From Pseudomonadota bacterium (GTDB lineage Bacteria > Pseudomonadota > Gammaproteobacteria > Burkholderiales > Burkholderiaceae_C): a DNA stretch of 64,000 bases. The stretch is taken from positions 23,170-87,169 of the forward strand of contig JAIUOM010000001.1 in assembly GCA_020161215.1 (NCBI GenBank), in the 5' to 3' direction. Below are positions 1 through 64,000 of the stretch, piece after piece. Position 1 is the stretch's first letter. Each line of letters starts with the position of its first letter. The position numbers were made by a program, and so were the translations under genes. The notes beneath the pieces were generated by a model. The model was not told where the DNA came from. It did no database searches and worked only from the letters and a program-made list of their open reading frames with translations.

Positions 1-702
1 CAGTGAGCTGACCACGAAGGTGATCACCATGCCCAGCGCCACCGGCAGGTCCATGCTGACGCGCCGCAGGCGCAGATCCAGCAGCGCACCGCGAATGAAC
101 GGCTGGCAGGAGAACAGCATCACGGGCAGCGACAGCACCCACTGTGCCCAGCGCAGCAGATGAATAAGGTCGGGCTCGATCTCGCCCGGCGCCGTGAAAT
201 ACGCCGGCGCGGCGTACATCATGACCTGCATCATGCACAGGCCCGCGACCCCCAGGCGCCACAGCATCTTGCGGGTTTCGGCCCGGCGGACCTCGCCGGC
301 CCTCGCGTCATGCGCGGGCAAGGGCCGGTAGCCGGTGCGCGCCACGGCCTGCATCCAGGCGGAGGGGCGCGTGAGCTGCTCATCCCACACCACCCGACCG
401 CGGTGGCTGGCCGCGCTGACCTCGACCTCGCGCACGCCCGGCGTGGCGCGCAGCGCCTGCTCGATGGTCACCGCGCAGGCCGCGCAGTGCATGCCTTCGA
501 ACACGATGTTGGACTCCCAACAACCGGTGGCCGCGGGGTCCCCTTTTTCTGATGGGCGGCTGAACTCCAGCCATTCATCGCGCTCATCCAGCAAGGCGTA
601 GGGCGCCGACGCGCGCGCTGTCTGCGCGGGCTGCGGCTGCGACAAAGCCACGTCGCCCAGCAGTGGGGACAGCGGGGGGACGGCGCTGGTACCGTGTATC
701 AC
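1..702 (-). CDS. Heavy-metal (copper) translocating P-type ATPase, CcoI/FixI-like, N-terminal part (gene continues beyond window start)
   Basis: Hand translation of the minus strand from GTG at 702 (GGAG ~11 nt upstream) stays open to position 1. It contains the HMA motif FEGMHCAACAVTIEQAL followed by hydrophobic helices. It is absent from the ORF track because it is open at the window edge. Confidence 0.6.
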   Translation of the reverse strand, partial: MIHGTSAVPPLSPLLGDVALSQPQPAQTARASAPYALLDERDEWLEFSRPSEKGDPAATGCWESNIVFEGMHCAACAVTIEQALRATPGVREVEVSAASHRGRVVWDEQLTRPSAWMQAVARTGYRPLPAHDARAGEVRRAETRKMLWRLGVAGLCMMQVMMYAAPAYFTAPGEIEPDLIHLLRWAQWVLSLPVMLFSCQPFIRGALLDLRLRRVSMDLPVALGMVITFVVSSL

Positions 703-736
703 CCGGGCGACTTTATCTCCTTTCCCGGATTAAAAA

Positions 737-750
737 TTGACTTTCATCAA
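737..750. promoter_or_regulatory. FNR/Anr-type box TTGAC-N4-ATCAA in the divergent ccoI-like/uspA intergenic region
   Basis: ttgactttcatcaa has one mismatch to TTGAT-N4-ATCAA. Both flanking gene types are commonly oxygen-regulated. Confidence 0.45.
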
Positions 751-849
751 GAGTCGCGGAGGGGGGAAGGTTAAGGTATCGTCTTGTCTTGACACGCCCG
801 CATGGTGCGGGCGAGCATTCCGCGAAGACACGCCGAGAGGAGACCCTGC

Positions 850-1293
850 ATGTACACCCGCATTCTGGTTGCGACCGATGGTTCGAAACTGTCCAAGAAA
901 GCCGTCGACAACGCGATCGAACTGGCCGCCACCTGTGGCGCCGAACTGGTCGCCCTCAAGGTGGTTCCGCGTTACCCACAAAGCTATTTCGACGGTGGCA
1001 TTCCGCTGTCGACCGAGGACGTGGGGCGTGTCGAGGAACACTGGGCCGCCGACGCCCATGCCGTGGTGGAAGCCGTCAAGCAAGCCGGAGAAGCCAAGGG
1101 CGTCAAGGTCAAGGCCGTCATCGCCAAGTCCGATGTGGTCTCCGACGCCTTGATCGCCGCCGCCAAGAAGCACAAGGCCGACCTGATCGTGATGGCCTCG
1201 CACGGCCGCAAGGGCGTCAAGCGCCTGTTGCTGGGCAGTGAAACCCAGCAAGTGCTGACGCACTCCGAAATTCCGGTGCTGGTGCTGCGTTGA
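850..1293 (+). CDS. Universal stress protein (UspA family)
   Basis: MYTRILVATDGS...LIVMASHGRKGVKRLLLGSETQQVLTHSEIPVLVLR. The internal ATG at 850 is preceded by GAGAGGAG; the ORF-track start at 802 is probably too early. Confidence 0.8.
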   Translation: MYTRILVATDGSKLSKKAVDNAIELAATCGAELVALKVVPRYPQSYFDGGIPLSTEDVGRVEEHWAADAHAVVEAVKQAGEAKGVKVKAVIAKSDVVSDALIAAAKKHKADLIVMASHGRKGVKRLLLGSETQQVLTHSEIPVLVLR

Positions 1294-1352
1294 CCTCAAC
1301 CACGCGGGCACGCCCGCGTCAGGTGCGGCACTGAGCCGGCACCTTCAAAAAA

Positions 1353-1392
1353 CAACGGCTTCGGGCAAAAACCCGAAGCCGTTGTGCATTTT
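1353..1392. terminator. Bidirectional rho-independent terminator
   Basis: 13-bp perfect stem caacggcttcggg/cccgaagccgttg with a 6-nt loop, an A-run before and a T-rich run after, between convergent genes. Confidence 0.6.
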
Positions 1393-1441
1393 GCGCGCGC
1401 CGTGGTGGCGCCCGGTGCAAGGTCAGCCCAACGCGGTGCCC

Positions 1442-2068
1442 TCAGCGGGGCGTCACCGAGGCCAGGGGATCGTCCGGGGGCATGGGAATCCCCAAGGGAG
1501 CCGCCAGTGACGATGGCTGCTGCCCCTGCGGGCGAGCAGAAGGCGGCGGCAGGTAACCGGCCAGGCCATCGCGCAGGCCCATCTCAAGCCGGTCCACCCG
1601 GGAATGCAGCTCGCGGTTGTGGGTTTCCACGGCCTGCACCAGGCGGCTGATCTCGGCATCGACAGGACGATCGCGCAAGCCCATCTCGGCCCGATCGACG
1701 CGCGCCAGCGTTTCGCGCGCGTGGTTGTTCACGACTTCCGACAGGCGGGCCACTTCACGATCCAGGTGGGCACGCAGCTCCGTGAAGCGCGAGGCCTCGG
1801 CCTTGTCGGCCAGTTCGCGCTGCGCGGCCAGCTCCTTGGCGTGACGGCGCGTCTCGAGCAGCACGGTGCCCTGGGTGTAGGCGATCAGGCCAACGAACAC
1901 GGCCGACAACAACGCCATCAGACCCAGCAGCACCAGGCCCAGCGGGGCGTGCACCTCCATGAAAATCAACGACAAATCGGTGGCCCGGGTCATCTCCGCC
2001 CAATTGACACCGACAAATATCACGATGGCCGCGCCCACCAGCAGCAAGAACAGTGATCGCAAGGACAT
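1442..2068 (-). CDS. LapA-domain (DUF1049-like) inner-membrane protein with coiled-coil tail
   Basis: Two N-terminal TM helices (LFLLLVGAAIVIFVGVNW..., LGLVLLGLMALLSAVFVGLIAY), then a charged helical region with the internal repeat RVDRxEMGLRD. Confidence 0.5.
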   Translation of the reverse strand: MSLRSLFLLLVGAAIVIFVGVNWAEMTRATDLSLIFMEVHAPLGLVLLGLMALLSAVFVGLIAYTQGTVLLETRRHAKELAAQRELADKAEASRFTELRAHLDREVARLSEVVNNHARETLARVDRAEMGLRDRPVDAEISRLVQAVETHNRELHSRVDRLEMGLRDGLAGYLPPPSARPQGQQPSSLAAPLGIPMPPDDPLASVTPR

Positions 2069-2176
2069 TGGAAGCTCCCTTCAAAAAGCGGATCAAATCG
2101 CGGCCCCGGTACCCATGGAGCCGATATGGCGTCGAGTGTAGCCCGCCCTACCCCAGCCGCCTGTCAGCCAAGGCCG

Positions 2177-3745
2177 TCAAACGCCAGCGGGCACGAACAG
2201 ACCCTTGTGTTGGTCGCGCAGCAGGTTCTTCTGCACCTTGCCCATGGTGTTGCGTGGCAGCTCGGCGGCAATGAAGCAGCGCTTGGGAATCTTGAAGTTG
2301 GCCAGCTTGGCCTTCAGATCGGCGATCAGCCGCTCGGCGTCCAACGTGGCGCCGGCCTTGGGAATCACCACCAGCACGCCGACTTCCCCGAAATCGGGAT
2401 GCGGCACACCGACGACGGCGCTCTCGGCCACACCGGCCAATTCGTTGACGTAGCCCTCGATCTCGGCCGGGTACACGTTGTAGCCGCCGCTGATGATCAA
2501 ATCCTTGCTGCGTCCTACGATGGTGACGTAGCCACGCTCGTCCTGCTTGCCGACGTCGCCGGTCTTGAAAAAACCGTCGGCGGTGAACTCTTCCTTGGTT
2601 TTCTCGGGCATTTGCCAATAGCCGCTGAACACGTTCGGCCCCCTGACCTGGATGCCGCCGATCTCGCCCACCGGCACGGCCGCCCCCTCATCGTCCAGCA
2701 CGCGCAGTCCGACACCCGGCAGCGGAAAACCGACGGTGCCGCCACGGCGCTCGGACTGGCCCTGGTAGCGCCCATCGGCCCGGTATGGGTTGCTGGTCAG
2801 CATGATGGTCTCGCTCATGCCGTACCGCTCCAGGATGGTGTGGCCGGTGCGCGCCTGCCAGTCGTGGAAGGTCTCGATCAGCAGCGGCGCGGAGCCGCTG
2901 ATGAACAAGCGCATGTGCGCCGCCTGCTCGCGCGTCAGCGCCGCCTCGCCCAGCATGCGCACGTAGAGCGTGGGCACGCCCATGAACACGCTGGCGCGCG
3001 GCAGATCGGCGATCACCCGCTTGGGATCGAACTTGCCGTGCCAGAGCATCTTGCTGCCATTGAGCAGCGCGCCGTGGATGGCGACGAACAGGCCGTGCAC
3101 GTGGAAAATGGGCAGCGCGTGGATCAGCACGTCGCCTTTTTGCCAGCCCCAGTAGTCCTTGAGCATCACCGCGTTCGACAGCAGGTTGCCGTGCGAGAGC
3201 ATGGCGCCCTTGCTGCGGCCGGTGGTGCCGCTGGTGTAGAGGATGGCCGCCAAGTCGTCGGCCTGCCGGTGCACCGGGGTTTGCCGGTCCGAGCAATGCG
3301 CGGCACGCTCCAGCAGGCTGCCGCCGCGGTCGTCGTCGAGCGTGAAGACATGGCGCGTGCCAGCCTTGAAGGCGATCTTGCTGACCCAGTTGAAGTTGCC
3401 ACCGCCGCACACCACCACGGCGGGCTGGGCGTTGCCGATGAAGTACTCGATTTCCGCGCTCTGGTAGGCGGTGTTGAGCGGCAGGAACACGAAACCGGCA
3501 CGCAAGGTGGCCAGGTACAACACCATGGCCTCGACCGATTTCTCGACCTGCACCGCCACGCGCGGCGGCGCGCCGTCGTCGCGCTCGGGTATCTCCAGCG
3601 ACTGCAGCAGGTTGGCGACCATCGCGGTGGCGCGGTCCAGGTCGCGCCAGGAGTAGTTCAGACCGTTGTCGGTCTCGACGGCAATACCGTCCAAGTCGGC
3701 GGGAAAAGCATCGCGCAGCGCGCTGAAAAGGTTCTGCTGGGTCAT
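2177..3745 (-). CDS. matB: Malonyl-CoA synthetase (AMP-dependent ligase)
   Basis: AMP-binding motifs LYTSGTTGRSKGAMLSH, YGMSET and GDVGKQDERGYVTIVGRSKD. Close overall resemblance to remembered MatB sequences. A malonyl-CoA decarboxylase is in the same cluster. Confidence 0.75.
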   Translation of the reverse strand: MTQQNLFSALRDAFPADLDGIAVETDNGLNYSWRDLDRATAMVANLLQSLEIPERDDGAPPRVAVQVEKSVEAMVLYLATLRAGFVFLPLNTAYQSAEIEYFIGNAQPAVVVCGGGNFNWVSKIAFKAGTRHVFTLDDDRGGSLLERAAHCSDRQTPVHRQADDLAAILYTSGTTGRSKGAMLSHGNLLSNAVMLKDYWGWQKGDVLIHALPIFHVHGLFVAIHGALLNGSKMLWHGKFDPKRVIADLPRASVFMGVPTLYVRMLGEAALTREQAAHMRLFISGSAPLLIETFHDWQARTGHTILERYGMSETIMLTSNPYRADGRYQGQSERRGGTVGFPLPGVGLRVLDDEGAAVPVGEIGGIQVRGPNVFSGYWQMPEKTKEEFTADGFFKTGDVGKQDERGYVTIVGRSKDLIISGGYNVYPAEIEGYVNELAGVAESAVVGVPHPDFGEVGVLVVIPKAGATLDAERLIADLKAKLANFKIPKRCFIAAELPRNTMGKVQKNLLRDQHKGLFVPAGV

Positions 3746-3772
3746 GACAATCGATGAGAGAAGTGACTGCGT

Positions 3773-4567
3773 TCAGAAGCGCGCCGGGCGCTTTTCCAGG
3801 AAGGCCGCGATGCCCTCCCGGTGCTCCGCGCTGTCGGCGTAGTCATAGGCCGAATTTACTATGCTATTGATAGCTGCTCCGGATTGATTGGCGCCGGCCA
3901 CCTGGGCATTCAGGGCACGAAACGTCTGTTTGTGCAGGCGCGCGGCGCCGGGTGCCAAGGCGGCGATGCGGTCGGCGCGCTCGCGGGCGTGCGGCCACAG
4001 GGCGGTGGGTGCCAGCACGCGGCTGAGAAAGCCCCGCGCCTTCATTTCGGTGGCGTCGAGCACGGCCGCCTCCAGCAGCAGCTCGTGCACCGTGACTTCG
4101 CCGGCCACGCGCGTCACCAGTTCGGCCTCGCGCGGCGCCATGGGAAAGCACAGCTTGGCGATCGGGGCGCCAAAGCGGGCACTGTCGGCCGCCACGCGGA
4201 TGTCGCAGCAACTGGCGATCTCCACGCCCGCGCCCATGCAATGGCCTTCGATGACGGCGAGGATGGGCACGTCGCAGGCCAGCATGGCCGACAAACCGCC
4301 CCACACATCCTCTTCATGAAAGGCGCGCAGGCTGGCCGGGTCGAAGCGGAAACCGGGGTACTCGGCGATGTCGCCGCCGGCGCAGAAATGGCCGCCCTCG
4401 CCGCGCACCAGCACGCAACGCAGATCGGTGCGCGCCTGCACCTGCCCAAACACCTCGCGCAGCGCGCGCCACATGGCGCGCGACATGGCGTTGAACTTGT
4501 CCGGGTTGCGCAGCACGACAGTGGCCACGGCCCCATCGGCCCGCAGATCAATCGATGCGGATGCCAC
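3773..4567 (-). CDS. Enoyl-CoA hydratase/isomerase (crotonase) family protein
   Basis: VATVVLRNPDKFNAMS...FCAGGDI...GHCMGAGVEIA crotonase-fold motifs. Confidence 0.8.
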   Translation of the reverse strand: MASASIDLRADGAVATVVLRNPDKFNAMSRAMWRALREVFGQVQARTDLRCVLVRGEGGHFCAGGDIAEYPGFRFDPASLRAFHEEDVWGGLSAMLACDVPILAVIEGHCMGAGVEIASCCDIRVAADSARFGAPIAKLCFPMAPREAELVTRVAGEVTVHELLLEAAVLDATEMKARGFLSRVLAPTALWPHARERADRIAALAPGAARLHKQTFRALNAQVAGANQSGAAINSIVNSAYDYADSAEHREGIAAFLEKRPARF

Positions 4568-5534
4568 CGGAGGCCTTGACCACCTTCGCCCATTTGGCGA
4601 CTTCCAGCTGCACGAAACCGGCGAAGGCCGGCCCTTCCAGATTGGCGAACTCCGCCCCCTGGCCGGCCCAGATCTGCTTGTTCTCGGGCGTTTGCACCGA
4701 CTTGCGCACGGCCTCGGTCATGGCCGCCTGCATTTCAGGGGGCGTGCCCTTGGGGGCCCAGATACCGTACCAGGTGGCCACGTCGTAGTCCTTCAGCCCG
4801 GATTCGGCCGCCGAGGGCACGTCCGGGAAGGCCGGGTTGCGCGTGCGCCCGGCCATCATCAAGGGCTTGATGCGCCCACCCTTGATGTGCGCCGCCGAGG
4901 AGCCCAGGCCGTCGAACATCATGTCCACCTCGCCGGCAATCAGTGCCTGCAAGGCCGGGCCGGCGCCGCGGTAGGGGATGTGGGTGATGAAGGTGCCGGT
5001 CTGCTGCTTGAACAGCTCGCCCGCCAGGTGGTGCGAGGTGCCGCTGCCGGCCGACGCGTAATTCAGCTTGCCGGGATTTTTCTTGACGTAGTCGATCAGT
5101 TCCTGGATGGTGCGCGCCTCCACGCGCTTGGGGTTGACCACCACCACCTGCGGCACGCGCGCGACCAGGATGAGCGGCGCGAAATCCTGCAGCAGGTCGT
5201 ATTGCAGCTTCGGGTAGACGCTGGGCGCGATGGCGTGGTGCACGCCGCCCATGAAGTAGTTGTAGCCGTCGGCCGGCGCCCGCGCCGCGATGGCCGCACC
5301 CACGGTTCCGCCCCCTCCGCCCTTGTTGTCGATCAACAGGTTCTGGCCGGTCTGCCGGGTGAACTGCGCGCCCAACGGCCGCGCGAAGGCGTCGGTGCCG
5401 CCCCCGGCTGGGAAAGGCACGATCAGGTTCACGGGCTTGGACGGCCAGGGATGCTGTTGCGCCCAGGCACCGAACGAACCCGCCAAGGACGCGGCGGCCA
5501 CGATGGCCTGCCGACGGGAAAGAGACGAAACCAT
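4548..5534 (-). CDS. Bug/TctC-family tripartite tricarboxylate transporter substrate-binding protein
   Basis: Signal peptide with RRQ, then KPVNLIVPFPAGGGTDAFARPL...NKGGGGGTVG, typical of Bug proteins. Confidence 0.8.
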   Translation of the reverse strand: MVSSLSRRQAIVAAASLAGSFGAWAQQHPWPSKPVNLIVPFPAGGGTDAFARPLGAQFTRQTGQNLLIDNKGGGGGTVGAAIAARAPADGYNYFMGGVHHAIAPSVYPKLQYDLLQDFAPLILVARVPQVVVVNPKRVEARTIQELIDYVKKNPGKLNYASAGSGTSHHLAGELFKQQTGTFITHIPYRGAGPALQALIAGEVDMMFDGLGSSAAHIKGGRIKPLMMAGRTRNPAFPDVPSAAESGLKDYDVATWYGIWAPKGTPPEMQAAMTEAVRKSVQTPENKQIWAGQGAEFANLEGPAFAGFVQLEVAKWAKVVKASGGIRID

Positions 5535-5568
5535 CTGGAGCTCCTGAAAAAAGCCGAAACAAAACCGG

Positions 5569-6981
5569 TTAAGTCTGCAACGATTCGACCGCCGAAGATA
5601 CTGGTAATTTTCCCTGAGCCAGCATGGCGCGGTACTTGTCCAGCCGCCGCAAGTCGTACAGGTAGTTGACCATCAGGCCATAGGACTGTTTCAGCCCCTT
5701 GGGCGACGGATCGGCCCGCCAGTTCAGGCGCTCGACCCGGGCGCCGTTGCCCAAATGAAAGCGTGCCACGGCGTCCACCGGTTTGCCGTCCCCGGTCAGG
5801 GCCTGGCCGAGGTAGTGCGCGGCGGCCCCCAGCAGCCAGCGCACGCGCGCCGATTTTTCATCCAACGACGCCACATCCTCCAGCGCCGCCAGCAACTCGG
5901 GCGCGTCGATCGTCTCGCGCCCGAGTTCGGCGGCCAGCGCCTGGCGAGCGCGTTTGGGCAGGCGGGCCAGCAGGGCTTCGGCGTTGCGGCCCAACCAGGC
6001 ACGCAGGCCGGGGATGGGCGAGAGCGTGGCAAAGGTTTTGAGCTGGGGAAACTCCGCGCGCAGCGTCTCGACCACGCGCTTGATCAGCGAGTCTCCAAAG
6101 CTCACGCCGCGCAGGCCGGCCTGCGTGTTGCTGATGGAGTAGAAGATGGCCGTGCTGGCCTTGCCCGGCACGGCCGGCGCGGCGTCAACGTCGAGCAGGG
6201 GCGTGATGCTGCCGGCCATGTCGTCCAGCAAAGCCACCTCGACGAAAATCAGCGGCTCGTCGGGCAGGCGCGGATGAAAGAAACCGTAGCAGCGGCGGTC
6301 CTCGTCCAGCCGATTCTTGGCGTCGGCCCAGCTGTGGATGTCGTGGACGGCCTCGTACTTGATGAGTTTCTCGATCAGCGAGGCCGGCGAATTCCAGCTG
6401 ATGCGGCGCAGGTCCAGAAAGCCGACGTCGAACCAGGTGCTGAACAGGTCCTCCAGCTCGGCGTCAAGTGCCAGCAGGCGCTTGTCGGTCTTCAGGTGCG
6501 GCAGCAACTCGGCCCGCAGATCGACCAGAAAACGCACCCCTTGCGGAAAAGCGGCAAAGCGCTGCAGCAGCCGCGTGCGCGGCGAGGTAAAGGCCTTGCG
6601 CAGCCGTACCTCGGCGCGCGCTTCCTCGTGCGTGCCACGGGCCGCCTCGTAGGCTTCGCGCGCGCTCTGAATGTCGGTGGCGTCGGGCGTGAACTGCTCG
6701 CTCATCAGCAGCCAGCAATCGCGCCGCTCCTCGGGCGAGGCCTCGGCGTAGCGCCGCGCCACGGCGGCGGCGCGGCGGCCGCCCTCGACCTCGCTCACGC
6801 TCAGATCGGCCACCTGCTGCAGCTCGCGCAGCGTGCGGCGCAGCAGCCACGGCGACAGCGCTTCCTCCTTGCGGCCGAGCATGGCGCTCAGGCGTTCATG
6901 GGTCGAGCGGGCCGCGTCGCGGGCGTCCGGGCCGGTCTCGGCCTTGGCGGGTTTCGGTTCGGTGCTCATGGCCACTACCAC
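5569..6981 (-). CDS. Malonyl-CoA decarboxylase
   Basis: 470 aa; the C-terminal FHLGNGARVERLNWRADPSPKGLKQSYGLMVNYLY is characteristic of the MCD family. Confidence 0.8.
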   Translation of the reverse strand: MVVAMSTEPKPAKAETGPDARDAARSTHERLSAMLGRKEEALSPWLLRRTLRELQQVADLSVSEVEGGRRAAAVARRYAEASPEERRDCWLLMSEQFTPDATDIQSAREAYEAARGTHEEARAEVRLRKAFTSPRTRLLQRFAAFPQGVRFLVDLRAELLPHLKTDKRLLALDAELEDLFSTWFDVGFLDLRRISWNSPASLIEKLIKYEAVHDIHSWADAKNRLDEDRRCYGFFHPRLPDEPLIFVEVALLDDMAGSITPLLDVDAAPAVPGKASTAIFYSISNTQAGLRGVSFGDSLIKRVVETLRAEFPQLKTFATLSPIPGLRAWLGRNAEALLARLPKRARQALAAELGRETIDAPELLAALEDVASLDEKSARVRWLLGAAAHYLGQALTGDGKPVDAVARFHLGNGARVERLNWRADPSPKGLKQSYGLMVNYLYDLRRLDKYRAMLAQGKLPVSSAVESLQT

Positions 6982-7020
6982 TCCAATAAGCTGATTCGCC
7001 TGACGGGGCCGACCCCGTCC

Positions 7021-7845
7021 TCAGGCCGGGCGCGGCGCCGGCTCCGGTTGCCGGGTGGCCCAGAGCCACAGGGCGGCACCGGCCAGCACCATCGGCACGC
7101 ACAGCCACTGCCCCATGCTCAGGCCCAGCGCCAGCAGGCCCAGGTAGGCATCGGGTTCGCGGAAGTACTCGGCGCTAAAGCGGAACACGCCGTAGCCGAC
7201 CAAAAACGCCCCGCTGACCTGGCCCATCTTGCGCGGCTGGCGCGCATACAGCCACAGCAGGACGAACAGCAGCACGCCCTCCAGCAGAAACTGGTAGATC
7301 TGCGAGGGATGGCGGGGCGCGTCGCCGGCGCCCCGAAACACCATCGCCCAGGGCAACGAGGGATCGGCCGCGCGGCCCCACAGCTCGCCGTTGATGAAAT
7401 TGCCAATGCGCCCGCTGGCCAAGCCCAGCGGCACGCAAGGCGCCACCAGATCGGTGACCTGCAACCAGGGTCGCCGGCGCGTGCGCGCCCAGGCCATCAT
7501 GGCCAGGATCACGCCCAGCATGCCGCCATGAAAACTCATGCCGCCCTGCCAGATGTAGAACACCTCCAGCGGGTGCGTGGCGTAATAGGCCGGCTTGTAA
7601 AACAGGCAATAGCCCAGTCGCCCGCCGAGAATGACGCCCATCACGCCCCAGAACAGCAGATCCTCGATGTCGCGCCGCGTCCAGGGCGCGGGTTGGGTGA
7701 TGGAGGCGAACGGCTCATGGCGCAAGCGCCGGCTGGCCAGCCAGAAAAACAGCGCGAAAGCGACCAAATAGGTCAGGCCGTACCAGTGGATGGCCAGCGG
7801 ACCGATGCGGATCGCGACGGGATCGATGTTCGGGTGGATCAGCAT
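7021..7845 (-). CDS. lgt: Prolipoprotein diacylglyceryl transferase
   Basis: [30 protein letters not shown]...[14 protein letters not shown]. Start moved to the ATG at 7845; the ORF-track version (to 8283) is an unlikely Gly/Ala/Arg-rich extension. Confidence 0.85.
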
Positions 7846-8786
7846 GCGTCCGATTGTGCCCGCTCGGCCGAAGCGCCGACAAAATCCAGAAAACGCGCCA
7901 GCACGGGACTCACCCGTTCCGTCGACCAAACCAGGCGCGTCTCGCAGGCCGGCACCCGGCGCGCGCCACGCCCCGGCGCCGGTCGGTACACCACGCCGGC
8001 GCGCTGAAAGCGCTCCACGCTCTGCGGCACCCAGGCCAGACCCAGGCCAGCCGACACCAGATTCACGATGGTCTGCATTTGGATCGCCTCTTGCGCCACC
8101 TGCGGCGCTCGCCCACCCGCGTGGTAGAGCGCGAACACCGCATCGTGCAGCGAGGACGCGATGCGGCGCGGAAAAATCACCAGGGGCTCGGCCAGCACCT
8201 GCGCCAAAGTCCACCGGCTGCCCTGCGCCAGCGCGTGCTGCTCCGGCAAGGCCAGCACCAGCGGCTCCACCGCCACGCGCCAATGGGCCAGCCCGGGCGA
8301 CGGTGAGCCACTGGCCAGCAGCATCAGGCCGGCGTCGATCTCCCCGCGCTCGAGCAGCTCGGCCTGCACGTCGCTGGTGGCTTCGATCAGCTCCAGGTGC
8401 ACGCCCGGCGCCTGTTCGCGCCAGGCGCGCACCCAGCGCGGCAGCAGCTCGAAACCAGCCGTGGACACGAACGCCAGCCGAATCCGACCCAGCTCACCCC
8501 GGGCGGCGCCGCGCGCCAACGGCGGCAGCGCCCGGGCACGGGCCAGCAGCTCGCGCACCTCGGGCAGCAGGGCCGCGCCGGCCGGGGTCAGCGCCACGCG
8601 ACGGCGTGTGCGGTCGAACAGGCTTGCGCCCAAGGTCTGCTCCAGGCCGGCGATGGCCTGGGTCAGCGGCGGCTGGGTCATGTGCAAGCGCGCGGCGGCG
8701 CGGCCAAAGTGCAGTTCCTCGGCCACGGCCAGAAACTGCCGCCAATGCCGTAATTCAATCCATCGTTGATTTTCTTCTGGATTCAT
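7839..8786 (-). CDS. LysR-family transcriptional regulator
   Basis: N-terminal [41 protein letters not shown]. Divergent from ilvD. Confidence 0.85.
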
Positions 8787-8799
8787 ATGCTCAGCATAT
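8785..8799. promoter_or_regulatory. LysR-type T-N11-A palindrome
   Basis: atatgctcagcatat (arms ATATGC/GCATAT) at the LysR start, in the divergent LysR/ilvD region. Confidence 0.4.
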
Positions 8800-8912
8800 C
8801 AATGGCGCCCACGGATCGGATTGGAATCGGCGCGCAGCCTGGCGCATACTCCCCATTTTTCCGTCGCCGCGGGCCGCGCCCGCCCCACCCTCATCAACCG
8901 CCGAGAACCGAC

Positions 8913-10637
8913 ATGGCCGATTCCAAGCCCATCACCATCCTGCCCATCAACCGCCGCAGCGCCAACATCACCCAGGGCAAAAGCCGCGCGCCCAACCGCA
9001 GCATGTACTACGCGATGGGCTATGGAGAGAGCGATTTTTCCAAGCCCATGGTCGGCGTGGCGAACGGCCACAGCACCATCACGCCCTGCAACAGCGGCCT
9101 GCAAAAGCTGGCCGACGCGGCCGTGGCGGGCATCGAGGAAGCCGGCGGCAACGCCCAGATTTTCGGCACCCCCACCATCAGCGACGGCATGGCCATGGGC
9201 ACCGAGGGCATGAAGTACAGCCTGGTCAGCCGTGAGGTCATCTCCGATTGCGTCGAGACCTGCGTGCAGGGCCAGTGGATGGACGGCGTGGTGGTGGTCG
9301 GCGGCTGCGACAAAAACATGCCCGGCGGCATGATGGGCATGCTGCGCGCCAACGTGCCGGCCATCTACGTGTACGGCGGCACCATCCTGCCCGGCAAGTG
9401 GAAGGGGCAAGACCTGAACATCGTCAGCGTGTTCGAGGCCGTGGGCCAGAACGCCGCCGGCAAGCTGAGCGACAGCGACCTGAAGGAAATCGAGCAGCAC
9501 GCCATTCCCGGCACCGGTTCGTGCGGCGGCATGTACACGGCCAACACCATGTCCAGCGCCTTCGAGGCCCTTGGTATGTCGCTGCCCTACTCCAGCACCA
9601 TGGCCAACCCGCACGACGAGAAGCAGAACTCGGCCAAGGAGTCGGCCAAGGTGCTGATCGAGGCCATCAAGAAGGACCTGAAGCCGCGCGACATCGTCAC
9701 CAAGCAGGCCATCGAGAACGCCGTGGCCGTCATCATGGCCACCGGTGGCTCCACCAACGCCGTGCTGCACTTCCTGGCCATCGCCCACTCGGCCGAGGTG
9801 GAATGGACCATCGACGACTTCGAGCGCATGCGCAAGAAGGTGCCGGTACTGTGCGACCTGAAACCCAGCGGCAAGTACCTGGCCGTGGACCTGCACCAGG
9901 CCGGTGGCATCCCGCAGGTGATGAAGATTCTGCTGAAAGCCGGCCTGCTGCACGGCGACTGCATCACCATCACCGGCAAGACCGTGGCCGAGAACCTGAA
10001 GGACGTGCCCGACACCCCGCCCGCCGGGCAGGACGTCATCCGCCCCATCGACCAGCCGATGTACGCGCAAGGGCACCTGGCCATCCTCAAGGGCAACCTG
10101 AGCCCCGAGGGCGCGGTGGCCAAGATCACGGGCTTGAAAAACCCCGTCATCACCGGCCCAGCGCGCGTGTTCGACGACGAGCAATCGGCCCTGCAGGCCA
10201 TCCTGGACGGCAAGATCAAGGCCGGCGACGTGATGGTGCTGCGTTACCTCGGCCCCAAGGGCGGGCCGGGCATGCCCGAAATGTTGGCGCCCACGGGCGC
10301 ACTGATCGGCGCTGGCCTGGGTGAAAGCGTGGGCCTGATCACCGACGGGCGCTTCTCTGGCGGCACCTGGGGCATGGTGGTGGGCCACGTGGCACCCGAG
10401 GCCGCCGCGGGCGGCAATATCGCGCTGGTGCATGAAGGCGACTCGATCACCATCGACGCACATCAGCTGCAGCTGGAGCTGAACGTGGACGCCGCCGAAC
10501 TGGCCCAGCGCCGCGCCGCCTGGAAGGCTCCCGCCCCGCGCTACACGCGCGGCGTGCAAGCCAAGTTCGCGTTCAACGCCGCCAGCGCCAGCCGGGGCGC
10601 GGTGCTGGACGATTTCTCCGCTGGTTGCGGGGTCTGA
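8913..10637 (+). CDS. ilvD: Dihydroxy-acid dehydratase
   Basis: [37 protein letters not shown]...CDKNMPG...TDGRFSGGT. Start moved to the ATG at 8913. Confidence 0.9.
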
Positions 10638-10740
10638 CCACCCGGATGCCGGCGCTGTACCTTCCTGATCAGCTCTCTTTTTAAGAGCAAAATAAAATCG
10701 GTTGGACAGCGCCGTGCGGCAGCGGCAAAGGCCGCTTGCC

Positions 10741-10995
10741 TCAGCGCTTGCGCGAAGCGCCGGTCTTCGGCTTCTGCCCGATGGCCTCGCGCTGGCGGTC
10801 GATGCGATCTCGCCGGCGCTGATCCTCGCGCTCCATGACCTTGCGTTTGGTGTAGCCCGACCAATCCGCCCAGGCCCACCACACCATGGCCCCCGCGAAC
10901 GGTGACAGCACCCACCACCACGACCACGCCGCCACGGGGCCCAACTCTTGCCATTTCATGAGCAGGAGAATGATTCCAAGTCCCAACAGATACAT
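10741..10995 (-). CDS. Small Trp-rich membrane protein
   Basis: MYLLGLGIILLLMKWQELGPVAAWSWWWVLSPFAGAMVWWAWADW followed by a basic tail. The start at the internal Met is an assumption. Confidence 0.45.
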   Translation of the reverse strand: MYLLGLGIILLLMKWQELGPVAAWSWWWVLSPFAGAMVWWAWADWSGYTKRKVMEREDQRRRDRIDRQREAIGQKPKTGASRKR

Positions 10996-11099
10996 GTTTT
11001 TCTTGAACTGGTCGCAGATTTGTCGCCGGCTGATGTCAACTGAGCGCACTAGAATACGTTGAGTGAATGTAGCTTAACCACCCACGATTGAGGAAGACT

Positions 11100-11411
11100 A
11101 TGAAGCAAGTTCTGTTGGCTGTTGGCGCTTTGGCCGCCATCGCTGTATCCGCGCCCGCACTGGCCGATGAGGCACTGGCCAAGTCCAAGAACTGCATGGC
11201 CTGCCACACCGTCGACAAGAAACTGGTGGGCCCCGCCTACAAAGACGTCGCCAAGAAATTCGCCAGCGAAGCCGGTGCCGCCGACAAACTGGCCACCGCC
11301 ATCATGAAAGGCAGCCAGGGCGTTTGGGGTGCCGTGCCCATGCCCCCGAACGCCAACGTCAACGCCGACGAAGCCAAGAAGCTGGCCACCTGGGTTCTGT
11401 CGCTCAAGTGA
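11100..11411 (+). CDS. Class I c-type cytochrome (c551/c552-like)
   Basis: Signal peptide, heme motif CMACH, distal PMPPN. GAGGAAG RBS before the ATG at 11100. Confidence 0.8.
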   Translation: MKQVLLAVGALAAIAVSAPALADEALAKSKNCMACHTVDKKLVGPAYKDVAKKFASEAGAADKLATAIMKGSQGVWGAVPMPPNANVNADEAKKLATWVLSLK

Positions 11412-11455
11412 TGCGGTGACTCCACCCGCTCCTCTGCAAGGAGGGGGCCCACCCA

Positions 11456-11482
11456 AAAAGCCCGCACTTGCGGGCTTTTTTG
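11456..11482 (+). terminator. Rho-independent terminator after the cytochrome c gene
   Basis: aaagcccgc-actt-gcgggcttttttg. Confidence 0.6.
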
Positions 11483-11680
11483 TGCACCAGTATCGGACCG
11501 GAGGCCTGCCACAGATCGCCGACCTGGGCATTCGCCACCCCGGTGCTCACAGATCGGGCAGCCCGAGGCGATCGCCTCAATCGGCTCGCGACGATCGGTG
11601 ATGCGGGCATGCCCGCCTCGCCTCAAGCAGCCCATCAACAGCCCAGCCGCCCGCTTGGCCGGGTGCCAAGTGGATCAACC

Positions 11681-13663
11681 TCAGAAGGTCTGGTCCAACT
11701 GCGTCAGGATGGCCGGGTTTTCCAGCGTGCTGGTGTCCTGCGTGATCTGCTCGCCCTTGGCCAGGCTACGCAGCAGGCGGCGCATGATCTTGCCGGAGCG
11801 GGTCTTGGGCAGGTTCTCGCCAAAGCGGATGTCCTTGGGCTTGGCGATGGGGCCGATCTCCTTGGCCACCCAGTCGCGCAGTTCCTTGGCGATCTGCTTG
11901 GCCTCGTCGCCCTGCGGCAGCGAGCGCTTGAGCACCACAAAGGCCACGATGGCCTCGCCCGTCAGGTCGTCCGGGCGGCCCACCACGGCGGCCTCGGCCA
12001 CCAGGTCGGTCTTGGCCACCAGGGCGGACTCAATCTCCATCGTGCCCATGCGGTGGCCGGAGACGTTCAGCACGTCGTCGATGCGGCCGGTGATGCGGAA
12101 ATAGCCGCGCTCCGCATCGCGCACGGCGCCGTCGCCAGCCAGGTAGTAGCCCTTGAGCTCCTCGGGGAAGTAGCTCTTCTTGAAGCGGTCCGGATCGCCC
12201 CAGATGGTGCGGATCATGCTGGGCCAGGGCTTCTTGACGACCAGAATGCCGCCTGAGCCATTGGGCACGTCGTTGCCAGCCTCATCGACGATGGCGGCCA
12301 TGATGCCCGGCAGCGGCAGCGTGCAAGAGCCCGGCACCAGCGGCGTGGCGCCCGGCAGCGGCGTGATCATATGGCCGCCGGTCTCGGTCTGCCAGAAGGT
12401 GTCGACGATGGGGCAACGCTCGCCGCCGACGTTCTTGTAGTACCACATCCAGGCTTCGGGGTTGATCGGCTCGCCCACGCTGCCCATGATGCGCAGGCTG
12501 GTCAGGTCGGAGTTCTTGGGGTGCACCTTCTCGTTGGTCTCCGACGCCTTGATGAGCGAGCGGATGGCCGTGGGCGCGGTGTAGAAGATGGTGCACTTGT
12601 GGCGCTCGATCATCTGCCAGAAGCGGCCAGCGTCCGGGTAGGTCGGCACGCCTTCAAAGATGATCTGCGTGGCACCAGCGGCCAGCGGGCCATAGGCGAC
12701 GTAGGTGTGGCCGGTGATCCAGCCGATGTCGGCCGTGCACCAGAAGACGTCGCTGGGCTGCAGGTCAAACGTCCAGTCCATGGTCAGCTTGGCCCACAGC
12801 AGGTAGCCGCCGGTGGAATGCTGCACGCCCTTGGGCTTGCCGGTGGAGCCGGAGGTGTACAGCACGAACAGCGGGTGCTCGGCATCGACGATCTCGGGCA
12901 CGCACTCGGTGCTCTGGCCCTTGAGCGCCTCGGTGAAGGTCTTGTCGCGGCCGGCCACCATGGCGCAGGCCGTGGGCGTGCGCTCGTAAACGAACACGTT
13001 CTTGACCGACTCGCAGCCGCCCAGGCTGAGGGCTTCGTCGACGATGGCTTTCAGCGGCAGCTCCTTGCCGCCGCGCATCTGGTAGTTGGCGGTGATCACC
13101 GCCACGGCGCCGGCGTCGGCAATGCGCTCTTGCACCGCCTTGGACGAGAAGCCACCGAACACCACGTTGTGCGTGGCGCCGATGCGCGCGCAGGCCTGCA
13201 TGGCGATCACGCCTTCCACGGTCATGGGCATGTAGACCAGCACCCGGTCGCCCTTCTTGACGCCGTGGGCCTTGAGTGCGTTGGCGAACTGGCTGACGCG
13301 CGTCAGCAGTTCCTTGTAGGTGACCTTGGTGACTTCGCCGCCGTCGGCCTCGAAGATGATGGCGGTCTTGTTCTCGGTCGGCGTGCCGACGTGGCGGTCC
13401 AGGCAGTTGGCGCTGGCGTTCAGCTGACCATCGGCAAACCACTTGTAGAAGGGCTTGTTGGACTCGTCCAGCACCTGGGTGAAGGGCTTGGCCCACACCA
13501 GGTTCTCCTGGGCGCGCTTGCTCCAGAAGCCGGTGAAGTCTTTTTCCGCCTCGTCGCACAAAGCCTTGTAGGCGTCCATGCCGCCGATGCGCGCGGCCTT
13601 GACCATCGCCTCACTCGGGGGGAACACGCGGTTTTCGACCAGAACCGATTCAATGGCACTCAT
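11681..13663 (-). CDS. acs: Acetyl-CoA synthetase
   Basis: [17 protein letters not shown]...[12 protein letters not shown]...WWQTETGG...[14 protein letters not shown]. Start at the ATG at 13663 with an AAGGAG RBS. Confidence 0.9.
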
Positions 13664-13889
13664 GAGCCTTGTCTCCTTCATATTGATCCACAAGCCGACC
13701 GATGCCCAGCGCACCGTGGCAACACCCGGGCATCATTCCGGCCCGCTCTTACAAAGCACTGACTCGTTGCGCAGTCCGTCGCCCTTGCAACCCGCACTCT
13801 AGCCCCATTGGCGCCCCCTGGAGCAGGTGCCGCCGGCTGTCTAGAATGCGAGGTTTCCCTCGGTTTCACCCCCTCGATCACATTCCGTC

Positions 13890-14495
13890 ATGTCGGACCC
13901 CACCCAAGCCCCCATCAACCGCCCGCTGCGACCGCTGCCGGCCATCATCTTCGCCAGCCGCTGGCTCCAGTTGCCGCTGTACCTAGGCTTGATCCTGGCG
14001 CAGGGCGTCTATGTCATGCACTTCATGGTGGAGCTGTTCCACCTGATCGAGGCCGCCTTTGGCAACAAGGCGGCGCTGCAGGCACTGGTGACCAGCATCG
14101 GCTACAAGGGCGATGTAATGCCTGAAGCGTTGAACGAGACGCTGATCATGCTCGTCGTGCTGGCGCTGATCGACGTGGTGATGATCTCCAACCTGCTGAT
14201 CATGGTCATCGTCGGTGGCTACGAGACCTTCGTCAGCCGCCTGCGGCTCGAAGGCCACCCCGATCAGCCCGAATGGCTGGACCACGTCAACGCCTCGGTG
14301 CTGAAAGTGAAGCTGGCGCTGTCGATCATCGGCATCAGCTCCATCCACCTGCTCAAGACTTTCATCAACGCCGGCAACTACTCCGACAAGGTGTTGATTG
14401 CGCAGACGCTGATCCACATCACCTTCCTGCTGTCGGCCGTGGCGATCGCTTACACCGACAAGCTGGTGTCTTCCACCAGCAGCAACCACCACTGA
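13890..14495 (+). CDS. yqhA: UPF0114 family inner-membrane protein
   Basis: [16 protein letters not shown]...GGYETFVS...SSIHLLKTF matches remembered E. coli YqhA along its length. Confidence 0.75.
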
Positions 14496-14593
14496 AGCGG
14501 CGTCGAGGCCAAATTTTCACCAACCAAATCGGCCGTCTTCGCTTGCAAAATCAGCGCTAATAGCTACTATTTTAATAGCAATCAGAGGCGTCA

Positions 14594-15982
14594 TCAAACC
14601 ATGTCCTGTGGCCGCACCCAGGCGTCGAACTGCTCGGCCGTGAGATGACCTGAGGCGATGGCCGCCTCGCGCAGGCTGCTGCCCTCCTTGTGCGCTTTCT
14701 TGGCGATGGCGGCGGCCTTGTCGTAGCCGATGTGGGTGTTGAGCGCCGTCACCAGCATCAGCGAGCGCTGCACCAGCTCGGCAATGCGCTCGCGGTTGGG
14801 CTCGATGCCCACGGCGCAGTGGTCGTTGAAGCTGCGCATGCCATCGGCCAGCAGGCGCACGCTCTGCAAGAAATTGTGCGCAATCATGGGGCGGAACACG
14901 TTCAGCTCAAAGTTGCCGCTGGCGCCGCCAAAGTTGATCGCCACATCGTTGCCGAACACCTGCGCCGCCAGCATGGTCACCGCCTCGCTCTGCGTGGGGT
15001 TGACCTTGCCCGGCATGATGCTGGAGCCGGGCTCGTTCTCAGGGATGCTGATCTCACCGATGCCGCTGCGCGGCCCGCTGGCCAGCCAGCGCACGTCGTT
15101 GGCGATCTTCATCAGGCTGGCGGCCACGGTCTTGAGCGCGCCGTGCGCAAACACAAAGGCGTCGGCCGCGGCCATCACCTCGAACTTGTTGGGCGCCGTG
15201 ACAAACGGCAGACTGGTAAGGCGCGCCAGCTCCTTGGCCACGCCTTCCGCGTAGCCCTTGGGCGCGTTCAGGCCGGTGCCCACAGCCGTGCCACCCAGCG
15301 CCAACTCGCACAGATGCGGCAGGCTGGCGCGCACATGCGCCTCGCCCTGGGCCAGTTGCGCCGCCCAGCCCGACACCTCCTGCCCCAGCGTGAGCGGCGT
15401 GGCGTCCTGCAGGTGGGTGCGGCCGATCTTGACGATGTCGGCAAAGTCGCGCGCCTTGTGCTCCAGGGTGCCGCGCAGCAAGGCCATGGCGGGCAGCAAG
15501 TGGTGCGTCAGCGCCTGCACCGCTGCCACATGCATGGCGGTGGGGAACACGTCGTTGCTGGACTGGCTTTTGTTGACGTCGTCGTTGGGGTGGACCAGGC
15601 GCTCTTCGCCGCGCACGCCGCCCATCAACTCGCTAGCGCGGTTGGCCAGCACCTCGTTGACGTTCATGTTGGTCTGCGTGCCGGAGCCGGTCTGCCACAC
15701 CACGAGCGGGAATTCATCCGGATGCTGACCGTCGATCACCTCTTGCGCGGCGGCGACGATGGCGTCGGTCTTGGCCCCGTCCTGCAGGCCGAGCGCCTGG
15801 TTCACGGTCGCCGAGGCACGCTTGACCAGCGCCAGCGCGGTGATGATCTCGCGCGGCTGGCGCTCGCCCGAGATGTCGAAGTTCTGCAGCGAGCGCTGCG
15901 TCTGCGCCCCCCACAAATGGTCGGCCGGCACCTCGATGGGGCCGAAGGTGTCGCGCTCGGTACGGGTGCTTGTCATGTTCAT
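14594..15982 (-). CDS. fumC: Class II fumarate hydratase
   Basis: [32 protein letters not shown]...[16 protein letters not shown] signature. Start trimmed to 15982. Confidence 0.9.
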
Positions 15983-16095
15983 GCCAGTTCCGCTGTCAAA
16001 ATGCTGGGCGTGCGCCGCACGGGATGCGTCCCAGCATAGCTCCGAACGCAACGGCGTCGCGTTTGTAACCCCTATTCCCCCATGGAAGCCACGAC

Positions 16096-17646
16096 ATGAC
16101 CACGATCCGCCAAGACGACCTCGTCGAGTCCATTGCTGCCGCCCTGCAGTACATCAGCTACTACCACCCGGCCGATTACATCCAGCACCTGGCGCGCGCC
16201 TACGAGCGCGAGCAGTCGCCCGCGGCCAAGGACGCGATGGCGCAGATCCTCACCAACAGCAAGATGAGCGCCACCGGTCACCGGCCCATCTGCCAGGATA
16301 CGGGCATCGTCAACGTGTTCCTCAAGGTCGGCATGGACGTGCGCTTTGAAGGCTTTACCGGCAGCCTGGACGACGCCATCAACGAGGGCGTGCGCCGCGG
16401 CTACAACCACCCGGACAACACCTTGCGCGCCAGCGTGGTGGGCGATCCGCTGTTCGCCCGCAAGAACACCAAGGACAACACCCCCGCGGTCATCGTGACC
16501 GAGATCGTGCCGGGCAACACGGTCGACGTGACGGTGGCGGCCAAGGGCGGCGGCAGCGAGAACAAGAGCAAGATGGTCATGCTCAACCCCAGCGACAGCC
16601 TGGTCGACTGGGTGCTGAAAACCGTGCCTACCATGGGCGCCGGCTGGTGTCCGCCGGGCATGCTGGGCATCGGCATCGGCGGCACCGCTGAAAAAGCCGT
16701 GCTGCTGGCCAAGCAAAGCCTGATGGACGACCTGGACATGTACGAGCTGCAGGCCAAGTCTGCCAAGGGCGACAAGCTCAGCCAGGTCGAGGAGCTGCGC
16801 CTGGAGCTGTTCGACAAGGTCAACGCCCTGGGCATTGGCGCGCAGGGCCTGGGTGGCCTGACCACCGTGCTGGACGTGAAGATCGCCATGTACCCCACGC
16901 ACGCCGCCAGCAAGCCCGTGGCCATGATCCCCAACTGCGCCGCCACGCGGCATGCGCACTTCGTGATGGACGGCAGCGGCCCGGTCTACCTCGACCCGCC
17001 CAGCCTGGACCTTTGGCCCAAGGTCGACTGGGCACCCGACACCGAAAAAAGCCAGCGCGTCCAACTCAACACCCTGACCAAGGAGCAGGTCGCCAGTTGG
17101 AAGCCCGGCCAGACCCTGCTGCTCAACGGCAAGATGCTCACCGGCCGCGACGCCGCGCACAAGCGCATCCAGGACATGCTGGCCAAGGGCGAAAAATTGC
17201 CCGTCGACTTCACCAACCGCGTCATCTACTACGTCGGCCCGGTCGACCCGGTGCGCGACGAAGCCGTGGGCCCGGCCGGGCCCACCACGTCGACCCGCAT
17301 GGACAAGTTCACCGACATGATGCTCAGCCAAACCGGCCTGATCGCCATGATCGGCAAGGCCGAGCGCGGCCCCACCGCCATCGAGGCCATCAAGAACCAC
17401 AAGTCGGCCTACCTGATGGCCGTGGGCGGCGCCGCCTACCTGGTCAGCAAGGCCATCAAGAAGGCCAAGGTGGTCGGCTTTGAAGACTTGGGGATGGAAG
17501 CCATCTACGAGTTCGACGTGGTCGACATGCCGGTCACCGTGGCGGTCGATGCCGGCGGCACCAGCGCCCACATCACCGGCCCGGCCGAGTGGGAAAAGCG
17601 CATCGCGTCCGGCGAATTCAAGGGCATCGCCGTCTCGGCGGCCTGA
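16096..17646 (+). CDS. Class I (Fe-S) fumarate hydratase, fused alpha/beta type
   Basis: 516 aa with [15 protein letters not shown] and a C-terminal beta-domain; divergent from fumC. Confidence 0.8.
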
Positions 17647-18533
17647 TGCCTGGCCGGCCGGATTTCGACCCAGGGGCCGCCATCGGCGTCTTTGACAGCG
17701 GCATCGGCGGGCTGTCGGTGCTGGGGGCCTTGCGCGAGGCCCTGCCGAACGAACATTTTGTCTACGTCGCCGACAGCGCCTGGACGCCTTACGGCGAACG
17801 CCGCGACGAGATCGTGCTGGAGCGCACCGAGGCGATCACGCGCCATCTGCGCGAGGCGCACGCGGTCAAGGCGCTGGTCATCGCCTGCAACACCGCCAGC
17901 GCGGTGGCCGTGGAGCGCCTGCGCGAGGACCATCCGGACTGGCCCATCGTGGCCATCGAACCCGCGCTGAAACCGGCCGCCCGCCACACGCTGAGCGGCC
18001 ACGTGACCGTGCTGGCCACGCGCGGCACCCTGGCCAGCGGCAAGTACGCGGCCTTGCGGCTGAGGGTCAGCGCCACCGCGCCCCAACTGCGCTTCACCGA
18101 AATCGCCTGCGACGGCCTGGCCGCGGCCATTGAACAGTGGGCGCTGGATGGCGATGGCACGGCCTGCGACGAGCTGGTGGACCGCTACCTGGCCCCGGTG
18201 TTCCACCCGGCCATGGGTTTCCCGGCCGTCGACACCGTGGTGCTGGGCTGCACGCATTACCCCTTGATCGGCGAACAGATCCGGCTGCGCGTACCGACCA
18301 CGGTGGCGCTTCTCGATGCCGGTGCACCGGTCGCTCGGCAGACCTGGCGACTGCTGAACCAGGCCAGTTTGTTGCGCCCGCCCTCGCACGACGGTCCCGC
18401 GCTGGACCGCCCCGGTCAGGTGCGCCTGCTGGCCACCGGTGACACGGCCAGACTGCAGGCCGCCGCGCGGCGCTGGCTGGACCTGCCACCCGGCGACGAA
18501 CGGGTCGAGCGCGTCGAACTGGCTTCGGCTTAA
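17646..18533 (+). CDS. murI: Glutamate racemase
   Basis: IGVFDSGIGGLSVL...VIACNTAS...VLGCTHYPL. The ATG at 17646 overlaps the fumarase stop (TGATG). Confidence 0.85.
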   Translation: MPGRPDFDPGAAIGVFDSGIGGLSVLGALREALPNEHFVYVADSAWTPYGERRDEIVLERTEAITRHLREAHAVKALVIACNTASAVAVERLREDHPDWPIVAIEPALKPAARHTLSGHVTVLATRGTLASGKYAALRLRVSATAPQLRFTEIACDGLAAAIEQWALDGDGTACDELVDRYLAPVFHPAMGFPAVDTVVLGCTHYPLIGEQIRLRVPTTVALLDAGAPVARQTWRLLNQASLLRPPSHDGPALDRPGQVRLLATGDTARLQAAARRWLDLPPGDERVERVELASA

Positions 18534-19840
18534 ACCGTGGCGGCCATCGCCGCCGCGCGTCCGCGCGCCACGCGGATCGGTGCCAGGGCCAACAGGCCCA
18601 GCACGAACAGCACCGTGGTGCTGGCAATGGCCACGCGCTGATTGCCGCCGGTGGCCCAGGTGATCAGACCGTAGGCCAAGGGCCCGACGATGCTGGCCAG
18701 GCGCGTGCCAAAGGTCCACAACCCAAAAAACTCGGCCAACCGGGCCTCGGGCGCGAACAGCCCCACCATGGCCCTCCCCGCCGATTGGCTGGAGCCCATG
18801 CACAGCCCGGCCACGCCGGCGGCCCACCAGAACTGGCCCTTGCTGGTCGCCAGCGCGGCCAGCACGCAGGTCAGCACCCAGCCCAGCAGCGTCAACGCCA
18901 GCACGCGCTTGTGGCCAAAGGCGTCCTGGAGGTACCCGCAGCCAAAAGCCCCCACCGCCGCCGCGATGTTCAGCACGAAGATCAACAGCATGGTTTCCTG
19001 CGGCTGAAATCCGATCACCTGCTCGGCGTAGATGGCCGCCAAGGTAATGGCCACCGCCACGCCACCCTGGTAGGCCACGGTGCACAGCAGCAGCCACATG
19101 AAGTCGCGGTAGCGGCTCGCCTCACGGAAGGTGGCGCGCAGCCGGCGCAATGCCGCCCGCGGGCCGCTGCCTGCCTCGGAGGTACCGGCCGAGGAGGGTT
19201 GCGCGTGTTCGCGCAGCAGGGCAAAGGTGACCAGCGCCGCCAAGCCGTACATGGCGGCCGTGATCCACATCGTGACCGGCACGAACTGGCTGGCCGGAAT
19301 CCCTTGGGCCTGGGCGCTCAACACGTAGGCCAGGCACAGCCCCAAGGTCAGCATGCCGCCCAGATAGCCCAGGCCCCAGCCCCAGCCACTGACCTTGCCC
19401 ATCGCATCGGGCTTGGCGAGTTCGGGCAGGAAAGCCGCGGTCAGCGATTCGCCATAGGCGTAGAAGGTGTTGGACACGACGATCAAGGCCATGGCCAACA
19501 GCACCGCGCCAGGTCGCGCCCAGGCCAACGCCAGCGTGGTCAGCACGCAGGCGGCGGTGGTCAGCATCAGCAGCCGTTTCTTGGCGGCCCGCAAATCGGC
19601 CCAGGCCCCCAGACTGGGCATGGTCAGCATGACGATGACGTGCGAGACGCTCAGCGCCGCCGTCCAGGCCAGTGGCGCCCAGGCCGCCCCACCCGCCACG
19701 CCGCCGACGAAATAGGCCGCGAACACGGCCGTCAGCACCACCGTGGTGTAGCCGGAATTGGCGAAGTCGTACATCGCCCAGCCGAACAACTCGCGTCGCC
19801 GGACACCGGGGTTCAGCACATCCGAAGAAAACACCGCCAT
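18530..19840 (-). CDS. MFS transporter, UMF1/Atg22-like family
   Basis: ELFGWAMYDFANSGYTTVVLTAVF and about 12 predicted TM segments. Confidence 0.7.
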   Translation of the reverse strand: MAVFSSDVLNPGVRRRELFGWAMYDFANSGYTTVVLTAVFAAYFVGGVAGGAAWAPLAWTAALSVSHVIVMLTMPSLGAWADLRAAKKRLLMLTTAACVLTTLALAWARPGAVLLAMALIVVSNTFYAYGESLTAAFLPELAKPDAMGKVSGWGWGLGYLGGMLTLGLCLAYVLSAQAQGIPASQFVPVTMWITAAMYGLAALVTFALLREHAQPSSAGTSEAGSGPRAALRRLRATFREASRYRDFMWLLLCTVAYQGGVAVAITLAAIYAEQVIGFQPQETMLLIFVLNIAAAVGAFGCGYLQDAFGHKRVLALTLLGWVLTCVLAALATSKGQFWWAAGVAGLCMGSSQSAGRAMVGLFAPEARLAEFFGLWTFGTRLASIVGPLAYGLITWATGGNQRVAIASTTVLFVLGLLALAPIRVARGRAAAMAATV

Positions 19841-19933
19841 GCGAGGCGCCTCCTGGCCGATTCAGGCGGCCAAACGGCCACCAGCATAGCAAGCGCCGAC
19901 GGGATCAGCCTGGGCCGCAGCGAGCGGTGGCGA

Positions 19934-20557
19934 TCAGTGCAGGTGGCGCGGCCGGCGGCCCCCGCCGTGGCCCGGCGTGCCGCCACCGGGACTGCGCGGC
20001 TTGCCCAGCTCCAGCGAGCTGGTGAGCGCATTGAAGCGGTTGTCGAACAGCTTGTCGATCTCGGCGACCACGCCACCCAGTTCGGCACCGTCGAAATGCC
20101 GCTCCATCAGGCTGACCACGTCCTCGACCAGCAGATCGCGCTGCGCCTGCATGATGGCCTCGGGCGTAGGGCCCACGAACAGCAGGACAAAGTCGTCGCG
20201 CGCATCGCGACCGTCTTCTTCGTCGTCCTCGTCGTAGTCGACGTCGTAGAAGGTGACCTCGATCTGCGAGCCCTCGGCGGAAAGCTCGTTCAGGTTCATG
20301 CACAGATCGTCGAGTTGATGACGGAAGTCGTCCTCGCCGCGCAAGGTCCAGCACATCTGCAGCAGGTGCTGGTGCGGGTCGAAGCGGATACCGGGCTCGT
20401 CCTCGTACAGGCTGGCCGCACCATCGGCCAGCGAGCGTCCACCGGCGTACTTCCACAGGGGTTTGAGGGCTTCCTGCAAGGCATCGAAGCGCACGTCGCC
20501 GCGCAGCTTGACATCGCCATGCACGTGAATCTCGAAAGGTGCGTCGTCGTGATTCAT
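19934..20557 (-). CDS. Hypothetical acidic protein
   Basis: 207-aa ORF with an Asp/Glu-rich centre (YDVDYDEDDEEDGRD). It starts 23 nt downstream of the tRNA-Leu 3' end on the same strand. Confidence 0.5.
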   Translation of the reverse strand: MNHDDAPFEIHVHGDVKLRGDVRFDALQEALKPLWKYAGGRSLADGAASLYEDEPGIRFDPHQHLLQMCWTLRGEDDFRHQLDDLCMNLNELSAEGSQIEVTFYDVDYDEDDEEDGRDARDDFVLLFVGPTPEAIMQAQRDLLVEDVVSLMERHFDGAELGGVVAEIDKLFDNRFNALTSSLELGKPRSPGGGTPGHGGGRRPRHLH

Positions 20558-20580
20558 GGCGTCTTCAACATCCTCAAAGC

Positions 20581-20644
20581 TGGTACCCCGGGCCGGGATC
20601 GAACCGGCACGCCGCCTTTCGGCAAGCGGCGGATTTTAAGTCCG
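20581..20644 (-). pseudogene. 3' part of the split host tRNA-Leu(UAA) gene (anticodon loop to CCA)
   Basis: The reverse complement reads CGGACTTAAAATCCGCCGCTTGCCGAAAGGCGGCGTGCCGGTTCGATCCCGGCCCGGGGTACCA: anticodon-stem 3' strand, long variable arm, T arm GCCGG-TTCGATC-CCGGC, acceptor 3' strand, CCA. The matching 5' half lies at 59359-59397. Confidence 0.8.
20634..20644. repeat. attL core, 11-bp direct repeat TTTTAAGTCCG
   Basis: Identical 11-mer at 59359-59369; it corresponds to the anticodon loop plus part of the stem of tRNA-Leu(UAA). Confidence 0.8.
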
Positions 20645-20661
20645 ATACCGGGGCTCACTAC

Positions 20662-20750
20662 TGGTGCCACCGAGCGGACTCGAACCGCTAAGTCATTGAT
20701 TTGACGAGGGATTTTAAGTCCCCTGTGTTTACCGATTTCACCACGGTGGC
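20662..20750 (-). tRNA. Phage-borne tRNA-Leu (anticodon UAA), 89 nt including CCA
   Basis: The reverse complement GCCACCG-TG-GTGAAATCGGTAAACAC-A-GGGGA-CTTAAAA-TCCCT-C-GTCAAATCAATGAC-TT-AGCGG-TTCGAGT-CCGCT-CGGTGGC-A-CCA folds as a class II cloverleaf. The AT-rich variable arm is unlike the host copy. Confidence 0.8.
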
Positions 20751-20765
20751 GGCAAAGACAGCCAT

Positions 20766-20800
20766 TGTGACACGTCCCTGCCACAGGACTTGCCACAAGG
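20766..20800. promoter_or_regulatory. TGTGACAC-N4-CTGCCACA motif (copy A) plus an extra TGCCACAAG
   Basis: tgtgacacgtccctgccacaggacttgccacaagg. Related copies at 54240-54263 and 59175-59195. Confidence 0.4.
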
Positions 20801-20818
20801 TTGCCGCTCACCAGCCTG

Positions 20819-20848
20819 AATAAAAACGACGCTTATTGGACAACCCGG
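20819..20848 (+). promoter_or_regulatory. Phage RNAP promoter candidate, copy 1 (29/30 match)
   Basis: aataaaaacgacGcttattggacaacccgg. The other three copies are identical 30-mers. It has an ACGAC core and an AT-rich block before GG, resembling T7-class promoters. Confidence 0.6.
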
Positions 20849-20960
20849 CTTCGGGGGTCCCGTAACGACACGTTCATGAGTTTTTCAGGCGACTTCAGGC
20901 CACCCAGGCTGAAGGTGAAGTGAAAAAGTTGATGAAGGCTATCCCCGTCAACCCCCCTAC

Positions 20961-20992
20961 AGGTCCCAGTAGGTCCCCAGTAGGTCAACTAT
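20961..20992 (+). repeat. Three tandem 10-11 bp units (AGGTCCCAGT / AGGTCCCCAGT / AGGTCAACTAT) in the RNAP gene leader
   Basis: Read directly: aggtcccagtaggtccccagtaggtcaactat, followed by aggagtg (the RBS). Confidence 0.6.
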
Positions 20993-21007
20993 AGGAGTGT
21001 CCACATA

Positions 21008-23584
21008 GTGTCGGTTTTATCCCTTAAGGGCGGTGACGCCTTTTCTATTTACTTTGATTCTCTCGATCCCGAGATGGTCTCGGAACAGCTACGGATCGAA
21101 CAGGAAATCATGGAACGCGGGATAGATTCGTATTACCGCAACCTGGAGTCAGCTCGCCAGCGTGAGCAGGAGAACAGCACGAGCTTCGGCACCGCCTTGA
21201 TGAAGCGGTTCAATGCTGTGGTCGCGGATCGCATCGAAGAATTCCTCCGCTCCTTGGATACGGGCAAGCCCGGCAAGCGACACGCCTCCGCAAAGCACTT
21301 GCGGAAGATCAACCCCCGCAAGGCGGCATACCTCGCTCTCCTGGGATGCGTGGCTGGCATCCGATCAACTCGCCACCTCACTTCGGTGGCCTCTGTGGTT
21401 GGCCGAATGGTGGACGACGAGATGCGCCTGGAGGAGCTGAGAGAAAAGGACGCCAAGGAGGCGGGCAAGCTCGTGAAAAACGCCACGGAGCGGGTGTCGC
21501 ACCAGTTCCGCCGCACTTTTGTTCACCGCCACCTCAAGGGCGTCGTTGACGAGCTGCCGGCGCATGAGCGGGTCCACATCGGACTAGCCCTGATCGACTT
21601 CGTTATCGAGACCACGGGGCTGTTCCACGTTCAAGCCGCACGGGGCCGGAAAGGTAAGACGTACAACGAGTTGCTGCCGACACAAGCCGCCCTGGATTGG
21701 ATCGACCGACGCAACGCGGCAACCGAGGCCCTGCGCCCACAGCACGAGCCGATGGTGGTCCCGCCTATGCCTTGGTCGCCGGAGGAGTTCGGGGGCTATT
21801 TAACCTACGCCAAGCGGCCCTACCCGCTCGTGAAAACCCGCAACCAGGGGTTCCTCGCCGAGCTGCCCAACTACGAGATGCCTGTGATCTACGAGGCCAT
21901 CAACAACGTCCAGAACACGGGGTGGCAAGTGAACAACCGCGTCCTGGAAGTGATGAATAGCATGTGGGATGAGGACATTGCCGAGGCGGGTCTGCCCCAC
22001 CGTGGTGGCGTTCCTATCCCCCCAAAGCCGGCTGACATCGCAAGCAACGAGGAGTCCCGCAGGAGCTGGCGCCGCCGCGCTGCCGTCGCCTGGGCCGCAA
22101 ACAAGAGCCTGAGCGGCGAGCGCATCGCCACCAACTTGATGCTGGGCACCGCCAACAGGTTCGCCAAGTACCCGGCAATCTACTTCCCCTACCAGTACGA
22201 CTACCGTGGGCGCCTCTACTCTGTCCCCTCTGGACTATCCCCGCAAGGCGCTGACCCCGCCAAGGGCCTCCTCAGGTTCGCCGAGGGGAAGCCTTTGGGG
22301 GAGCGCGGGGCCTTCTGGCTGGCCTACCAAGGGGCCAACCTCGCCGGCAACGACAAGGTGACCTTCGAGGAGCGTGTGCAATGGGTCTGGGATAACGATG
22401 AGGCCATCCGGGCATGCGCCGCTGATCCGATGAACAACCGGGGCTGGTGCCGAGCCATTGGCGAAATCGCTATCGACTCCCCCTGGCAGTTCCTGGCGTT
22501 CTGTTTCGAGTGGAACGATTACCGGGCGGACCCGGACGGCTTCGTGTCGCACCTGTCGGTGGCAATGGACGGCTCGTGTTCGGGAATCCAACACTTCAGC
22601 GCCATGCTGCGAGACCCCAGCGGCGCCCGCGCTGTGAACCTCACCCCTGAGGAGCGGCCCCAGGACGTGTACCGGATCGTGGCGGACGCCGTGAGTGCCG
22701 AGCTGCGCCGAGACCTGGAACATGGCACCGAGGACAGTCTAAGCCACACCAAGGATGGCGCGGCTGTGGTGATTCAGGGCACCAAGACCCTCGCCGCTCA
22801 GTGGCTGGAGTTCGGGGTGACACGCAAGGTGACCAAGCGCCCGGTGATGACGCTCGCCTACGGGTCGAAAGAGTACGGGTTCACCGACCAGCTCCTTGAC
22901 GACATCCTGGACCCGGCCCTGGCCCACGCCACAGGCCCTGATGGGAGCATCGACAAGGACCTCTACCCGTTCACCGGGGACAAGAACGCGACTGCCCGCT
23001 ACCTCGCCAAGAAAATCTGGGCTTCGGTCACGGAGACCCTGGTGGCGGCAACCTCAGCGATGAAGTGGCTCCAGTCGGTGGCTAACCGGGTCGCCAAGGA
23101 GAACATCCCGGCCCGCTGGGAGAACGCCGTGGGCTTCCCAGTGATGCAGGCGTACCCGGACATGCGTACACGCCGAGTAACGACCAGCCTGCACGGTGGT
23201 CTCACCCTGCCGCTGCTGGAACCGAGCAAGGACGGCGGGCTGAACGTGCGGAAGATGGAGGACGGCATTGCGCCGAACTTCGTCCACTCCTGCGATGCCG
23301 CTCACCTGACCCTCACTGTGGTCCGGGGCGAGGAGTCCGGGGTTACCTCGTTCGCCGTGGTCCATGACTCGTTCGGGACCCACGCCTGCGACATGGACGT
23401 GTATTTCAAGGCGGTCCGCGAGGCGTTCGTGGAAATCTACGGGGGGATAAACGTGCTTGGCAATTTCCAGGACTCAATGGCTGAGTTGGTCGCCCCGGAG
23501 GTGGCGGCGAAGTTCCCGCCGATACCGCCCGTTGGCTCTCTGGACCTAGAGGCCGTCAAGGCGAGCAGGTATTGCTTTGCCTGA
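21008..23584 (+). CDS. T7-type single-subunit DNA-directed RNA polymerase
   Basis: DGSCSGIQHFSAMLRD, TKRPVMTLAYGSKEYGF, GIAPNFVHSCDAAHL, FAVVHDSFGTH and the C-terminal YCFA align with T7 RNAP motifs. GTG start with GGAG 12 nt upstream. Confidence 0.9.
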   Translation: MSVLSLKGGDAFSIYFDSLDPEMVSEQLRIEQEIMERGIDSYYRNLESARQREQENSTSFGTALMKRFNAVVADRIEEFLRSLDTGKPGKRHASAKHLRKINPRKAAYLALLGCVAGIRSTRHLTSVASVVGRMVDDEMRLEELREKDAKEAGKLVKNATERVSHQFRRTFVHRHLKGVVDELPAHERVHIGLALIDFVIETTGLFHVQAARGRKGKTYNELLPTQAALDWIDRRNAATEALRPQHEPMVVPPMPWSPEEFGGYLTYAKRPYPLVKTRNQGFLAELPNYEMPVIYEAINNVQNTGWQVNNRVLEVMNSMWDEDIAEAGLPHRGGVPIPPKPADIASNEESRRSWRRRAAVAWAANKSLSGERIATNLMLGTANRFAKYPAIYFPYQYDYRGRLYSVPSGLSPQGADPAKGLLRFAEGKPLGERGAFWLAYQGANLAGNDKVTFEERVQWVWDNDEAIRACAADPMNNRGWCRAIGEIAIDSPWQFLAFCFEWNDYRADPDGFVSHLSVAMDGSCSGIQHFSAMLRDPSGARAVNLTPEERPQDVYRIVADAVSAELRRDLEHGTEDSLSHTKDGAAVVIQGTKTLAAQWLEFGVTRKVTKRPVMTLAYGSKEYGFTDQLLDDILDPALAHATGPDGSIDKDLYPFTGDKNATARYLAKKIWASVTETLVAATSAMKWLQSVANRVAKENIPARWENAVGFPVMQAYPDMRTRRVTTSLHGGLTLPLLEPSKDGGLNVRKMEDGIAPNFVHSCDAAHLTLTVVRGEESGVTSFAVVHDSFGTHACDMDVYFKAVREAFVEIYGGINVLGNFQDSMAELVAPEVAAKFPPIPPVGSLDLEAVKASRYCFA
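21061..21074. promoter_or_regulatory. Palindromic operator-type site TCTCG-ATCC-CGAGA inside the 5' end of the RNAP gene
   Basis: Perfect 5-bp arms; belongs to the TCTCG-N4-CGAGA family (see findings). Confidence 0.45.
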
Positions 23585-23588
23585 ACAC

Positions 23589-23602
23589 TCTCGCAATCGT
23601 GA
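23589..23602. promoter_or_regulatory. Operator-like site TCTCG-CAAT-CGTGA (1 arm mismatch)
   Basis: Lies just after the RNAP stop and before promoter copy 2. Confidence 0.3.
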
Positions 23603-23624
23603 CCATCCCTACTCCGGGATTTTC

Positions 23625-23654
23625 AATAAAAACGACCCTTATTGGACAACCCGG
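23625..23654 (+). promoter_or_regulatory. Phage RNAP promoter candidate, copy 2
   Basis: aataaaaacgacccttattggacaacccgg, identical to copies 3 and 4. Confidence 0.6.
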
Positions 23655-23696
23655 CGTCTTCGTCAGGTGTCCTCCTCACCCAACCAAAGGATCACC

Positions 23697-23891
23697 ATGG
23701 CATTCGACTACTCCGTCCCTTCCATTGATACACCCCCGATGGGCGCTGACCACCCGTCCGCGTTCGCCATCCAGACCCGCCGCGCCATCACGCTGGCGAG
23801 CGAGGGGCGTCCCATCCCTGTGGACCTGCGGACCGAACTGATGGAAGCCGGCATCGACGCGGATGCCATCGAGAACACTTTCGGCGCCTGA
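23697..23891 (+). CDS. Hypothetical small acidic protein (64 aa)
   Basis: ATG at 23697 after AAAGGA; first ORF after promoter copy 2. Confidence 0.5.
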   Translation: MAFDYSVPSIDTPPMGADHPSAFAIQTRRAITLASEGRPIPVDLRTELMEAGIDADAIENTFGA

Positions 23892-23904
23892 AGGAGGACC
23901 GCCG

Positions 23905-24204
23905 ATGCAACTTCTGTCGTTCGATCCCAAAGATATCCCGGAAGCCTGCCGACAAGCCGCCGAGAGCACCCTCCCTGGTGCCTGCTTCACCGCAGCGTTC
24001 ACGTTCAGCCCCCCCGAGTGGGCGTCCGTAATGAGGGGCTTAGAGATGCGCGAGCAAGGCGGGGCCATCGGAAAGCCCACGGCCAAACACCGTGTCCACC
24101 GCACGGTCATCGGTAGCCACGGATACCAGGAAACCCTAGTTGCCCGCCACACGCTGTACGGCATCCCGGTGTTCATCACCCCTGATCCCATCACCTGGGT
24201 GTAA
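23905..24204 (+). CDS. Hypothetical protein (99 aa)
   Basis: AAGGAGGA RBS before the ATG at 23905. Confidence 0.5.
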   Translation: MQLLSFDPKDIPEACRQAAESTLPGACFTAAFTFSPPEWASVMRGLEMREQGGAIGKPTAKHRVHRTVIGSHGYQETLVARHTLYGIPVFITPDPITWV

Positions 24205-24227
24205 CGACCCAGCACACAAACCTGAAG

Positions 24228-24251
24228 GCACCTACGAGGTGCTTTTCTTTT
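24228..24251 (+). terminator. Hairpin-TTTTCTTTT element
   Basis: gcacct-acg-aggtgc followed by ttttctttt. Confidence 0.45.
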
Positions 24252-24267
24252 CCCCTGAAAGAGCCCT

Positions 24268-24969
24268 ATGAGCAAAGATACCAAGAAGCGAGCACTGGAA
24301 TTCACCTCCCCCCGAGGCGTGTTCGTCTACCCGTCCCTGGACAAGCCCGACTTCGGGACCAAGGCGTTTCCGAAACCGGATGGTGAGTACAAGGTCACCC
24401 TGAAGCTGCCCGAAGCGGACGCTGAAAAGTTCATCAGCGAGAAGCTGGGTGGCCTGATCGAAGAAGCCCGTGAAGAAGCAAGCCGCGCCTTCAAAGAGCT
24501 GCCGATTGCTCAACGCAAGAAGCTGAAGGAGGTGACCTTCAACGACGTGGGCGCCCCTGAGTACGACAAGGAGACCGAGGAGCCCACGGGCTACGTCCTC
24601 ATCAAGATCGCCATGAGAGCCGGCGGCGTGCGCAAGGACAAGAGCACCTGGAACCAGCGCCCGGCCGTGTTTGACGCCCGAGGCGTGGCCCTCAAAAAGG
24701 TGCCTGAGATTTGGGGTGGCAGCGAGGGTCGCCTATCGTTCACGGCCAACCCGTACTTCATCCCCGGCACGGGTGCGGCTGGTGTCTCGCTGCGCCTGAA
24801 GGCGGCTCAGGTCATCAAGCTCGTCCAGGGTGGTCAGCGAGACGCTGGTGGCTTCGGATTTGCGCCGGAGGACGACGGCTTCGACAGCTCCGAATTCGAG
24901 GCCGCAGGCGACGATGCTGTGTCCGATGCGGCTGTGCCCGCTGACACCGCAGGTGACGAGGACTTCTGA
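24268..24969 (+). CDS. Single-stranded DNA-binding protein, T7 gp2.5-like
   Basis: 233 aa. The N-terminus RGVFVYPSLDKPD and an acidic C-terminal tail ending ...AGDEDF (terminal Phe, as in gp2.5); located between RNAP and endonuclease I. Confidence 0.75.
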   Translation: MSKDTKKRALEFTSPRGVFVYPSLDKPDFGTKAFPKPDGEYKVTLKLPEADAEKFISEKLGGLIEEAREEASRAFKELPIAQRKKLKEVTFNDVGAPEYDKETEEPTGYVLIKIAMRAGGVRKDKSTWNQRPAVFDARGVALKKVPEIWGGSEGRLSFTANPYFIPGTGAAGVSLRLKAAQVIKLVQGGQRDAGGFGFAPEDDGFDSSEFEAAGDDAVSDAAVPADTAGDEDF

Positions 24970-25403
24970 TGACAGCTCCCCGCCGCGCGGCTGGGGGGAA
25001 GGCAATCAAGCGGATCACCGCTTACCGGAGCGGGCTGGAAGCAAAGCTCGCAGCTCAACTGGCATCTATCGGTGTTGAAGTCCTGTACGAGGACAAGGGG
25101 TCAGTCATCAAGTATGAGACCCCCGCCGAAAACCACAGGTACACGCCGGACTTCGTTCTCCCCAACGGAATCGTCATTGAATCCAAGGGAATTTTCGATT
25201 CGGCCGACCGCAAGAAGCATCTCCTCATCCGCGCCCAGCACCCAGACATCGACATCCGCTTCGTTTTCTCACGGAGCAAAGCGCCCATCTACAAGGGCTC
25301 CCCTACCAGCTATGCCGCGTGGTGCGCGAAGCACGGCTTTCAGTACACCGACCGGCTAATCCCCCCGGCGTGGCTGGACGAACCCAGAAAGGAAAACACA
25401 TGA
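24969..25403 (+). CDS. Endonuclease I (T7 gp3-like Holliday-junction resolvase)
   Basis: YRSGLEAKLAAQL...HRYTPDFVLPNGIVIESKG...DRKKHLLIRAQHPDIDIRFVF...YKGSPTSY is nearly colinear with T7 gp3. Confidence 0.9.
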   Translation: MTAPRRAAGGKAIKRITAYRSGLEAKLAAQLASIGVEVLYEDKGSVIKYETPAENHRYTPDFVLPNGIVIESKGIFDSADRKKHLLIRAQHPDIDIRFVFSRSKAPIYKGSPTSYAAWCAKHGFQYTDRLIPPAWLDEPRKENT

Positions 25404-25852
25404 GCACCGTAGCCGGACTCAAAAAACGCCCCCGCACGGACTACCTCGTGGTCCATGCGAGCGCCACCCGACCCTCCCAAGACATCGGAGCACGAACCAT
25501 CGACCGCTGGCATCGCGGCAGAGGCTGGGCCTGCATCGGTTATCACTTCGTTATCCGCCGAGACGGCACCGTTGAAGAAGGGCGCGGCCAGGACTTGATT
25601 GGTGCACACGTCTACGGCCACAACGCCACCAGCCTGGGCATCTGCTTGGCTGGCGGGGTAGCCGAGAAAGATGGCAAGACCGCCGAGAACAACTACACGC
25701 CGGAGCAGATGGTGACCCTAGTGGCGCTCCTCAAGGACCTCTCCAAGCAGTACCGTGGGGCCGTCATCCAGGGTCACCGCGACTTCAAAGGAGTCAAGAA
25801 GGATTGCCCCTGCTTTGATGTGCGCAAATGGTGGAAGGAGGTGAATACCTGA
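25400..25852 (+). CDS. N-acetylmuramoyl-L-alanine amidase (T7 lysozyme gp3.5-like)
   Basis: 150 aa. DYLVVHASAT...IGYHFVIRRDGTVEEGR...GHRDF...CPCFDV. ATGA overlap with the endonuclease stop. Confidence 0.9.
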   Translation: MSTVAGLKKRPRTDYLVVHASATRPSQDIGARTIDRWHRGRGWACIGYHFVIRRDGTVEEGRGQDLIGAHVYGHNATSLGICLAGGVAEKDGKTAENNYTPEQMVTLVALLKDLSKQYRGAVIQGHRDFKGVKKDCPCFDVRKWWKEVNT

Positions 25853-25858
25853 GGGGGA

Positions 25859-26269
25859 CTACATCTTCTCCAGCGGGGGGCAGCCGTTGAGTTCACGGAC
25901 AACTTCCCGCGCCACGTCGAGGTAACTCATTTGACGTTTGATCCGGTGGTCAATGATGGCGGCGCCGAACAGTCGGTACGGATCAGTTATCGACCCAATC
26001 TGAGTCATCTCGCAGCCGTGGTCGAACTCCAGGTCCCGCGCTGCCCTGATGTACCCCTGACAAGTGCCTGCCCCCATCGCATCGCTTAGCGTTGCTGAGC
26101 GTTGCTTGTGCTCAAGTAAGCGGACCACGAGAAAGCAGCCCTCAGCAACGCTATCGGCTGGTTTCGCCGGGACTATCTTCGGAATAAGACCCTCAGGGAC
26201 AGGGGTCTTGGCGTGTACGGGCACCTGAAAAACGGCCACCAGAGCGGCCAATAACAACAACTTTTTCAT
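25859..26269 (-). CDS. Secreted/periplasmic hypothetical protein (136 aa); the only antisense gene in the prophage (moron)
   Basis: MKKLLLLAALVAVFQVPVHA signal peptide and four Cys. TATAGT -10-like hexamer 6 nt upstream of the ATG on the minus strand. The ORF-track start at 26389 is probably too long. Confidence 0.6.
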   Translation of the reverse strand: MKKLLLLAALVAVFQVPVHAKTPVPEGLIPKIVPAKPADSVAEGCFLVVRLLEHKQRSATLSDAMGAGTCQGYIRAARDLEFDHGCEMTQIGSITDPYRLFGAAIIDHRIKRQMSYLDVAREVVRELNGCPPLEKM

Positions 26270-26354
26270 CGTCCAACTATAGAACATCGACCCCACCAAC
26301 CGACTCGCCGCACGTCCTGACCTCTGATGCTGCGGCGCAGCCACCAACCAACAC

Positions 26355-26378
26355 AGCCCCGCAAGGGGCTTTTCTTTT
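26355..26378 (+). terminator. Hairpin-TTTCTTTT element
   Basis: agcccc-gcaa-ggggct followed by tttctttt. Confidence 0.45.
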
Positions 26379-26381
26379 GCC

Positions 26382-26714
26382 ATGAACAAGCCTTCTCTGT
26401 TTGAAGCCGAGGCCCGAGCGCGGTTCTTCCGAACTATCCGGGAAATCGAGCTTCCCCGTCTCCTAGGGGACGCCGGTATCGACTACCGATACACGCCTTG
26501 GGGCTACGAGTTCCAAATCGTTGTCGTAGGCCCTTGCAATGTCTCCGGGGAACTGGAGACGCACCGGGGCCGTTGGTGGGCCTGGGACTTTGAGGACAGC
26601 GTGCACGCCCTGCTGCGCTCTGTATTCCTGGCCGTCAAGGTGTTTGCCGAGCACGAGCTGGCCGAGCAGTTCCAGTTCAGTGGCAAGGCACTGTTCTTCC
26701 CCAGCCATGGCTGA
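26382..26714 (+). CDS. Hypothetical protein (110 aa)
   Basis: ORF immediately upstream of the primase-helicase and overlapping its start. Confidence 0.5.
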   Translation: MNKPSLFEAEARARFFRTIREIELPRLLGDAGIDYRYTPWGYEFQIVVVGPCNVSGELETHRGRWWAWDFEDSVHALLRSVFLAVKVFAEHELAEQFQFSGKALFFPSHG

Positions 26715-28314
26715 CGAGTCCCACTTCATCCGCCACACCTCATGCACCGCCTGCGGGAGCCGGGACGCCAACAGCCTGTACTCGGACGGGCACACCCACT
26801 GCTTTGCTTGTGAGAACTACGTTCCAGGCGACGGCAGCGCACCCCCTCAAACCGCAAGGAGTAAACGAATGTCCAGCCTACTGACCGGGGAATACCGGGC
26901 GCTTCCCAAGCGCAAATTGACCGAGGAAACGTGCGCGAAATTCGGCTATTCGGTTGCCACACACAAAGGGGAAACCGTCCAAGTTGCGAACTACCGCGAC
27001 CAAGACGGAGACCTCGTAGCCCAGAAGGTCCGCACGGCAAGCAAGGACTTCAGCACCCTCGGGGACTTCTCTGAAGTAGCCCTGTTCGGTGCCCACCTGT
27101 GGTCAGGCGGGGGGCGCAAGATCGTCGTCACCGAGGGCGAGATTGATTGCCTAACCGTCTCGCAGGCGCAGAACAACAAGTGGCCTGTGGTCTCTGTTCC
27201 CAATGGGGCCTCTGCCGCCCTCAAGGCCATCAAGCGAAACCTCTCGTTCCTGGAAAAGTTCGAGGAGGTGATTTTCATGTTCGACCAGGACGACCCAGGT
27301 ATAGCCGCCGCTAAAGAATGCGCCGCCATTCTCCCGGTGGGCAGGGCCAAGATCGCCACTCTAGCCCTGAAAGACCCCAGTGAGCTGATGAAGGCCGGGC
27401 GCCAAGATGAAATAGTCTCAGCCATATGGAACGCCAAGGAGTACCGACCCGATGGGCTCCTGTCTTTCGAGGACGTTATCGAACGCATCAAGAAGCCCGT
27501 CGAGATGGGGCTCCCCTGGTGGGACGACCGCCTGACTGCCGCCACCTACGGGCGCCGCTACAAGGAGGTCTACACCTTCGGTGCCGGCACGGGGATCGGT
27601 AAGACCGACTGGCTCACCCAGCAGATCGCCTTCGATATGGCGCAGGGTATCCGTGTCGGTCTGGTGTTCCTGGAGACGCCTGTGGATGAGCTGGGCAAGC
27701 GCATCGCTGGCAAGTACATGGGCAAGCTGTTCCACGTCCCGGACGCCGAGTGGACCCAGGAGGAACTGGACCAGGGCTCCGAGTGGCTGATCGGCAAAGG
27801 ATGCGTGTATGACTCGTTCGGTCAAACCGACTGGGATGTTGTGAAAGGACACATCCGGTATATGGCTACAGCCCTGGACATCAAGGTGTTCTACCTCGAC
27901 CACCTCACGGCCCTGGCCGACACCACCGATGAGAAGGGCAGCCTGGAACAGATCATGAAGGAGCTGGCCGGGCTGGTCCACGAGCTGGGCCTCATCCTGC
28001 ACCTTGTGTCGCACCTGACGACCCCTGAGGGGAAGCCCCACGAGGAGGGAGGTCGCGTGATGATCCGGCACTTCAAGGGCTCCCGCTCCATCGGCTTCTG
28101 GTCCAACTTCATGTTCGGACTGGAGCGCAATCAGCAGACCGAGGACGAGAGCGAGCGCGGCGTGAGCCTGTTCCGTGTTCTGAAGGATCGCAACACGGGC
28201 CGCAGCACCGGCAAGACCCTGGGCCTTCTCTATTCCCACGGCGATGGCCGTCTCGCACCGCACGAGCAATTCGCCGATTCGCCCTTCAAAAACGAGACGG
28301 CACCGGACTTCTGA
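26707..28314 (+). CDS. Bifunctional DNA primase/helicase (T7 gp4-like)
   Basis: Zn finger CTAC-N17-CFAC, TOPRIM VVTEGEIDCLT, Walker A GAGTGIGKT, DnaB-type helicase C-terminus. Start set at MADESHFIRH. Confidence 0.9.
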   Translation: MADESHFIRHTSCTACGSRDANSLYSDGHTHCFACENYVPGDGSAPPQTARSKRMSSLLTGEYRALPKRKLTEETCAKFGYSVATHKGETVQVANYRDQDGDLVAQKVRTASKDFSTLGDFSEVALFGAHLWSGGGRKIVVTEGEIDCLTVSQAQNNKWPVVSVPNGASAALKAIKRNLSFLEKFEEVIFMFDQDDPGIAAAKECAAILPVGRAKIATLALKDPSELMKAGRQDEIVSAIWNAKEYRPDGLLSFEDVIERIKKPVEMGLPWWDDRLTAATYGRRYKEVYTFGAGTGIGKTDWLTQQIAFDMAQGIRVGLVFLETPVDELGKRIAGKYMGKLFHVPDAEWTQEELDQGSEWLIGKGCVYDSFGQTDWDVVKGHIRYMATALDIKVFYLDHLTALADTTDEKGSLEQIMKELAGLVHELGLILHLVSHLTTPEGKPHEEGGRVMIRHFKGSRSIGFWSNFMFGLERNQQTEDESERGVSLFRVLKDRNTGRSTGKTLGLLYSHGDGRLAPHEQFADSPFKNETAPDF

Positions 28315-28390
28315 CCACGCCGCCCAACGCCCCGCACGGCGCACTCCGGGACTTTTCTTTTAACTCAGCATTCAACAATAAGGAGGCCCT

Positions 28391-29041
28391 GTGGCCGCTG
28401 CAATTCAATACAACCCGAAAACCGTTTCCATCTTCGGTGACAGCTACACGTCCAACGCCTTTGTCAAAGACGCCGGCATAGCGTACTCACCCCTGAGCAG
28501 CATCGGTGCTGGCGGGCGGGGTTCGTTTCTGGTCCTGGATGACCGTTCGGTGGGTGGCTGTACCGCACAGCACGCGATGACCGACACCGGCCCGTGGCGC
28601 GACATCCTGACCGTGGGGGGACCCTTCGACTTCTCCGCCGCATACGACATTGCCGAGTACCAGATGTTCCGCTACGGCATCAACGAGGCCGTTGCGATGG
28701 CCTACGGTGTATATGTGTTCTCCTTGGAGGACTTTGAGTATTGCATCAACGCGATGGTGAGCATCAGCCAGGGCGTAGGCCGCAAGCCGCTCCTCTGTAC
28801 TCCCCCGGTACTGCCCGTGCGTGGCCTCATGACTCAGACATCGGTCAGTCGCCTGGATGACGTTCGCAACCGCATCCGCCGCGTTGCCACGCTGCGCAAT
28901 GTTCCCCTGGTCGAACTGGGCGATTGGACGTTCACGGCCCAGGACATGGCCGACGACTATCACCCGAGCGCCATCCTGATGAACGCACTGAATATGGACC
29001 TGGGCGGCCGCCTAGGGGAAATCATCAAGGGCGGCTACTGA
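28391..29041 (+). CDS. SGNH/GDSL-family hydrolase
   Basis: Block I FGDSYT near the N-terminus, GINE (GxND-like), block V DDYHPS. AAGGAGG RBS before the GTG at 28391. Confidence 0.6.
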   Translation: MAAAIQYNPKTVSIFGDSYTSNAFVKDAGIAYSPLSSIGAGGRGSFLVLDDRSVGGCTAQHAMTDTGPWRDILTVGGPFDFSAAYDIAEYQMFRYGINEAVAMAYGVYVFSLEDFEYCINAMVSISQGVGRKPLLCTPPVLPVRGLMTQTSVSRLDDVRNRIRRVATLRNVPLVELGDWTFTAQDMADDYHPSAILMNALNMDLGGRLGEIIKGGY

Positions 29042-29153
29042 TCTGCCCAGGGAGCCGCTGAAGGCTCTCCCCCCCTCCTCACCTCACAGACCCCGCTTGC
29101 GCCCACCTAGGGCCGGCGGGGTTTTCCATTTCCGATCAACAAGGACCTCCTCA

Positions 29154-29432
29154 ATGACCAAGCGTATTCCTGCCAACGTGCAAATTCCACCGATGGTGTG
29201 GAAGGACCTGACGCCCCAAGGCAAAGCGCTCCTGAGCTACCTCAACACCACGGGAAGCATCACCCAGCGCGATGCCATCCTGGACCTGGGCGTGCAGTCC
29301 CTGACCAAACGAATCCACGAGTTGCGTGCCTTCTACGTCATCGTCAGCGACACGCGCCGGCACAAGACCACCGGCCAGCGCTACGTCCGCTACTTCTTGA
29401 AGTCCCTGCGCGACCAATACCGGGAGTTCTGA
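29154..29432 (+). CDS. Small winged-helix/HTH DNA-binding protein (92 aa)
   Basis: LLSYLNTTGSITQRDAILDLGVQSLTKRIHELR resembles an HTH. It ends 2 nt before the GNAT gene. Confidence 0.5.
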   Translation: MTKRIPANVQIPPMVWKDLTPQGKALLSYLNTTGSITQRDAILDLGVQSLTKRIHELRAFYVIVSDTRRHKTTGQRYVRYFLKSLRDQYREF

Positions 29433-29434
29433 GC

Positions 29435-29872
29435 ATGGCGCGATACACACTCCGTGCCGCCCGGATTGACAGCGAACTGGATGTGGAGCGGCTTAAGCGT
29501 CTGCAACTGGAGGTGTTCCCCTCGGACCTCTGCATCGACCCTGAAGGCACCGATCACGACACCCTTTGGTGGCTGGTGCTGGATGGTCGCCGGGCTGTGG
29601 CCTTCGCCGCCCTGACGGTGACTAAACCGTTGGACGAGCTGACTGCCGATCTGATTCGCTGCGGTGTCGTGGAGGGTTACCGGGGATTGGGCTTTCAACG
29701 GCGCCTCATCAGCGCCCGGATCAAGAAGGCTTGGGAGCTGGGCCTAACCCGGATCAACACCTACACATCGGACCGCAACCACGTCTCGATGTCGAACCTC
29801 GTCGGCTGCGGCTTCGTCGTGGACGATTCGCCCCCTGAGGACGGCTTCATCACCTGGACGCTCACCCAATGA
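29435..29872 (+). CDS. GNAT-family N-acetyltransferase (145 aa)
   Basis: Acetyl-CoA motif A VVEGYRGLGFQRRLISA. ATGA overlap with the DNAP start. Confidence 0.65.
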   Translation: MARYTLRAARIDSELDVERLKRLQLEVFPSDLCIDPEGTDHDTLWWLVLDGRRAVAFAALTVTKPLDELTADLIRCGVVEGYRGLGFQRRLISARIKKAWELGLTRINTYTSDRNHVSMSNLVGCGFVVDDSPPEDGFITWTLTQ

Positions 29873-31725
29873 TGGCTGACACCGCCCCAACACCCTGGTT
29901 GGCGGATGTGGTTACGGACACGGAGACAAACGGGCTCCTGTCCACAGTGGACACGCTTCATTGCGCTGTCATCTTCGACCGCCGCACAGGCCAGGAGCAC
30001 CGCTACCCACCAACAGAAACCAAGCGCTACCAGGAGGACCTTCAGCGTTACGTGGACCTCGGCCTCAGAGTTGCCGCCCACAACGGCATCAAGTACGACC
30101 ACCCCGTTCTGCGCAAGCTCCTTCCCAAACTCCACATCCCCCAGGAAGCCCTCATCGACACCCTGACGTGCGCCCGTCTGGTTTGGCCTGACATCAAAAA
30201 GAGTGACACCAATCTGGTCAAGAGCAGGCGGCTTCCTGGGAGCCTTTGGGGGTCTCACTCACTGAAAGCCTGGGGCTACCGGCTGGGAATCCTGAAGGGT
30301 GACTATGGAGAACAGGAGGACGCATGGGACAAGTACACCCCGGAGATGTTGGACTACTGCGCCCAGGACGTTCGGGTCACTCTGGCCCTCCTTGAACGGA
30401 TCGAAGCCAAGCTGCCCGCCCTTCAGTCACTTGAGCTGGAGCACCGCGTCTCTTGGCTCCTGGCCCAGCAAGAGCGGAACGGCTTTCACTTCGATTCCGG
30501 CGCAGCCCGCTCCCTGTACCTGAAGCTGGTTGAGCGCCGCGCTGCCCTGGAGAACAAGCTGGCCGGGTGGTTCCCGCCGTGGACCGTGGAGCTTCGTCCG
30601 TTCACACCCAAGGTCAACAACAAGAAGCTGGGCTACGTCAAAGGCGTTCCCGTGGTCAAGAAAAAGACCCTGGTGTTCAACCCCGGTTCTCGTGACCACA
30701 TCGCCAACCGCCTTAAGACCCTGTTCGGCTGGGACCCCACCGAGTTCACGCCCAGTGGAAAGCCCCAGGTCGATGAGGAAATTCTTAAACATCTCCCCTA
30801 CCCGCCAGTCGCGGACCTCGTTGAATACCTCCTGGTGCAAAAGCGCATCGGACAGGTGGGAGACGGGGACAACGCATGGCTCAAGCTGGTCTCACCTGAA
30901 GGAAAAATCCATGGCTCAATCACGCCAAACGGCGCGGTTACTGGTCGGTGCACACACTCCTACCCCAACGTTTCCCAAACGCCCTCTAGCGATTCTCCTT
31001 ATGGCGAGGACTGCCGGGCCTGCTGGGTTGTCCCGCCCGGTTGGTGGCTCGTCGGCGCTGATGCCTCCGGGCTGGAGTTGCGCTGCCTCGCCCACTTCAT
31101 GCACCCCTATGACGACGGGGCGTACACCCGAATCCTGCTGACAGGCGACTCATCCAAGGGGACGGACATTCACTCCGTCAACCAGCGAGCTGCCGGCCTG
31201 CCCACCCGAGCGAACGCAAAGACGTTCATCTATGCGTTCCTCTACGGGGCCGGGGATGGCAAGCTGGGGCAGATCATTGGGAAAGACCGAGCGGCCGGGC
31301 GGCGCCTGCGCACGAAGTTCCTCGCTGGACTGCCGGCTCTGTCCATGCTGATCGACAAGGTGAAGGCGGCTTCCAAGAGGGGTTACATCATCGGCCTCGA
31401 CCGGCGCATCGTCCCCATTCGCTCCGAACACGCGGCACTGAACACGCTGTTGCAGTCAGCCGGCGCGGTCATCTGCAAGCAATGGCTCATCAATTTCCAC
31501 ACAGTTATGGAGGAAAGGGGCTTCATCCACGGTTTTGACGGGGATTACGCACAGGTGGCCTTTGTCCACGACGAGGTGCAAATCGCCTGCCGGACGGAAG
31601 CCATAGCCCGCGAAGTCGCCGAACTGGCGCCGCTGATGGTCCGCAAAGCGGGTGAGCAATTCAACTTCCGCTGTCCAACGGATGGCGAATCCAAGATCGG
31701 CCACACCTGGGCCGAGACCCACTAA
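29869..31725 (+). CDS. Family A DNA polymerase (T7 gp5-like), 618 aa
   Basis: ExoI VVTDTETNGL, motif A DASGLELRCLAH, motif B RANAKTFIYAFLYGAG, motif C FVHDEVQ. Confidence 0.9.
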   Translation: MMADTAPTPWLADVVTDTETNGLLSTVDTLHCAVIFDRRTGQEHRYPPTETKRYQEDLQRYVDLGLRVAAHNGIKYDHPVLRKLLPKLHIPQEALIDTLTCARLVWPDIKKSDTNLVKSRRLPGSLWGSHSLKAWGYRLGILKGDYGEQEDAWDKYTPEMLDYCAQDVRVTLALLERIEAKLPALQSLELEHRVSWLLAQQERNGFHFDSGAARSLYLKLVERRAALENKLAGWFPPWTVELRPFTPKVNNKKLGYVKGVPVVKKKTLVFNPGSRDHIANRLKTLFGWDPTEFTPSGKPQVDEEILKHLPYPPVADLVEYLLVQKRIGQVGDGDNAWLKLVSPEGKIHGSITPNGAVTGRCTHSYPNVSQTPSSDSPYGEDCRACWVVPPGWWLVGADASGLELRCLAHFMHPYDDGAYTRILLTGDSSKGTDIHSVNQRAAGLPTRANAKTFIYAFLYGAGDGKLGQIIGKDRAAGRRLRTKFLAGLPALSMLIDKVKAASKRGYIIGLDRRIVPIRSEHAALNTLLQSAGAVICKQWLINFHTVMEERGFIHGFDGDYAQVAFVHDEVQIACRTEAIAREVAELAPLMVRKAGEQFNFRCPTDGESKIGHTWAETH

Positions 31726-31727
31726 CC

Positions 31728-31937
31728 ATGGACAGAGAAACGCTGGAAGCGCTGCACCTTGTGTTCCTGGCGCCGCGAAGTATCCAGTCGGACTTCTCCC
31801 GCGAGCGAGCACAGGAAGTAGCAGCGTTGGCCTCACAAGGCTACATCACCACACGCCAAGCCAAGGACACCTACGGGCGTCAATGGCGAATCACACCCAC
31901 AGGCCAAACCGTGCTAGTCGCGCGGGGTCTGCTCTAG
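31728..31937 (+). CDS. Hypothetical protein (69 aa)
   Basis: ORF directly after the DNAP gene. Confidence 0.45.
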   Translation: MDRETLEALHLVFLAPRSIQSDFSRERAQEVAALASQGYITTRQAKDTYGRQWRITPTGQTVLVARGLL

Positions 31938-31950
31938 ACAAAGGAGCGCT

Positions 31951-32271
31951 ATGCCCAAACAATTTTCCCCCCAGTTCTACTCGGCCCAGGCCAAGCTGAG
32001 CGAGTTTTATCGAGCGTTCAAAGACACCTGCGAACCCGCCTTAGCGGATGTCGCGGTGGCGGAACGCAGCTTCGTGCAAGCTGGCCTGGAGGAGCTGTAC
32101 GCGGCAGCCGGACAGGCAGCGGGCGTATTCCTACCCGCCTTCGACGCCCTGCCGGCTGACGCCCAAGACCGCTTCAGCGAAGTCGCTGCCACCTTCGTCC
32201 GTATGGGCGCAGCCATGTGCTTCGGCTCCGTGGCCGGCCTCGCTGCTGACGAGATGGCCGATGCGTTTTGA
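31951..32271 (+). CDS. Hypothetical protein (106 aa)
   Basis: ORF with AAAGGAG upstream. Confidence 0.45.
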   Translation: MPKQFSPQFYSAQAKLSEFYRAFKDTCEPALADVAVAERSFVQAGLEELYAAAGQAAGVFLPAFDALPADAQDRFSEVAATFVRMGAAMCFGSVAGLAADEMADAF

Positions 32272-32461
32272 CCTGCGGCTCTACCAATCACCAACCCCCA
32301 CTTCCCTGCTGTGCTGGGATTGTCGCCAGGTCTTCCTGGATGGCGCCTTTCCGGTGAACACCCAGATGCCATTCCGGCGCTACCGAGACACCACTTGCAC
32401 AAGCTGCAATCGAACCAAGGAGAACCCCCATGCCAAAGCTGACGGCGATCCTGGACGCTGA
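32261..32461 (+). CDS. Possible small zinc-ribbon protein (66 aa)
   Basis: MRFDLRLYQ...CWDC...CTSC (two CxxC pairs). It overlaps both neighbours, so this is speculative. Confidence 0.3.
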   Translation: MRFDLRLYQSPTPTSLLCWDCRQVFLDGAFPVNTQMPFRRYRDTTCTSCNRTKENPHAKADGDPGR

Positions 32462-33191
32462 CATCCTGATCTATCAAGCTGCCCTCCAGGTGGAGCACGA
32501 GCACCGCTGGGACGACGGCATGTGGACATACCACGCCGAGGAGGAACACGGCCAGCACGCCCTGCGATCCGCCATCGAGTCCCTAGTGGTCACCTTGAAG
32601 GCAGATGACTTCGTGCTACCGCTGACGGACCTAGACCGCAACTGGCGTCTGGACATCTTGCCCACCTACAAGGGCAACCGAAAGGGCACCAGACGGCCCC
32701 TGCTGAGGCGCCACCTATTTGAATGGTGCCTGACCGAGTACGGCAGCAGAGCGTACATGCGTCCCACCCTTGAGGGGGACGACGTGGCAGGCATCCTGCT
32801 GACCCACCCGACCCTGATCCAAGGCGACCGAATCCTCGCCAGTCTGGACAAGGACATGAAAACCTTACCGGGCAAGCACTACAACCAAGGGAACGGTCGG
32901 TTCTTCGAGATAAACAGCGAGGAGGCGGACTGGTGGCACCTGTACCAGACGCTGACCGGAGACACCACCGATGGCTACACAGGGTGTCCCGGCGTTGGTC
33001 CGAAAAAAGCCCTGGAGCTGTTGAACACCGAGGACCCGCTGTGGCCTGTGGTTGTTGCCGCCTACCGGAAGGCCGGCCTCTCCGAGCAGGTGGCGATTCA
33101 GCAGGCCCGCGTGGCGCGTATCTGCCGCCACACCGACTACGACTACAAGAAAAGGAAACCCATCTTATGGACCCCCGAACAGAACTGCTGA
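32430..33191 (+). CDS. 5'-3' exonuclease (T7 gp6-like, FEN/PIN fold)
   Basis: ILDADILIYQAA, LPTYKGNRK, GDDVAGIL, SLDKDMKT, GDTTDGYTGCPGVGPKKA. Confidence 0.8.
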   Translation: MPKLTAILDADILIYQAALQVEHEHRWDDGMWTYHAEEEHGQHALRSAIESLVVTLKADDFVLPLTDLDRNWRLDILPTYKGNRKGTRRPLLRRHLFEWCLTEYGSRAYMRPTLEGDDVAGILLTHPTLIQGDRILASLDKDMKTLPGKHYNQGNGRFFEINSEEADWWHLYQTLTGDTTDGYTGCPGVGPKKALELLNTEDPLWPVVVAAYRKAGLSEQVAIQQARVARICRHTDYDYKKRKPILWTPEQNC

Positions 33192-33463
33192 ACGCCTTCA
33201 ACGGCGGCGATGGCGAGCCTGAAGGCTTCGCCGTTCGGGAAACTGGCGACTGGACACAGGAGGGGAAAGGCCAGCACCTGTGCACCGTGTTTGAGCATCT
33301 GGAGACCAAGCGTTTCTTCACTGTGGATCAGAGACGCTACGGGAGTTACCACACCGATTGGGACTACCTCACCCCCGAGGTGAGTGAGGTGTACCCGCAC
33401 ACCAAGACAGTGACGGTCACCGAATGGCACACCACACCGCAACGTTCAGGGAATTCTCAATGA
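33167..33463 (+). CDS. Hypothetical protein (98 aa)
   Basis: ATG at 33167 after AAAGGAAA; overlaps the exonuclease end. Confidence 0.4.
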   Translation: MDPRTELLNAFNGGDGEPEGFAVRETGDWTQEGKGQHLCTVFEHLETKRFFTVDQRRYGSYHTDWDYLTPEVSEVYPHTKTVTVTEWHTTPQRSGNSQ

Positions 33464-33915
33464 GCCCTTATCCACCCATCCCTGTCGGCCCCGAAGGGGA
33501 AGAACGCCGCGACTGCCTGACGTGCGCCCGGCACGACCCCACCATCCCCCTCAACAAGAAGGGGGCCATCTGCTGGTCCTGTTCGTCCAACGTTTCTCTG
33601 CCCATGTGGCGCCCAAAGGAGCCGCCTCTCACCGACCCACGTCCGAGTGCGGCCAGCGAGCAGCCGGCCGAGCAAGGTTCCACACAAAACCCGTGGGCCA
33701 TTCAGGAGGGCGGCGCTCACTACAAGGACATGCCGATTCAACCGTTTGAGTTCTCAATGGTGAACCGCCTGGACCCCATGCAGCACACGGTCATCAAGTA
33801 CGTGACGAGATTCCGCAGCAAGAACGGCATCGCCGATCTACGCAAGGCCCGTCACACCATCGACCTCCTCATCGCTCACGAGCAAAACCAAGCGAGCGGC
33901 AAGCGCACCGCCTAA
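33460..33915 (+). CDS. DUF3310-like protein with an N-terminal Cys-rich region
   Basis: The C-terminal GGAHYKDMPIQPFEF...VIKYVTRFRSKNGIADLRKARHTIDLL fits the remembered DUF3310 pattern. N-terminal CLTC...CWSC. Confidence 0.55.
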   Translation: MSPYPPIPVGPEGEERRDCLTCARHDPTIPLNKKGAICWSCSSNVSLPMWRPKEPPLTDPRPSAASEQPAEQGSTQNPWAIQEGGAHYKDMPIQPFEFSMVNRLDPMQHTVIKYVTRFRSKNGIADLRKARHTIDLLIAHEQNQASGKRTA

Positions 33916-33957
33916 CCCGCCGCACCCCCTGTTCTCTACATACCCCAAGGACCCCCT

Positions 33958-34236
33958 ATGAACCACCTGTCCATCTTCATCGCCCTCGTTGTCGCCGCCG
34001 TCATCATCCTGACTGTTTGGGTGGCCGTCGTGGCCGTCAAGACATTCATCGCCCAACACCGCGCAGGCCAAGAGCCGACCGTCAAGGGTGCCTTCAAAAG
34101 CGCTCTGGCAGACGTGGCTTTCACCATCGCTACCCCGTTCCGCAAGCTGTGGGCCAAGGTACGTGCTGGGTGGGCCAGTGTCTCTGCCAAGGTCGCAGCC
34201 ATCATGCTCGCCCTGACGATTGCTATCCAAAAATAA
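33958..34236 (+). CDS. Small membrane protein (2 TM)
   Basis: IFIALVVAAVIILTVWVAVVAV and AAIMLALTIAI hydrophobic segments. Confidence 0.5.
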   Translation: MNHLSIFIALVVAAVIILTVWVAVVAVKTFIAQHRAGQEPTVKGAFKSALADVAFTIATPFRKLWAKVRAGWASVSAKVAAIMLALTIAIQK

Positions 34237-34261
34237 AAACGACCCTTATTGGACAACCCGG
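34232..34261 (+). promoter_or_regulatory. Phage RNAP promoter candidate, copy 3 (head of the structural module)
   Basis: Identical 30-mer. Confidence 0.6.
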
Positions 34262-34267
34262 CGAAGT

Positions 34268-34471
34268 ATGCGAATCACCGCACCCATCTCCGAGTCGTTG
34301 CTGAAGGCGCTGGACACGGCTTTCCCCAACACCCCCATCACACCACCAATCGACGCCTCTGCGGACACCGTGGTGGCGCTGTTGCGGGTGCGCCAGGGGG
34401 AGCAAGCCGTTCTCCAGTTCCTGCGCCGCCAGTACGAGCATCAGATCAACCCAACTCAGAAAGGACGCTAA
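34268..34471 (+). CDS. Hypothetical protein (67 aa)
   Basis: First ORF after promoter copy 3. Confidence 0.45.
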   Translation: MRITAPISESLLKALDTAFPNTPITPPIDASADTVVALLRVRQGEQAVLQFLRRQYEHQINPTQKGR

Positions 34472-34476
34472 CACTC

Positions 34477-34656
34477 ATGTGCACCGCTCCGAAACCGCAC
34501 GCCCCGGCCCCTGAAGTGCCGCTGCCCGAGGAGACCGTAAAGCCCACCGTTGTGGACACTGGCGGTAAGAAGAACCCACGCCGCTCCGGCCGTTCCGTGC
34601 TCACGGTCCCGACTCCCGCCCGAAGCGGTATGTCCGGCCTGAACATTCCGAGCTAA
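34477..34656 (+). CDS. Hypothetical Pro-rich small protein (59 aa)
   Basis: AAAGGA RBS; lies immediately before the portal gene (the T7 gp7.3 position). Confidence 0.4.
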   Translation: MCTAPKPHAPAPEVPLPEETVKPTVVDTGGKKNPRRSGRSVLTVPTPARSGMSGLNIPS

Positions 34657-34659
34657 ACA

Positions 34660-36204
34660 ATGACCGGAGCACTCCCCAATAAAACAACCGCAGGGAGCCT
34701 CTACTCACACCTCCAAGCCAAGCGCTCCTCCTACATCTCCGATGCCGCTCGCTGTGCCGGTGTCACGATCCCCTCGCTGTTCCCGCAGCACCCCACCAAG
34801 GTTGACGACTTTGTGACCCCGTACCAGTCGGTAGGCTCGCGTGGTGTCAACAACATCGCCGCCAAGATGATGCTGGCGCTGTTCCCCCCCAAGACCCCCT
34901 TCTTCCGCCTGAAGGTCGAGGACGAAGTTCTTGCCTCGATGTCCGCCACGCCGGATATTCGCTCCAAGGTTGAAACGGGGCTAAGCACGCTTGAGTCGCG
35001 GGTCACCTCTGAGCTGACCAGTCGCGGCCTTCACGAGACCAGCTTCGAGTTGTTCAAGCACCTCATCGTGGCCGGCAACGTGCTGCTGTACCTCCCTGAT
35101 GACGGGCCGCTGGAACTCCATTGGCTGCACGCCTATGTGTGCCGCAGGGACCGCGCAGGCAACGTCCTCGACATCGTGCTCCAGGAAAAGATCGCCCGAG
35201 TGGCTTTAGACCCGGACTTCCGTGCCCTGCTGAAGGCGTCCAAGAACCGGGATGACAACAAAGACGAGGTGACCATCTACACCCACGTCACCCGAGAGTC
35301 CACGCAATGGGTGGCGTACCAGGAGGTCGGAGGGCTGGAGGTCCCAGGCACACGGGGTGAGTACCCGCTGGACAAGTGTCCCTGGATTCCGCTGCGCCTC
35401 ATCAAGCAAGCCGGCCGTGACTATGGGCGCTCCTACGTCCATGAGTACCTGGGAGACCTCCTGAGTCTGGAGGGGCTATCCCAGGCGCTGCTGGAGGGAG
35501 CAGTGGGCGCGGCCAAGCTGCTGTTCCTGGTGAACCCGAACGGAGTCACCGAAAAGGACGACCTAGCGAAAGCCCGCAACGGGGACTTTGTGGACGGAAC
35601 CGTCAATGACGTGAACGCCCTCCAACTCGGCAAGTATTCCGACTTCCGGGTGGCCCTGGAGCAGGCCAACTCCACCACTGAACGCCTGTCGTTCGCGTTT
35701 CTCTTGAACAGCGCCGTGCAACGCCGAGGCGAGCGGGTGACTGCCGAGGAAATTCGATACGTGGCGCAAGAGTTGGAGGACTCCCTGGGTGGTCTCTACT
35801 CGCTCCTGGCGAAAGAGTTACAGCTACCCCTGGCAACCCGCACCATGTACGTGCTACAGCAAGCGGGCAAGCTCCCGGCGCTTCCCGAGAAGGATGTCAA
35901 GCCGGTGGTGGTCACAGGCTTAGAGGCCCTGGGACGCAGTAGCGACCTGAGCAAACTTGAGCAGGCTCTATCCAAGGCTGTAGCGGCCGTTGGCCCTGAG
36001 CAAGTGGCTAAGCGCCTCCGGGTTGCCGACATATTGACACTCGTGTTCACCGCCTGTGGTGTCAGAGCCGATGGGCTTCTCCTTTCGGAGGCGGAAGTCC
36101 AACAAAACGATCAGCAAGCCATGGCAATGCAGATGATGCAGCAAGGCTTGAACCCGGCCATTCAAGCCGGGGGCAATCTCATTAAAGAAGGAATGAAGGA
36201 ATGA
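34660..36204 (+). CDS. Head-tail connector (portal), T7 gp8-like
   Basis: VTIPSLFP, NNIAAKMMLALFPP and colinear resemblance to T7 gp8. Confidence 0.85.
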   Translation: MTGALPNKTTAGSLYSHLQAKRSSYISDAARCAGVTIPSLFPQHPTKVDDFVTPYQSVGSRGVNNIAAKMMLALFPPKTPFFRLKVEDEVLASMSATPDIRSKVETGLSTLESRVTSELTSRGLHETSFELFKHLIVAGNVLLYLPDDGPLELHWLHAYVCRRDRAGNVLDIVLQEKIARVALDPDFRALLKASKNRDDNKDEVTIYTHVTRESTQWVAYQEVGGLEVPGTRGEYPLDKCPWIPLRLIKQAGRDYGRSYVHEYLGDLLSLEGLSQALLEGAVGAAKLLFLVNPNGVTEKDDLAKARNGDFVDGTVNDVNALQLGKYSDFRVALEQANSTTERLSFAFLLNSAVQRRGERVTAEEIRYVAQELEDSLGGLYSLLAKELQLPLATRTMYVLQQAGKLPALPEKDVKPVVVTGLEALGRSSDLSKLEQALSKAVAAVGPEQVAKRLRVADILTLVFTACGVRADGLLLSEAEVQQNDQQAMAMQMMQQGLNPAIQAGGNLIKEGMKE

Positions 36205-36455
36205 CCAAAGCTGCCCGCAAACCCGCGCAGGACCCCGTGACTCAAGAACCCACCGCCGCCGATGTCGCTGAGAACATCGTGGTCCAAAACCTAGGGGACG
36301 CAACCGAGGACAAGGCCCGCCTCTCCCCTCCCGCTGGGCAGCCCACGCTGCTGCCTATGTCCAAGCTGCCTCCTGGCTATGAGACCCTGACGCGGACCTA
36401 TCCGACCGCCAAGGGTTACCGCATGGAAGGTGGCGCTGTCGCCGTCTACTTCTGA
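36201..36455 (+). CDS. Hypothetical protein (84 aa)
   Basis: ORF between the portal and scaffold genes. Confidence 0.45.
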   Translation: MTKAARKPAQDPVTQEPTAADVAENIVVQNLGDATEDKARLSPPAGQPTLLPMSKLPPGYETLTRTYPTAKGYRMEGGAVAVYF

Positions 36456-36460
36456 TTGAT

Positions 36461-37252
36461 ATGAACCAAGCCAATTCCATCACCATTAACCGCGAGGGTG
36501 GAGCCCCCGATGGTCACAACGAATCTATGCAGGAACGCTATGAGGCAGGCCAAGCCTCTGCCGCCGCTGGTCTGTCCTCCGTACCGTCAAAGTCCCCCGC
36601 CAATCCCGATGGTGCTCCCACCGATCCCGCTCCCGCACCGTCCCCTGCTGGTTCTCCTGCTGCGACTCCTGCGACTGCTCCCCAAGTTCAGCCCGAGAAC
36701 CCCGGCACGTCCTTCGTGGACAGCCTGCTCACCAATGCGGGCCTCACCCGTGACGGTCTGAGTTCGGAGCTGGACACCGGCAGCCTGTCCGCAGCGACCT
36801 ACGCAGCGCTGGCGAAGCAAGGCGTGGATCAAGCCACCGTGGATCAGTACGTCTCGGGCATGGTGGCAAGCTCCGCAGCCAAAACGGCAGAGTACGAAAC
36901 CGCCGTCATCACTTCTGTGGTGAAGGACGCGGCCGAGTACCAACGCCTCGTGACATGGGCGTCCTCGACGCTGACCAAAGCCGAGATTGATTCGTACAAC
37001 AAGCTCGTCAACGGGGGCGACATCGACACCGCCAAGTTCGCCGTGCAGGCTCTCCATACGCGATTCGCTGCGGCGAACCGTCCCGAGCCCAAGCTGCTGA
37101 CCTCGGCTGTGTCCCAGGGCTCCGGCGTGGCTGGTTATCAATCGTGGGCACAGGTGACCGCCGACATGCGCAAGCCTGAGTACCGCCTCGACTCGGCCTT
37201 CCGTGCTGAAGTCGAGGCACGCCTCAAGGTCTCTGGGGACCTTCCCCGATGA
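36461..37252 (+). CDS. Scaffolding protein (gp9 position)
   Basis: Position, size and Ala/Pro/Ser-rich helical composition. Confidence 0.6.
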   Translation: MNQANSITINREGGAPDGHNESMQERYEAGQASAAAGLSSVPSKSPANPDGAPTDPAPAPSPAGSPAATPATAPQVQPENPGTSFVDSLLTNAGLTRDGLSSELDTGSLSAATYAALAKQGVDQATVDQYVSGMVASSAAKTAEYETAVITSVVKDAAEYQRLVTWASSTLTKAEIDSYNKLVNGGDIDTAKFAVQALHTRFAAANRPEPKLLTSAVSQGSGVAGYQSWAQVTADMRKPEYRLDSAFRAEVEARLKVSGDLPR

Positions 37253-37692
37253 GCTTTCTTTCAGCGTTGGTCCCCTTTGGTCCTGTGCTCGAAAAAGTCT
37301 TCGACCGCGTTTTCCCGGACCCCGCAGCCCGCGCCTCGGCCGAGCTGGATGTCCTGAAGATGCAACAGGCCGGCGAATTCAAAGTGCTGGACGCCCTGGT
37401 GGCTGGCGATGCAGGTCAGCAACTCATCAACGCGGAGGAGGCTAAGTCCGACTCCCTATTCAAGTCTGGCTGGCGCCCGGCAGTTGGCTGGATTTGCGCC
37501 CTTGCTCTGGCTTGTCAATTCTTCCTGATCCCGCTACTTGGCTGGGCCGCAACCAACGGGCTTGGCTGGGGTGCACCCCCGAAGCTGCAACTGGACGAAC
37601 TCACAACCATCCTCATGGGCCTGCTGGGACTCGGGGCGTACCGCACCTACGAAAAGGTACGCGGCGTCTCCGTCAAACCCACCGGCACCTAA
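37249..37692 (+). CDS. 3-TM holin-like protein (GTA_holin_3TM / DUF3154-like)
   Basis: VFDRVFPDP...LKMQQAGE...NAEEAKSDSLFKSGWRPAVGWICALALACQFFLIPLL fits the remembered family pattern. Confidence 0.55.
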   Translation: MSFLSALVPFGPVLEKVFDRVFPDPAARASAELDVLKMQQAGEFKVLDALVAGDAGQQLINAEEAKSDSLFKSGWRPAVGWICALALACQFFLIPLLGWAATNGLGWGAPPKLQLDELTTILMGLLGLGAYRTYEKVRGVSVKPTGT

Positions 37693-37757
37693 ACCCCACC
37701 CCCTCCTGAAGCTCCCTTAGGCCCAGCGCCTGGGGGGGCTTTGCTTCGTCTATTTGC

Positions 37758-37771
37758 TCTCGCAAACGAGA
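37758..37771. promoter_or_regulatory. Palindromic operator-type site TCTCG-CAAA-CGAGA in the capsid gene leader
   Basis: Perfect arms. Followed at 37775-37784 by tcccgatatc, the reverse complement of the GATATCGGGA core. Confidence 0.45.
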
Positions 37772-37802
37772 CATTCCCGATATCAATACAAGGAAATACA
37801 AC

Positions 37803-38744
37803 ATGGCAACGTTCCCCTCCAATCCCGGTCAGCGCGAGGGCTCCGGCGATGACTTCGAGCTGTTCCTCACTCAGTTCGCTGGTGAAATCCTGACTCAGTT
37901 CGATGCGCAGAACAAAGTGCTGCCCCGAGTCACGCAGCGGACCATCAGCAACGGCCGCAGCGCCCAGTTCCCGGTGATTGGTGACACCACTGCCAAGTAC
38001 CACGCCCCCGGCACCGAAATCGAGGGCACCCCCATCGTGCACAACGAGGTGACCCTGACGGTGGACATGCCGTTGATCGCTGACGTGTTCATCGCCAACA
38101 TCCAGGAGGCCATGAACCATTACGAAGTTCGTGCCCCGTATGCCCGCAAGCTGGGCAACGCCCTGGCGAACACTCTGGACCGCCACTTGCTCCAGACTGC
38201 CGTGCAGGCCGCTCGCGGCGCCGCTCGCATCTCCACCGACTTCGGTGGGACCGTCCTCTCTGTGCCCAGCCTGGACACCGACATGGACGCCCTGGTGGAA
38301 TCGTTCTTCAACGCCGCCACCGTGCTGGACGACAAGAACGTGCCGGAGGATGGCCGCTTCGCCTTCCTGCGCCCCGCCATCTACAACCGCCTCGCCCAGA
38401 ACACGAAGGTCCTGAACAAGGACTGGGGTGGTGCTGGCGTGTTCGCCGAAGGCAAGGTCCTTCGAGTGGCAGGGATTGAACTGCTCAAGAGCACCCACGT
38501 TCCCAGCACCGTCGTGCCGGACGGCTCCCTGGGGGCCGGCTACGGTAACAAGTACGGCGGTGACTTCACCAAGACGGTAGGCGTCGTGTTCACCGAGGAC
38601 ACCGTGGGCAATCTGAAGCTCATGGACATCCAAATGGAGCACGAGTACAGCGTTCGCTGGCAGGGCACTTTGATGGTGGCGAAGTACGCCATGGGTCACG
38701 GTGTGCTGAACCCCGCGACTTCGGTGGAACTCGCTTCGGTCTAA
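37803..38744 (+). CDS. Major capsid protein (T7 gp10-like)
   Basis: DDFELFLTQFAGEILTQF...SNGRSAQFPVIGDTTAKYHAPG parallels the T7 gp10 N-terminus. Confidence 0.85.
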   Translation: MATFPSNPGQREGSGDDFELFLTQFAGEILTQFDAQNKVLPRVTQRTISNGRSAQFPVIGDTTAKYHAPGTEIEGTPIVHNEVTLTVDMPLIADVFIANIQEAMNHYEVRAPYARKLGNALANTLDRHLLQTAVQAARGAARISTDFGGTVLSVPSLDTDMDALVESFFNAATVLDDKNVPEDGRFAFLRPAIYNRLAQNTKVLNKDWGGAGVFAEGKVLRVAGIELLKSTHVPSTVVPDGSLGAGYGNKYGGDFTKTVGVVFTEDTVGNLKLMDIQMEHEYSVRWQGTLMVAKYAMGHGVLNPATSVELASV

Positions 38745-38782
38745 GGCCGAGCCCCCAGTAGGGGAACTCATCATCAACCCAA

Positions 38783-38816
38783 GGGGGCGCTCTAACAAGG
38801 CGTCCCCTATTTTTTC
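38783..38816 (+). terminator. Hairpin plus T-run after the capsid gene (the T-phi position in T7)
   Basis: 8-bp stem gggggcgc/gcgtcccc (one G-U pair), 9-nt loop, then tatttttt. Confidence 0.5.
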
Positions 38817-38825
38817 GAGAACACC

Positions 38826-39401
38826 ATGCTCACTCCGACCACTTCCCTCGAAGCCGTGAATCAGATGCTGGGAACCATTGCGGAGTCCCCAGTGAACTCC
38901 CTGGTGGGGACGGAATCGGTGGATGCGCTCACCGCCCAAGCCGTGCTCACCGAGGCGTCCAGGGACCTCCAGATGCACGGTTGGCCCTTCAACACAGAAT
39001 CCGGTTACCCGCTCCCCGCGACCGTGGACGGCGAAGTTGCCCTCCCCCTCAATTGCCTGTTCGCGGACTCCTTCGGCCCTGATCGGGACCTCGACCTCGT
39101 GCAGCGCGGTAGCCGCCTCTACGACCGGGGCAACCACACGTTCAAGGTTGGCCGTTCGGTCACCGCTGAAATCACCTTCATGTTGCCCTTTGAGGAGCTT
39201 CCCGAAGCGGCCCGGCGTTTCGTCGCCGTACGTGCCAGCCGCCTGTTCCAGAAGCGGGTGACCGGCTCCCAGACCTTAGATGGGTTCACTGCGGAGGACG
39301 AGGCCGTTGCCTTACGCGCGTTCCGTAGGGTGATGGGGCAATCGTCAGATCCAAATTTCTTCAATTCCCCGGACATGCGCCGGGCTCTCTCTAGGAGGTA
39401 A
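38826..39401 (+). CDS. Tail tubular protein A (gp11-like)
   Basis: 191 aa, position and N-terminus LEAVNQMLGTIAESPVNSL typical of gp11 homologues. Confidence 0.75.
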   Translation: MLTPTTSLEAVNQMLGTIAESPVNSLVGTESVDALTAQAVLTEASRDLQMHGWPFNTESGYPLPATVDGEVALPLNCLFADSFGPDRDLDLVQRGSRLYDRGNHTFKVGRSVTAEITFMLPFEELPEAARRFVAVRASRLFQKRVTGSQTLDGFTAEDEAVALRAFRRVMGQSSDPNFFNSPDMRRALSRR

Positions 39402-39404
39402 CTC

Positions 39405-41819
39405 ATGCTCATCACCTCAAGCATCCCTAACCTGATCGGCGGGGTCTCCCAACAGCCCGAGCTGCTGCGCCTGCCGTCTCACCTGAAGGAGCAAGTGAAC
39501 TGCCTGAGCACGCCGTCCCGAGGGTTGACCTGTCGATTCGGTACGGATCACCTCGGGGTGGTGCAGGCCAACTTCACCAGCTACCAGGAGGGAGGCCATA
39601 CCGTGGTCCTGGATTACGGGGCCACCGGGGTCTACCTGCTGAACACCTCTCCCAGCGGGGATGTGGCAATGGCGAACGCCAAGACAGGGGAGAACCTGCC
39701 CATCTACGGACCCACAGGCCAACTGGGTAGCAACATCCCGTACACCTCGTGCGCGAACCCTGCTGACAGCATCAAAGTCATCAAGGAGGCGGACACCACG
39801 TTCCTGGTCAACAACGCGGTGGTGGTCGCGGAGCAGTCCGCCCCTGCCCACGCTTCCGCTTGGCCTGCCCTATTGTGGGTCAAGGCGGGCAACTACGGCC
39901 GCTCATACACGGTCTCCGTGCCGGGCTATGGCGTTTACTCCTACACCACCCCAGACGGCGGTAGCGCCTCTCACAGCCGCCTCACAAACACCACGGTGAT
40001 TGCAATGGTGCTCTACGAGTTGTTGGGCAACACCCGCCCAGCTTCGGGCGTTACTGAAGATGGAGGAGCGTGGTCAGGCCCTGGCGTAGCCGTGCCCGGC
40101 GTGTCCCTGCGCGGCTCCGTGCTCTCTTTCACAGCCGGACCAGCCGGCACCGTGGTTGACGATGGGACGGGAGGCAGTGGGATGAGCTACGTGTCCCACA
40201 CGGTGCGATCCGTTGGTGAGCTTCCCAGCCGCAACGCAGCGCCTGGTTTCTTCGTGAAGGTTGAAGGCGGCGACTCGTCAGCGGCCGGCGACCACTACCT
40301 CCAATACAACGAGGCGGCGAGTTCCTGGGAGGAGACCCAGAACCCCCTGGAGCCTGTGAGCGGCCTGAACCCAGACACCCTCCCCGTGATGATTCAACCC
40401 TACAGGGACGGTATTCAGTGGCGGTCCTGCCCCTGGGCGGGGCGCAAGGTCGGGGATAGTAAATCAAACCCCAAACCGGGGTTCGTCGGCAAGCGGATCA
40501 ACGACCTGTTTTTCTTCCAGGATCGCATGGGCCTCCTATCAGGCGAAGGCTGCGATATCTCCGAGACCAGTGAGTATTTCAACTACTACCGCACGTCCGT
40601 TATCAACCTGCTGGACTCGGACCCTGTAAGCGTCACCGTCAACCACCCGAAGGTGTCCACGCTGTTCTACGCGGTCCCGTTCAATCGCCGCCTATTGTTC
40701 TTCTCGGGCCGCGCTCAATTTGAGCTGACGATGGGTGACTACCTGAGCCCAGCCAATGCAGGGACCCGCCAGCTCACTGAGTTCGAGAGCCGCCCGACAG
40801 TACGCCCCACCGGGCTTGGCAACAGCCTCTACTTCCCAGCAGACAAAGGGGACTTCTCAGCTTTCTATAACTACTTCGTGTCTGGAGTGGACGCCCAGGA
40901 GGATGCCGTAGACATCACCGGCCACATCCCGGCCTACATCCCCTACGGAGTCGCCATCCTCCGAGCGTCAGCGGCCAACAATATGTTGCTGACCTATACC
41001 TACGCGGGGGAGCGCAACAGCATCTACGTTTACCAGTTCTACCAGGACGGAAGTCAACGCCTTCAGAGTGCTTGGCACCGCTGGGATATGGGCGGTCTGG
41101 TGCAGGCCATGGAAGTGGTAGGAACAACCCTCTACCTGGCAGTCGAACGGGATGGCCTAACGTGCGCCGAAAAGGTGGAGCTGAACTCCGCATTTGACTC
41201 CATCCGGGTGGACCGTAAGGCGTCCTACTCCGGCCCCAAATTGACCGTAACAGGGGCTGGCTGGCAGGCAAAGACAACCGCACACCTGGACTACAGCGCC
41301 AGCCCCACTGCGGTGTACTGGGTCACCACCCATGCGGCCACCGCTCAGTACCCAGCCGGGTCCATCTTGCGCGGGGAGGTGTCCCCCAGTGGCCTGGAAG
41401 TGGTTTTCGCTGGAGACCACGCAGCCAACTCCGTCACCATCGGGGAGGCTATTCCGTGGTCGGCCACCTTGGGCCGCTTCATCCTACGCGAGGAGTCCGG
41501 CAACGGCTCTGCTGGGGTGTCACGGGGGCGAACCCAGGTAAACCGCCTGTGGATCAACCACGACGACTGGGGCCTGTTCACAGTGACCGTGGATCAGGTG
41601 GGCCGCGAGCCTCGCACCTACAAATCGTCAGGCCGTCAACTGGGAACTTCGACAGCCAACATCGGAGCCCTTCAACCTGGGCCTGGGAGGTTCGCAGTTC
41701 CCGTGCGGGGCCGCAACACCGACGTGGAAGTCACCATCTCGGGGGCAACCCCACAGGGGCCGGCTCTGCTGAGCGTCGATTGGGAGGGATACCACGTCTC
41801 AAGGGGTCGCCGTGTTTGA
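39405..41819 (+). CDS. Tail tubular protein B (gp12-like)
   Basis: 804 aa. The N-terminus NLIGGVSQQPELLRLPSH is characteristic of gp12 homologues. Confidence 0.8.
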   Translation: MLITSSIPNLIGGVSQQPELLRLPSHLKEQVNCLSTPSRGLTCRFGTDHLGVVQANFTSYQEGGHTVVLDYGATGVYLLNTSPSGDVAMANAKTGENLPIYGPTGQLGSNIPYTSCANPADSIKVIKEADTTFLVNNAVVVAEQSAPAHASAWPALLWVKAGNYGRSYTVSVPGYGVYSYTTPDGGSASHSRLTNTTVIAMVLYELLGNTRPASGVTEDGGAWSGPGVAVPGVSLRGSVLSFTAGPAGTVVDDGTGGSGMSYVSHTVRSVGELPSRNAAPGFFVKVEGGDSSAAGDHYLQYNEAASSWEETQNPLEPVSGLNPDTLPVMIQPYRDGIQWRSCPWAGRKVGDSKSNPKPGFVGKRINDLFFFQDRMGLLSGEGCDISETSEYFNYYRTSVINLLDSDPVSVTVNHPKVSTLFYAVPFNRRLLFFSGRAQFELTMGDYLSPANAGTRQLTEFESRPTVRPTGLGNSLYFPADKGDFSAFYNYFVSGVDAQEDAVDITGHIPAYIPYGVAILRASAANNMLLTYTYAGERNSIYVYQFYQDGSQRLQSAWHRWDMGGLVQAMEVVGTTLYLAVERDGLTCAEKVELNSAFDSIRVDRKASYSGPKLTVTGAGWQAKTTAHLDYSASPTAVYWVTTHAATAQYPAGSILRGEVSPSGLEVVFAGDHAANSVTIGEAIPWSATLGRFILREESGNGSAGVSRGRTQVNRLWINHDDWGLFTVTVDQVGREPRTYKSSGRQLGTSTANIGALQPGPGRFAVPVRGRNTDVEVTISGATPQGPALLSVDWEGYHVSRGRRV

Positions 41820-42270
41820 CAAGCCCCACACCCGGCTGGCTACCCCGGACGACGCCGCTGAGCTGGCCGTGACCATGCGGGACGCCGACCTCAGGGAACT
41901 CGCTTTGGGCTCCCATTCAGGCCCTTACGACGCCTTGATGCGGGGCTTGGTGTACTCCGCTGAGGCACGCGCCGTTGTGACTGCTGAGGGAGAGGTGGCA
42001 GCAATCTACGGGGTGGTCCCCCAAGGCCACGGCAGGGGCTCCCCGTGGTTGCTGGGGGCGGACTGCATTCAGGACATCGCCGTGCCGTTCCTGCGCGGCT
42101 CGCGCTCCGTGGTCGCAGAGATGCACCTCAAGTACCCCCTGCTGCACCACCAAGTCTGGGAGGGCAACACGCTGCACGTCCGCTGGCTTCGCTGGCTTGG
42201 ATTCACCGTCGAGCCTTCCCCCACCACCCGCCCCAATTTCCTTAACTTTTGGAGGACCAACCATGTGTGA
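41812..42270 (+). CDS. Internal virion protein at the gp13 position (Gp13/acetyltransferase-like fold suspected)
   Basis: GTG start overlapping the gp12 stop. The pattern ATPDDAAELAVTMRDADLRE...AIYGV...SPWLLG recalls Gp13-like virion proteins. Confidence 0.5.
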   Translation: MFDKPHTRLATPDDAAELAVTMRDADLRELALGSHSGPYDALMRGLVYSAEARAVVTAEGEVAAIYGVVPQGHGRGSPWLLGADCIQDIAVPFLRGSRSVVAEMHLKYPLLHHQVWEGNTLHVRWLRWLGFTVEPSPTTRPNFLNFWRTNHV

Positions 42271-42769
42271 ACCGGCCCTTATTTCCGCCGGCCTGTCTAT
42301 CGCCGGGACAGCTCTAGGCGTGAACGCCCAGGCTCGTGCCGCATCGGCCCAGAACGAGGCCATCAACAAAGCCACCGTAGACAACTACTCGGCACTAAAC
42401 CGCCAAGGCGTGGAGGATCGTGAGAACGCCTCCGTCGAGCAAACCAAGATCAAGAACGACACCGAGTCCCGGACGGCATCGGCCCGAGCTGCTGCTGCCG
42501 GCGCCGAGGTAGGCGGTCTTAGCGTTGACGCCCTGCTGCTCGACTTGGCAGGCAAGGGTTTGGAGGCCGGCACCACGTCCGACATCAATTACACCCGCTC
42601 AGCGCAAGCCCGCGCCGACCAAGCAGAGGCGCTGCGCCGGGGCGCTGTGTCCCAGAAAGCCGCCATACGCGATGTAGGCGTGGCTGAATACCTGGGCGCC
42701 GGACTCCAGATAGCCAACACCGGCCTGAACTACGTGAATAAGCGCAAAGCGGCGCGGGGAGGTATCTGA
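42263..42769 (+). CDS. Internal virion protein (gp14 position)
   Basis: 168 aa, N-terminal hydrophobic segment; GGAGGA RBS before the ATG at 42263. Confidence 0.55.
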   Translation: MCEPALISAGLSIAGTALGVNAQARAASAQNEAINKATVDNYSALNRQGVEDRENASVEQTKIKNDTESRTASARAAAAGAEVGGLSVDALLLDLAGKGLEAGTTSDINYTRSAQARADQAEALRRGAVSQKAAIRDVGVAEYLGAGLQIANTGLNYVNKRKAARGGI

Positions 42770-45108
42770 TGCAGAACCGCGCCCCCACCGACAACCAGTT
42801 CGGGCAAGAGCGTTTGCGCACCCAGGCCCAGCCGGTGTTCACCACCGAGCAGCAGCCCGGCGCCCGCTACGAGGGGCTGGCAAAGGTCTTCGCCCAAGGG
42901 GAACTCCTGGCGCAACAGGCTCAGGCAACCAAGGACCACACCGACCGGGGCCGCGCCCAGCAATATGCCAACTCGATGACGGTGGCAGAGCTGGGCAAGA
43001 AGGTCCGTAACCAGGAGCTGATGGCCTCCGACTCCCCCGTGTTCGCCGCCACCCTCCAGAACATCTGGGGGGGTAACGCAGCCGCAGCCCTTGAGCGGGA
43101 CGTTCTATCCAAGATCGGCACAGGGGAGATGACCTTCAACAGCCCAGAGGAGATGGACAACTACCTCACCGAGCAGCGGAACACCACGCTGTCGGGACAA
43201 TCCCAGTACGCCGCTGCGGGGTTCGATAAGGGGCACGACCAGATGCGCCAGAAGTTCATGGCAGCAGCCTCCCAGGAGCGCGACAAGCGGCTGGTCACAC
43301 AGGCCACCAACGAGGTCACCGACAGTCTGGCGAACACCCTCATCACGGTGACGGGAAGCGACTTCAAGGGGAGCCAGCAGGACGCCGCCAAGACCATCCT
43401 GAGTCAGTACCAGAAGCTGCGCCAAGGCACCCACATGCCCGGCAGGGCCGCTGAAGGTGCCCTCAAGGAGGTCATCACCCGCGCAGCGCTAAGCGGTCAC
43501 ACGGAACTCGTTGAATCCCTGGTGGACTCCGAGCTGCCCGGCATCGGCACCATCCGCAACCTCCTGGGCGAGGCCCCCACGGCAACCCTGCTGGCTCAAG
43601 CAACGAACAAGAGGGACCAATCGCTGCGCCAAGATATCGACGTGCAGCTCCGGGACTTCTACCGTGACGCAGACGAGGGTCGCCTCAGCGTCGAGAAGCT
43701 GGACACCTTCGCCAACGTCAACGAGAAGTACCTGACCACACCGCAGTACATGAGTCTGTTGCACGCCAACCGAGCAGCCCAAGCCCGGCAGGAGGAGGTA
43801 CGGCAGAGGGTCACCAAGCAAGGCGCCATTGACGGGTCCGTCTGGGGTGCCGAGCAAGCCGTCCGGGCCGCTGTGTCGTCAGGCCAGTTGTGGACCCTCC
43901 GGGGCGCCGAACGGCCCCAGGTGCTGACCGCCACGGGTGGCCTGAAAGACTTCGACGTGGACCGCTTCGCTGCCCAGGAGGTGGCAAGCATGACCGCAGG
44001 GATGACCCCGGATAAAGCCTCGGCTGTGTGGGCTTCCAATGACCTGGAGAACCCCGACTGGAAGGCGCAGTTCTCGGCTGGCCTGATGAACTTCTCGTCC
44101 CTTGCTGGGGCCACCCCCGGCAAACCAGTGGGTGAGTTGAACAGCGCCGCGATGGACTCCATTAAGCTGTTCGAGCAGGTCAACCGGCAACAGCCCCGCT
44201 ACCTCAAGAACATGCTGGGCGAAAAGTCGTATGAGCAGTACGAGAACGTCAGCATCTTGATGTCTGGCGGGATGCCACCCAACACTGCCGCAGCTATGGC
44301 CGCGAACGTGGACCGAAACGACATCCTGAGCGACCACACGCGGGGCCTTGTCAAGCAAGTGCAGGCGGACACCGCCAAGATGCTGGCCGAGCCCTTCTAC
44401 AAGTGGGGCTGGGTGCAGAGAATGTTCGGGACCAACACCACCGGGAACTCCGTCCAAGTCGCCAGTCGGCTGGGCCGGATTACCGAGCTAATGGTCCGAT
44501 CCGGCATGTACCCGGACCTGGAGTCCGCCCGCAAGAGCGCTGGTGAGTACCTAGCGAGCCCGGCCGTGAGCGTCAAAGTCAACGGCTTTGTCTACATGCG
44601 GACGGAGCTGCCCAAGGCCCCACCGGGGGAGGCTCCCGAATACTGGTTCGAGAAGTTCATTGACGATGTGGTCAAGCCGGAAGCTCTCAAGCACCCCGGC
44701 ATCAAGGCCAGCGAAGTGAACCTCGTGTGGTCCCCTGCGGACAACGCTTACCGGGCTTTCGCGGCCGGTGTCCCGCTCACGGGAGATGGCTGGCACCAGC
44801 TCACTTACCGAGCCGCAGACATCGAGCGGCGCACTTTCACCGAGCGAGAGCAACGGATCAATTCCGCCGCTGTGGCTGGTGAGAAACGCCTGAGCGGTCA
44901 GGCCGAACAGGACTCCTACGGGGCCTGGAGAGCCGCGCGTGAACTGGAGATGGCCAAGAGTTACCAGCTTCGCTACGGCCAGCCGGGATTCCACAGCCGC
45001 ATCCTGTCCCTGGACGCCTATCGCCGCGCTGTGGCGGACGGCAACGAAGCCAAGAACCTGGACGAGTTGGAGCGGCTGTATCCGCCCCGCCGCCGCCCTA
45101 CCAAGTAA
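42769..45108 (+). CDS. Internal virion/core protein (gp15 position)
   Basis: 779 aa, position and size. Confidence 0.6.
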   Translation: MQNRAPTDNQFGQERLRTQAQPVFTTEQQPGARYEGLAKVFAQGELLAQQAQATKDHTDRGRAQQYANSMTVAELGKKVRNQELMASDSPVFAATLQNIWGGNAAAALERDVLSKIGTGEMTFNSPEEMDNYLTEQRNTTLSGQSQYAAAGFDKGHDQMRQKFMAAASQERDKRLVTQATNEVTDSLANTLITVTGSDFKGSQQDAAKTILSQYQKLRQGTHMPGRAAEGALKEVITRAALSGHTELVESLVDSELPGIGTIRNLLGEAPTATLLAQATNKRDQSLRQDIDVQLRDFYRDADEGRLSVEKLDTFANVNEKYLTTPQYMSLLHANRAAQARQEEVRQRVTKQGAIDGSVWGAEQAVRAAVSSGQLWTLRGAERPQVLTATGGLKDFDVDRFAAQEVASMTAGMTPDKASAVWASNDLENPDWKAQFSAGLMNFSSLAGATPGKPVGELNSAAMDSIKLFEQVNRQQPRYLKNMLGEKSYEQYENVSILMSGGMPPNTAAAMAANVDRNDILSDHTRGLVKQVQADTAKMLAEPFYKWGWVQRMFGTNTTGNSVQVASRLGRITELMVRSGMYPDLESARKSAGEYLASPAVSVKVNGFVYMRTELPKAPPGEAPEYWFEKFIDDVVKPEALKHPGIKASEVNLVWSPADNAYRAFAAGVPLTGDGWHQLTYRAADIERRTFTEREQRINSAAVAGEKRLSGQAEQDSYGAWRAARELEMAKSYQLRYGQPGFHSRILSLDAYRRAVADGNEAKNLDELERLYPPRRRPTK

Positions 45109-45130
45109 GCCATTCCGGCTTCCCCCTCAA

Positions 45131-45157
45131 GCCGCCTTCGGGCGGTTTTTCTTTTTC
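45131..45157 (+). terminator. Hairpin-TTTTTCTTTTT element
   Basis: ccgcc-ttcg-ggcgg followed by tttttcttttt. Confidence 0.45.
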
Positions 45158-45207
45158 TAAACCACGGCCACCTTCGGGTAGCCGGCTATTCAAAAGGAGG
45201 AGCACCC

Positions 45208-48200
45208 GTGTCGAATTACACGAGGGACCAAATCCGTCGAATCACTCTCGATTCAGAGAAAAAATACGGCCTGCCCAAGGACACCTTGTTCAAGATCGCA
45301 GGCATTGAGTCCAGCTACCGCCCCGGACAGCGGAGCCACACAGGTGCCCAAGGCTGGTTCCAATTTATGCCGGCAACGGCCAAACAGTACGGGCTGACCA
45401 ACCCTGACGACCTCACCCAATCCGCCGACGCTGCTGGCCGGTTCATGAAGGACCTGCTGGGACGCCACGACGGGAATATGGACGAGGCCCTGGCCTACTA
45501 CAACGGAGGCCACAAGGCTGTCGCGGCGCTACGTGGTGGCAAGCCGTGGGCGGAAACCTCGGACTACCTGTCCAAGTTCAACGGAGGTCGCGCAGGTGCC
45601 CCGGCAGCTCCCGCCGAAGTAGCCCCAAAGCCGGCTCTCGGGCGCCAGTTCACGGAGCTTGAAACCGTCCCCTCCACCCAAGGCCCCTCCAATACCCAGC
45701 TCGCCTTCCAACAACGCCAGCGCGAAGATGAGTTCGGTGGGGTCTCTGGCTTCGCTGGCAATGTGCTTGGCGCCGCTCGTCTGGGTTTCGAGACGCAGAA
45801 CACAGCTTGGAACTGGTTCAAAGACCGGGCCGTTGAAGATGTCGGGGAGCCCCTTGATTGGAACTCAGCGCTCGCCAAGGACACCCTGAATCAGTTCCCC
45901 GAGCGGCACTGGGGTTACCTCAGCGAAGCCGGCACGGTCAAGGGTCTGGAGATGCGCTCAGCACGGCTGGCCGAGACGATGGCCCAGGAGCAGAAGCTGG
46001 GTGAGATGGGCCTGCCCCTGGCGCTGACTGGCGGGATCGTGGGTGGCCTACCCGACATCCCGACTTTGATTGGCGCCTTGCCGGGTATGGGCGGTGCGGG
46101 CCTGCTCACCAAGACCAGCCGCCTCGCCAACCTCGTTCGTTCGGGAGCGTGGGGCGCAGCTACGAACGTTGCCATCGACGCCGTGGGCGATCAATACCGC
46201 CCCACAGCTACCCCAGACGACCTGTGGATGTCCGCCCTGTTCGGCGCTGCTGTGGGGGGCGTAGCAGGCTCGTTAGCCAAAGTGCGTGCCCCAGCGCTGG
46301 CGAAGGAACTCAGAGACCTGGACGGTCACCTAGGCAAACAGGCCAGGGACGCCATGGAGCGAGAGGCGATAGAAGGTGGCCTGGAGCCGGCCCCGCCTCG
46401 CATCACCCCTGAGAAGCCGCTGGAAAAGACCCCGGAACCCGTCCCTGAGCACGCCCCCGATGGGACACCCCAGCCGGGCTCCCTGAAGGGGCCTGAAGGG
46501 CTTGCGGGGGGTGACCCTCCCCAACCCCCACGGGTAGCCAAAGAAGCCCCCACCGGCCCAGATGCGGCGCCTGACAAGGCCCCTGATGCTGCCCCGAGGC
46601 AAGACCCTTGGGAGGCTGAGTGGGACACGCCGCGCTACACGGAGGCCACCGGCACGGGCAAGGTTTTGGAGTTGCCCGCCCTGGACGATCCGGGGGCCAT
46701 GGCGAAGTACGTCATCCGGTTCTCACAGAACGATGACCTCGTGCGGGTCCTGAAGAAGTCCCTGGAGGCTATCGACATGCGGCGCCTGAAGTTCTCCGTT
46801 CTCGACCCCAAGAGGGCGGGCAACCTACGGCCATCGTCCAACCCGAAGAACCGGCTGGCCCCCGATATGTCCACCAAACTGGGGGGCGCTCTGGGCTTGA
46901 TGCGGAGCACCTACACGGCGGACGGGGTTGACTTGCAGTTAGCCCTGCGTGGGCGCGGCTGGGGCTCAGCACACGGCCTGACCGAGGACATATTTATCCA
47001 CGAGATGGTTCACGGCGCCACGGTCCACCGCTTTGAGCGCACGATGAAGGGCTGGGGGACTTCCAGGATGTCGTCCGACACCAAGCAAGCCTACCGCGAG
47101 CTGAATGACCTGTACGGCTTCGTGAAGAAGCACTCCAGAACCCGGTCGGATATCCCGAAGAACGCGGGCAACTACCTCAGCAACGCCAAGGAGTTCATCT
47201 CCTACGGCCTTACCGACCGGCGCTTCCAGGACTGGCTACGAAGCGTCAAGGTGCCAGGGTCCAAGACGACGCTGTGGACTCGTTTCACGTCTGGTCTCTC
47301 CAAGCTACTGGGGATCGCCAAGAAGGACACCCATGCACTGGCCCGCCTGATCGACTTGACGGACGCAATGATGTCCAAGAAGGGATTCGACACCCGGAAG
47401 AACCCCCGGCCAACCCTTCAACCGGCGAACAAGTTCGTTTCCGACGAGGAGGCAACAGCGGCTGCGAATGCTGACCTATCCCCTGTGTTTGGCTGGGGGT
47501 TGGGCCTGGAGCACCGCCTGGGCTCCGAGAAGATTCCCCCGAAGATTCGCAACCTCGCTGGAAAGCTGTTTGGCACTACGGTTGGGTACAAGGATCACGC
47601 TGTAGTCAGGGCCAACGTCTGGGATGACAGCGTTGCCCGCAGCGGTGGCTGGCAGGCGGATATGCGCAAGGTCGGATACACCAAGTTCCACGAGTGGTTC
47701 AAGAGCCAGAAGGACTTCCCCTGGCATCAGAAAGGGGTGGCATTCGAGCACTTCGGTGAGCAGGTGAACAACTACATCCGAGGCATCCCAGGTCAGTACG
47801 GCCCCGAGGTGATTGCGGCCGGACGCCACGCCCAGGACATCCTGGAAACGGTGGTGGATGAAATCAACAACCCCGCGATGCGCCGTGGCGGGAGCAAGCG
47901 TGGCCTGACAACGCAGGAGGTGACCGACGACCTGGGCAACACGATGTGGGTTGGCGAGCTGCAAAAGAACCGTAACTACCTCCCCCGCAAACACGACATC
48001 ATGAAGTGGAACGCTGCCATCCAGAAGTGGGGGGTGAGTGCGGTAGAGGACTGGTGGACCAACGCCTTCGCAAAAACGCACGGCCACATGCAACCGGAGT
48101 TTCACCGCCGCTTCGCCAAGTGGTACATGGACGCGGTTCAGGATGCCCACCTAAACCGCACGGAGTCGCATCTGGAGGACATGATGACGGGTGCTGATGA

Positions 48201-49917
48201 GAAGGCCCTGCACGATGTCCTGGTGCGCAACGGTGGGTTCTCTGAGGACGACGCTTGGGACTTGATCCGGGGCATGTTCCTAGGCCCTGAGAAGGACAAG
48301 GGCCGCACAGCAGCCAGCCTGCGCCACCGCAGCTCCATTGCCGAGGACCACAGCGAAACGCTGATTGACTCGGCCGGGAACCGGGGCACGTTGACCCTGA
48401 ATGACTTCATTCACACCAACGCTTTCGATGTGCTCGACAGCTACTTCCAGCGGACGGCCTCGTCTATCTCTCTGGCTGACCATCTGGATGTCTACAAGCA
48501 GGCCGATATCGGGCGCCTGATCGACACCGCGACGAAGCAAGAGCTGGGAACCACCGTGCCTCAGGCAGTGGTGGAGCAGGCCCGCAAGGACCTTCAGTTC
48601 TCCTTCGACCGAATCCAGGGGTTGCCCCAGGAGGAGTTCGCGGGGTGGCGTAAAGGTCTGGAGATGTGGCGCTCCTTCAACGTCATCCGCTTGATGGGCG
48701 GGGCCATGTTCAACCAGGTCCAGGAGATGTCCCAGCTCGTTGGCTCCCTTGGTTGGAAGGCCACGCTTCAAGCGGTTCCTGAGTTGCGCCGCCTCATGCG
48801 GGACGCCCGTACCGGGAAAGCCCCGAACGAATGGCTGGATCACCTGGAGAACACCATCGGTGGAGTCGGTTCTGAATACGTGGCGCGGATGCAGCTCTCC
48901 CCCCGGCACGACTGGGTGGAGAACCTGGGGGACACCCGAACGAACCGCGCCCTGGACACACTGGACACGGGCCTGAAGAAGTTCGCTAGCGGGGTCCTGG
49001 ACTACAGCGGCATGACGGCCGTGATGGTGCAGCAAAAGAGACTCCATGCCGTGGCCCTTACCAACCACCTCGTGAACCTTGCGGTGGAAGGCGGTGAGGC
49101 CCGTGTGTTCACCCCGAACCGGCTCGCCATGATGGGGCTCGACTCCAGCGAATTCGCAGCCATGAAGGCAGCCATCCGCAAATACTCCGCGCCTGGAGGT
49201 CGGGGGGAGTACGGCAAGAAGGTGAACTTCGACTTCAAGCGGTTCGCCAAGGACGAGCCGGAGCTGAACGCGAAGATGATGCACCTGATCCACCGGGAAT
49301 CTCGGCGAGTTGTGCAAGAGAACGATCTGGCCTCAATGGTGACCGTTATGGGAACCTCCGTGGGGCAGACGATGTTCCAGTTCATGAACTTCGTGATGCA
49401 AGCGTGGAACAAGTCCATGCTGTATGCGATGCACCACCGCGACTTCGCAACGGCATCCACGATGCTGTGGGGTGGCCTCCTCTCCAGCCTGACGTACACG
49501 GCCCGCACGCAACTGTCGGCTATGGGCAGGAGCGAGGAGGATCGGGAACGGTTCCTGGACAAGAGGCTGGCAACCAAGCAGCTCGTAGCCAACTCGATTG
49601 GCCGCGTGGCTCAGCTCTCGCTTTTACCGCAGCTCTACGACATCGGGCCGGGCATGCTCACAGGCGCTGTGTTCTCGGGCATGCGTACCACGTCGGACGT
49701 ATCCAGCTTGGCCTCCAACCCGACGATCCAAGCCGTGCAGAGCGTCCTATCGCTGGGCAAAGTTGTCCGCAACGGTTTCAGTGACGACCTCCAGACGACA
49801 TCGCAGGATGTTCGCTCGTGGGGTCGCCTACTGCCGCTGAACAACGTCGTGCCTATTTCATCCCTCATCAACACAGTCGCCGCTGACTACCCATACGACG
49901 AGAAAGAAGCTGAATAA
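45208..49917 (+). CDS. Giant internal virion protein (gp16 position) with N-terminal lytic transglycosylase and an internal HExxH motif
   Basis: SLT motifs IAGIESSYRP...GAQGWFQFMPATAKQYGL...AYYNGG; Pro-rich linker; HEMVH at 46999-47013. AAGGAGG RBS before the GTG at 45208. Confidence 0.8.
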   Translation: MSNYTRDQIRRITLDSEKKYGLPKDTLFKIAGIESSYRPGQRSHTGAQGWFQFMPATAKQYGLTNPDDLTQSADAAGRFMKDLLGRHDGNMDEALAYYNGGHKAVAALRGGKPWAETSDYLSKFNGGRAGAPAAPAEVAPKPALGRQFTELETVPSTQGPSNTQLAFQQRQREDEFGGVSGFAGNVLGAARLGFETQNTAWNWFKDRAVEDVGEPLDWNSALAKDTLNQFPERHWGYLSEAGTVKGLEMRSARLAETMAQEQKLGEMGLPLALTGGIVGGLPDIPTLIGALPGMGGAGLLTKTSRLANLVRSGAWGAATNVAIDAVGDQYRPTATPDDLWMSALFGAAVGGVAGSLAKVRAPALAKELRDLDGHLGKQARDAMEREAIEGGLEPAPPRITPEKPLEKTPEPVPEHAPDGTPQPGSLKGPEGLAGGDPPQPPRVAKEAPTGPDAAPDKAPDAAPRQDPWEAEWDTPRYTEATGTGKVLELPALDDPGAMAKYVIRFSQNDDLVRVLKKSLEAIDMRRLKFSVLDPKRAGNLRPSSNPKNRLAPDMSTKLGGALGLMRSTYTADGVDLQLALRGRGWGSAHGLTEDIFIHEMVHGATVHRFERTMKGWGTSRMSSDTKQAYRELNDLYGFVKKHSRTRSDIPKNAGNYLSNAKEFISYGLTDRRFQDWLRSVKVPGSKTTLWTRFTSGLSKLLGIAKKDTHALARLIDLTDAMMSKKGFDTRKNPRPTLQPANKFVSDEEATAAANADLSPVFGWGLGLEHRLGSEKIPPKIRNLAGKLFGTTVGYKDHAVVRANVWDDSVARSGGWQADMRKVGYTKFHEWFKSQKDFPWHQKGVAFEHFGEQVNNYIRGIPGQYGPEVIAAGRHAQDILETVVDEINNPAMRRGGSKRGLTTQEVTDDLGNTMWVGELQKNRNYLPRKHDIMKWNAAIQKWGVSAVEDWWTNAFAKTHGHMQPEFHRRFAKWYMDAVQDAHLNRTESHLEDMMTGADEKALHDVLVRNGGFSEDDAWDLIRGMFLGPEKDKGRTAASLRHRSSIAEDHSETLIDSAGNRGTLTLNDFIHTNAFDVLDSYFQRTASSISLADHLDVYKQADIGRLIDTATKQELGTTVPQAVVEQARKDLQFSFDRIQGLPQEEFAGWRKGLEMWRSFNVIRLMGGAMFNQVQEMSQLVGSLGWKATLQAVPELRRLMRDARTGKAPNEWLDHLENTIGGVGSEYVARMQLSPRHDWVENLGDTRTNRALDTLDTGLKKFASGVLDYSGMTAVMVQQKRLHAVALTNHLVNLAVEGGEARVFTPNRLAMMGLDSSEFAAMKAAIRKYSAPGGRGEYGKKVNFDFKRFAKDEPELNAKMMHLIHRESRRVVQENDLASMVTVMGTSVGQTMFQFMNFVMQAWNKSMLYAMHHRDFATASTMLWGGLLSSLTYTARTQLSAMGRSEEDRERFLDKRLATKQLVANSIGRVAQLSLLPQLYDIGPGMLTGAVFSGMRTTSDVSSLASNPTIQAVQSVLSLGKVVRNGFSDDLQTTSQDVRSWGRLLPLNNVVPISSLINTVAADYPYDEKEAE

Positions 49918-49941
49918 GCCTCCTCTCCGATCACCTACCGG

Positions 49942-49978
49942 CCCCCTCTCGGGTTCTCCCAGAGGGGGTTTTCTATTT
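49942..49978 (+). terminator. Hairpin-TTTTCTATTT element
   Basis: 8-bp stem ccccctct/agaggggg with an 11-nt loop. Confidence 0.45.
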
Positions 49979-49993
49979 CCGAAGGAAAAACAC

Positions 49994-51109
49994 ATGGCAT
50001 CTACCAGTGTGAAATACACCATCTCCAAGCCAACAGGGGTGACCTACGCAATTCCGTTTCCGTTCCTGGAGCCGGATCACGTTAAGGTGTACCTGAATGG
50101 CGCGGGGTTCTTCAACTACAACCTCCTCCAAGAAACCAGCTCGATTGACCCGACCGTGCCCTTGCCGGTTGGCGGTGTCCTGACGGTTCGCCGGGAGACA
50201 CCACTCGGGTACACCCCAGTCGCCTTTGAGGATGTGTCAACGCTCACCGCCCGTGACCTGGACCTCGTGTCCCGGTACTCGGCATACATCTCCCAAGAGG
50301 CCAAGGACGCTGCTGAAGCGGCGCTGATGGAAACAACAGCCGGTGTGCTGGATGCCCGTGGCCTCCGCTTGGTTCAAGTAGCTGCCGGTCGAGACGCGGG
50401 CGATGCCGTAAACCGGGGTCAGCTTGACTCTGCCGTGGCGCAGTTGTCGGCCGGTGCCGCCGAGGCCAGCACCAGTGCTGGGGTGGCTACCGCTGCCGCC
50501 TCTCAGGCACAAGCGGATGCGGTCTCGTCGGCCGCTAGCGAAGCGGCTGCGCAGTCCTACTCGGACGCCGCCATGGGTTACCGCAACGATGCGGCACGGT
50601 CTGCCAGTGACGCCCAATACGCTGTCCAGAACGCGCTCCCGAAGGACCTGAGCGGCTTGCCTGTGGCCGGCTCCGGGGAGCTGCTGGAGGATGACTTCAC
50701 TGTCCTCCGTAAGTTCGCTTCGACCGTAAAGACCTCGCTGCGCAGCGTGTTCAATCTTCTCCTGGGCCGGGACAACTCGTGGACAGGAAAGCAGGAGTTT
50801 GCTGGCTATGTCGCCCACGGCGATGGGGAGCCGTACACCACGACCAAGACCATCACCGCGACACTGCCTACAACACCGGGCTGGCCGGTCACCGTGGAGA
50901 CTGGGATCGGCGCGGACCGCGTTATCCGTCTCTCGGCGATCTGCATCCAGGACGGCAACCTCCGTGTCCCCCCGAGTATGGCTTTGGGTGCCAGCAAGCA
51001 CCTCTACTACGTCTACCACGAGGGTACGACCGTCGTCGCCGCGAGCGATGAGCTGGGGACATTGGTCGCTGGGCGTGTCCTTATCGTGACGCTCACCTAC
51101 ATCCCATGA
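49994..51109 (+). CDS. Tail fibre protein (T7 gp17-like N-terminal domain), short (371 aa)
   Basis: YAIPFPFLEPDHVKVYLNG...TVRRETPL...DVSTLTARDLDLVSRYSAYISQEAKD matches the gp17 adaptor-domain pattern. Confidence 0.75.
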   Translation: MASTSVKYTISKPTGVTYAIPFPFLEPDHVKVYLNGAGFFNYNLLQETSSIDPTVPLPVGGVLTVRRETPLGYTPVAFEDVSTLTARDLDLVSRYSAYISQEAKDAAEAALMETTAGVLDARGLRLVQVAAGRDAGDAVNRGQLDSAVAQLSAGAAEASTSAGVATAAASQAQADAVSSAASEAAAQSYSDAAMGYRNDAARSASDAQYAVQNALPKDLSGLPVAGSGELLEDDFTVLRKFASTVKTSLRSVFNLLLGRDNSWTGKQEFAGYVAHGDGEPYTTTKTITATLPTTPGWPVTVETGIGADRVIRLSAICIQDGNLRVPPSMALGASKHLYYVYHEGTTVVAASDELGTLVAGRVLIVTLTYIP

Positions 51110-51387
51110 CCCAGCAACAGACCCTCCCTGGGCTCCCCCACGGGTCCTGGGACGTGGAAGCCCGCGTGTCGATCCTGGAGTACCGCATGGACGAAACCGA
51201 GCGGGGGCAGACGGCCCTCCGCAATGAGTACGTAAAGGAGCACGCAGCTCTACGCGGTGCCCTTCAAGGCATCGAAAAGAACCTCCAAGCCATCAAGTGG
51301 ATCGCCGTGGGCGCCGCTGTGGCGTCCCTTGTGCTTACGCAGGGACCTGGAGGGCTCAACGACATCCTCACGAAACTATTTCTATGA
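51106..51387 (+). CDS. Small protein with a coiled-coil N-terminus and a C-terminal TM segment (gp17.5 holin position)
   Basis: IKWIAVGAAVASLVLTQG TM segment; position between the fibre and small terminase genes. Confidence 0.45.
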   Translation: MTQQQTLPGLPHGSWDVEARVSILEYRMDETERGQTALRNEYVKEHAALRGALQGIEKNLQAIKWIAVGAAVASLVLTQGPGGLNDILTKLFL

Positions 51388-51644
51388 CCGAAGACAAACC
51401 GAAAACCGCAGCCATCCCTGAGCTGGAGGAGCTGCATAGTGCGCTGGCACGGGAGCTTCGTCAGGCGCTCTCTGCTCGTGACGAGAACGGCCGACCCATC
51501 GCCGCCCTACTCAACGTGGCACGTCAGTACCTGAAGGACAACAAGATCGAAGCGGCACCCGTTCCGGGCTCCCCTCTGGGTGACCTCGCGGCCATGCCCG
51601 TGTTTGATGACGACGAACAGGACGCACTCGGCTTGCCGAACTGA
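51384..51644 (+). CDS. Terminase small subunit (gp18-like)
   Basis: 86 aa, position and size as T7 gp18. ATGA overlap with the previous ORF. Confidence 0.6.
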   Translation: MTEDKPKTAAIPELEELHSALARELRQALSARDENGRPIAALLNVARQYLKDNKIEAAPVPGSPLGDLAAMPVFDDDEQDALGLPN

Positions 51645-51705
51645 TCGTCACCTCTATTCCCCCTGCTCTGATCTAAGACCGGGCAGTCAACGAGCCCCCG
51701 TAGGT

Positions 51706-51730
51706 AGCCCCTGCGGGGGCTTTTTCTTTT
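51706..51730 (+). terminator. Hairpin-TTTTTCTTTT element
   Basis: agcccc-tgcg-ggggct followed by ttttctttt. Confidence 0.45.
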
Positions 51731-51742
51731 CCCGAGGAGCCC

Positions 51743-53476
51743 ATGAAGTTAAAGCCTCCAGGGACGCTCCCACCCCTGAACCGTCTGGCTGACGCAATGC
51801 ACCCAGCACGGCAGGACTTCAGGAAATTCGTTTTCCTGCTGTGGAAGCACCTGAACCTACCCGCCCCCACTGATGTCCAGTACGACATCGCCCGTTACCT
51901 CCAGACCGGCCCGCGTCGGTGCGTTATCGAAGCCTTCCGTGGCGTCGGTAAGTCTTGGCTAACTGCTGGCTTTGTGGTCTGGCTGCTGTGGAACGACCCG
52001 CAGCAAAAAATCCTGGTGGTGTCCGCCTCGAAAGACCGGGCCGACCAATTCTCCAGCTTCGTCAAGCGGATCATCGCGGAGATGCCGCTGGTGCAACACC
52101 TGCAACCGAAACGCGGCCAGCGCGACTCCATGATCGCCTTTGACGTGGGGCCGTCCCGCGCAGACCACTCCCCCTCCGTCAAATCAGTCGGCGTGACCGG
52201 CCAACTAACCGGGTCCCGTGCCGACGTAATCATCCCCGATGACGTGGAGGTCCCCAACAACTCCATGACGCAGACCCAGCGGGACCAGCTCGCTGAGCGT
52301 GTGAAGGAATTCGACGCCATCCTGAAGCCGGGTGGCCGGGTCATCTATCTGGGAACCCCCCAGTGCGAGGCCAGCCTCTACATCGAGTTGCCCGAACGCG
52401 GCTACCAAGTCCGTGTGTGGCCCGCGCTGTACCCCACGCTGAAGCAGATCGACGGCTACAAGGGCACCCTGGCCCCGTTCATCACTCGGCGATTGGAGAA
52501 AGACCTATCGCTCCAAGGCACGACGACTGACCCCAAGCGGTTCTCCGACGATGACCTCATGGAACGCCGGGTGTCCTACGGCAAAGCCGGCTTCGCGCTC
52601 CAGTTCATGCTGGACACCACGCTGGCCGACCTGGACAAGCACCCGTTGAAACTCGCCGACCTCATCACGATGAGCCTGCCACCGACGATGGCGCCAATCA
52701 AGATCGCCTGGGCGGGTGCCTCCGAACAGGCCCTGGCCGAGCTGCCTGCTGTCGGCCTCACAGGGGACAGGTACAACCGCCCCATGTGGTACGCCCCTGA
52801 GCTGACTGAGTACGCCGGGGCTGTCATGACCATCGACAACGCAGATGGCACCCACGATGAGACCGCCTTTGTCGTGGTCAAGCAGCTCCACGGGAACTTG
52901 TTCCTGACCCTCTCCGACTCCGTGATGGGACCGAGTGATGCCAGCATGGGCAAGATCGCCCAGGCCGCTAAGAGCCAAGGTGTCAATCTGATCCGGGTGG
53001 AATCCAATGCGCAGGGGAACACCTTTGCCGAGCTGTTGCGCAAAGCGCTCAAGGCCGCTGGCTATCCGTGCACCGTGGAAACCAAGCGCTCCCACGGCCA
53101 GAAAGAGCTGCGGATCATCAGCACACTTGAGCCGGTACTCGGGGGCCACCGTCTAGTGGTGGACGCAAGGGTCATTGAGCAGGACTATGCCTGCACCCGC
53201 GACGAGCCGCGCAAGAGCCTGTTCTACCAACTGACCCGGATCACACGGGACCGTGGCTCGCTGGGCTTTGACGACCGCATAGACGCCCTGGCCCAAGCTG
53301 TGAGCTACTGGTCTGAGGCACTGAGCCGTGACCAAGAGAAAGCCGCTGAGGCCCACAAGGACCGGGCCATCCACGAGACCTTGAAGGACTTCATTCGGAA
53401 CGCCCTGGGCAAAGGCAAGCGACGTGGCCGCGCAGCATCCGCTTTCAGCACGAACAGGGGGCTCTCAGGCCGTTAA
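51743..53476 (+). CDS. Terminase large subunit (gp19-like)
   Basis: 577 aa; CVIEAFRGVGKSW Walker A-like, VIIPDDVE Walker B-like; T7 gp19 size and position. Confidence 0.85.
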   Translation: MKLKPPGTLPPLNRLADAMHPARQDFRKFVFLLWKHLNLPAPTDVQYDIARYLQTGPRRCVIEAFRGVGKSWLTAGFVVWLLWNDPQQKILVVSASKDRADQFSSFVKRIIAEMPLVQHLQPKRGQRDSMIAFDVGPSRADHSPSVKSVGVTGQLTGSRADVIIPDDVEVPNNSMTQTQRDQLAERVKEFDAILKPGGRVIYLGTPQCEASLYIELPERGYQVRVWPALYPTLKQIDGYKGTLAPFITRRLEKDLSLQGTTTDPKRFSDDDLMERRVSYGKAGFALQFMLDTTLADLDKHPLKLADLITMSLPPTMAPIKIAWAGASEQALAELPAVGLTGDRYNRPMWYAPELTEYAGAVMTIDNADGTHDETAFVVVKQLHGNLFLTLSDSVMGPSDASMGKIAQAAKSQGVNLIRVESNAQGNTFAELLRKALKAAGYPCTVETKRSHGQKELRIISTLEPVLGGHRLVVDARVIEQDYACTRDEPRKSLFYQLTRITRDRGSLGFDDRIDALAQAVSYWSEALSRDQEKAAEAHKDRAIHETLKDFIRNALGKGKRRGRAASAFSTNRGLSGR

Positions 53477-53604
53477 AAGGGCTCAGGGGTTACTACCCCC
53501 CACCCAACGGCCGGAAGCCGCTAGAGGCCCTAAAACACCCCCGAGGAACCCCGTTCCCACCACCCCCTACGCCAGCGTACACAGTGGAGACAGTCTCCTC
53601 CCCC

Positions 53605-53655
53605 AGGCCACCTCAGGACCACCCTTCCAGGGCTCCGCAGGTGGCCTATTTTTTC
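53605..53655 (+). terminator. Long hairpin plus T-run after the terminase gene
   Basis: 9-bp stem aggccacct/aggtggcct with a 25-nt loop, then attttttc. Confidence 0.45.
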
Positions 53656-53687
53656 ATAGCAAGGAACCCGCATGAAACCTCACGATT

Positions 53688-53717
53688 AATAAAAACGACC
53701 CTTATTGGACAACCCGG
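53688..53717 (+). promoter_or_regulatory. Phage RNAP promoter candidate, copy 4 (phiOR-like position, facing the non-coding terminus region)
   Basis: Identical 30-mer. Confidence 0.6.
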
Positions 53718-53973
53718 TGTGAATCGGCCTTGTCTGGGGAGCGTCCCTACTCATGGGTAGGACGGCGGCCTTTGGCAACTTTGCCGCTTGGGGACTAGTG
53801 AAGCCAACCAGGAGTCCAGATGGACTCTGTGGAATGTGGGTTTATGTTCTCTCTGCTCCTACCTCTTGTCTATCTCTGGGACCCCGTAAAGGCCCTCTAG
53901 AGGTTCAATCTACGGGGGGTAGGGGGGGAGTTGAAAACAGCTCGCTCCCAGAGAGTCCTACCTCAACTACCTC

Positions 53974-53997
53974 CCTATTGATTACCTAAAGGGAACC
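53974..53997 (+). repeat. CCTATTGATT-ACCTAAAGGG element (copy 1 of a pair exactly 300 bp apart) with tandem CCTAAAGG
   Basis: cctattgattacctaaagggaacctaaagg; partner cctattgattcttaagggga at 54274. Confidence 0.5.
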
Positions 53998-54239
53998 TAA
54001 AGGCGAACCCAGCGGGGACCTGGCGGGATGCCTCCAGGGACCAATAGAGTGCTTAGCGGGGTACAGCCATCATGGTCTACCCAAGAGCGAAGCGACTGAG
54101 GGGAGCCCCCAAATAATTAGCCGCAAAAGTCCGAGGACACCCTCGATACAGGGGCGGCGCGAATTTCCCCCCATGGCCCCCTCGAAGCCCCCCCCCTACC
54201 TCCCCGGTGGAGAACCTCCATGCACCCCCTCCGGGCGCC

Positions 54240-54263
54240 TGTGACACCGTGACACCTGCCACA
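54240..54263. promoter_or_regulatory. TGTGACAC...CTGCCACA motif (copy B)
   Basis: tgtgacaccgtgacacctgccaca. Confidence 0.35.
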
Positions 54264-54273
54264 AGCGAGCTAA

Positions 54274-54295
54274 CCTATTGATTCTTAAGGGGACC
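54274..54295 (+). repeat. CCTATTGATT-CTTAAGGGGA element (copy 2)
   Basis: Shares CCTATTGATT and a CT(A/T)AAGGG-like tail with the element at 53974. Confidence 0.5.
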
Positions 54296-54449
54296 GCAGC
54301 GGATGGGGCATCCACAGGGGGGCGGATTCGGGGCCTTGAGAGTCACTGGGTGTGGTTCTTTATAGCTATTTGATATGATGAACCAGTTGTTAATAGCCAA
54401 TAGCTATATCACTGCATCTTTGGCTATCTGTAGTTGTTATTCCTTTTAG

Positions 54450-54473
54450 TTATAAAGACAGAATTCTTTATAA
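54450..54473. repeat. Palindrome TTATAAAG-N8-CTTTATAA in an AT-rich block
   Basis: Read directly. Confidence 0.5.
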
Positions 54474-54480
54474 CCCCATG

Positions 54481-54648
54481 CCACCTCTAGGCCACCTCCA
54501 GGCACTGCACCGAGCCACCCCAGGCACTGCACCGAGCCACCTCCAGGCCACCTCCAGGCCACCTCCAGGCACCCCCAGGCCACCTCCAGGCCACCTCCAG
54601 GCACTGCACCTCTAGGCCACCTCCAGGCACTACACCGGGCCACCCAAG
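54481..54648 (+). repeat. Degenerate tandem array: ~11 copies of the 11-bp unit GCCACCTCCAG interspersed with 4 copies of GCACTGCACCGA-like units
   Basis: Read directly. Flanked by AT-rich DNA at 54355-54476 and 54652-54745. Confidence 0.8.
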
Positions 54649-54669
54649 AGGTTTAGCTTGAAACTATCG

Positions 54670-54685
54670 AATTGAAAATTCAATT
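54670..54685. repeat. Palindrome AATTGAA-AA-TTCAATT
   Basis: Read directly; upstream of the early promoter. Confidence 0.5.
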
Positions 54686-54697
54686 AGTTAATTCCGA

Positions 54698-54727
54698 TTG
54701 ACTTAATACTCTCGATATCGGGATACT
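54698..54727 (+). promoter_or_regulatory. Sigma70-type early promoter TTGACT-N18-GATACT
   Basis: The hexamers equal those I recall for T7 A1 (TTGACT/GATACT). The spacer holds operator TCTCGATATCGGGA. 47 nt upstream of the first early ORF. Confidence 0.55.
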
Positions 54728-54740
54728 CTCGACATCGGTT
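54710..54740. promoter_or_regulatory. Operator pair O1: TCTCGATATCGGGA + TCTCGACATCGGTT (17-bp register)
   Basis: The first 14-mer is identical at 55336 and 59218; near-palindrome of TCTCGATATCGAGA. Confidence 0.5.
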
Positions 54741-54774
54741 TGATTCACAGACCGTAACCACCCAGGAGAAAACC

Positions 54775-55332
54775 TTGATTAAGACCCCCGTCAACGAATA
54801 CACGATGAACAAAGCAGGCGCCGAGCTGGGCCGCTGGATGATCCAGAGAGCTGCCCGTTTGGCCCGTGATGTTGGATTCAGCTACGAGCCGGCTGGTGAT
54901 GCCCCGGAGACCTACGAAGCTGTCCTGGCTGCTGTACGCCGTTCGCAGTGTGAGCGGGTTCCCTTCCCGGTTTGGGCAGGCGGATCGGACGCCACCATCT
55001 ATGGCAGTGCGGAGGCCAATTACGCTTTCCGCTACTGGCATGACATGGCCCATATCGCCTCTACGGGTGACTTCACAGTCGCCGGGGAACTGGCTGCTGT
55101 CCGTATGCAGCTCACCGAACTTGCTCGCACTTTCGGTACAGACTCAATCGAATACGCCCTGTTCGTTGCTGACACTCTCGGGCAGGTTTGGTTCCACGAG
55201 CGCACCGAGGGCGGATTCGTCCAGGATCAAAAAAGCTGGGTGTTTGCTGTCGTCCAGGCTCACGCGGACACCCACCGAGGAGACCTCCAGGGACTTGAGG
55301 CTCATTTCCTAGAGGGCCTTCGTTCGTCCTAA
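54775..55332 (+). CDS. Hypothetical early protein (185 aa)
   Basis: TTG start 7 nt after AGGAG; first ORF downstream of the early promoter. Confidence 0.5.
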   Translation: MIKTPVNEYTMNKAGAELGRWMIQRAARLARDVGFSYEPAGDAPETYEAVLAAVRRSQCERVPFPVWAGGSDATIYGSAEANYAFRYWHDMAHIASTGDFTVAGELAAVRMQLTELARTFGTDSIEYALFVADTLGQVWFHERTEGGFVQDQKSWVFAVVQAHADTHRGDLQGLEAHFLEGLRSS

Positions 55333-55335
55333 CCC

Positions 55336-55369
55336 TCTCGATATCGGGACTATCTCGGGTTTGCCGAGA
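55336..55369. promoter_or_regulatory. Operator pair O2: TCTCGATATCGGGA + TCTCGG-GTTTG-CCGAGA
   Basis: Same 17-bp register as O1. Confidence 0.5.
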
Positions 55370-55446
55370 GGTCCCCCCAGAGGGTCCGAGCCGGGTTCTC
55401 TGGGGGGATTCGCCCCTACCGATCAAGCACCAACGGAGATTTGAAG

Positions 55447-55539
55447 ATGAGTGACCTCTACGACCTCTTTCACGACTGCCCCGAGCTGGCAGAGGCTGTG
55501 AACGAAGCCCAGCACGCCGATGGCGATACAGGGGAGTGA
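55447..55539 (+). CDS. Possible 30-aa acidic peptide
   Basis: MSDLYDLFHDCPELAEAVNEAQHADGDTGE; GGAG RBS; below the ORF-track threshold. Confidence 0.25.
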   Translation: MSDLYDLFHDCPELAEAVNEAQHADGDTGE

Positions 55540-55541
55540 CC

Positions 55542-55967
55542 ATGGCGGAACTAGTCACCTTTGACCCCACGAGCCTAGGCTCTCATCGCGCCCGGAACAT
55601 GAGCCCCGAAAAAGAGCTGCTGCACGCCTATTCGGCTGTCGTGGTCGATGCTGAAGGAGGCTTGTCTAACCCCGTTACCGCCCGCGTTTACGGATCGCGG
55701 CATGGCGATGGCGCCGGGCGCCTGTGGGCATCCGTGTGGACGGCCCCGGAAAGCCTTAAGGGGGGCGGCGCCAGCGGCTGGGGGTACGTCACCGGCTGCG
55801 GATACCACAAGCCCAGCGCGGCGATTGCTGTGGCGCTGCGTGCGGCTGGCTGGCTGTTGCCTTTCGAGGTGTCGGGCTGCGGCCATGGAACCACCATCCG
55901 CGCCCTTGAGGCTGTCGCTATGGCATGCGTCCCAGGCGCCGCACGGGGACAGGTCATCACGCACTGA
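55542..55967 (+). CDS. Hypothetical early protein (141 aa)
   Basis: ATG at 55542 (the ORF track uses the GTG at 55536). Two GCG(Y/H) motifs. Confidence 0.5.
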   Translation: MAELVTFDPTSLGSHRARNMSPEKELLHAYSAVVVDAEGGLSNPVTARVYGSRHGDGAGRLWASVWTAPESLKGGGASGWGYVTGCGYHKPSAAIAVALRAAGWLLPFEVSGCGHGTTIRALEAVAMACVPGAARGQVITH

Positions 55968-56069
55968 GCGCCAGAACTGCGCCTGAAGGGCACCCGGAGG
56001 GGCCGCTTAGAGTGGCCGTGGGGGGTGCCCTTTGGGGGCCGCTTTGGCCCGTACAAAGGAGAAAAATCC

Positions 56070-56681
56070 ATGCCTAGCATCGACGTGCCCGCAGCACATT
56101 TAAAAGCCTTGGCGCGGTTCACCGTCCCCAAGGACATCCGCAGCTCTTATCGGGGGGTATGGGTGGAGCGCTCGCGGGTCTACCGTAGCGGGTTCACCCT
56201 GGCCGCATCCAACGGGTTCGCCCTGGCCGTCCTGCACTACGCGGAGGGCGGGCGCGAGCTGGGGCCAACACCCTACATGATCGACCCAAAACCGCCGAAG
56301 CCGGCGCGGCGAGAGGTTCAGCCAAGGTTCACCCAAAAGCTGGTCCGGGTGCGTTGGTCCGAGCCGGCCAATGCCCAAGGCGGCTTACCTTGGCGGGATG
56401 TCTTTCCGGCACAGATCACCGGGGAGCCGGCGCAATACGCGCCCCACAGCTTGAACTTGTTCGGCCGGTTGGCTGCTGCGGTTGCAAATCAGCGGCTGGG
56501 CAACCCGGCTATTCCGTGCATCCACTACAACGGCCCCAATCACCCCGGAATCGTCACTTTCCCGGCGCTGGACAGCGATGAAGCCGCCCCCGAGTTCGTC
56601 GGTGTTATCTCCCCGGTCCATAGCTGGCCCGCAGAGGGGACCCATGCAGGCCCGTACATGCCTGCCGTTTGGGCCGCTTGA
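56070..56681 (+). CDS. Hypothetical early protein (203 aa)
   Basis: AAGGAG RBS before the ATG at 56070. The N-terminal LKALARFTVPKD...GFTLAASNGFALAV faintly recalls a beta-clamp domain; unverified. Confidence 0.5.
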   Translation: MPSIDVPAAHLKALARFTVPKDIRSSYRGVWVERSRVYRSGFTLAASNGFALAVLHYAEGGRELGPTPYMIDPKPPKPARREVQPRFTQKLVRVRWSEPANAQGGLPWRDVFPAQITGEPAQYAPHSLNLFGRLAAAVANQRLGNPAIPCIHYNGPNHPGIVTFPALDSDEAAPEFVGVISPVHSWPAEGTHAGPYMPAVWAA

Positions 56682-56715
56682 CGTGGCCGCAGAAAACTCC
56701 TTTCAGAGAATCAAT

Positions 56716-56940
56716 ATGACAAACGAAATCCGCCCGATCTTGAACATCACCCGCCGCGCTTGTCCCGCCCAGAAGTTCGCCAAATACGCCCGCGTGGTGT
56801 TCCCCGAGGGGGTCACCCGCAGCGCTGTCGAGGCCACCATTGGGCGCTTCCCGGCGTCCGAGGGGTTCCGCGTGAGCCTGCGCCGCTCTGGCCCCGTGGG
56901 CTTTTCGCTCCCCCTTGAGCTGGCCGAGCTGGGGGCATGA
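56716..56940 (+). CDS. Hypothetical protein (74 aa)
   Basis: Internal ATG of ORF 56482-56940; abuts the next ORF (ATGA overlap). Confidence 0.4.
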   Translation: MTNEIRPILNITRRACPAQKFAKYARVVFPEGVTRSAVEATIGRFPASEGFRVSLRRSGPVGFSLPLELAELGA

Positions 56941-57245
56941 CCATGGCACGCATCGACATAAACCACATCCTGCTCTTGCGCCCGGTCGGTAGTCGGTACG
57001 GGGCACCGCTGGGCCGTAGGAACGTCCTGGGCGAGCCGTCCCCGCTGTATCTCCAGCGTGTCCGGTTTGTGGATGGCGACTACGCCCCCGATGGGACCTA
57101 CTGGGGCGGTGGAGGTGCCCCCCTGTGGTGCGCGTTCACGCCGGACCTATCCACTGAGGTCTATGTGCGAGCGCGGAGCCGCGCGGAGGCGTTTGAGGCC
57201 GTCAAGGCTGAGTGCCCCGAAGCCACTCTTTTCCGTGCGCCCTAA
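56937..57245 (+). CDS. Hypothetical protein (102 aa)
   Basis: ORF track; translationally coupled to the previous ORF. Confidence 0.45.
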   Translation: MTMARIDINHILLLRPVGSRYGAPLGRRNVLGEPSPLYLQRVRFVDGDYAPDGTYWGGGGAPLWCAFTPDLSTEVYVRARSRAEAFEAVKAECPEATLFRAP

Positions 57246-57282
57246 CACTTCCGACATCAATTCTTTCCCGATACAGAAACGC

Positions 57283-57310
57283 TCTCGATATGTCACACCT
57301 TCTCGATGCC
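57283..57310. promoter_or_regulatory. Two TCTCGAT half-sites (O3)
   Basis: tctcgatatgtcacaccttctcgatgcc. Confidence 0.3.
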
Positions 57311-57377
57311 GTTGCTTACTCTGGTGGCCGATTCTGCTGGGCTTTCCCCGGCATAAAAGTAACCAAAAAACACTCAA

Positions 57378-57390
57378 ATTACCGGGTAAT
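57378..57390. promoter_or_regulatory. Palindrome ATTACC-G-GGTAAT
   Basis: In the 450-bp lower-GC non-coding region upstream of the MarR-like gene. Confidence 0.4.
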
Positions 57391-57488
57391 TCCCGTTGTT
57401 TTAACGCGACTTAACCATGGAAACAGGGGCTTGCGCAACAGGTCCGGTGTAACATCCTCTCCCGCTGCCGGGACAATCATTGAATCGA

Positions 57489-57532
57489 GTTACTGCCGGT
57501 AACGGTAGTTATGATCCTTCTTTATCCATAAC
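57489..57532. promoter_or_regulatory. Palindromes GTTAC-TGCCG-GTAAC and GTTATG-N13-CATAAC
   Basis: Read directly; share the TTAC..GTAA theme with 57378. Confidence 0.4.
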
Positions 57533-57697
57533 ATAGGATCGTCGTTTTGATGCACGTCAAAGTAGCTGGGCACGAAGTAATTCTCACGACCGCCCCCTTA
57601 GCGCCGCCGTATGCAGCGTTCGACCGAACGTACTGCGGTGGATTTGAGGTCTTCTTAGGGCCTCTCCATCTAATCTACAGCCGACCAAGGAAACGCT

Positions 57698-58084
57698 GTG
57701 AACGAAAAACTAACAATCGAGGAGCGTATTGCAACGAACCGCCTGTATGCGGTGTTGGAGGAACTGGGGGGCGTACATCCGAATATGACGGTAGCGCAGC
57801 TCAAGACTCTCGTTGCAGCAGCGTTGAATCCAGGCAGCACCGTGACCGAGCTTGGAAAGCTGACTGGAACCACCCTCTCGTCCGCTTCGCGGCACGTCGA
57901 TGCACTTGGCCCGCTCCAGGCGACCCGCAAGATCGGTATGGATTTGGTGACATCTGACTATGACGCCCTAAACAGGCGCCGGAAAGTGGTCCAGCTCACC
58001 GCAGACGGCTACCGCCTCCTACGCGCGGTGCTGATGCGGATGGCCGGTCCTGCTGGGATCACTGTGACACGTCCTAAGGAGTAA
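57698..58084 (+). CDS. MarR-like winged-helix transcriptional regulator
   Basis: MTVAQLKTLVAAALNPGSTVTELGKLTGTTLSSASRHVDAL...RRKVVQLTADGYRLL. GTG start after AAGGAAA; 4 nt upstream of the integrase gene. Confidence 0.6.
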   Translation: MNEKLTIEERIATNRLYAVLEELGGVHPNMTVAQLKTLVAAALNPGSTVTELGKLTGTTLSSASRHVDALGPLQATRKIGMDLVTSDYDALNRRRKVVQLTADGYRLLRAVLMRMAGPAGITVTRPKE

Positions 58085-58088
58085 TTGA

Positions 58089-59312
58089 ATGCCTATCTAT
58101 GAACGAGGAGGCGCCTTTCAGGTGTCCGTGGGGTCAGGGGCTGCGCGAAAGCGCGAGACGACCTCCACCAGAGCGGAAGCCGAGGCCCTTGAACTGGCCC
58201 TGCTGGCCGAGTTGCGCGATGAAAAGCTGCGACGTGTAGCGGCCCGCGCCCAGGGTGACCCAGCAAAGACTGTGGGGCACGCTGTCGAGGCCGCTATTCG
58301 GGACCACTGGCTGGACACCAAGAGCCGACGCACTACGGAGCTGAATGTGCGCGACATCGCCGCCATCCTCGGATGGGACCGCCCGCTGGTGAGCCTCATG
58401 ACGAGTGACGTGGACGACGCCGTTGCGGAGCTGATTGAGCGCGGAATCACCGGGTCCACGATCAACCGCAAGCTGTCCGCCCTGAGCGTGTCCCTGCGCA
58501 ACGCCCGCCGCAAAGGGTGGGTGAAGGACCTACCGGACATCCTCAGGAGGAAAGAATCGGAATGTCGCATCGGCTGGTACACGGAGGAGACCGAGAAGCT
58601 GATGCTGGACACATGCGAGCGGCTGGGTCTGAATGCCCTGGCGAACTTCATCACGGTTGGCATCGACACTGGGTTCCGCCGCACGGAGATGCTGCGGCTG
58701 GTCCCTGCCGACTTAGCTGGCGGTCTGGTCATCCTGCATGCTGGGGAAACCAAGAGCGGTAAGGCCCGCGCTGTGCCCGCTACGGAGTCCGTGGTTGCCG
58801 TCTTTGAAGCTGCCAAGGGGGTCGGTAGCCCCCGCGTGTTTCAGAGCCTCACAGACTCAATCCTGAGGTCGCAATGGTCCCAGCTCCGGGAGGCCCTACA
58901 TCGAGAGCAAGACCCGTTCTTCATCGTGCACACCCTGCGTCATACCACAGCCACCCGGCTGGCCTTCGCTGGGGCCACCGCACCGCAGATCATGGCGTTC
59001 ATGGGGCACTCAAGCCTTCAGGTCTCGCAGAAGTACATCCACCTTGCTGCGGAACACGTCAAAGGGATTGAAGTGCTGTTGACCAGGAAGGCCCCAAGGG
59101 TGGTTTCAGCCCCCCTGCCGACACCTCTGCCGGTTCCCGCTCAACCCGCTGCTGGGGACCCTACTGAGGCACCTTGTGACACCAAACCTGCCACAAACCC
59201 CCTTTTTCGCCAATCATTCTCGATATCGGGACCATCTCAATATCGAGTTACAAATCAACAGTTTAGTGGGTTTTCACTGGGCAACTTAGGAGGGCCGTGG
59301 CAGAAAACATAA
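58089..59312 (+). CDS. Tyrosine recombinase/integrase
   Basis: RRTEMLRL (Arg I), HTLRHTTATRL (HxxR), MGHSSLQVSQKYIH (His...Tyr). About 85 non-conserved-looking C-terminal residues overlap regulatory motifs. Confidence 0.85.
   Translation: MPIYERGGAFQVSVGSGAARKRETTSTRAEAEALELALLAELRDEKLRRVAARAQGDPAKTVGHAVEAAIRDHWLDTKSRRTTELNVRDIAAILGWDRPLVSLMTSDVDDAVAELIERGITGSTINRKLSALSVSLRNARRKGWVKDLPDILRRKESECRIGWYTEETEKLMLDTCERLGLNALANFITVGIDTGFRRTEMLRLVPADLAGGLVILHAGETKSGKARAVPATESVVAVFEAAKGVGSPRVFQSLTDSILRSQWSQLREALHREQDPFFIVHTLRHTTATRLAFAGATAPQIMAFMGHSSLQVSQKYIHLAAEHVKGIEVLLTRKAPRVVSAPLPTPLPVPAQPAAGDPTEAPCDTKPATNPLFRQSFSISGPSQYRVTNQQFSGFSLGNLGGPWQKT
59175..59195. promoter_or_regulatory. TGTGACAC-N5-CTGCCACA motif (copy C)
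   Basis: tgtgacaccaaacctgccaca, 164 bp from the attR core. Confidence 0.4.
59218..59248. promoter_or_regulatory. Operator pair O4: TCTCGATATCGGGA + TCTCAATATCGAGT
   Basis: Same 14-mer and 17-bp register as O1/O2; inside the integrase 3' end. Confidence 0.5.
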
Positions 59313-59358
59313 TCGGATTCGAGAGCTTCGCGTCAACGGCAGGGACTTTAGCAGTGTC

Positions 59359-59369
59359 TTTTAAGTCCG
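59359..59369. repeat. attR core, 11-bp direct repeat TTTTAAGTCCG
   Basis: Identical to 20634-20644. Confidence 0.8.
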
Positions 59370-59397
59370 CTGTGTCTACCTGTTTCACCACCGGGGC
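59359..59397 (-). pseudogene. 5' part of the split host tRNA-Leu(UAA) gene (acceptor strand, D arm, anticodon stem 5' strand and loop)
   Basis: The reverse complement is GCCCCGG-TG-GTGAAACAGGTAGACAC-A-GCGGA-CTTAAAA. The sequence then continues into non-tRNA phage DNA. Confidence 0.8.
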
Positions 59398-59493
59398 GAT
59401 TGTCCGGTCCCGATCATCCACGGCGGGCACGCTGGCCGAAACACTATACCCCCGCAGCCCCGTCGGCGCGAGTCGAACCCGCGGGTACCCATC

Positions 59494-59532
59494 GATAAAA
59501 GAAAAAACCACCCGTGCTTGTGGCACGCGTGG
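59494..59532 (-). terminator. Rho-independent terminator downstream of tRNA-Lys
   Basis: 10-bp stem (one mismatch) ccacgcgtgc/gcacgggtgg followed by TTTTTTCTTTT on the minus strand. Confidence 0.6.
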
Positions 59533-59544
59533 CTTTCGTATTTT

Positions 59545-59620
59545 TGGTGGGTCGTGCGTGACTCGAACACGCGACCAACGGATTAAAAGTCCGCTGCTCT
59601 ACCAACTGAGCTAACGACCC
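59545..59620 (-). tRNA. tRNA-Lys (anticodon UUU)
   Basis: The reverse complement GGGTCGTTAGCTCAGTTGGTAGAGCAGCGGACTTTTAATCCGTTGGTCGCGTGTTCGAGTCACGCACGACCCACCA folds as a canonical 76-nt cloverleaf. Confidence 0.9.
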
Positions 59621-59657
59621 CCACACACCATTCGCTATGAGCCTCTTGTGAAGCGCC

Positions 59658-60488
59658 TTAGCGATCTGGCAAGCCTTGCATTATAGCGTGTTTTTTTGCG
59701 TGTCCTGAAGCGATCTGATTCAGCACCCACCCCGCCGCGCAAAAACCAAAACTGGCGGTCACGGCCACGCTCGATCCGTAGCCGTGACAGTTGAGTGTAC
59801 CGTCCCTCTCGGCCGGACTCTCGCAGGCCTCCGGCATGGCCACCGCCTCGCGGCTGAACACGACGGGCACACCGATGCGCTTGCCCTGTGTCGGCGCGCC
59901 ATGCTGGCGCCGCAGACGGTAGCGCAACTGGGCCATCAGCGGGTCGTGCGTCACCTCGGCCAAATCGGCGATCTCCACGCGCTCGGGGTGGCGCTTGCCA
60001 CCGGCCGCCCCCACCGCCATGAAGCACGCGCCGCTGTGCAACGCCCAGGCCGCCATGGCGACCTTGGCGGCCATCTGGTCACAGGCGTCGATCACGGCAT
60101 GCACCGGCGCCGGCAGCAGCGCCGGCCAGTTGCCGGGCTCGACGAATTCCTCGACCTCATGCACCTGGCAACCCGGGTGGATCTGCAAGATGCGCTCGCG
60201 CATCGCCGTCACCTTGGCCTGCCCCAGGGTGCCGCTCAGGGCGTGCACCTGACGGTTGACGTTCGATTCAGCCACCTGGTCCAGGTCGATCAGGGTGAGG
60301 GCCGCCACGCCGCTGCGCGCCAAGGCCTCGGCCACCCAGGAGCCCACGCCGCCGATGCCGACCACGGCCACGTGGGCGCCCCGGATGCGCCGCGCGCCCT
60401 CCGCGCCGTACAGGCGCGCCAGGCCGCCAAAACGGCGCTCCAGATCGGCGGCGTCGCCCTCCACGACCGAAGACCAGGGCGCGCTCAC
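59658..60488 (-). CDS. tcdA: tRNA threonylcarbamoyladenosine dehydratase (ThiF/MoeB-type)
   Basis: RFGGLARLYGAEGARRIRGAHVAVVGIGGVGSWVAEALARSGVAALTLIDLDQVAESNVNRQVHAL parallels E. coli TcdA. The GTG at 60488 overlaps the upstream stop (GTGA); the ORF-track extension to 60815 is rejected. Confidence 0.8.
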   Translation of the reverse strand: MSAPWSSVVEGDAADLERRFGGLARLYGAEGARRIRGAHVAVVGIGGVGSWVAEALARSGVAALTLIDLDQVAESNVNRQVHALSGTLGQAKVTAMRERILQIHPGCQVHEVEEFVEPGNWPALLPAPVHAVIDACDQMAAKVAMAAWALHSGACFMAVGAAGGKRHPERVEIADLAEVTHDPLMAQLRYRLRRQHGAPTQGKRIGVPVVFSREAVAMPEACESPAERDGTLNCHGYGSSVAVTASFGFCAAGWVLNQIASGHAKKHAIMQGLPDR

Positions 60489-61636
60489 AGGCTGCGCTCC
60501 AGACGCCAGGCCTGGTAGCGCAGCGCGGCCACGGCACCGGCCACGATGCCCGCCACCGCCGTGAAGCTGGTCAGGCTCAGGTTGGACACGCCGGACAGCC
60601 CCTGGCCGATGGTGCAGCCCAGCGCCGTCACCCCGCCCACGCCCATCAGCGTACCGCCGATCAGGTGGTTGGTCAGGTCTTCCGTGGTCTTGAAGCCTTC
60701 CCAGCGGAACTGGCGCGACACCAGCGCCATCAACGCCGCGCCGGCCACCACCCCGGCCACCGACGCCACGGCAATGCTCACACGCTGATTGCTGTCGCTG
60801 AAGAACATCAGCCAATCGATGGCGTAGGCCAGCGGCGCGGTGAAGGTCAGGGCCTCCATGCGGCCGGTGCGCGCGGCCAGGTAGGTGGCCTCCAACGTCT
60901 CGGGGTGCTCGGCCACGAAACCCAGCCTACCGCTGACCCACCACATGACGGTGATGATCAGGCCAATGCCCAGCCCGGCCAGCAGGTTCTCCCCGGTTCT
61001 GAACCCACGCCCGGCCAAAGCCCACGCCACCAGGGGCAGCCCGACCAGCAGCGCCGCCACGCCGAGGGTGAGCGGCACGGGCCAACCGCCCCACTGCGCC
61101 GCCAGGTGCCCCACGATGGCCGGGCCGGAAAACTCGACGAACACCCGGTCCACCGTGCGGTCACGCAGCACGGCGGTCACGCCGCGCAAGGTGGCGTAGG
61201 CCGACAGCGCCATGGCCAGAAACACCACCAGCGCCTTCAGATTGCCAGTACCCATGCGCACCAGGGTCTTGCCGCCGCAGCCGGAAGCCAGCACCATGCC
61301 CACCCCGAACAGCAGACCGCCCACCAGGGACGACAACCACATCCAGCGCGGTCCGGCGTAGACCGAGTCACCGGGATGAATCCAGCCCCCCCCGGCCAGA
61401 GCCCCGAAGCCCAGCACAGCCACCCCCGCCGCCAGCACCCACTGGCGCAGGCGATGCGTGCTGCCCATGGTGACCACGTCGGCGATCGCGCCCATGGTGC
61501 AAAACCGCGTGCGCTGGACAATGGCGCCAAACACCGCCGACAGCGCAAAAGTGGCCAGCAGCACGTGGCGCGTGAGGTCGCGGATGTCGGACATGTCGGG
61601 CATGGGGCGCCATTCTATTGAAGACCCGGCTTGCAT
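60485..61636 (-). CDS. YeeE/YedE-family (sulfur-transport-like) membrane protein
   Basis: [12 protein letters not shown] and a second GCTIGQG motif; polytopic. The start is uncertain (61636, 61603 or 61594). Confidence 0.65.
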
Positions 61637-61864
61637 TCAGGCCATCCGGAGCCACCTCAAATCTTCCAAATTGCTCATTATTTTATAGCACACCAGGATG
61701 TACGGGCGCCGACATATGGGTGTTTTCCTTCTGAACTGGCCTTGCGGCCGCGGCCTGGGCCGCCTTCCGGCCGGGCAGCTAAAATCCGAGCCTTCAGCTT
61801 AGCGCTCCTCTCCGCCCACCGCCTGCGCAGGCGCCCTCCCCCGCGGCCACCGCCGTCACCCGCC

Positions 61865-64000
61865 ATGTCCGACCCGATTCCGCAACCGGGACTTCAGTCC
61901 CTGTCCAAATCCTTTGAACCCGCCGCCATCGAGGCCCACTGGGGCCCCGCGTGGGAGCGGCGCGGCCTGGGCCGGGCCGGCTGGCGCGGCACGGGCGAGC
62001 CCAGCGCTGAAGCGGCCGCCAAGGGCGAGAACTTTGCCGTGCAGCTGCCGCCGCCCAACGTGACCGGCACCCTGCACATGGGCCATGCGTTCAACCAGAC
62101 GATCATGGACAGCCTGACGCGCTACCACCGCATGCGTGGCTTCAACACCGTCTGGGTGCCGGGCACCGACCACGCCGGCATCGCCACCCAGATCGTGGTG
62201 GAGCGCCAGCTGCAAGAACAAGGCCAGAGCCGGCACGACCTGGGCCGCAAAAATTTCGTCGCCCGCGTGTGGGAGTGGAAGCAGCAGTCGGGCAACACCA
62301 TCACCCAGCAGATGCGCCGCATGGGCGACAGCGTGGACTGGAGCCGCGAGTACTTCACCATGGACGACAAGCTGTCCCAGGTGGTGACCGAGACCTTTGT
62401 GCGCCTGCACGAGCAGGGCCTGATCTACCGCGGCAAGCGCCTGGTCAACTGGGACCCGGAGCTGAAAAGCGCCGTCAGCGACCTGGAGGTGGAAAGCTCC
62501 GAGGAAGACGGCTTTCTGTGGCACATCGCCTACCCCTTGGCCGACGGCAGCGGCGAAAAGCTGGTGGTCGCCACCACCCGCCCCGAAACCATGTTGGGCG
62601 ACGTGGCCGTGATGGTGCACCCCGAGGACGAGCGCTACAGGCACCTGATCGGCAAGGCTGTCACCCTGCCCCTGGTGGGCCGCGAGATCCCGGTGATTGC
62701 CGACGACTACGTGGACAAGGACTTCGGCACCGGCGTGGTCAAGGTCACGCCCGCGCACGACGCCAACGACTACGCCGTGGGCCAGCGCCACCAGCTGCCG
62801 ATGATCGGCGTGCTGAACCTCGACGCCAGCATCAATGACGAAGCGCCCGCCGCCTACCGCGGCCTGGACCGCTTTGCCGCCCGCAAGGCCGTGGTGGCCG
62901 ACCTCGACAAGCTCGGCCTGCTGGTCGAGACCAAAAAGCACAAGCTGATGGTGCCGCGCTGCGCCCGCACTGGCCAGATCATCGAGCCGATGCTGACCGA
63001 CCAGTGGTTCTTGGCCATGACCAAGGTCAGCGATCAAGACCCCACGGGCAAGAGCATTGCGCAAAAAGCCATTGAGGCCGTGACCAGCGGCCAGGTGCGC
63101 TTTGTGCCCGAGCAGTGGGTGAACACCTACAACCAGTGGATGGGCAACATCCAGGACTGGACGCTCAGCCGCCAGCTGTGGTGGGGCCACCAGATTCCGG
63201 CCTGGTATGGTGAGGACGGTTCCATTTTTGTAGCGCGCAGCGAAGAAGAGGCGCGCGCCAAGGCCGATAAAGCGGGCTACAAAGGCACGCTGACGCGCGA
63301 CCCGGATGTGCTGGACACCTGGTATTCGTCCGCCATGGTGCCTTTCTCCACCCTCGGTTGGCCGTTGGAAAAGGCTGAACCGCTGTCGGATATGGCGCTG
63401 TACCTGCCCAGCAGCGTGCTGGTCACGGGCCACGACATCATCTTTTTCTGGGTCGCACGCATGATCATGATGACGACCCACTTCACCGGCCAGGTGCCCT
63501 TCAAGGACGTGTACATCCACGGCCTAGTGCTCGACGCGCACGGCAAGAAGATGAGCAAGTCCGAAGGCAACGTGCTCGACCCGGTGGATTTGATCGATGG
63601 CATTGCGCTGGAGCCGCTGCTGCAAAAGCGCACCACGGGCCTGCGCAAACCCGAGACCGCGCCCAAGGTGCGCGAGAACACCAAGAAGGAGTTCCCGGAC
63701 GGCATTCCTGGCTACGGCGCCGATGCGCTGCGCTTTACCTTTGCCGCCATGGCCACGCTGGGGCGCACCGTCAACTTCGACAGCAAGCGCTGCGAGGGCT
63801 ACCGCAACTTCTGCAACAAGCTCTGGAACGCCAGCCGCTTTGTGCTGATGAACACCGAAGGCCACGACTGCGGCCTGCAAGGTGACACCGCGGCCGAGCG
63901 TTCATCGGCCGACCGCTGGATCGTCAGCCGCCTGCAAAAGACCGAGGCCGCCGTGGCCAAGGGCTTTGAGGAGTACCGCCTCGACAACGTGGCCAACACG
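61865..64000 (+). CDS. valS: Valyl-tRNA synthetase, N-terminal ~712 codons (runs off the window end)
   Basis: Hand translation from the ATG at 61865: [26 protein letters not shown]...[14 protein letters not shown] (HIGH) and [14 protein letters not shown] (KMSKS) near 63545. Not in the ORF track because it is open-ended. Confidence 0.85.

Follow-up and report, generated by a model that had tools for sequence, protein, structure and literature searches.

Position of the attachment site in a T7-like prophage of the Burkholderiales: integration parts the RNA polymerase gene from the predicted early promoter

T7-like phages are the textbook example of a lytic lifestyle and are favored for therapy and as expression tools, and integrase-bearing relatives are common. 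The question addressed here is how a lytic program run by a self-amplifying polymerase stays silent. In T7, host RNA polymerase (RNAP) transcribes the class I unit from promoters at the left end through the early genes into gene 1, as far as a terminator just beyond it. To our knowledge, T7 itself has no integrase gene (int), attP, regulator, or promoter of its own type ahead of gene 1 and never integrates. In phage lambda, integration parts int from sib, a cis element beyond attP whose RNase III-sensitive hairpin destabilizes int mRNA in the free form only; the likeness to the locus described here is that expression would depend on the recombination state, and the difference is that the element separated here is the key lytic gene itself. 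The mycobacteriophages BPs and Brujita, as Broussard et al. reportedly described in 2013, carry attP inside the repressor gene, and integration is said to remove a degradation tag. In those phages, as would be the case here, the position of attP makes the recombination state alter the wiring of expression between the integrated and free forms; in the prophage analyzed here, however, the core lies outside the candidate repressor gene, 1.27 kb downstream of the regulator open reading frame, and it is a transcription unit that is cut rather than a protein.

Among integrase-bearing T7-like phages, attP lies between int and the RNAP gene in 12 pelagiphages with a tRNA target (10.1101/410191) and downstream of int in cyanophages (PMC1079782, PMC8776855), so that the layout is not new; an earlier reading of this DNA from sequence only (the sequence-only reading) had known of no demonstration of the mechanism for T7-like phages. 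The second cyanophage source gives attP as downstream of int without relating it to the RNAP gene and bears on the topology only if the gene order is the same; cyanophages equipped with both int and attP do integrate, yet stable lysogens do not result (PMC8776855). For Pseudomonas phage LUZ100 and Agrobacterium phage Pasto, a scheme has been proposed in which MarR controls the RNAP gene and a phage promoter precedes that gene; the LUZ100 model includes the seeding of RNAP expression by read-through, and a terminator after LUZ100 int, T4, has been measured (PMC10134795). No statement of the idea that integration topologically uncouples the polymerase gene was found in the accessible literature, and an earlier proposal is possible. 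Pasto, LUZ100, HTVC019P-type pelagiphages, the Gyeongsanvirus phages of Ralstonia and Bordetella, and YIMV22061 share one order, in which early genes are followed by a regulator, a tyrosine integrase, a short gap, and the RNAP gene, and the integrase and regulator of this temperate T7-like group are homologous to those found here.

The window analyzed is a stretch of 64,000 nucleotides (positions 23,170 to 87,169 of contig JAIUOM010000001.1, assembly GCA_020161215.1) from a bacterium of the Burkholderiaceae_C, and all coordinates are those of this whole stretch. It holds a T7-like prophage at 20645-59369 (38,725 bp including one copy of the core), whose insertion interrupts a host tRNA-Leu(UAA) gene within its anticodon loop. 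T7-like gene order is evident from a T7-type SSB, endonuclease I, amidase, and T7 terminase encoded in order on the same contig, with the RNAP 52% identical to that of the nearest sequenced phage and the integrase 49% identical (48.6% in comparison with YIMV22061 int). The attachment site of this temperate T7-like phage has its P arm and core in the segment 59175-59369. In the excised order, the early sigma70 promoter is followed by early genes, the MarR-like gene, int, attP, an antisense tRNA-Leu, a phage promoter, the RNAP gene, and a TE-like terminator (Table 1). The promoter at 54698 and the terminator at 24225 correspond to the T7 early promoters and the terminator past gene 1, and we infer that the RNAP gene is cotranscribed as the distal part of a host-read early unit, like T7 gene 1. 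In the prophage, the in silico picture is of an RNAP gene left with a self-dependent promoter only and with no recognizable host promoter upstream.

Table 1. Features of the prophage and its junctions, in window coordinates
Feature	Position	Strand	Evidence or remark
Host tRNA-Leu(UAA), 3' part, ending in attL core copy	20581-20644	-	Sequence read
First prophage bases, P' side of attP; minus-strand GCCCCGG	20645-20661	.	Junction identical across 8 independent contigs
Complete tRNA-Leu(UAA) gene of the phage, antisense to int and RNAP	20662-20750	-	ARAGORN
P'-arm palindromes TGTGACAC-N5-TGCCACA and further TGCCACAA, candidate Int arm-type sites	20766-20797	.	Sequence motif
Phage-RNAP-type promoter phi1, upstream of RNAP gene	20819-20852	+	Repeated motif, predicted
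T7-type single-subunit RNAP, 858 aa, GTG start, AGGAG ribosome-binding site	21008-23584	+	Pfam RNA_pol 1.6e-107, RPOL_N 5e-20
Operator-like palindrome TCTCGATCCCGAGA inside RNAP codons 18-22	21061-21074	.	Palindrome scan
Operator-like TCTCGCAATCGTGA, 5 bp past RNAP stop, 22 bp before phi2	23589-23602	.	Palindrome scan
Phage promoter phi2	23625-23658		Predicted, first downstream of RNAP
First canonical hairpin and U-run terminator after early promoter in excised order	24225-24253	+	Predicted; T7 TE analogue
Terminator past terminase gene, then rightmost phage promoter copy (53688-53721)	53607-53721	+	Predicted
Array of CCACCTCCAGG-type repeats (11 bp), shortly before early promoter	54480-54650	.	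Repeat families
Early sigma70-type promoter TTGACT-18-GATACT	54698-54740	+	Consensus scoring; operator in spacer
Operator-like TCTCGATATCGGGA in early promoter spacer	54710-54723	.	Palindrome scan
Half-conserved second operator copy at early promoter	54727-54740	.	Palindrome scan
Second exact TCTCGATATCGGGA copy, between early genes 1 and 2	55336-55349	.	Palindrome scan
MarR-like winged-helix regulator, candidate repressor	57698-58084	+	PHROG 9665 "transcriptional regulator" 4.7e-16
Tyrosine integrase int	58089-59312	+	Pfam Phage_integrase 1.7e-15, residues 166-323; PHROG 1
P-arm palindrome TGTGACAC-N6-TGCCACA, candidate Int arm-type site	59175-59195	.	Sequence motif
Third exact TCTCGATATCGGGA copy, between int and attP	59218-59231	.	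128 bp before core
Degenerate operator copy beside 59218 site	59235-59248	.	Palindrome scan
attR copy of 11-bp core	59359-59369	.	Shared with attL
Host tRNA-Leu(UAA), 5' part	59370-59398	-	Joins 20581-20644 part

The 11-bp core TTTTAAGTCCG is present in two copies, attL at 20634-20644 and attR, the latter starting 47 bp past the int stop. Joining the two host tRNA parts yields a 93-nt tRNA with a cloverleaf fold, and a pattern scan with this reconstructed tRNA recovered an exact, intact match adjoining a homolog of the left-flank DUF6806 gene in two metagenome contigs (L035 and L036), which are identified by that neighborhood as empty attB sites. The split tRNA, the 11-bp core, and the empty attB establish integration in a tRNA gene with attP in the gap between int and the RNAP gene. 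No empty attB was found among contigs encoding the exact left-flank protein (19 of 19 are lysogens), nor was a free attP junction found among contigs encoding the exact int, several of which stop just past the core; the integrated form is present in every contig holding the exact int or flank protein, from at least 10 distinct samples or runs among the matches listed. Metagenomes that contain the lysogen include ERZ27233584 and ERZ28614637. The prophage is in this respect stably integrated in many samples, whereas no stable lysogens were obtained for LUZ100 or the cyanophages. In contrast to the temperate T7-like group, the host tRNA-Leu gene is here destroyed and not rebuilt; the GCCCCGG in the first prophage bases is a remnant of a tRNA acceptor stem, and the phage tRNA-Leu beside attP stands in, presumably substituting for the disrupted host gene. 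A phage tRNA-Leu occupies the same place in YIMV22061 and in a Reyranella prophage (L004), which repeats the architecture of split tRNA and phage tRNA. The distance of about 360 bp from attP to the RNAP start given by the sequence-only reading agrees with the 363 bp measured to 21008, although its circular join of 59358 to 20645 dropped the core and should be 59369 to 20645 or 59358 to 20634, a detail of bookkeeping. The DNA beyond attP, being an antisense tRNA, is structured.

Promoters, terminators, and operators were called by consensus or enrichment. Within 53400-59700, the early promoter is the only plus-strand sigma70-like site with at least 9 of 12 matches, and weak sites (8 of 12) are confined to the int side of the crossover, with none on the RNAP side. 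A sigma70 promoter for a separate MarR-int operon was sought in 57245-57698, where nothing was convincing and the best candidates scored 8 of 12. The sequence-only reading had named two findings that would count against an uncoupling of the RNAP gene, a sigma70 promoter between attL and gene 1 and terminators between int and attP. On the plus strand of 20560-21010, no sigma70-like site is predicted, even at 7 of 12 matches, and no canonical plus-strand terminator is predicted from 54698 to the core or from 20645 to 24225, which covers the excised form from int to gene 1. A hairpin plus U-run of the LUZ100 T4 type is likewise absent from the 420 nt between the int stop and the RNAP start, and in this lack of a predicted terminator after int the prophage differs from YIMV22061, RHEph01, and LUZ100. 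The earlier proposal that attP bisects an otherwise continuous T7-type early unit is supported. The RNAP gene of the prophage does lie at the far left, as had been stated, and upstream of it are the phage-type promoter and minus-strand host genes (DUF6806 and MFS in the left flank). The phage promoter motif is a repeated 31 bp, and its CGACCCTTATTGGACAAC occurs in four copies (20827, 23633, 34240, and 53696), all intergenic, against 0.03 expected. The predicted phi1 resembles a T3-like promoter ahead of the RNAP gene in YIMV22061 and would be placed like phi1 of LUZ100, a phage-type promoter right ahead of the RNAP gene.

YIMV22061, a free phage of Limnohabitans, directly displays the virion gene order that the sequence-only reading had deduced, with int, the gap, an antisense tRNA-Leu, and the RNAP gene in succession, and the order of regulator, int, gap, and RNAP gene also occurs in phages of Ralstonia, Bordetella, Rhizobium, and Pelagibacter. 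The position of attP in other T7-like genomes, a comparison which that reading had proposed, shows the layout to be kept in free relatives and in distant prophages; the topology was seen in free relatives of five genera and in 10 to 11 chromosomal T7-like prophages. At 10 chromosomal loci (Alpha- and Gammaproteobacteria, Mucispirillum, Nitrospira, and Phycisphaerae), the RNAP gene is immediately preceded by host-type genes, calls that rest on Pfam for 20 upstream open reading frames, 8 of which have no match and are uninformative. The RNAPs in the chromosomal loci are 29 to 40% identical. A tblastn screen of these loci for int upstream of the RNAP gene was insensitive, as it missed the DUF6538-type integrase that Pfam detects upstream of the RNAP gene in one of them (L006), where the early region is still separate from the RNAP gene. 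A terminator after int is predicted in YIMV22061 and RHEph01 and is a variable feature among these phages.

The candidate repressor is encoded directly upstream of int and is 46% identical to its counterpart upstream of int in YIMV22061; its Pfam MarR_2 match is weak (3.5e-4; 21 bits against a cutoff of 27) and does not establish strict MarR family membership. The palindrome TCYCG-N4-CGRGA is present at 7 sites against 0.3 expected, an enrichment of about 20-fold, and YIMV22061 has 5 sites against 0.08 expected, at homologous positions. These include TCTCGATGACGAGA at the RNAP codons homologous to the 21061 site and TCTCGCTTCCGAGA at the position matching the 23589 site, ahead of its phage promoter. 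From this enrichment and positional conservation, we infer that the palindrome would be the binding site of the MarR-like protein. Its placement over the early promoter, within the first RNAP codons, and shortly before phi2, kept in YIMV22061, points to direct repression of the RNAP gene by that protein. The operator pair at 59218-59248, by its place between int and attP, could block read-through.

The reading toward which we incline, by a modest degree, joins a repressor to a topological fail-safe under which the polymerase would be expressed only after excision; the attP layout is then probably a backup to the repressor and only part of the lysogeny switch. The MarR-like repressor would probably be the main keeper of lysogeny, acting on palindromes that overlap the early promoters, lie in the P arm and the first RNAP codons, and precede the first downstream phage promoter. 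Integration into tRNA-Leu(UAA) cuts the early unit between int and gene 1, and this cut may form a second layer that leaves no read-through "seed" to fire the self-amplifying polymerase loop. Induction would then run from derepression to Int and excision, to an early unit rebuilt, to the polymerase, and to lytic growth. The sequence-only reading had suggested that topology on its own could be the lock; in its strong form, with gene 1 silent only through being untranscribed and a repressor unneeded, this now appears most improbable. The continuity of the early unit across attP and the absence of a predicted host promoter upstream of prophage gene 1 speak for it, but transcription of the early genes and int from 54698 would never cease and the prophage would keep excising. 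The phage also invests in a regulator and at least five positioned operators, and cyanophages with int and attP form no stable lysogens (PMC8776855), a parallel that assumes the same gene order.

A simpler account, less probable in our view although a serious competitor, holds that the MarR-like protein at the early promoters and the RNAP gene is both necessary and sufficient and that the position of attP is a by-product of no measurable effect. Enriched operators on the RNAP gene itself fit this account, since the RNAP gene would then be controlled even when integrated. In temperate phages, int is usually next to attP and is necessarily an early gene, so that the topology could indeed be a by-product. 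Published models name MarR and not topology, and the terminators after int in relatives (predicted in YIMV22061 and RHEph01; T4 of LUZ100, measured [PMC10134795]) are a counterpoint to the combined reading as well, since they suggest that even the free form may have little read-through into the RNAP gene; a further hindrance may come from the convergent tRNA gene. Set against a repressor acting alone are the retention of the topology across lineages as distant as the 10 loci with host genes upstream, the locus that keeps its early region apart despite a different integrase ahead of the RNAP gene, and the location of every sigma70-like site on the int side of the crossover. It is unlikely that the prophage is fixed, defective, or domesticated, silent without any mechanism and with its layout a relic. 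The recovery of only the integrated form in contigs with the exact proteins, and of no free attP junction, agrees with such a state, but the RNAP, int, and terminase open reading frames are full length and identical across samples, the four near-identical phage promoters, the operators, and both att cores are intact, and a minority excised form is seldom recovered in short-read assemblies.

Beyond this locus, excision-gated polymerase expression might be a general device for silencing the self-amplifying T7 lytic program, with the position of the int-attP cassette under selection, a generalization that we put forward tentatively and with more doubt than belief. It would hold across the sampled T7-like lineages, from phages of SAR11 and Betaproteobacteria to Mucispirillum and Planctomycetes; recombination would disconnect the sole host-RNAP route to the polymerase and force excision before late transcription, forming a recombination-state switch that acts on a transcription unit. 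The layout predicts that polymerase expression needs excision, and the locus offers a naturally stable lysogen with readable att sites and predicted operators and promoters. A contribution of topology would explain the conserved cassette position and suggest a simple rule for designing T7 expression circuits gated by a recombinase; if topology adds nothing, the locus would still serve well as a model of how MarR-type repressor networks work in temperate Autographiviridae.

Conservation of the integrase stops near residue 336, and the remaining tail of the open reading frame overlies the P-arm sites. The arm palindromes are, by their motif, likely Int binding sites, and those of the P' arm overlap a possible minus-strand tRNA promoter; related TGTG[AG]CAC motifs flank attP in YIMV22061, BB8, RHEph01, and the Reyranella prophage. 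The RNAP start at 21008 is backed by N-terminal alignment. Beginning the gene at the 21074 ATG instead would leave a hairpin at 21026 and the palindrome at 21061 upstream of it, an option rejected because conserved residues precede that ATG. The same hairpin with its T-run (21026-21052) was considered and discarded as an attenuator, being weak (-9 kcal/mol) and not conserved in YIMV22061. The repeat array upstream of the early promoter is presumed to lie near the virion ends, on the analogy of T7 and of the vRsoP-WF2 terminal repeat.

The prophage occupies 38,725 bp of the window (20645 to 59369), with a G+C content of about 60 to 62% versus 65 to 70% in the flanks, and splits a minus-strand host tRNA-Leu(UAA) gene into a 3' part (20581 to 20644) and a 5' part (59370 to 59398). 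An 11-bp core, TTTTAAGTCCG, is present at both 20634 to 20644 and 59359 to 59369 and comprises, within the host tRNA-Leu, the anticodon loop and four stem bases. Joining the two tRNA halves gives a 93-nt sequence with a cloverleaf fold; a contig scan matched the rebuilt junction in two metagenome contigs, L035 and L036, and ARAGORN identified exactly the rejoined tRNA-Leu intact in both, adjoining a homolog of the host DUF6806 gene that in L036 is 84% identical in DNA to the window gene. The prophage boundaries, and hence the position of attP, are established. The sequence-only reading had joined 59358 to 20645, which leaves out the core; the right join is 59369 to 20645.

The host tRNA-Leu(UAA) does not survive integration, as sharing is limited to the 11-bp core and a tRNA is restored at neither junction. 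A complete phage tRNA-Leu(UAA) lies 17 bp from the core and apparently substitutes for the broken host gene (20581 to 20750 and 59359 to 59398), and an acceptor-stem remnant, GCCCCGG, is kept by the phage beside the core. YIMV22061, a free Limnohabitans phage, has the same layout, as does a distant prophage of Reyranella. The start of DUF6806 lies 24 bp downstream from the 3' end of tRNA-Leu, and both genes share one strand (20557 to 20750). In the lysogen, the phage tRNA gene takes the place upstream of DUF6806, which may now be cotranscribed from a phage-borne promoter. Stable T7-like lysogens have seldom been documented; this one was found in at least 10 distinct samples or runs (ENA, JGI, and Logan; contigs L027 to L034 and L037 to L042) with identical attL and attR junctions. 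It was always integrated, with no free attP junction among these contigs, several of which end just past the attR core.

In the joined genome, the order is early promoter, early open reading frames, MarR-like regulator, tyrosine integrase (int), attP, antisense tRNA-Leu, phage-type promoter, and the T7-type RNA polymerase gene (RNAP). This order is more than a reconstruction, because YIMV22061, the nearest sequenced phage (RNAP, integrase, and regulator 52%, 49%, and 46% identical), has the matching order of regulator, int, gap, antisense tRNA-Leu, T3-like promoter, and RNAP. The observation that attP lies between the early operon and RNAP is confirmed. Bordetella phage BB8, Rhizobium phage RHEph01, and Pelagibacter phage HTVC105P carry early genes, int, a gap of 190 to 430 bp, and then RNAP directly, with an annotated regulator immediately 5' of int in the latter two; in Ralstonia phages vRsoP-WF2 and DU_RP_I an HNH gene sits between int and RNAP, and vRsoP-WF2 has a mapped terminal repeat at its left end. 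The element is a temperate T7-like phage with a MarR-int-attP-RNAP module, and the structural statements on its layout are close to certain.

Positions of features in the window, and of the tRNA-replacement arrangement in two chromosomal T7-like RNAP loci of other bacteria
Feature	Position	Strand	Remark
MFS transporter host gene	18530-19840	minus	left flank
DUF6806 host gene	19934-20557	minus	left flank
Complete phage tRNA-Leu(UAA)	20662-20750	opposite to int and RNAP	
Cluster matching TGTGACAC-N6-TGCCACA	20766-20797		far side of attP
Phage-type promoter	20819-20852		
RNA polymerase gene	21008-23584		
TCYCG-N4-CGRGA site	21061		within RNAP codons 18-22
Near match to TCYCG-N4-CGRGA	23589		5 bp past RNAP stop, 22 bp before next phage promoter
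Early sigma70-type promoter, TTGACT-18-GATACT	54698	plus	sole plus-strand match of at least 9/12 in 53400-59700
TCTCGATATCGGGA, exact copy	54710		spacer of early promoter
TCTCGATATCGGGA, exact copy	55336		between first two early genes
Early ORFs, four or five			between 54698 promoter and regulator
MarR-like regulator	57698-58084		
Tyrosine integrase	58089-59312		
TGTGACAC-N6-TGCCACA	59175-59195		P arm
TCTCGATATCGGGA, exact copy	59218		P arm, 128 bp before core
tRNA-Lys	59545-59620	minus	right flank
ThiF gene			right flank
tRNA-replacement arrangement, L004	9716-9871		
tRNA-replacement arrangement, L003	10673-10830		

The layout itself was already known: in all 12 HTVC019P-type pelagiphages of Zhao et al., attP lies in the noncoding int-RNAP region (10.1101/410191), which is the comparison of attP positions that the sequence-only reading had proposed, and in cyanophages attP is directly downstream of int (Sullivan et al., PMC1079782; Shitrit et al., PMC8776855). 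The mechanism drawn from it is that integration uncouples RNAP from host-transcribed early promoters. The literature search found no explicit statement that integration disconnects RNAP from these promoters and so aids lysogeny; Boeckman et al. 2022, which lay outside that search, could contain one. The mechanism is reasonable, testable, and apparently undemonstrated so far.

The predicted transcription signals agree with the uncoupling. No sigma70-like site was found on the RNAP side of the crossover (20560 to 21010, plus strand) even at 7/12 matches, including the interval from 20750 to 21008, where such a promoter would speak against the uncoupling. Weak 8/12 sites occur at 59188 to 59217 and 59286 to 59313, on the int side, which therefore holds every recognizable site where host RNA polymerase could enter. 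A canonical hairpin plus U-run terminator was predicted neither on the plus strand between the 54698 promoter and the core nor in the 420 nt that separate the int stop from the RNAP start once the ends are joined; the first one downstream (24225 to 24253) follows two small genes beyond RNAP and corresponds in position to TE of T7. The phage promoter family consists of four near-identical copies of CGACCCTTATTGGACAAC (20827, 23633, 34240, and 53696; 0.03 expected by chance). As far as sequence can show, the prophage RNAP gene would retain only a phage-type promoter.

Two leftward sigma70-like sites (9/12, minus strand, 59213 to 59240 and 59309 to 59336) lie antisense to the int 3' end, one of them holding the 59218 operator in its spacer and so mirroring the early promoter; they could yield RNA antisense to int. 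Once the phage is integrated, transcription from the host tRNA-Leu promoter, located right of 59398, would likewise enter this antisense strand. An A+T-richer 450-bp noncoding gap (57245 to 57698) precedes the MarR-like gene and contains, at 57460, the variant palindrome TCCCGCTGCCGGGA and, at 57484 to 57523, a hairpin whose tail is T rich. This gap, in which no convincing promoter was found, may set a regulator-int operon apart from the host-takeover genes, the arrangement of the temperate Pseudomonas phage LUZ100.

A repressor is suggested by a 14-bp palindrome, TCTCGATATCGGGA, with three exact copies, each followed 17 bp downstream by a degenerate second copy. The relaxed form TCYCG-N4-CGRGA has 7 sites in the prophage versus 0.3 expected, a count reached in 0 of 200 shuffles. 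YIMV22061 contains 5 perfect TCTCG-N4-CGAGA sites (0.08 expected). Two of these are in the early region; the homologous RNAP codons hold another, and a further one lies just after RNAP, ahead of a phage promoter. That the same half-sites occupy the same positions in two phages with 46%-identical regulators is good indirect evidence for a repressor that targets the early promoters and, directly, the polymerase gene and first middle promoter.

The LUZ100 transcriptome, mapped by Putzeys et al. (PMC10134795), includes a MarR-int operon transcribed from a weak sigma70 promoter, a measured terminator past int, and, immediately ahead of RNAP, a phage promoter. In the model those authors proposed, a positive feedback loop is started by rare read-through, and MarR keeps RNAP expression repressed; as cited there, Boeckman et al. 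2022 place MarR sites flanking the RNAP promoter. For the present element we favor a model with two layers as the likeliest mechanism. A MarR-like repressor would establish and maintain the lysogenic state; judging from the anatomy, the position of attP would leave, in the integrated state, no trickle of host transcription able to seed the self-amplifying polymerase loop, and the polymerase could not be made before Int excises the genome.

The sequence-only reading, which is supported in part, held that topology alone could lock lysogeny; this stronger form is unlikely. The palindromes enriched at early promoters and on RNAP, and kept in YIMV22061, point to a repressor, and without one the early genes and int would remain on. 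Cyanophages with int and attP integrate yet form no stable lysogens (PMC8776855), an indirect parallel, as attP is not set in relation to RNAP there. Terminators past int, measured in LUZ100 and predicted to be strong in YIMV22061 (-15.4 kcal/mol) and RHEph01 (-15.3), imply that read-through is only a trickle in some lineages, which suits a seed-plus-feedback design more than it does a simple operon. The main rival explains the topology as a side effect of attP adjoining int, itself an early gene, and seems to us less likely; we lean slightly toward a measurable contribution of topology, added to that of a repressor and not serving as a lock on its own.

When one genome per species was scanned with an RNAP alignment, 23 chromosomal loci from very different bacteria were obtained (RNAP 29 to 40% identical), and the nearest upstream open reading frame was classified with Pfam. 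It was host type in 10 loci (ABC transporter, porin, GH46, DUF4405, peptidase M17, prephenate dehydratase, MoCF, histidine kinase, NhaB, and Lgt); in an eleventh, L006, a different integrase (DUF6538 type) separates host genes from RNAP, and eight further frames had no Pfam match and are uninformative. In most loci that could be judged, RNAP is therefore at the extreme prophage edge. The Reyranella locus L004 mirrors the window attL, with a tRNA-Leu 3' half, a TTTTAAGTCC core, a complete antisense tRNA-Leu(UAA), CTGTCAC repeats, and RNAP.

In L006 (8092 to 9744), from a Desulfovibrionaceae MAG, the tyrosine integrase (DUF6538 plus Phage_integrase) is directly upstream of RNAP and preceded by host-type genes, and the crossover site of this lineage seems to lie upstream of int rather than in the int-RNAP gap. 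Loci L021 (8249 to 9862 and 14827 to 15759) and L015 (10001 to 11947 and 17212 to 17724) have shortened RNAP matches with an int homolog and tRNA genes just a few kilobases downstream and look like decayed or deleted T7-like prophage remnants.

The TGTGACAC-type motifs on both sides of attP are read as putative Int arm-type sites, because related TGTG[AG]CAC or CTGTCAC motifs occur on either side of the int-RNAP gap in YIMV22061, BB8, RHEph01, and L004, whose integrases are homologous. A third TGTGACAC...TGCCACA copy (54240 to 54263), far from attP in a long noncoding stretch past the terminase gene and about 450 bp upstream of the early promoter, would be left without explanation on this reading. 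The int open reading frame encodes 407 amino acids, with conservation stopping near residue 336; its proline-rich tail of about 70 codons overlaps the P-arm palindrome and operator, whereas the YIMV22061 int ends ahead of the equivalent sites, and this extension may have no function as protein. Immediately upstream of the early promoter, 11-bp CCACCTCCAGG-type repeats form a dense array (54480 to 54650, with a related copy at 53597 to 53623), which may correspond to the short repeat arrays next to the T7 terminal repeats.
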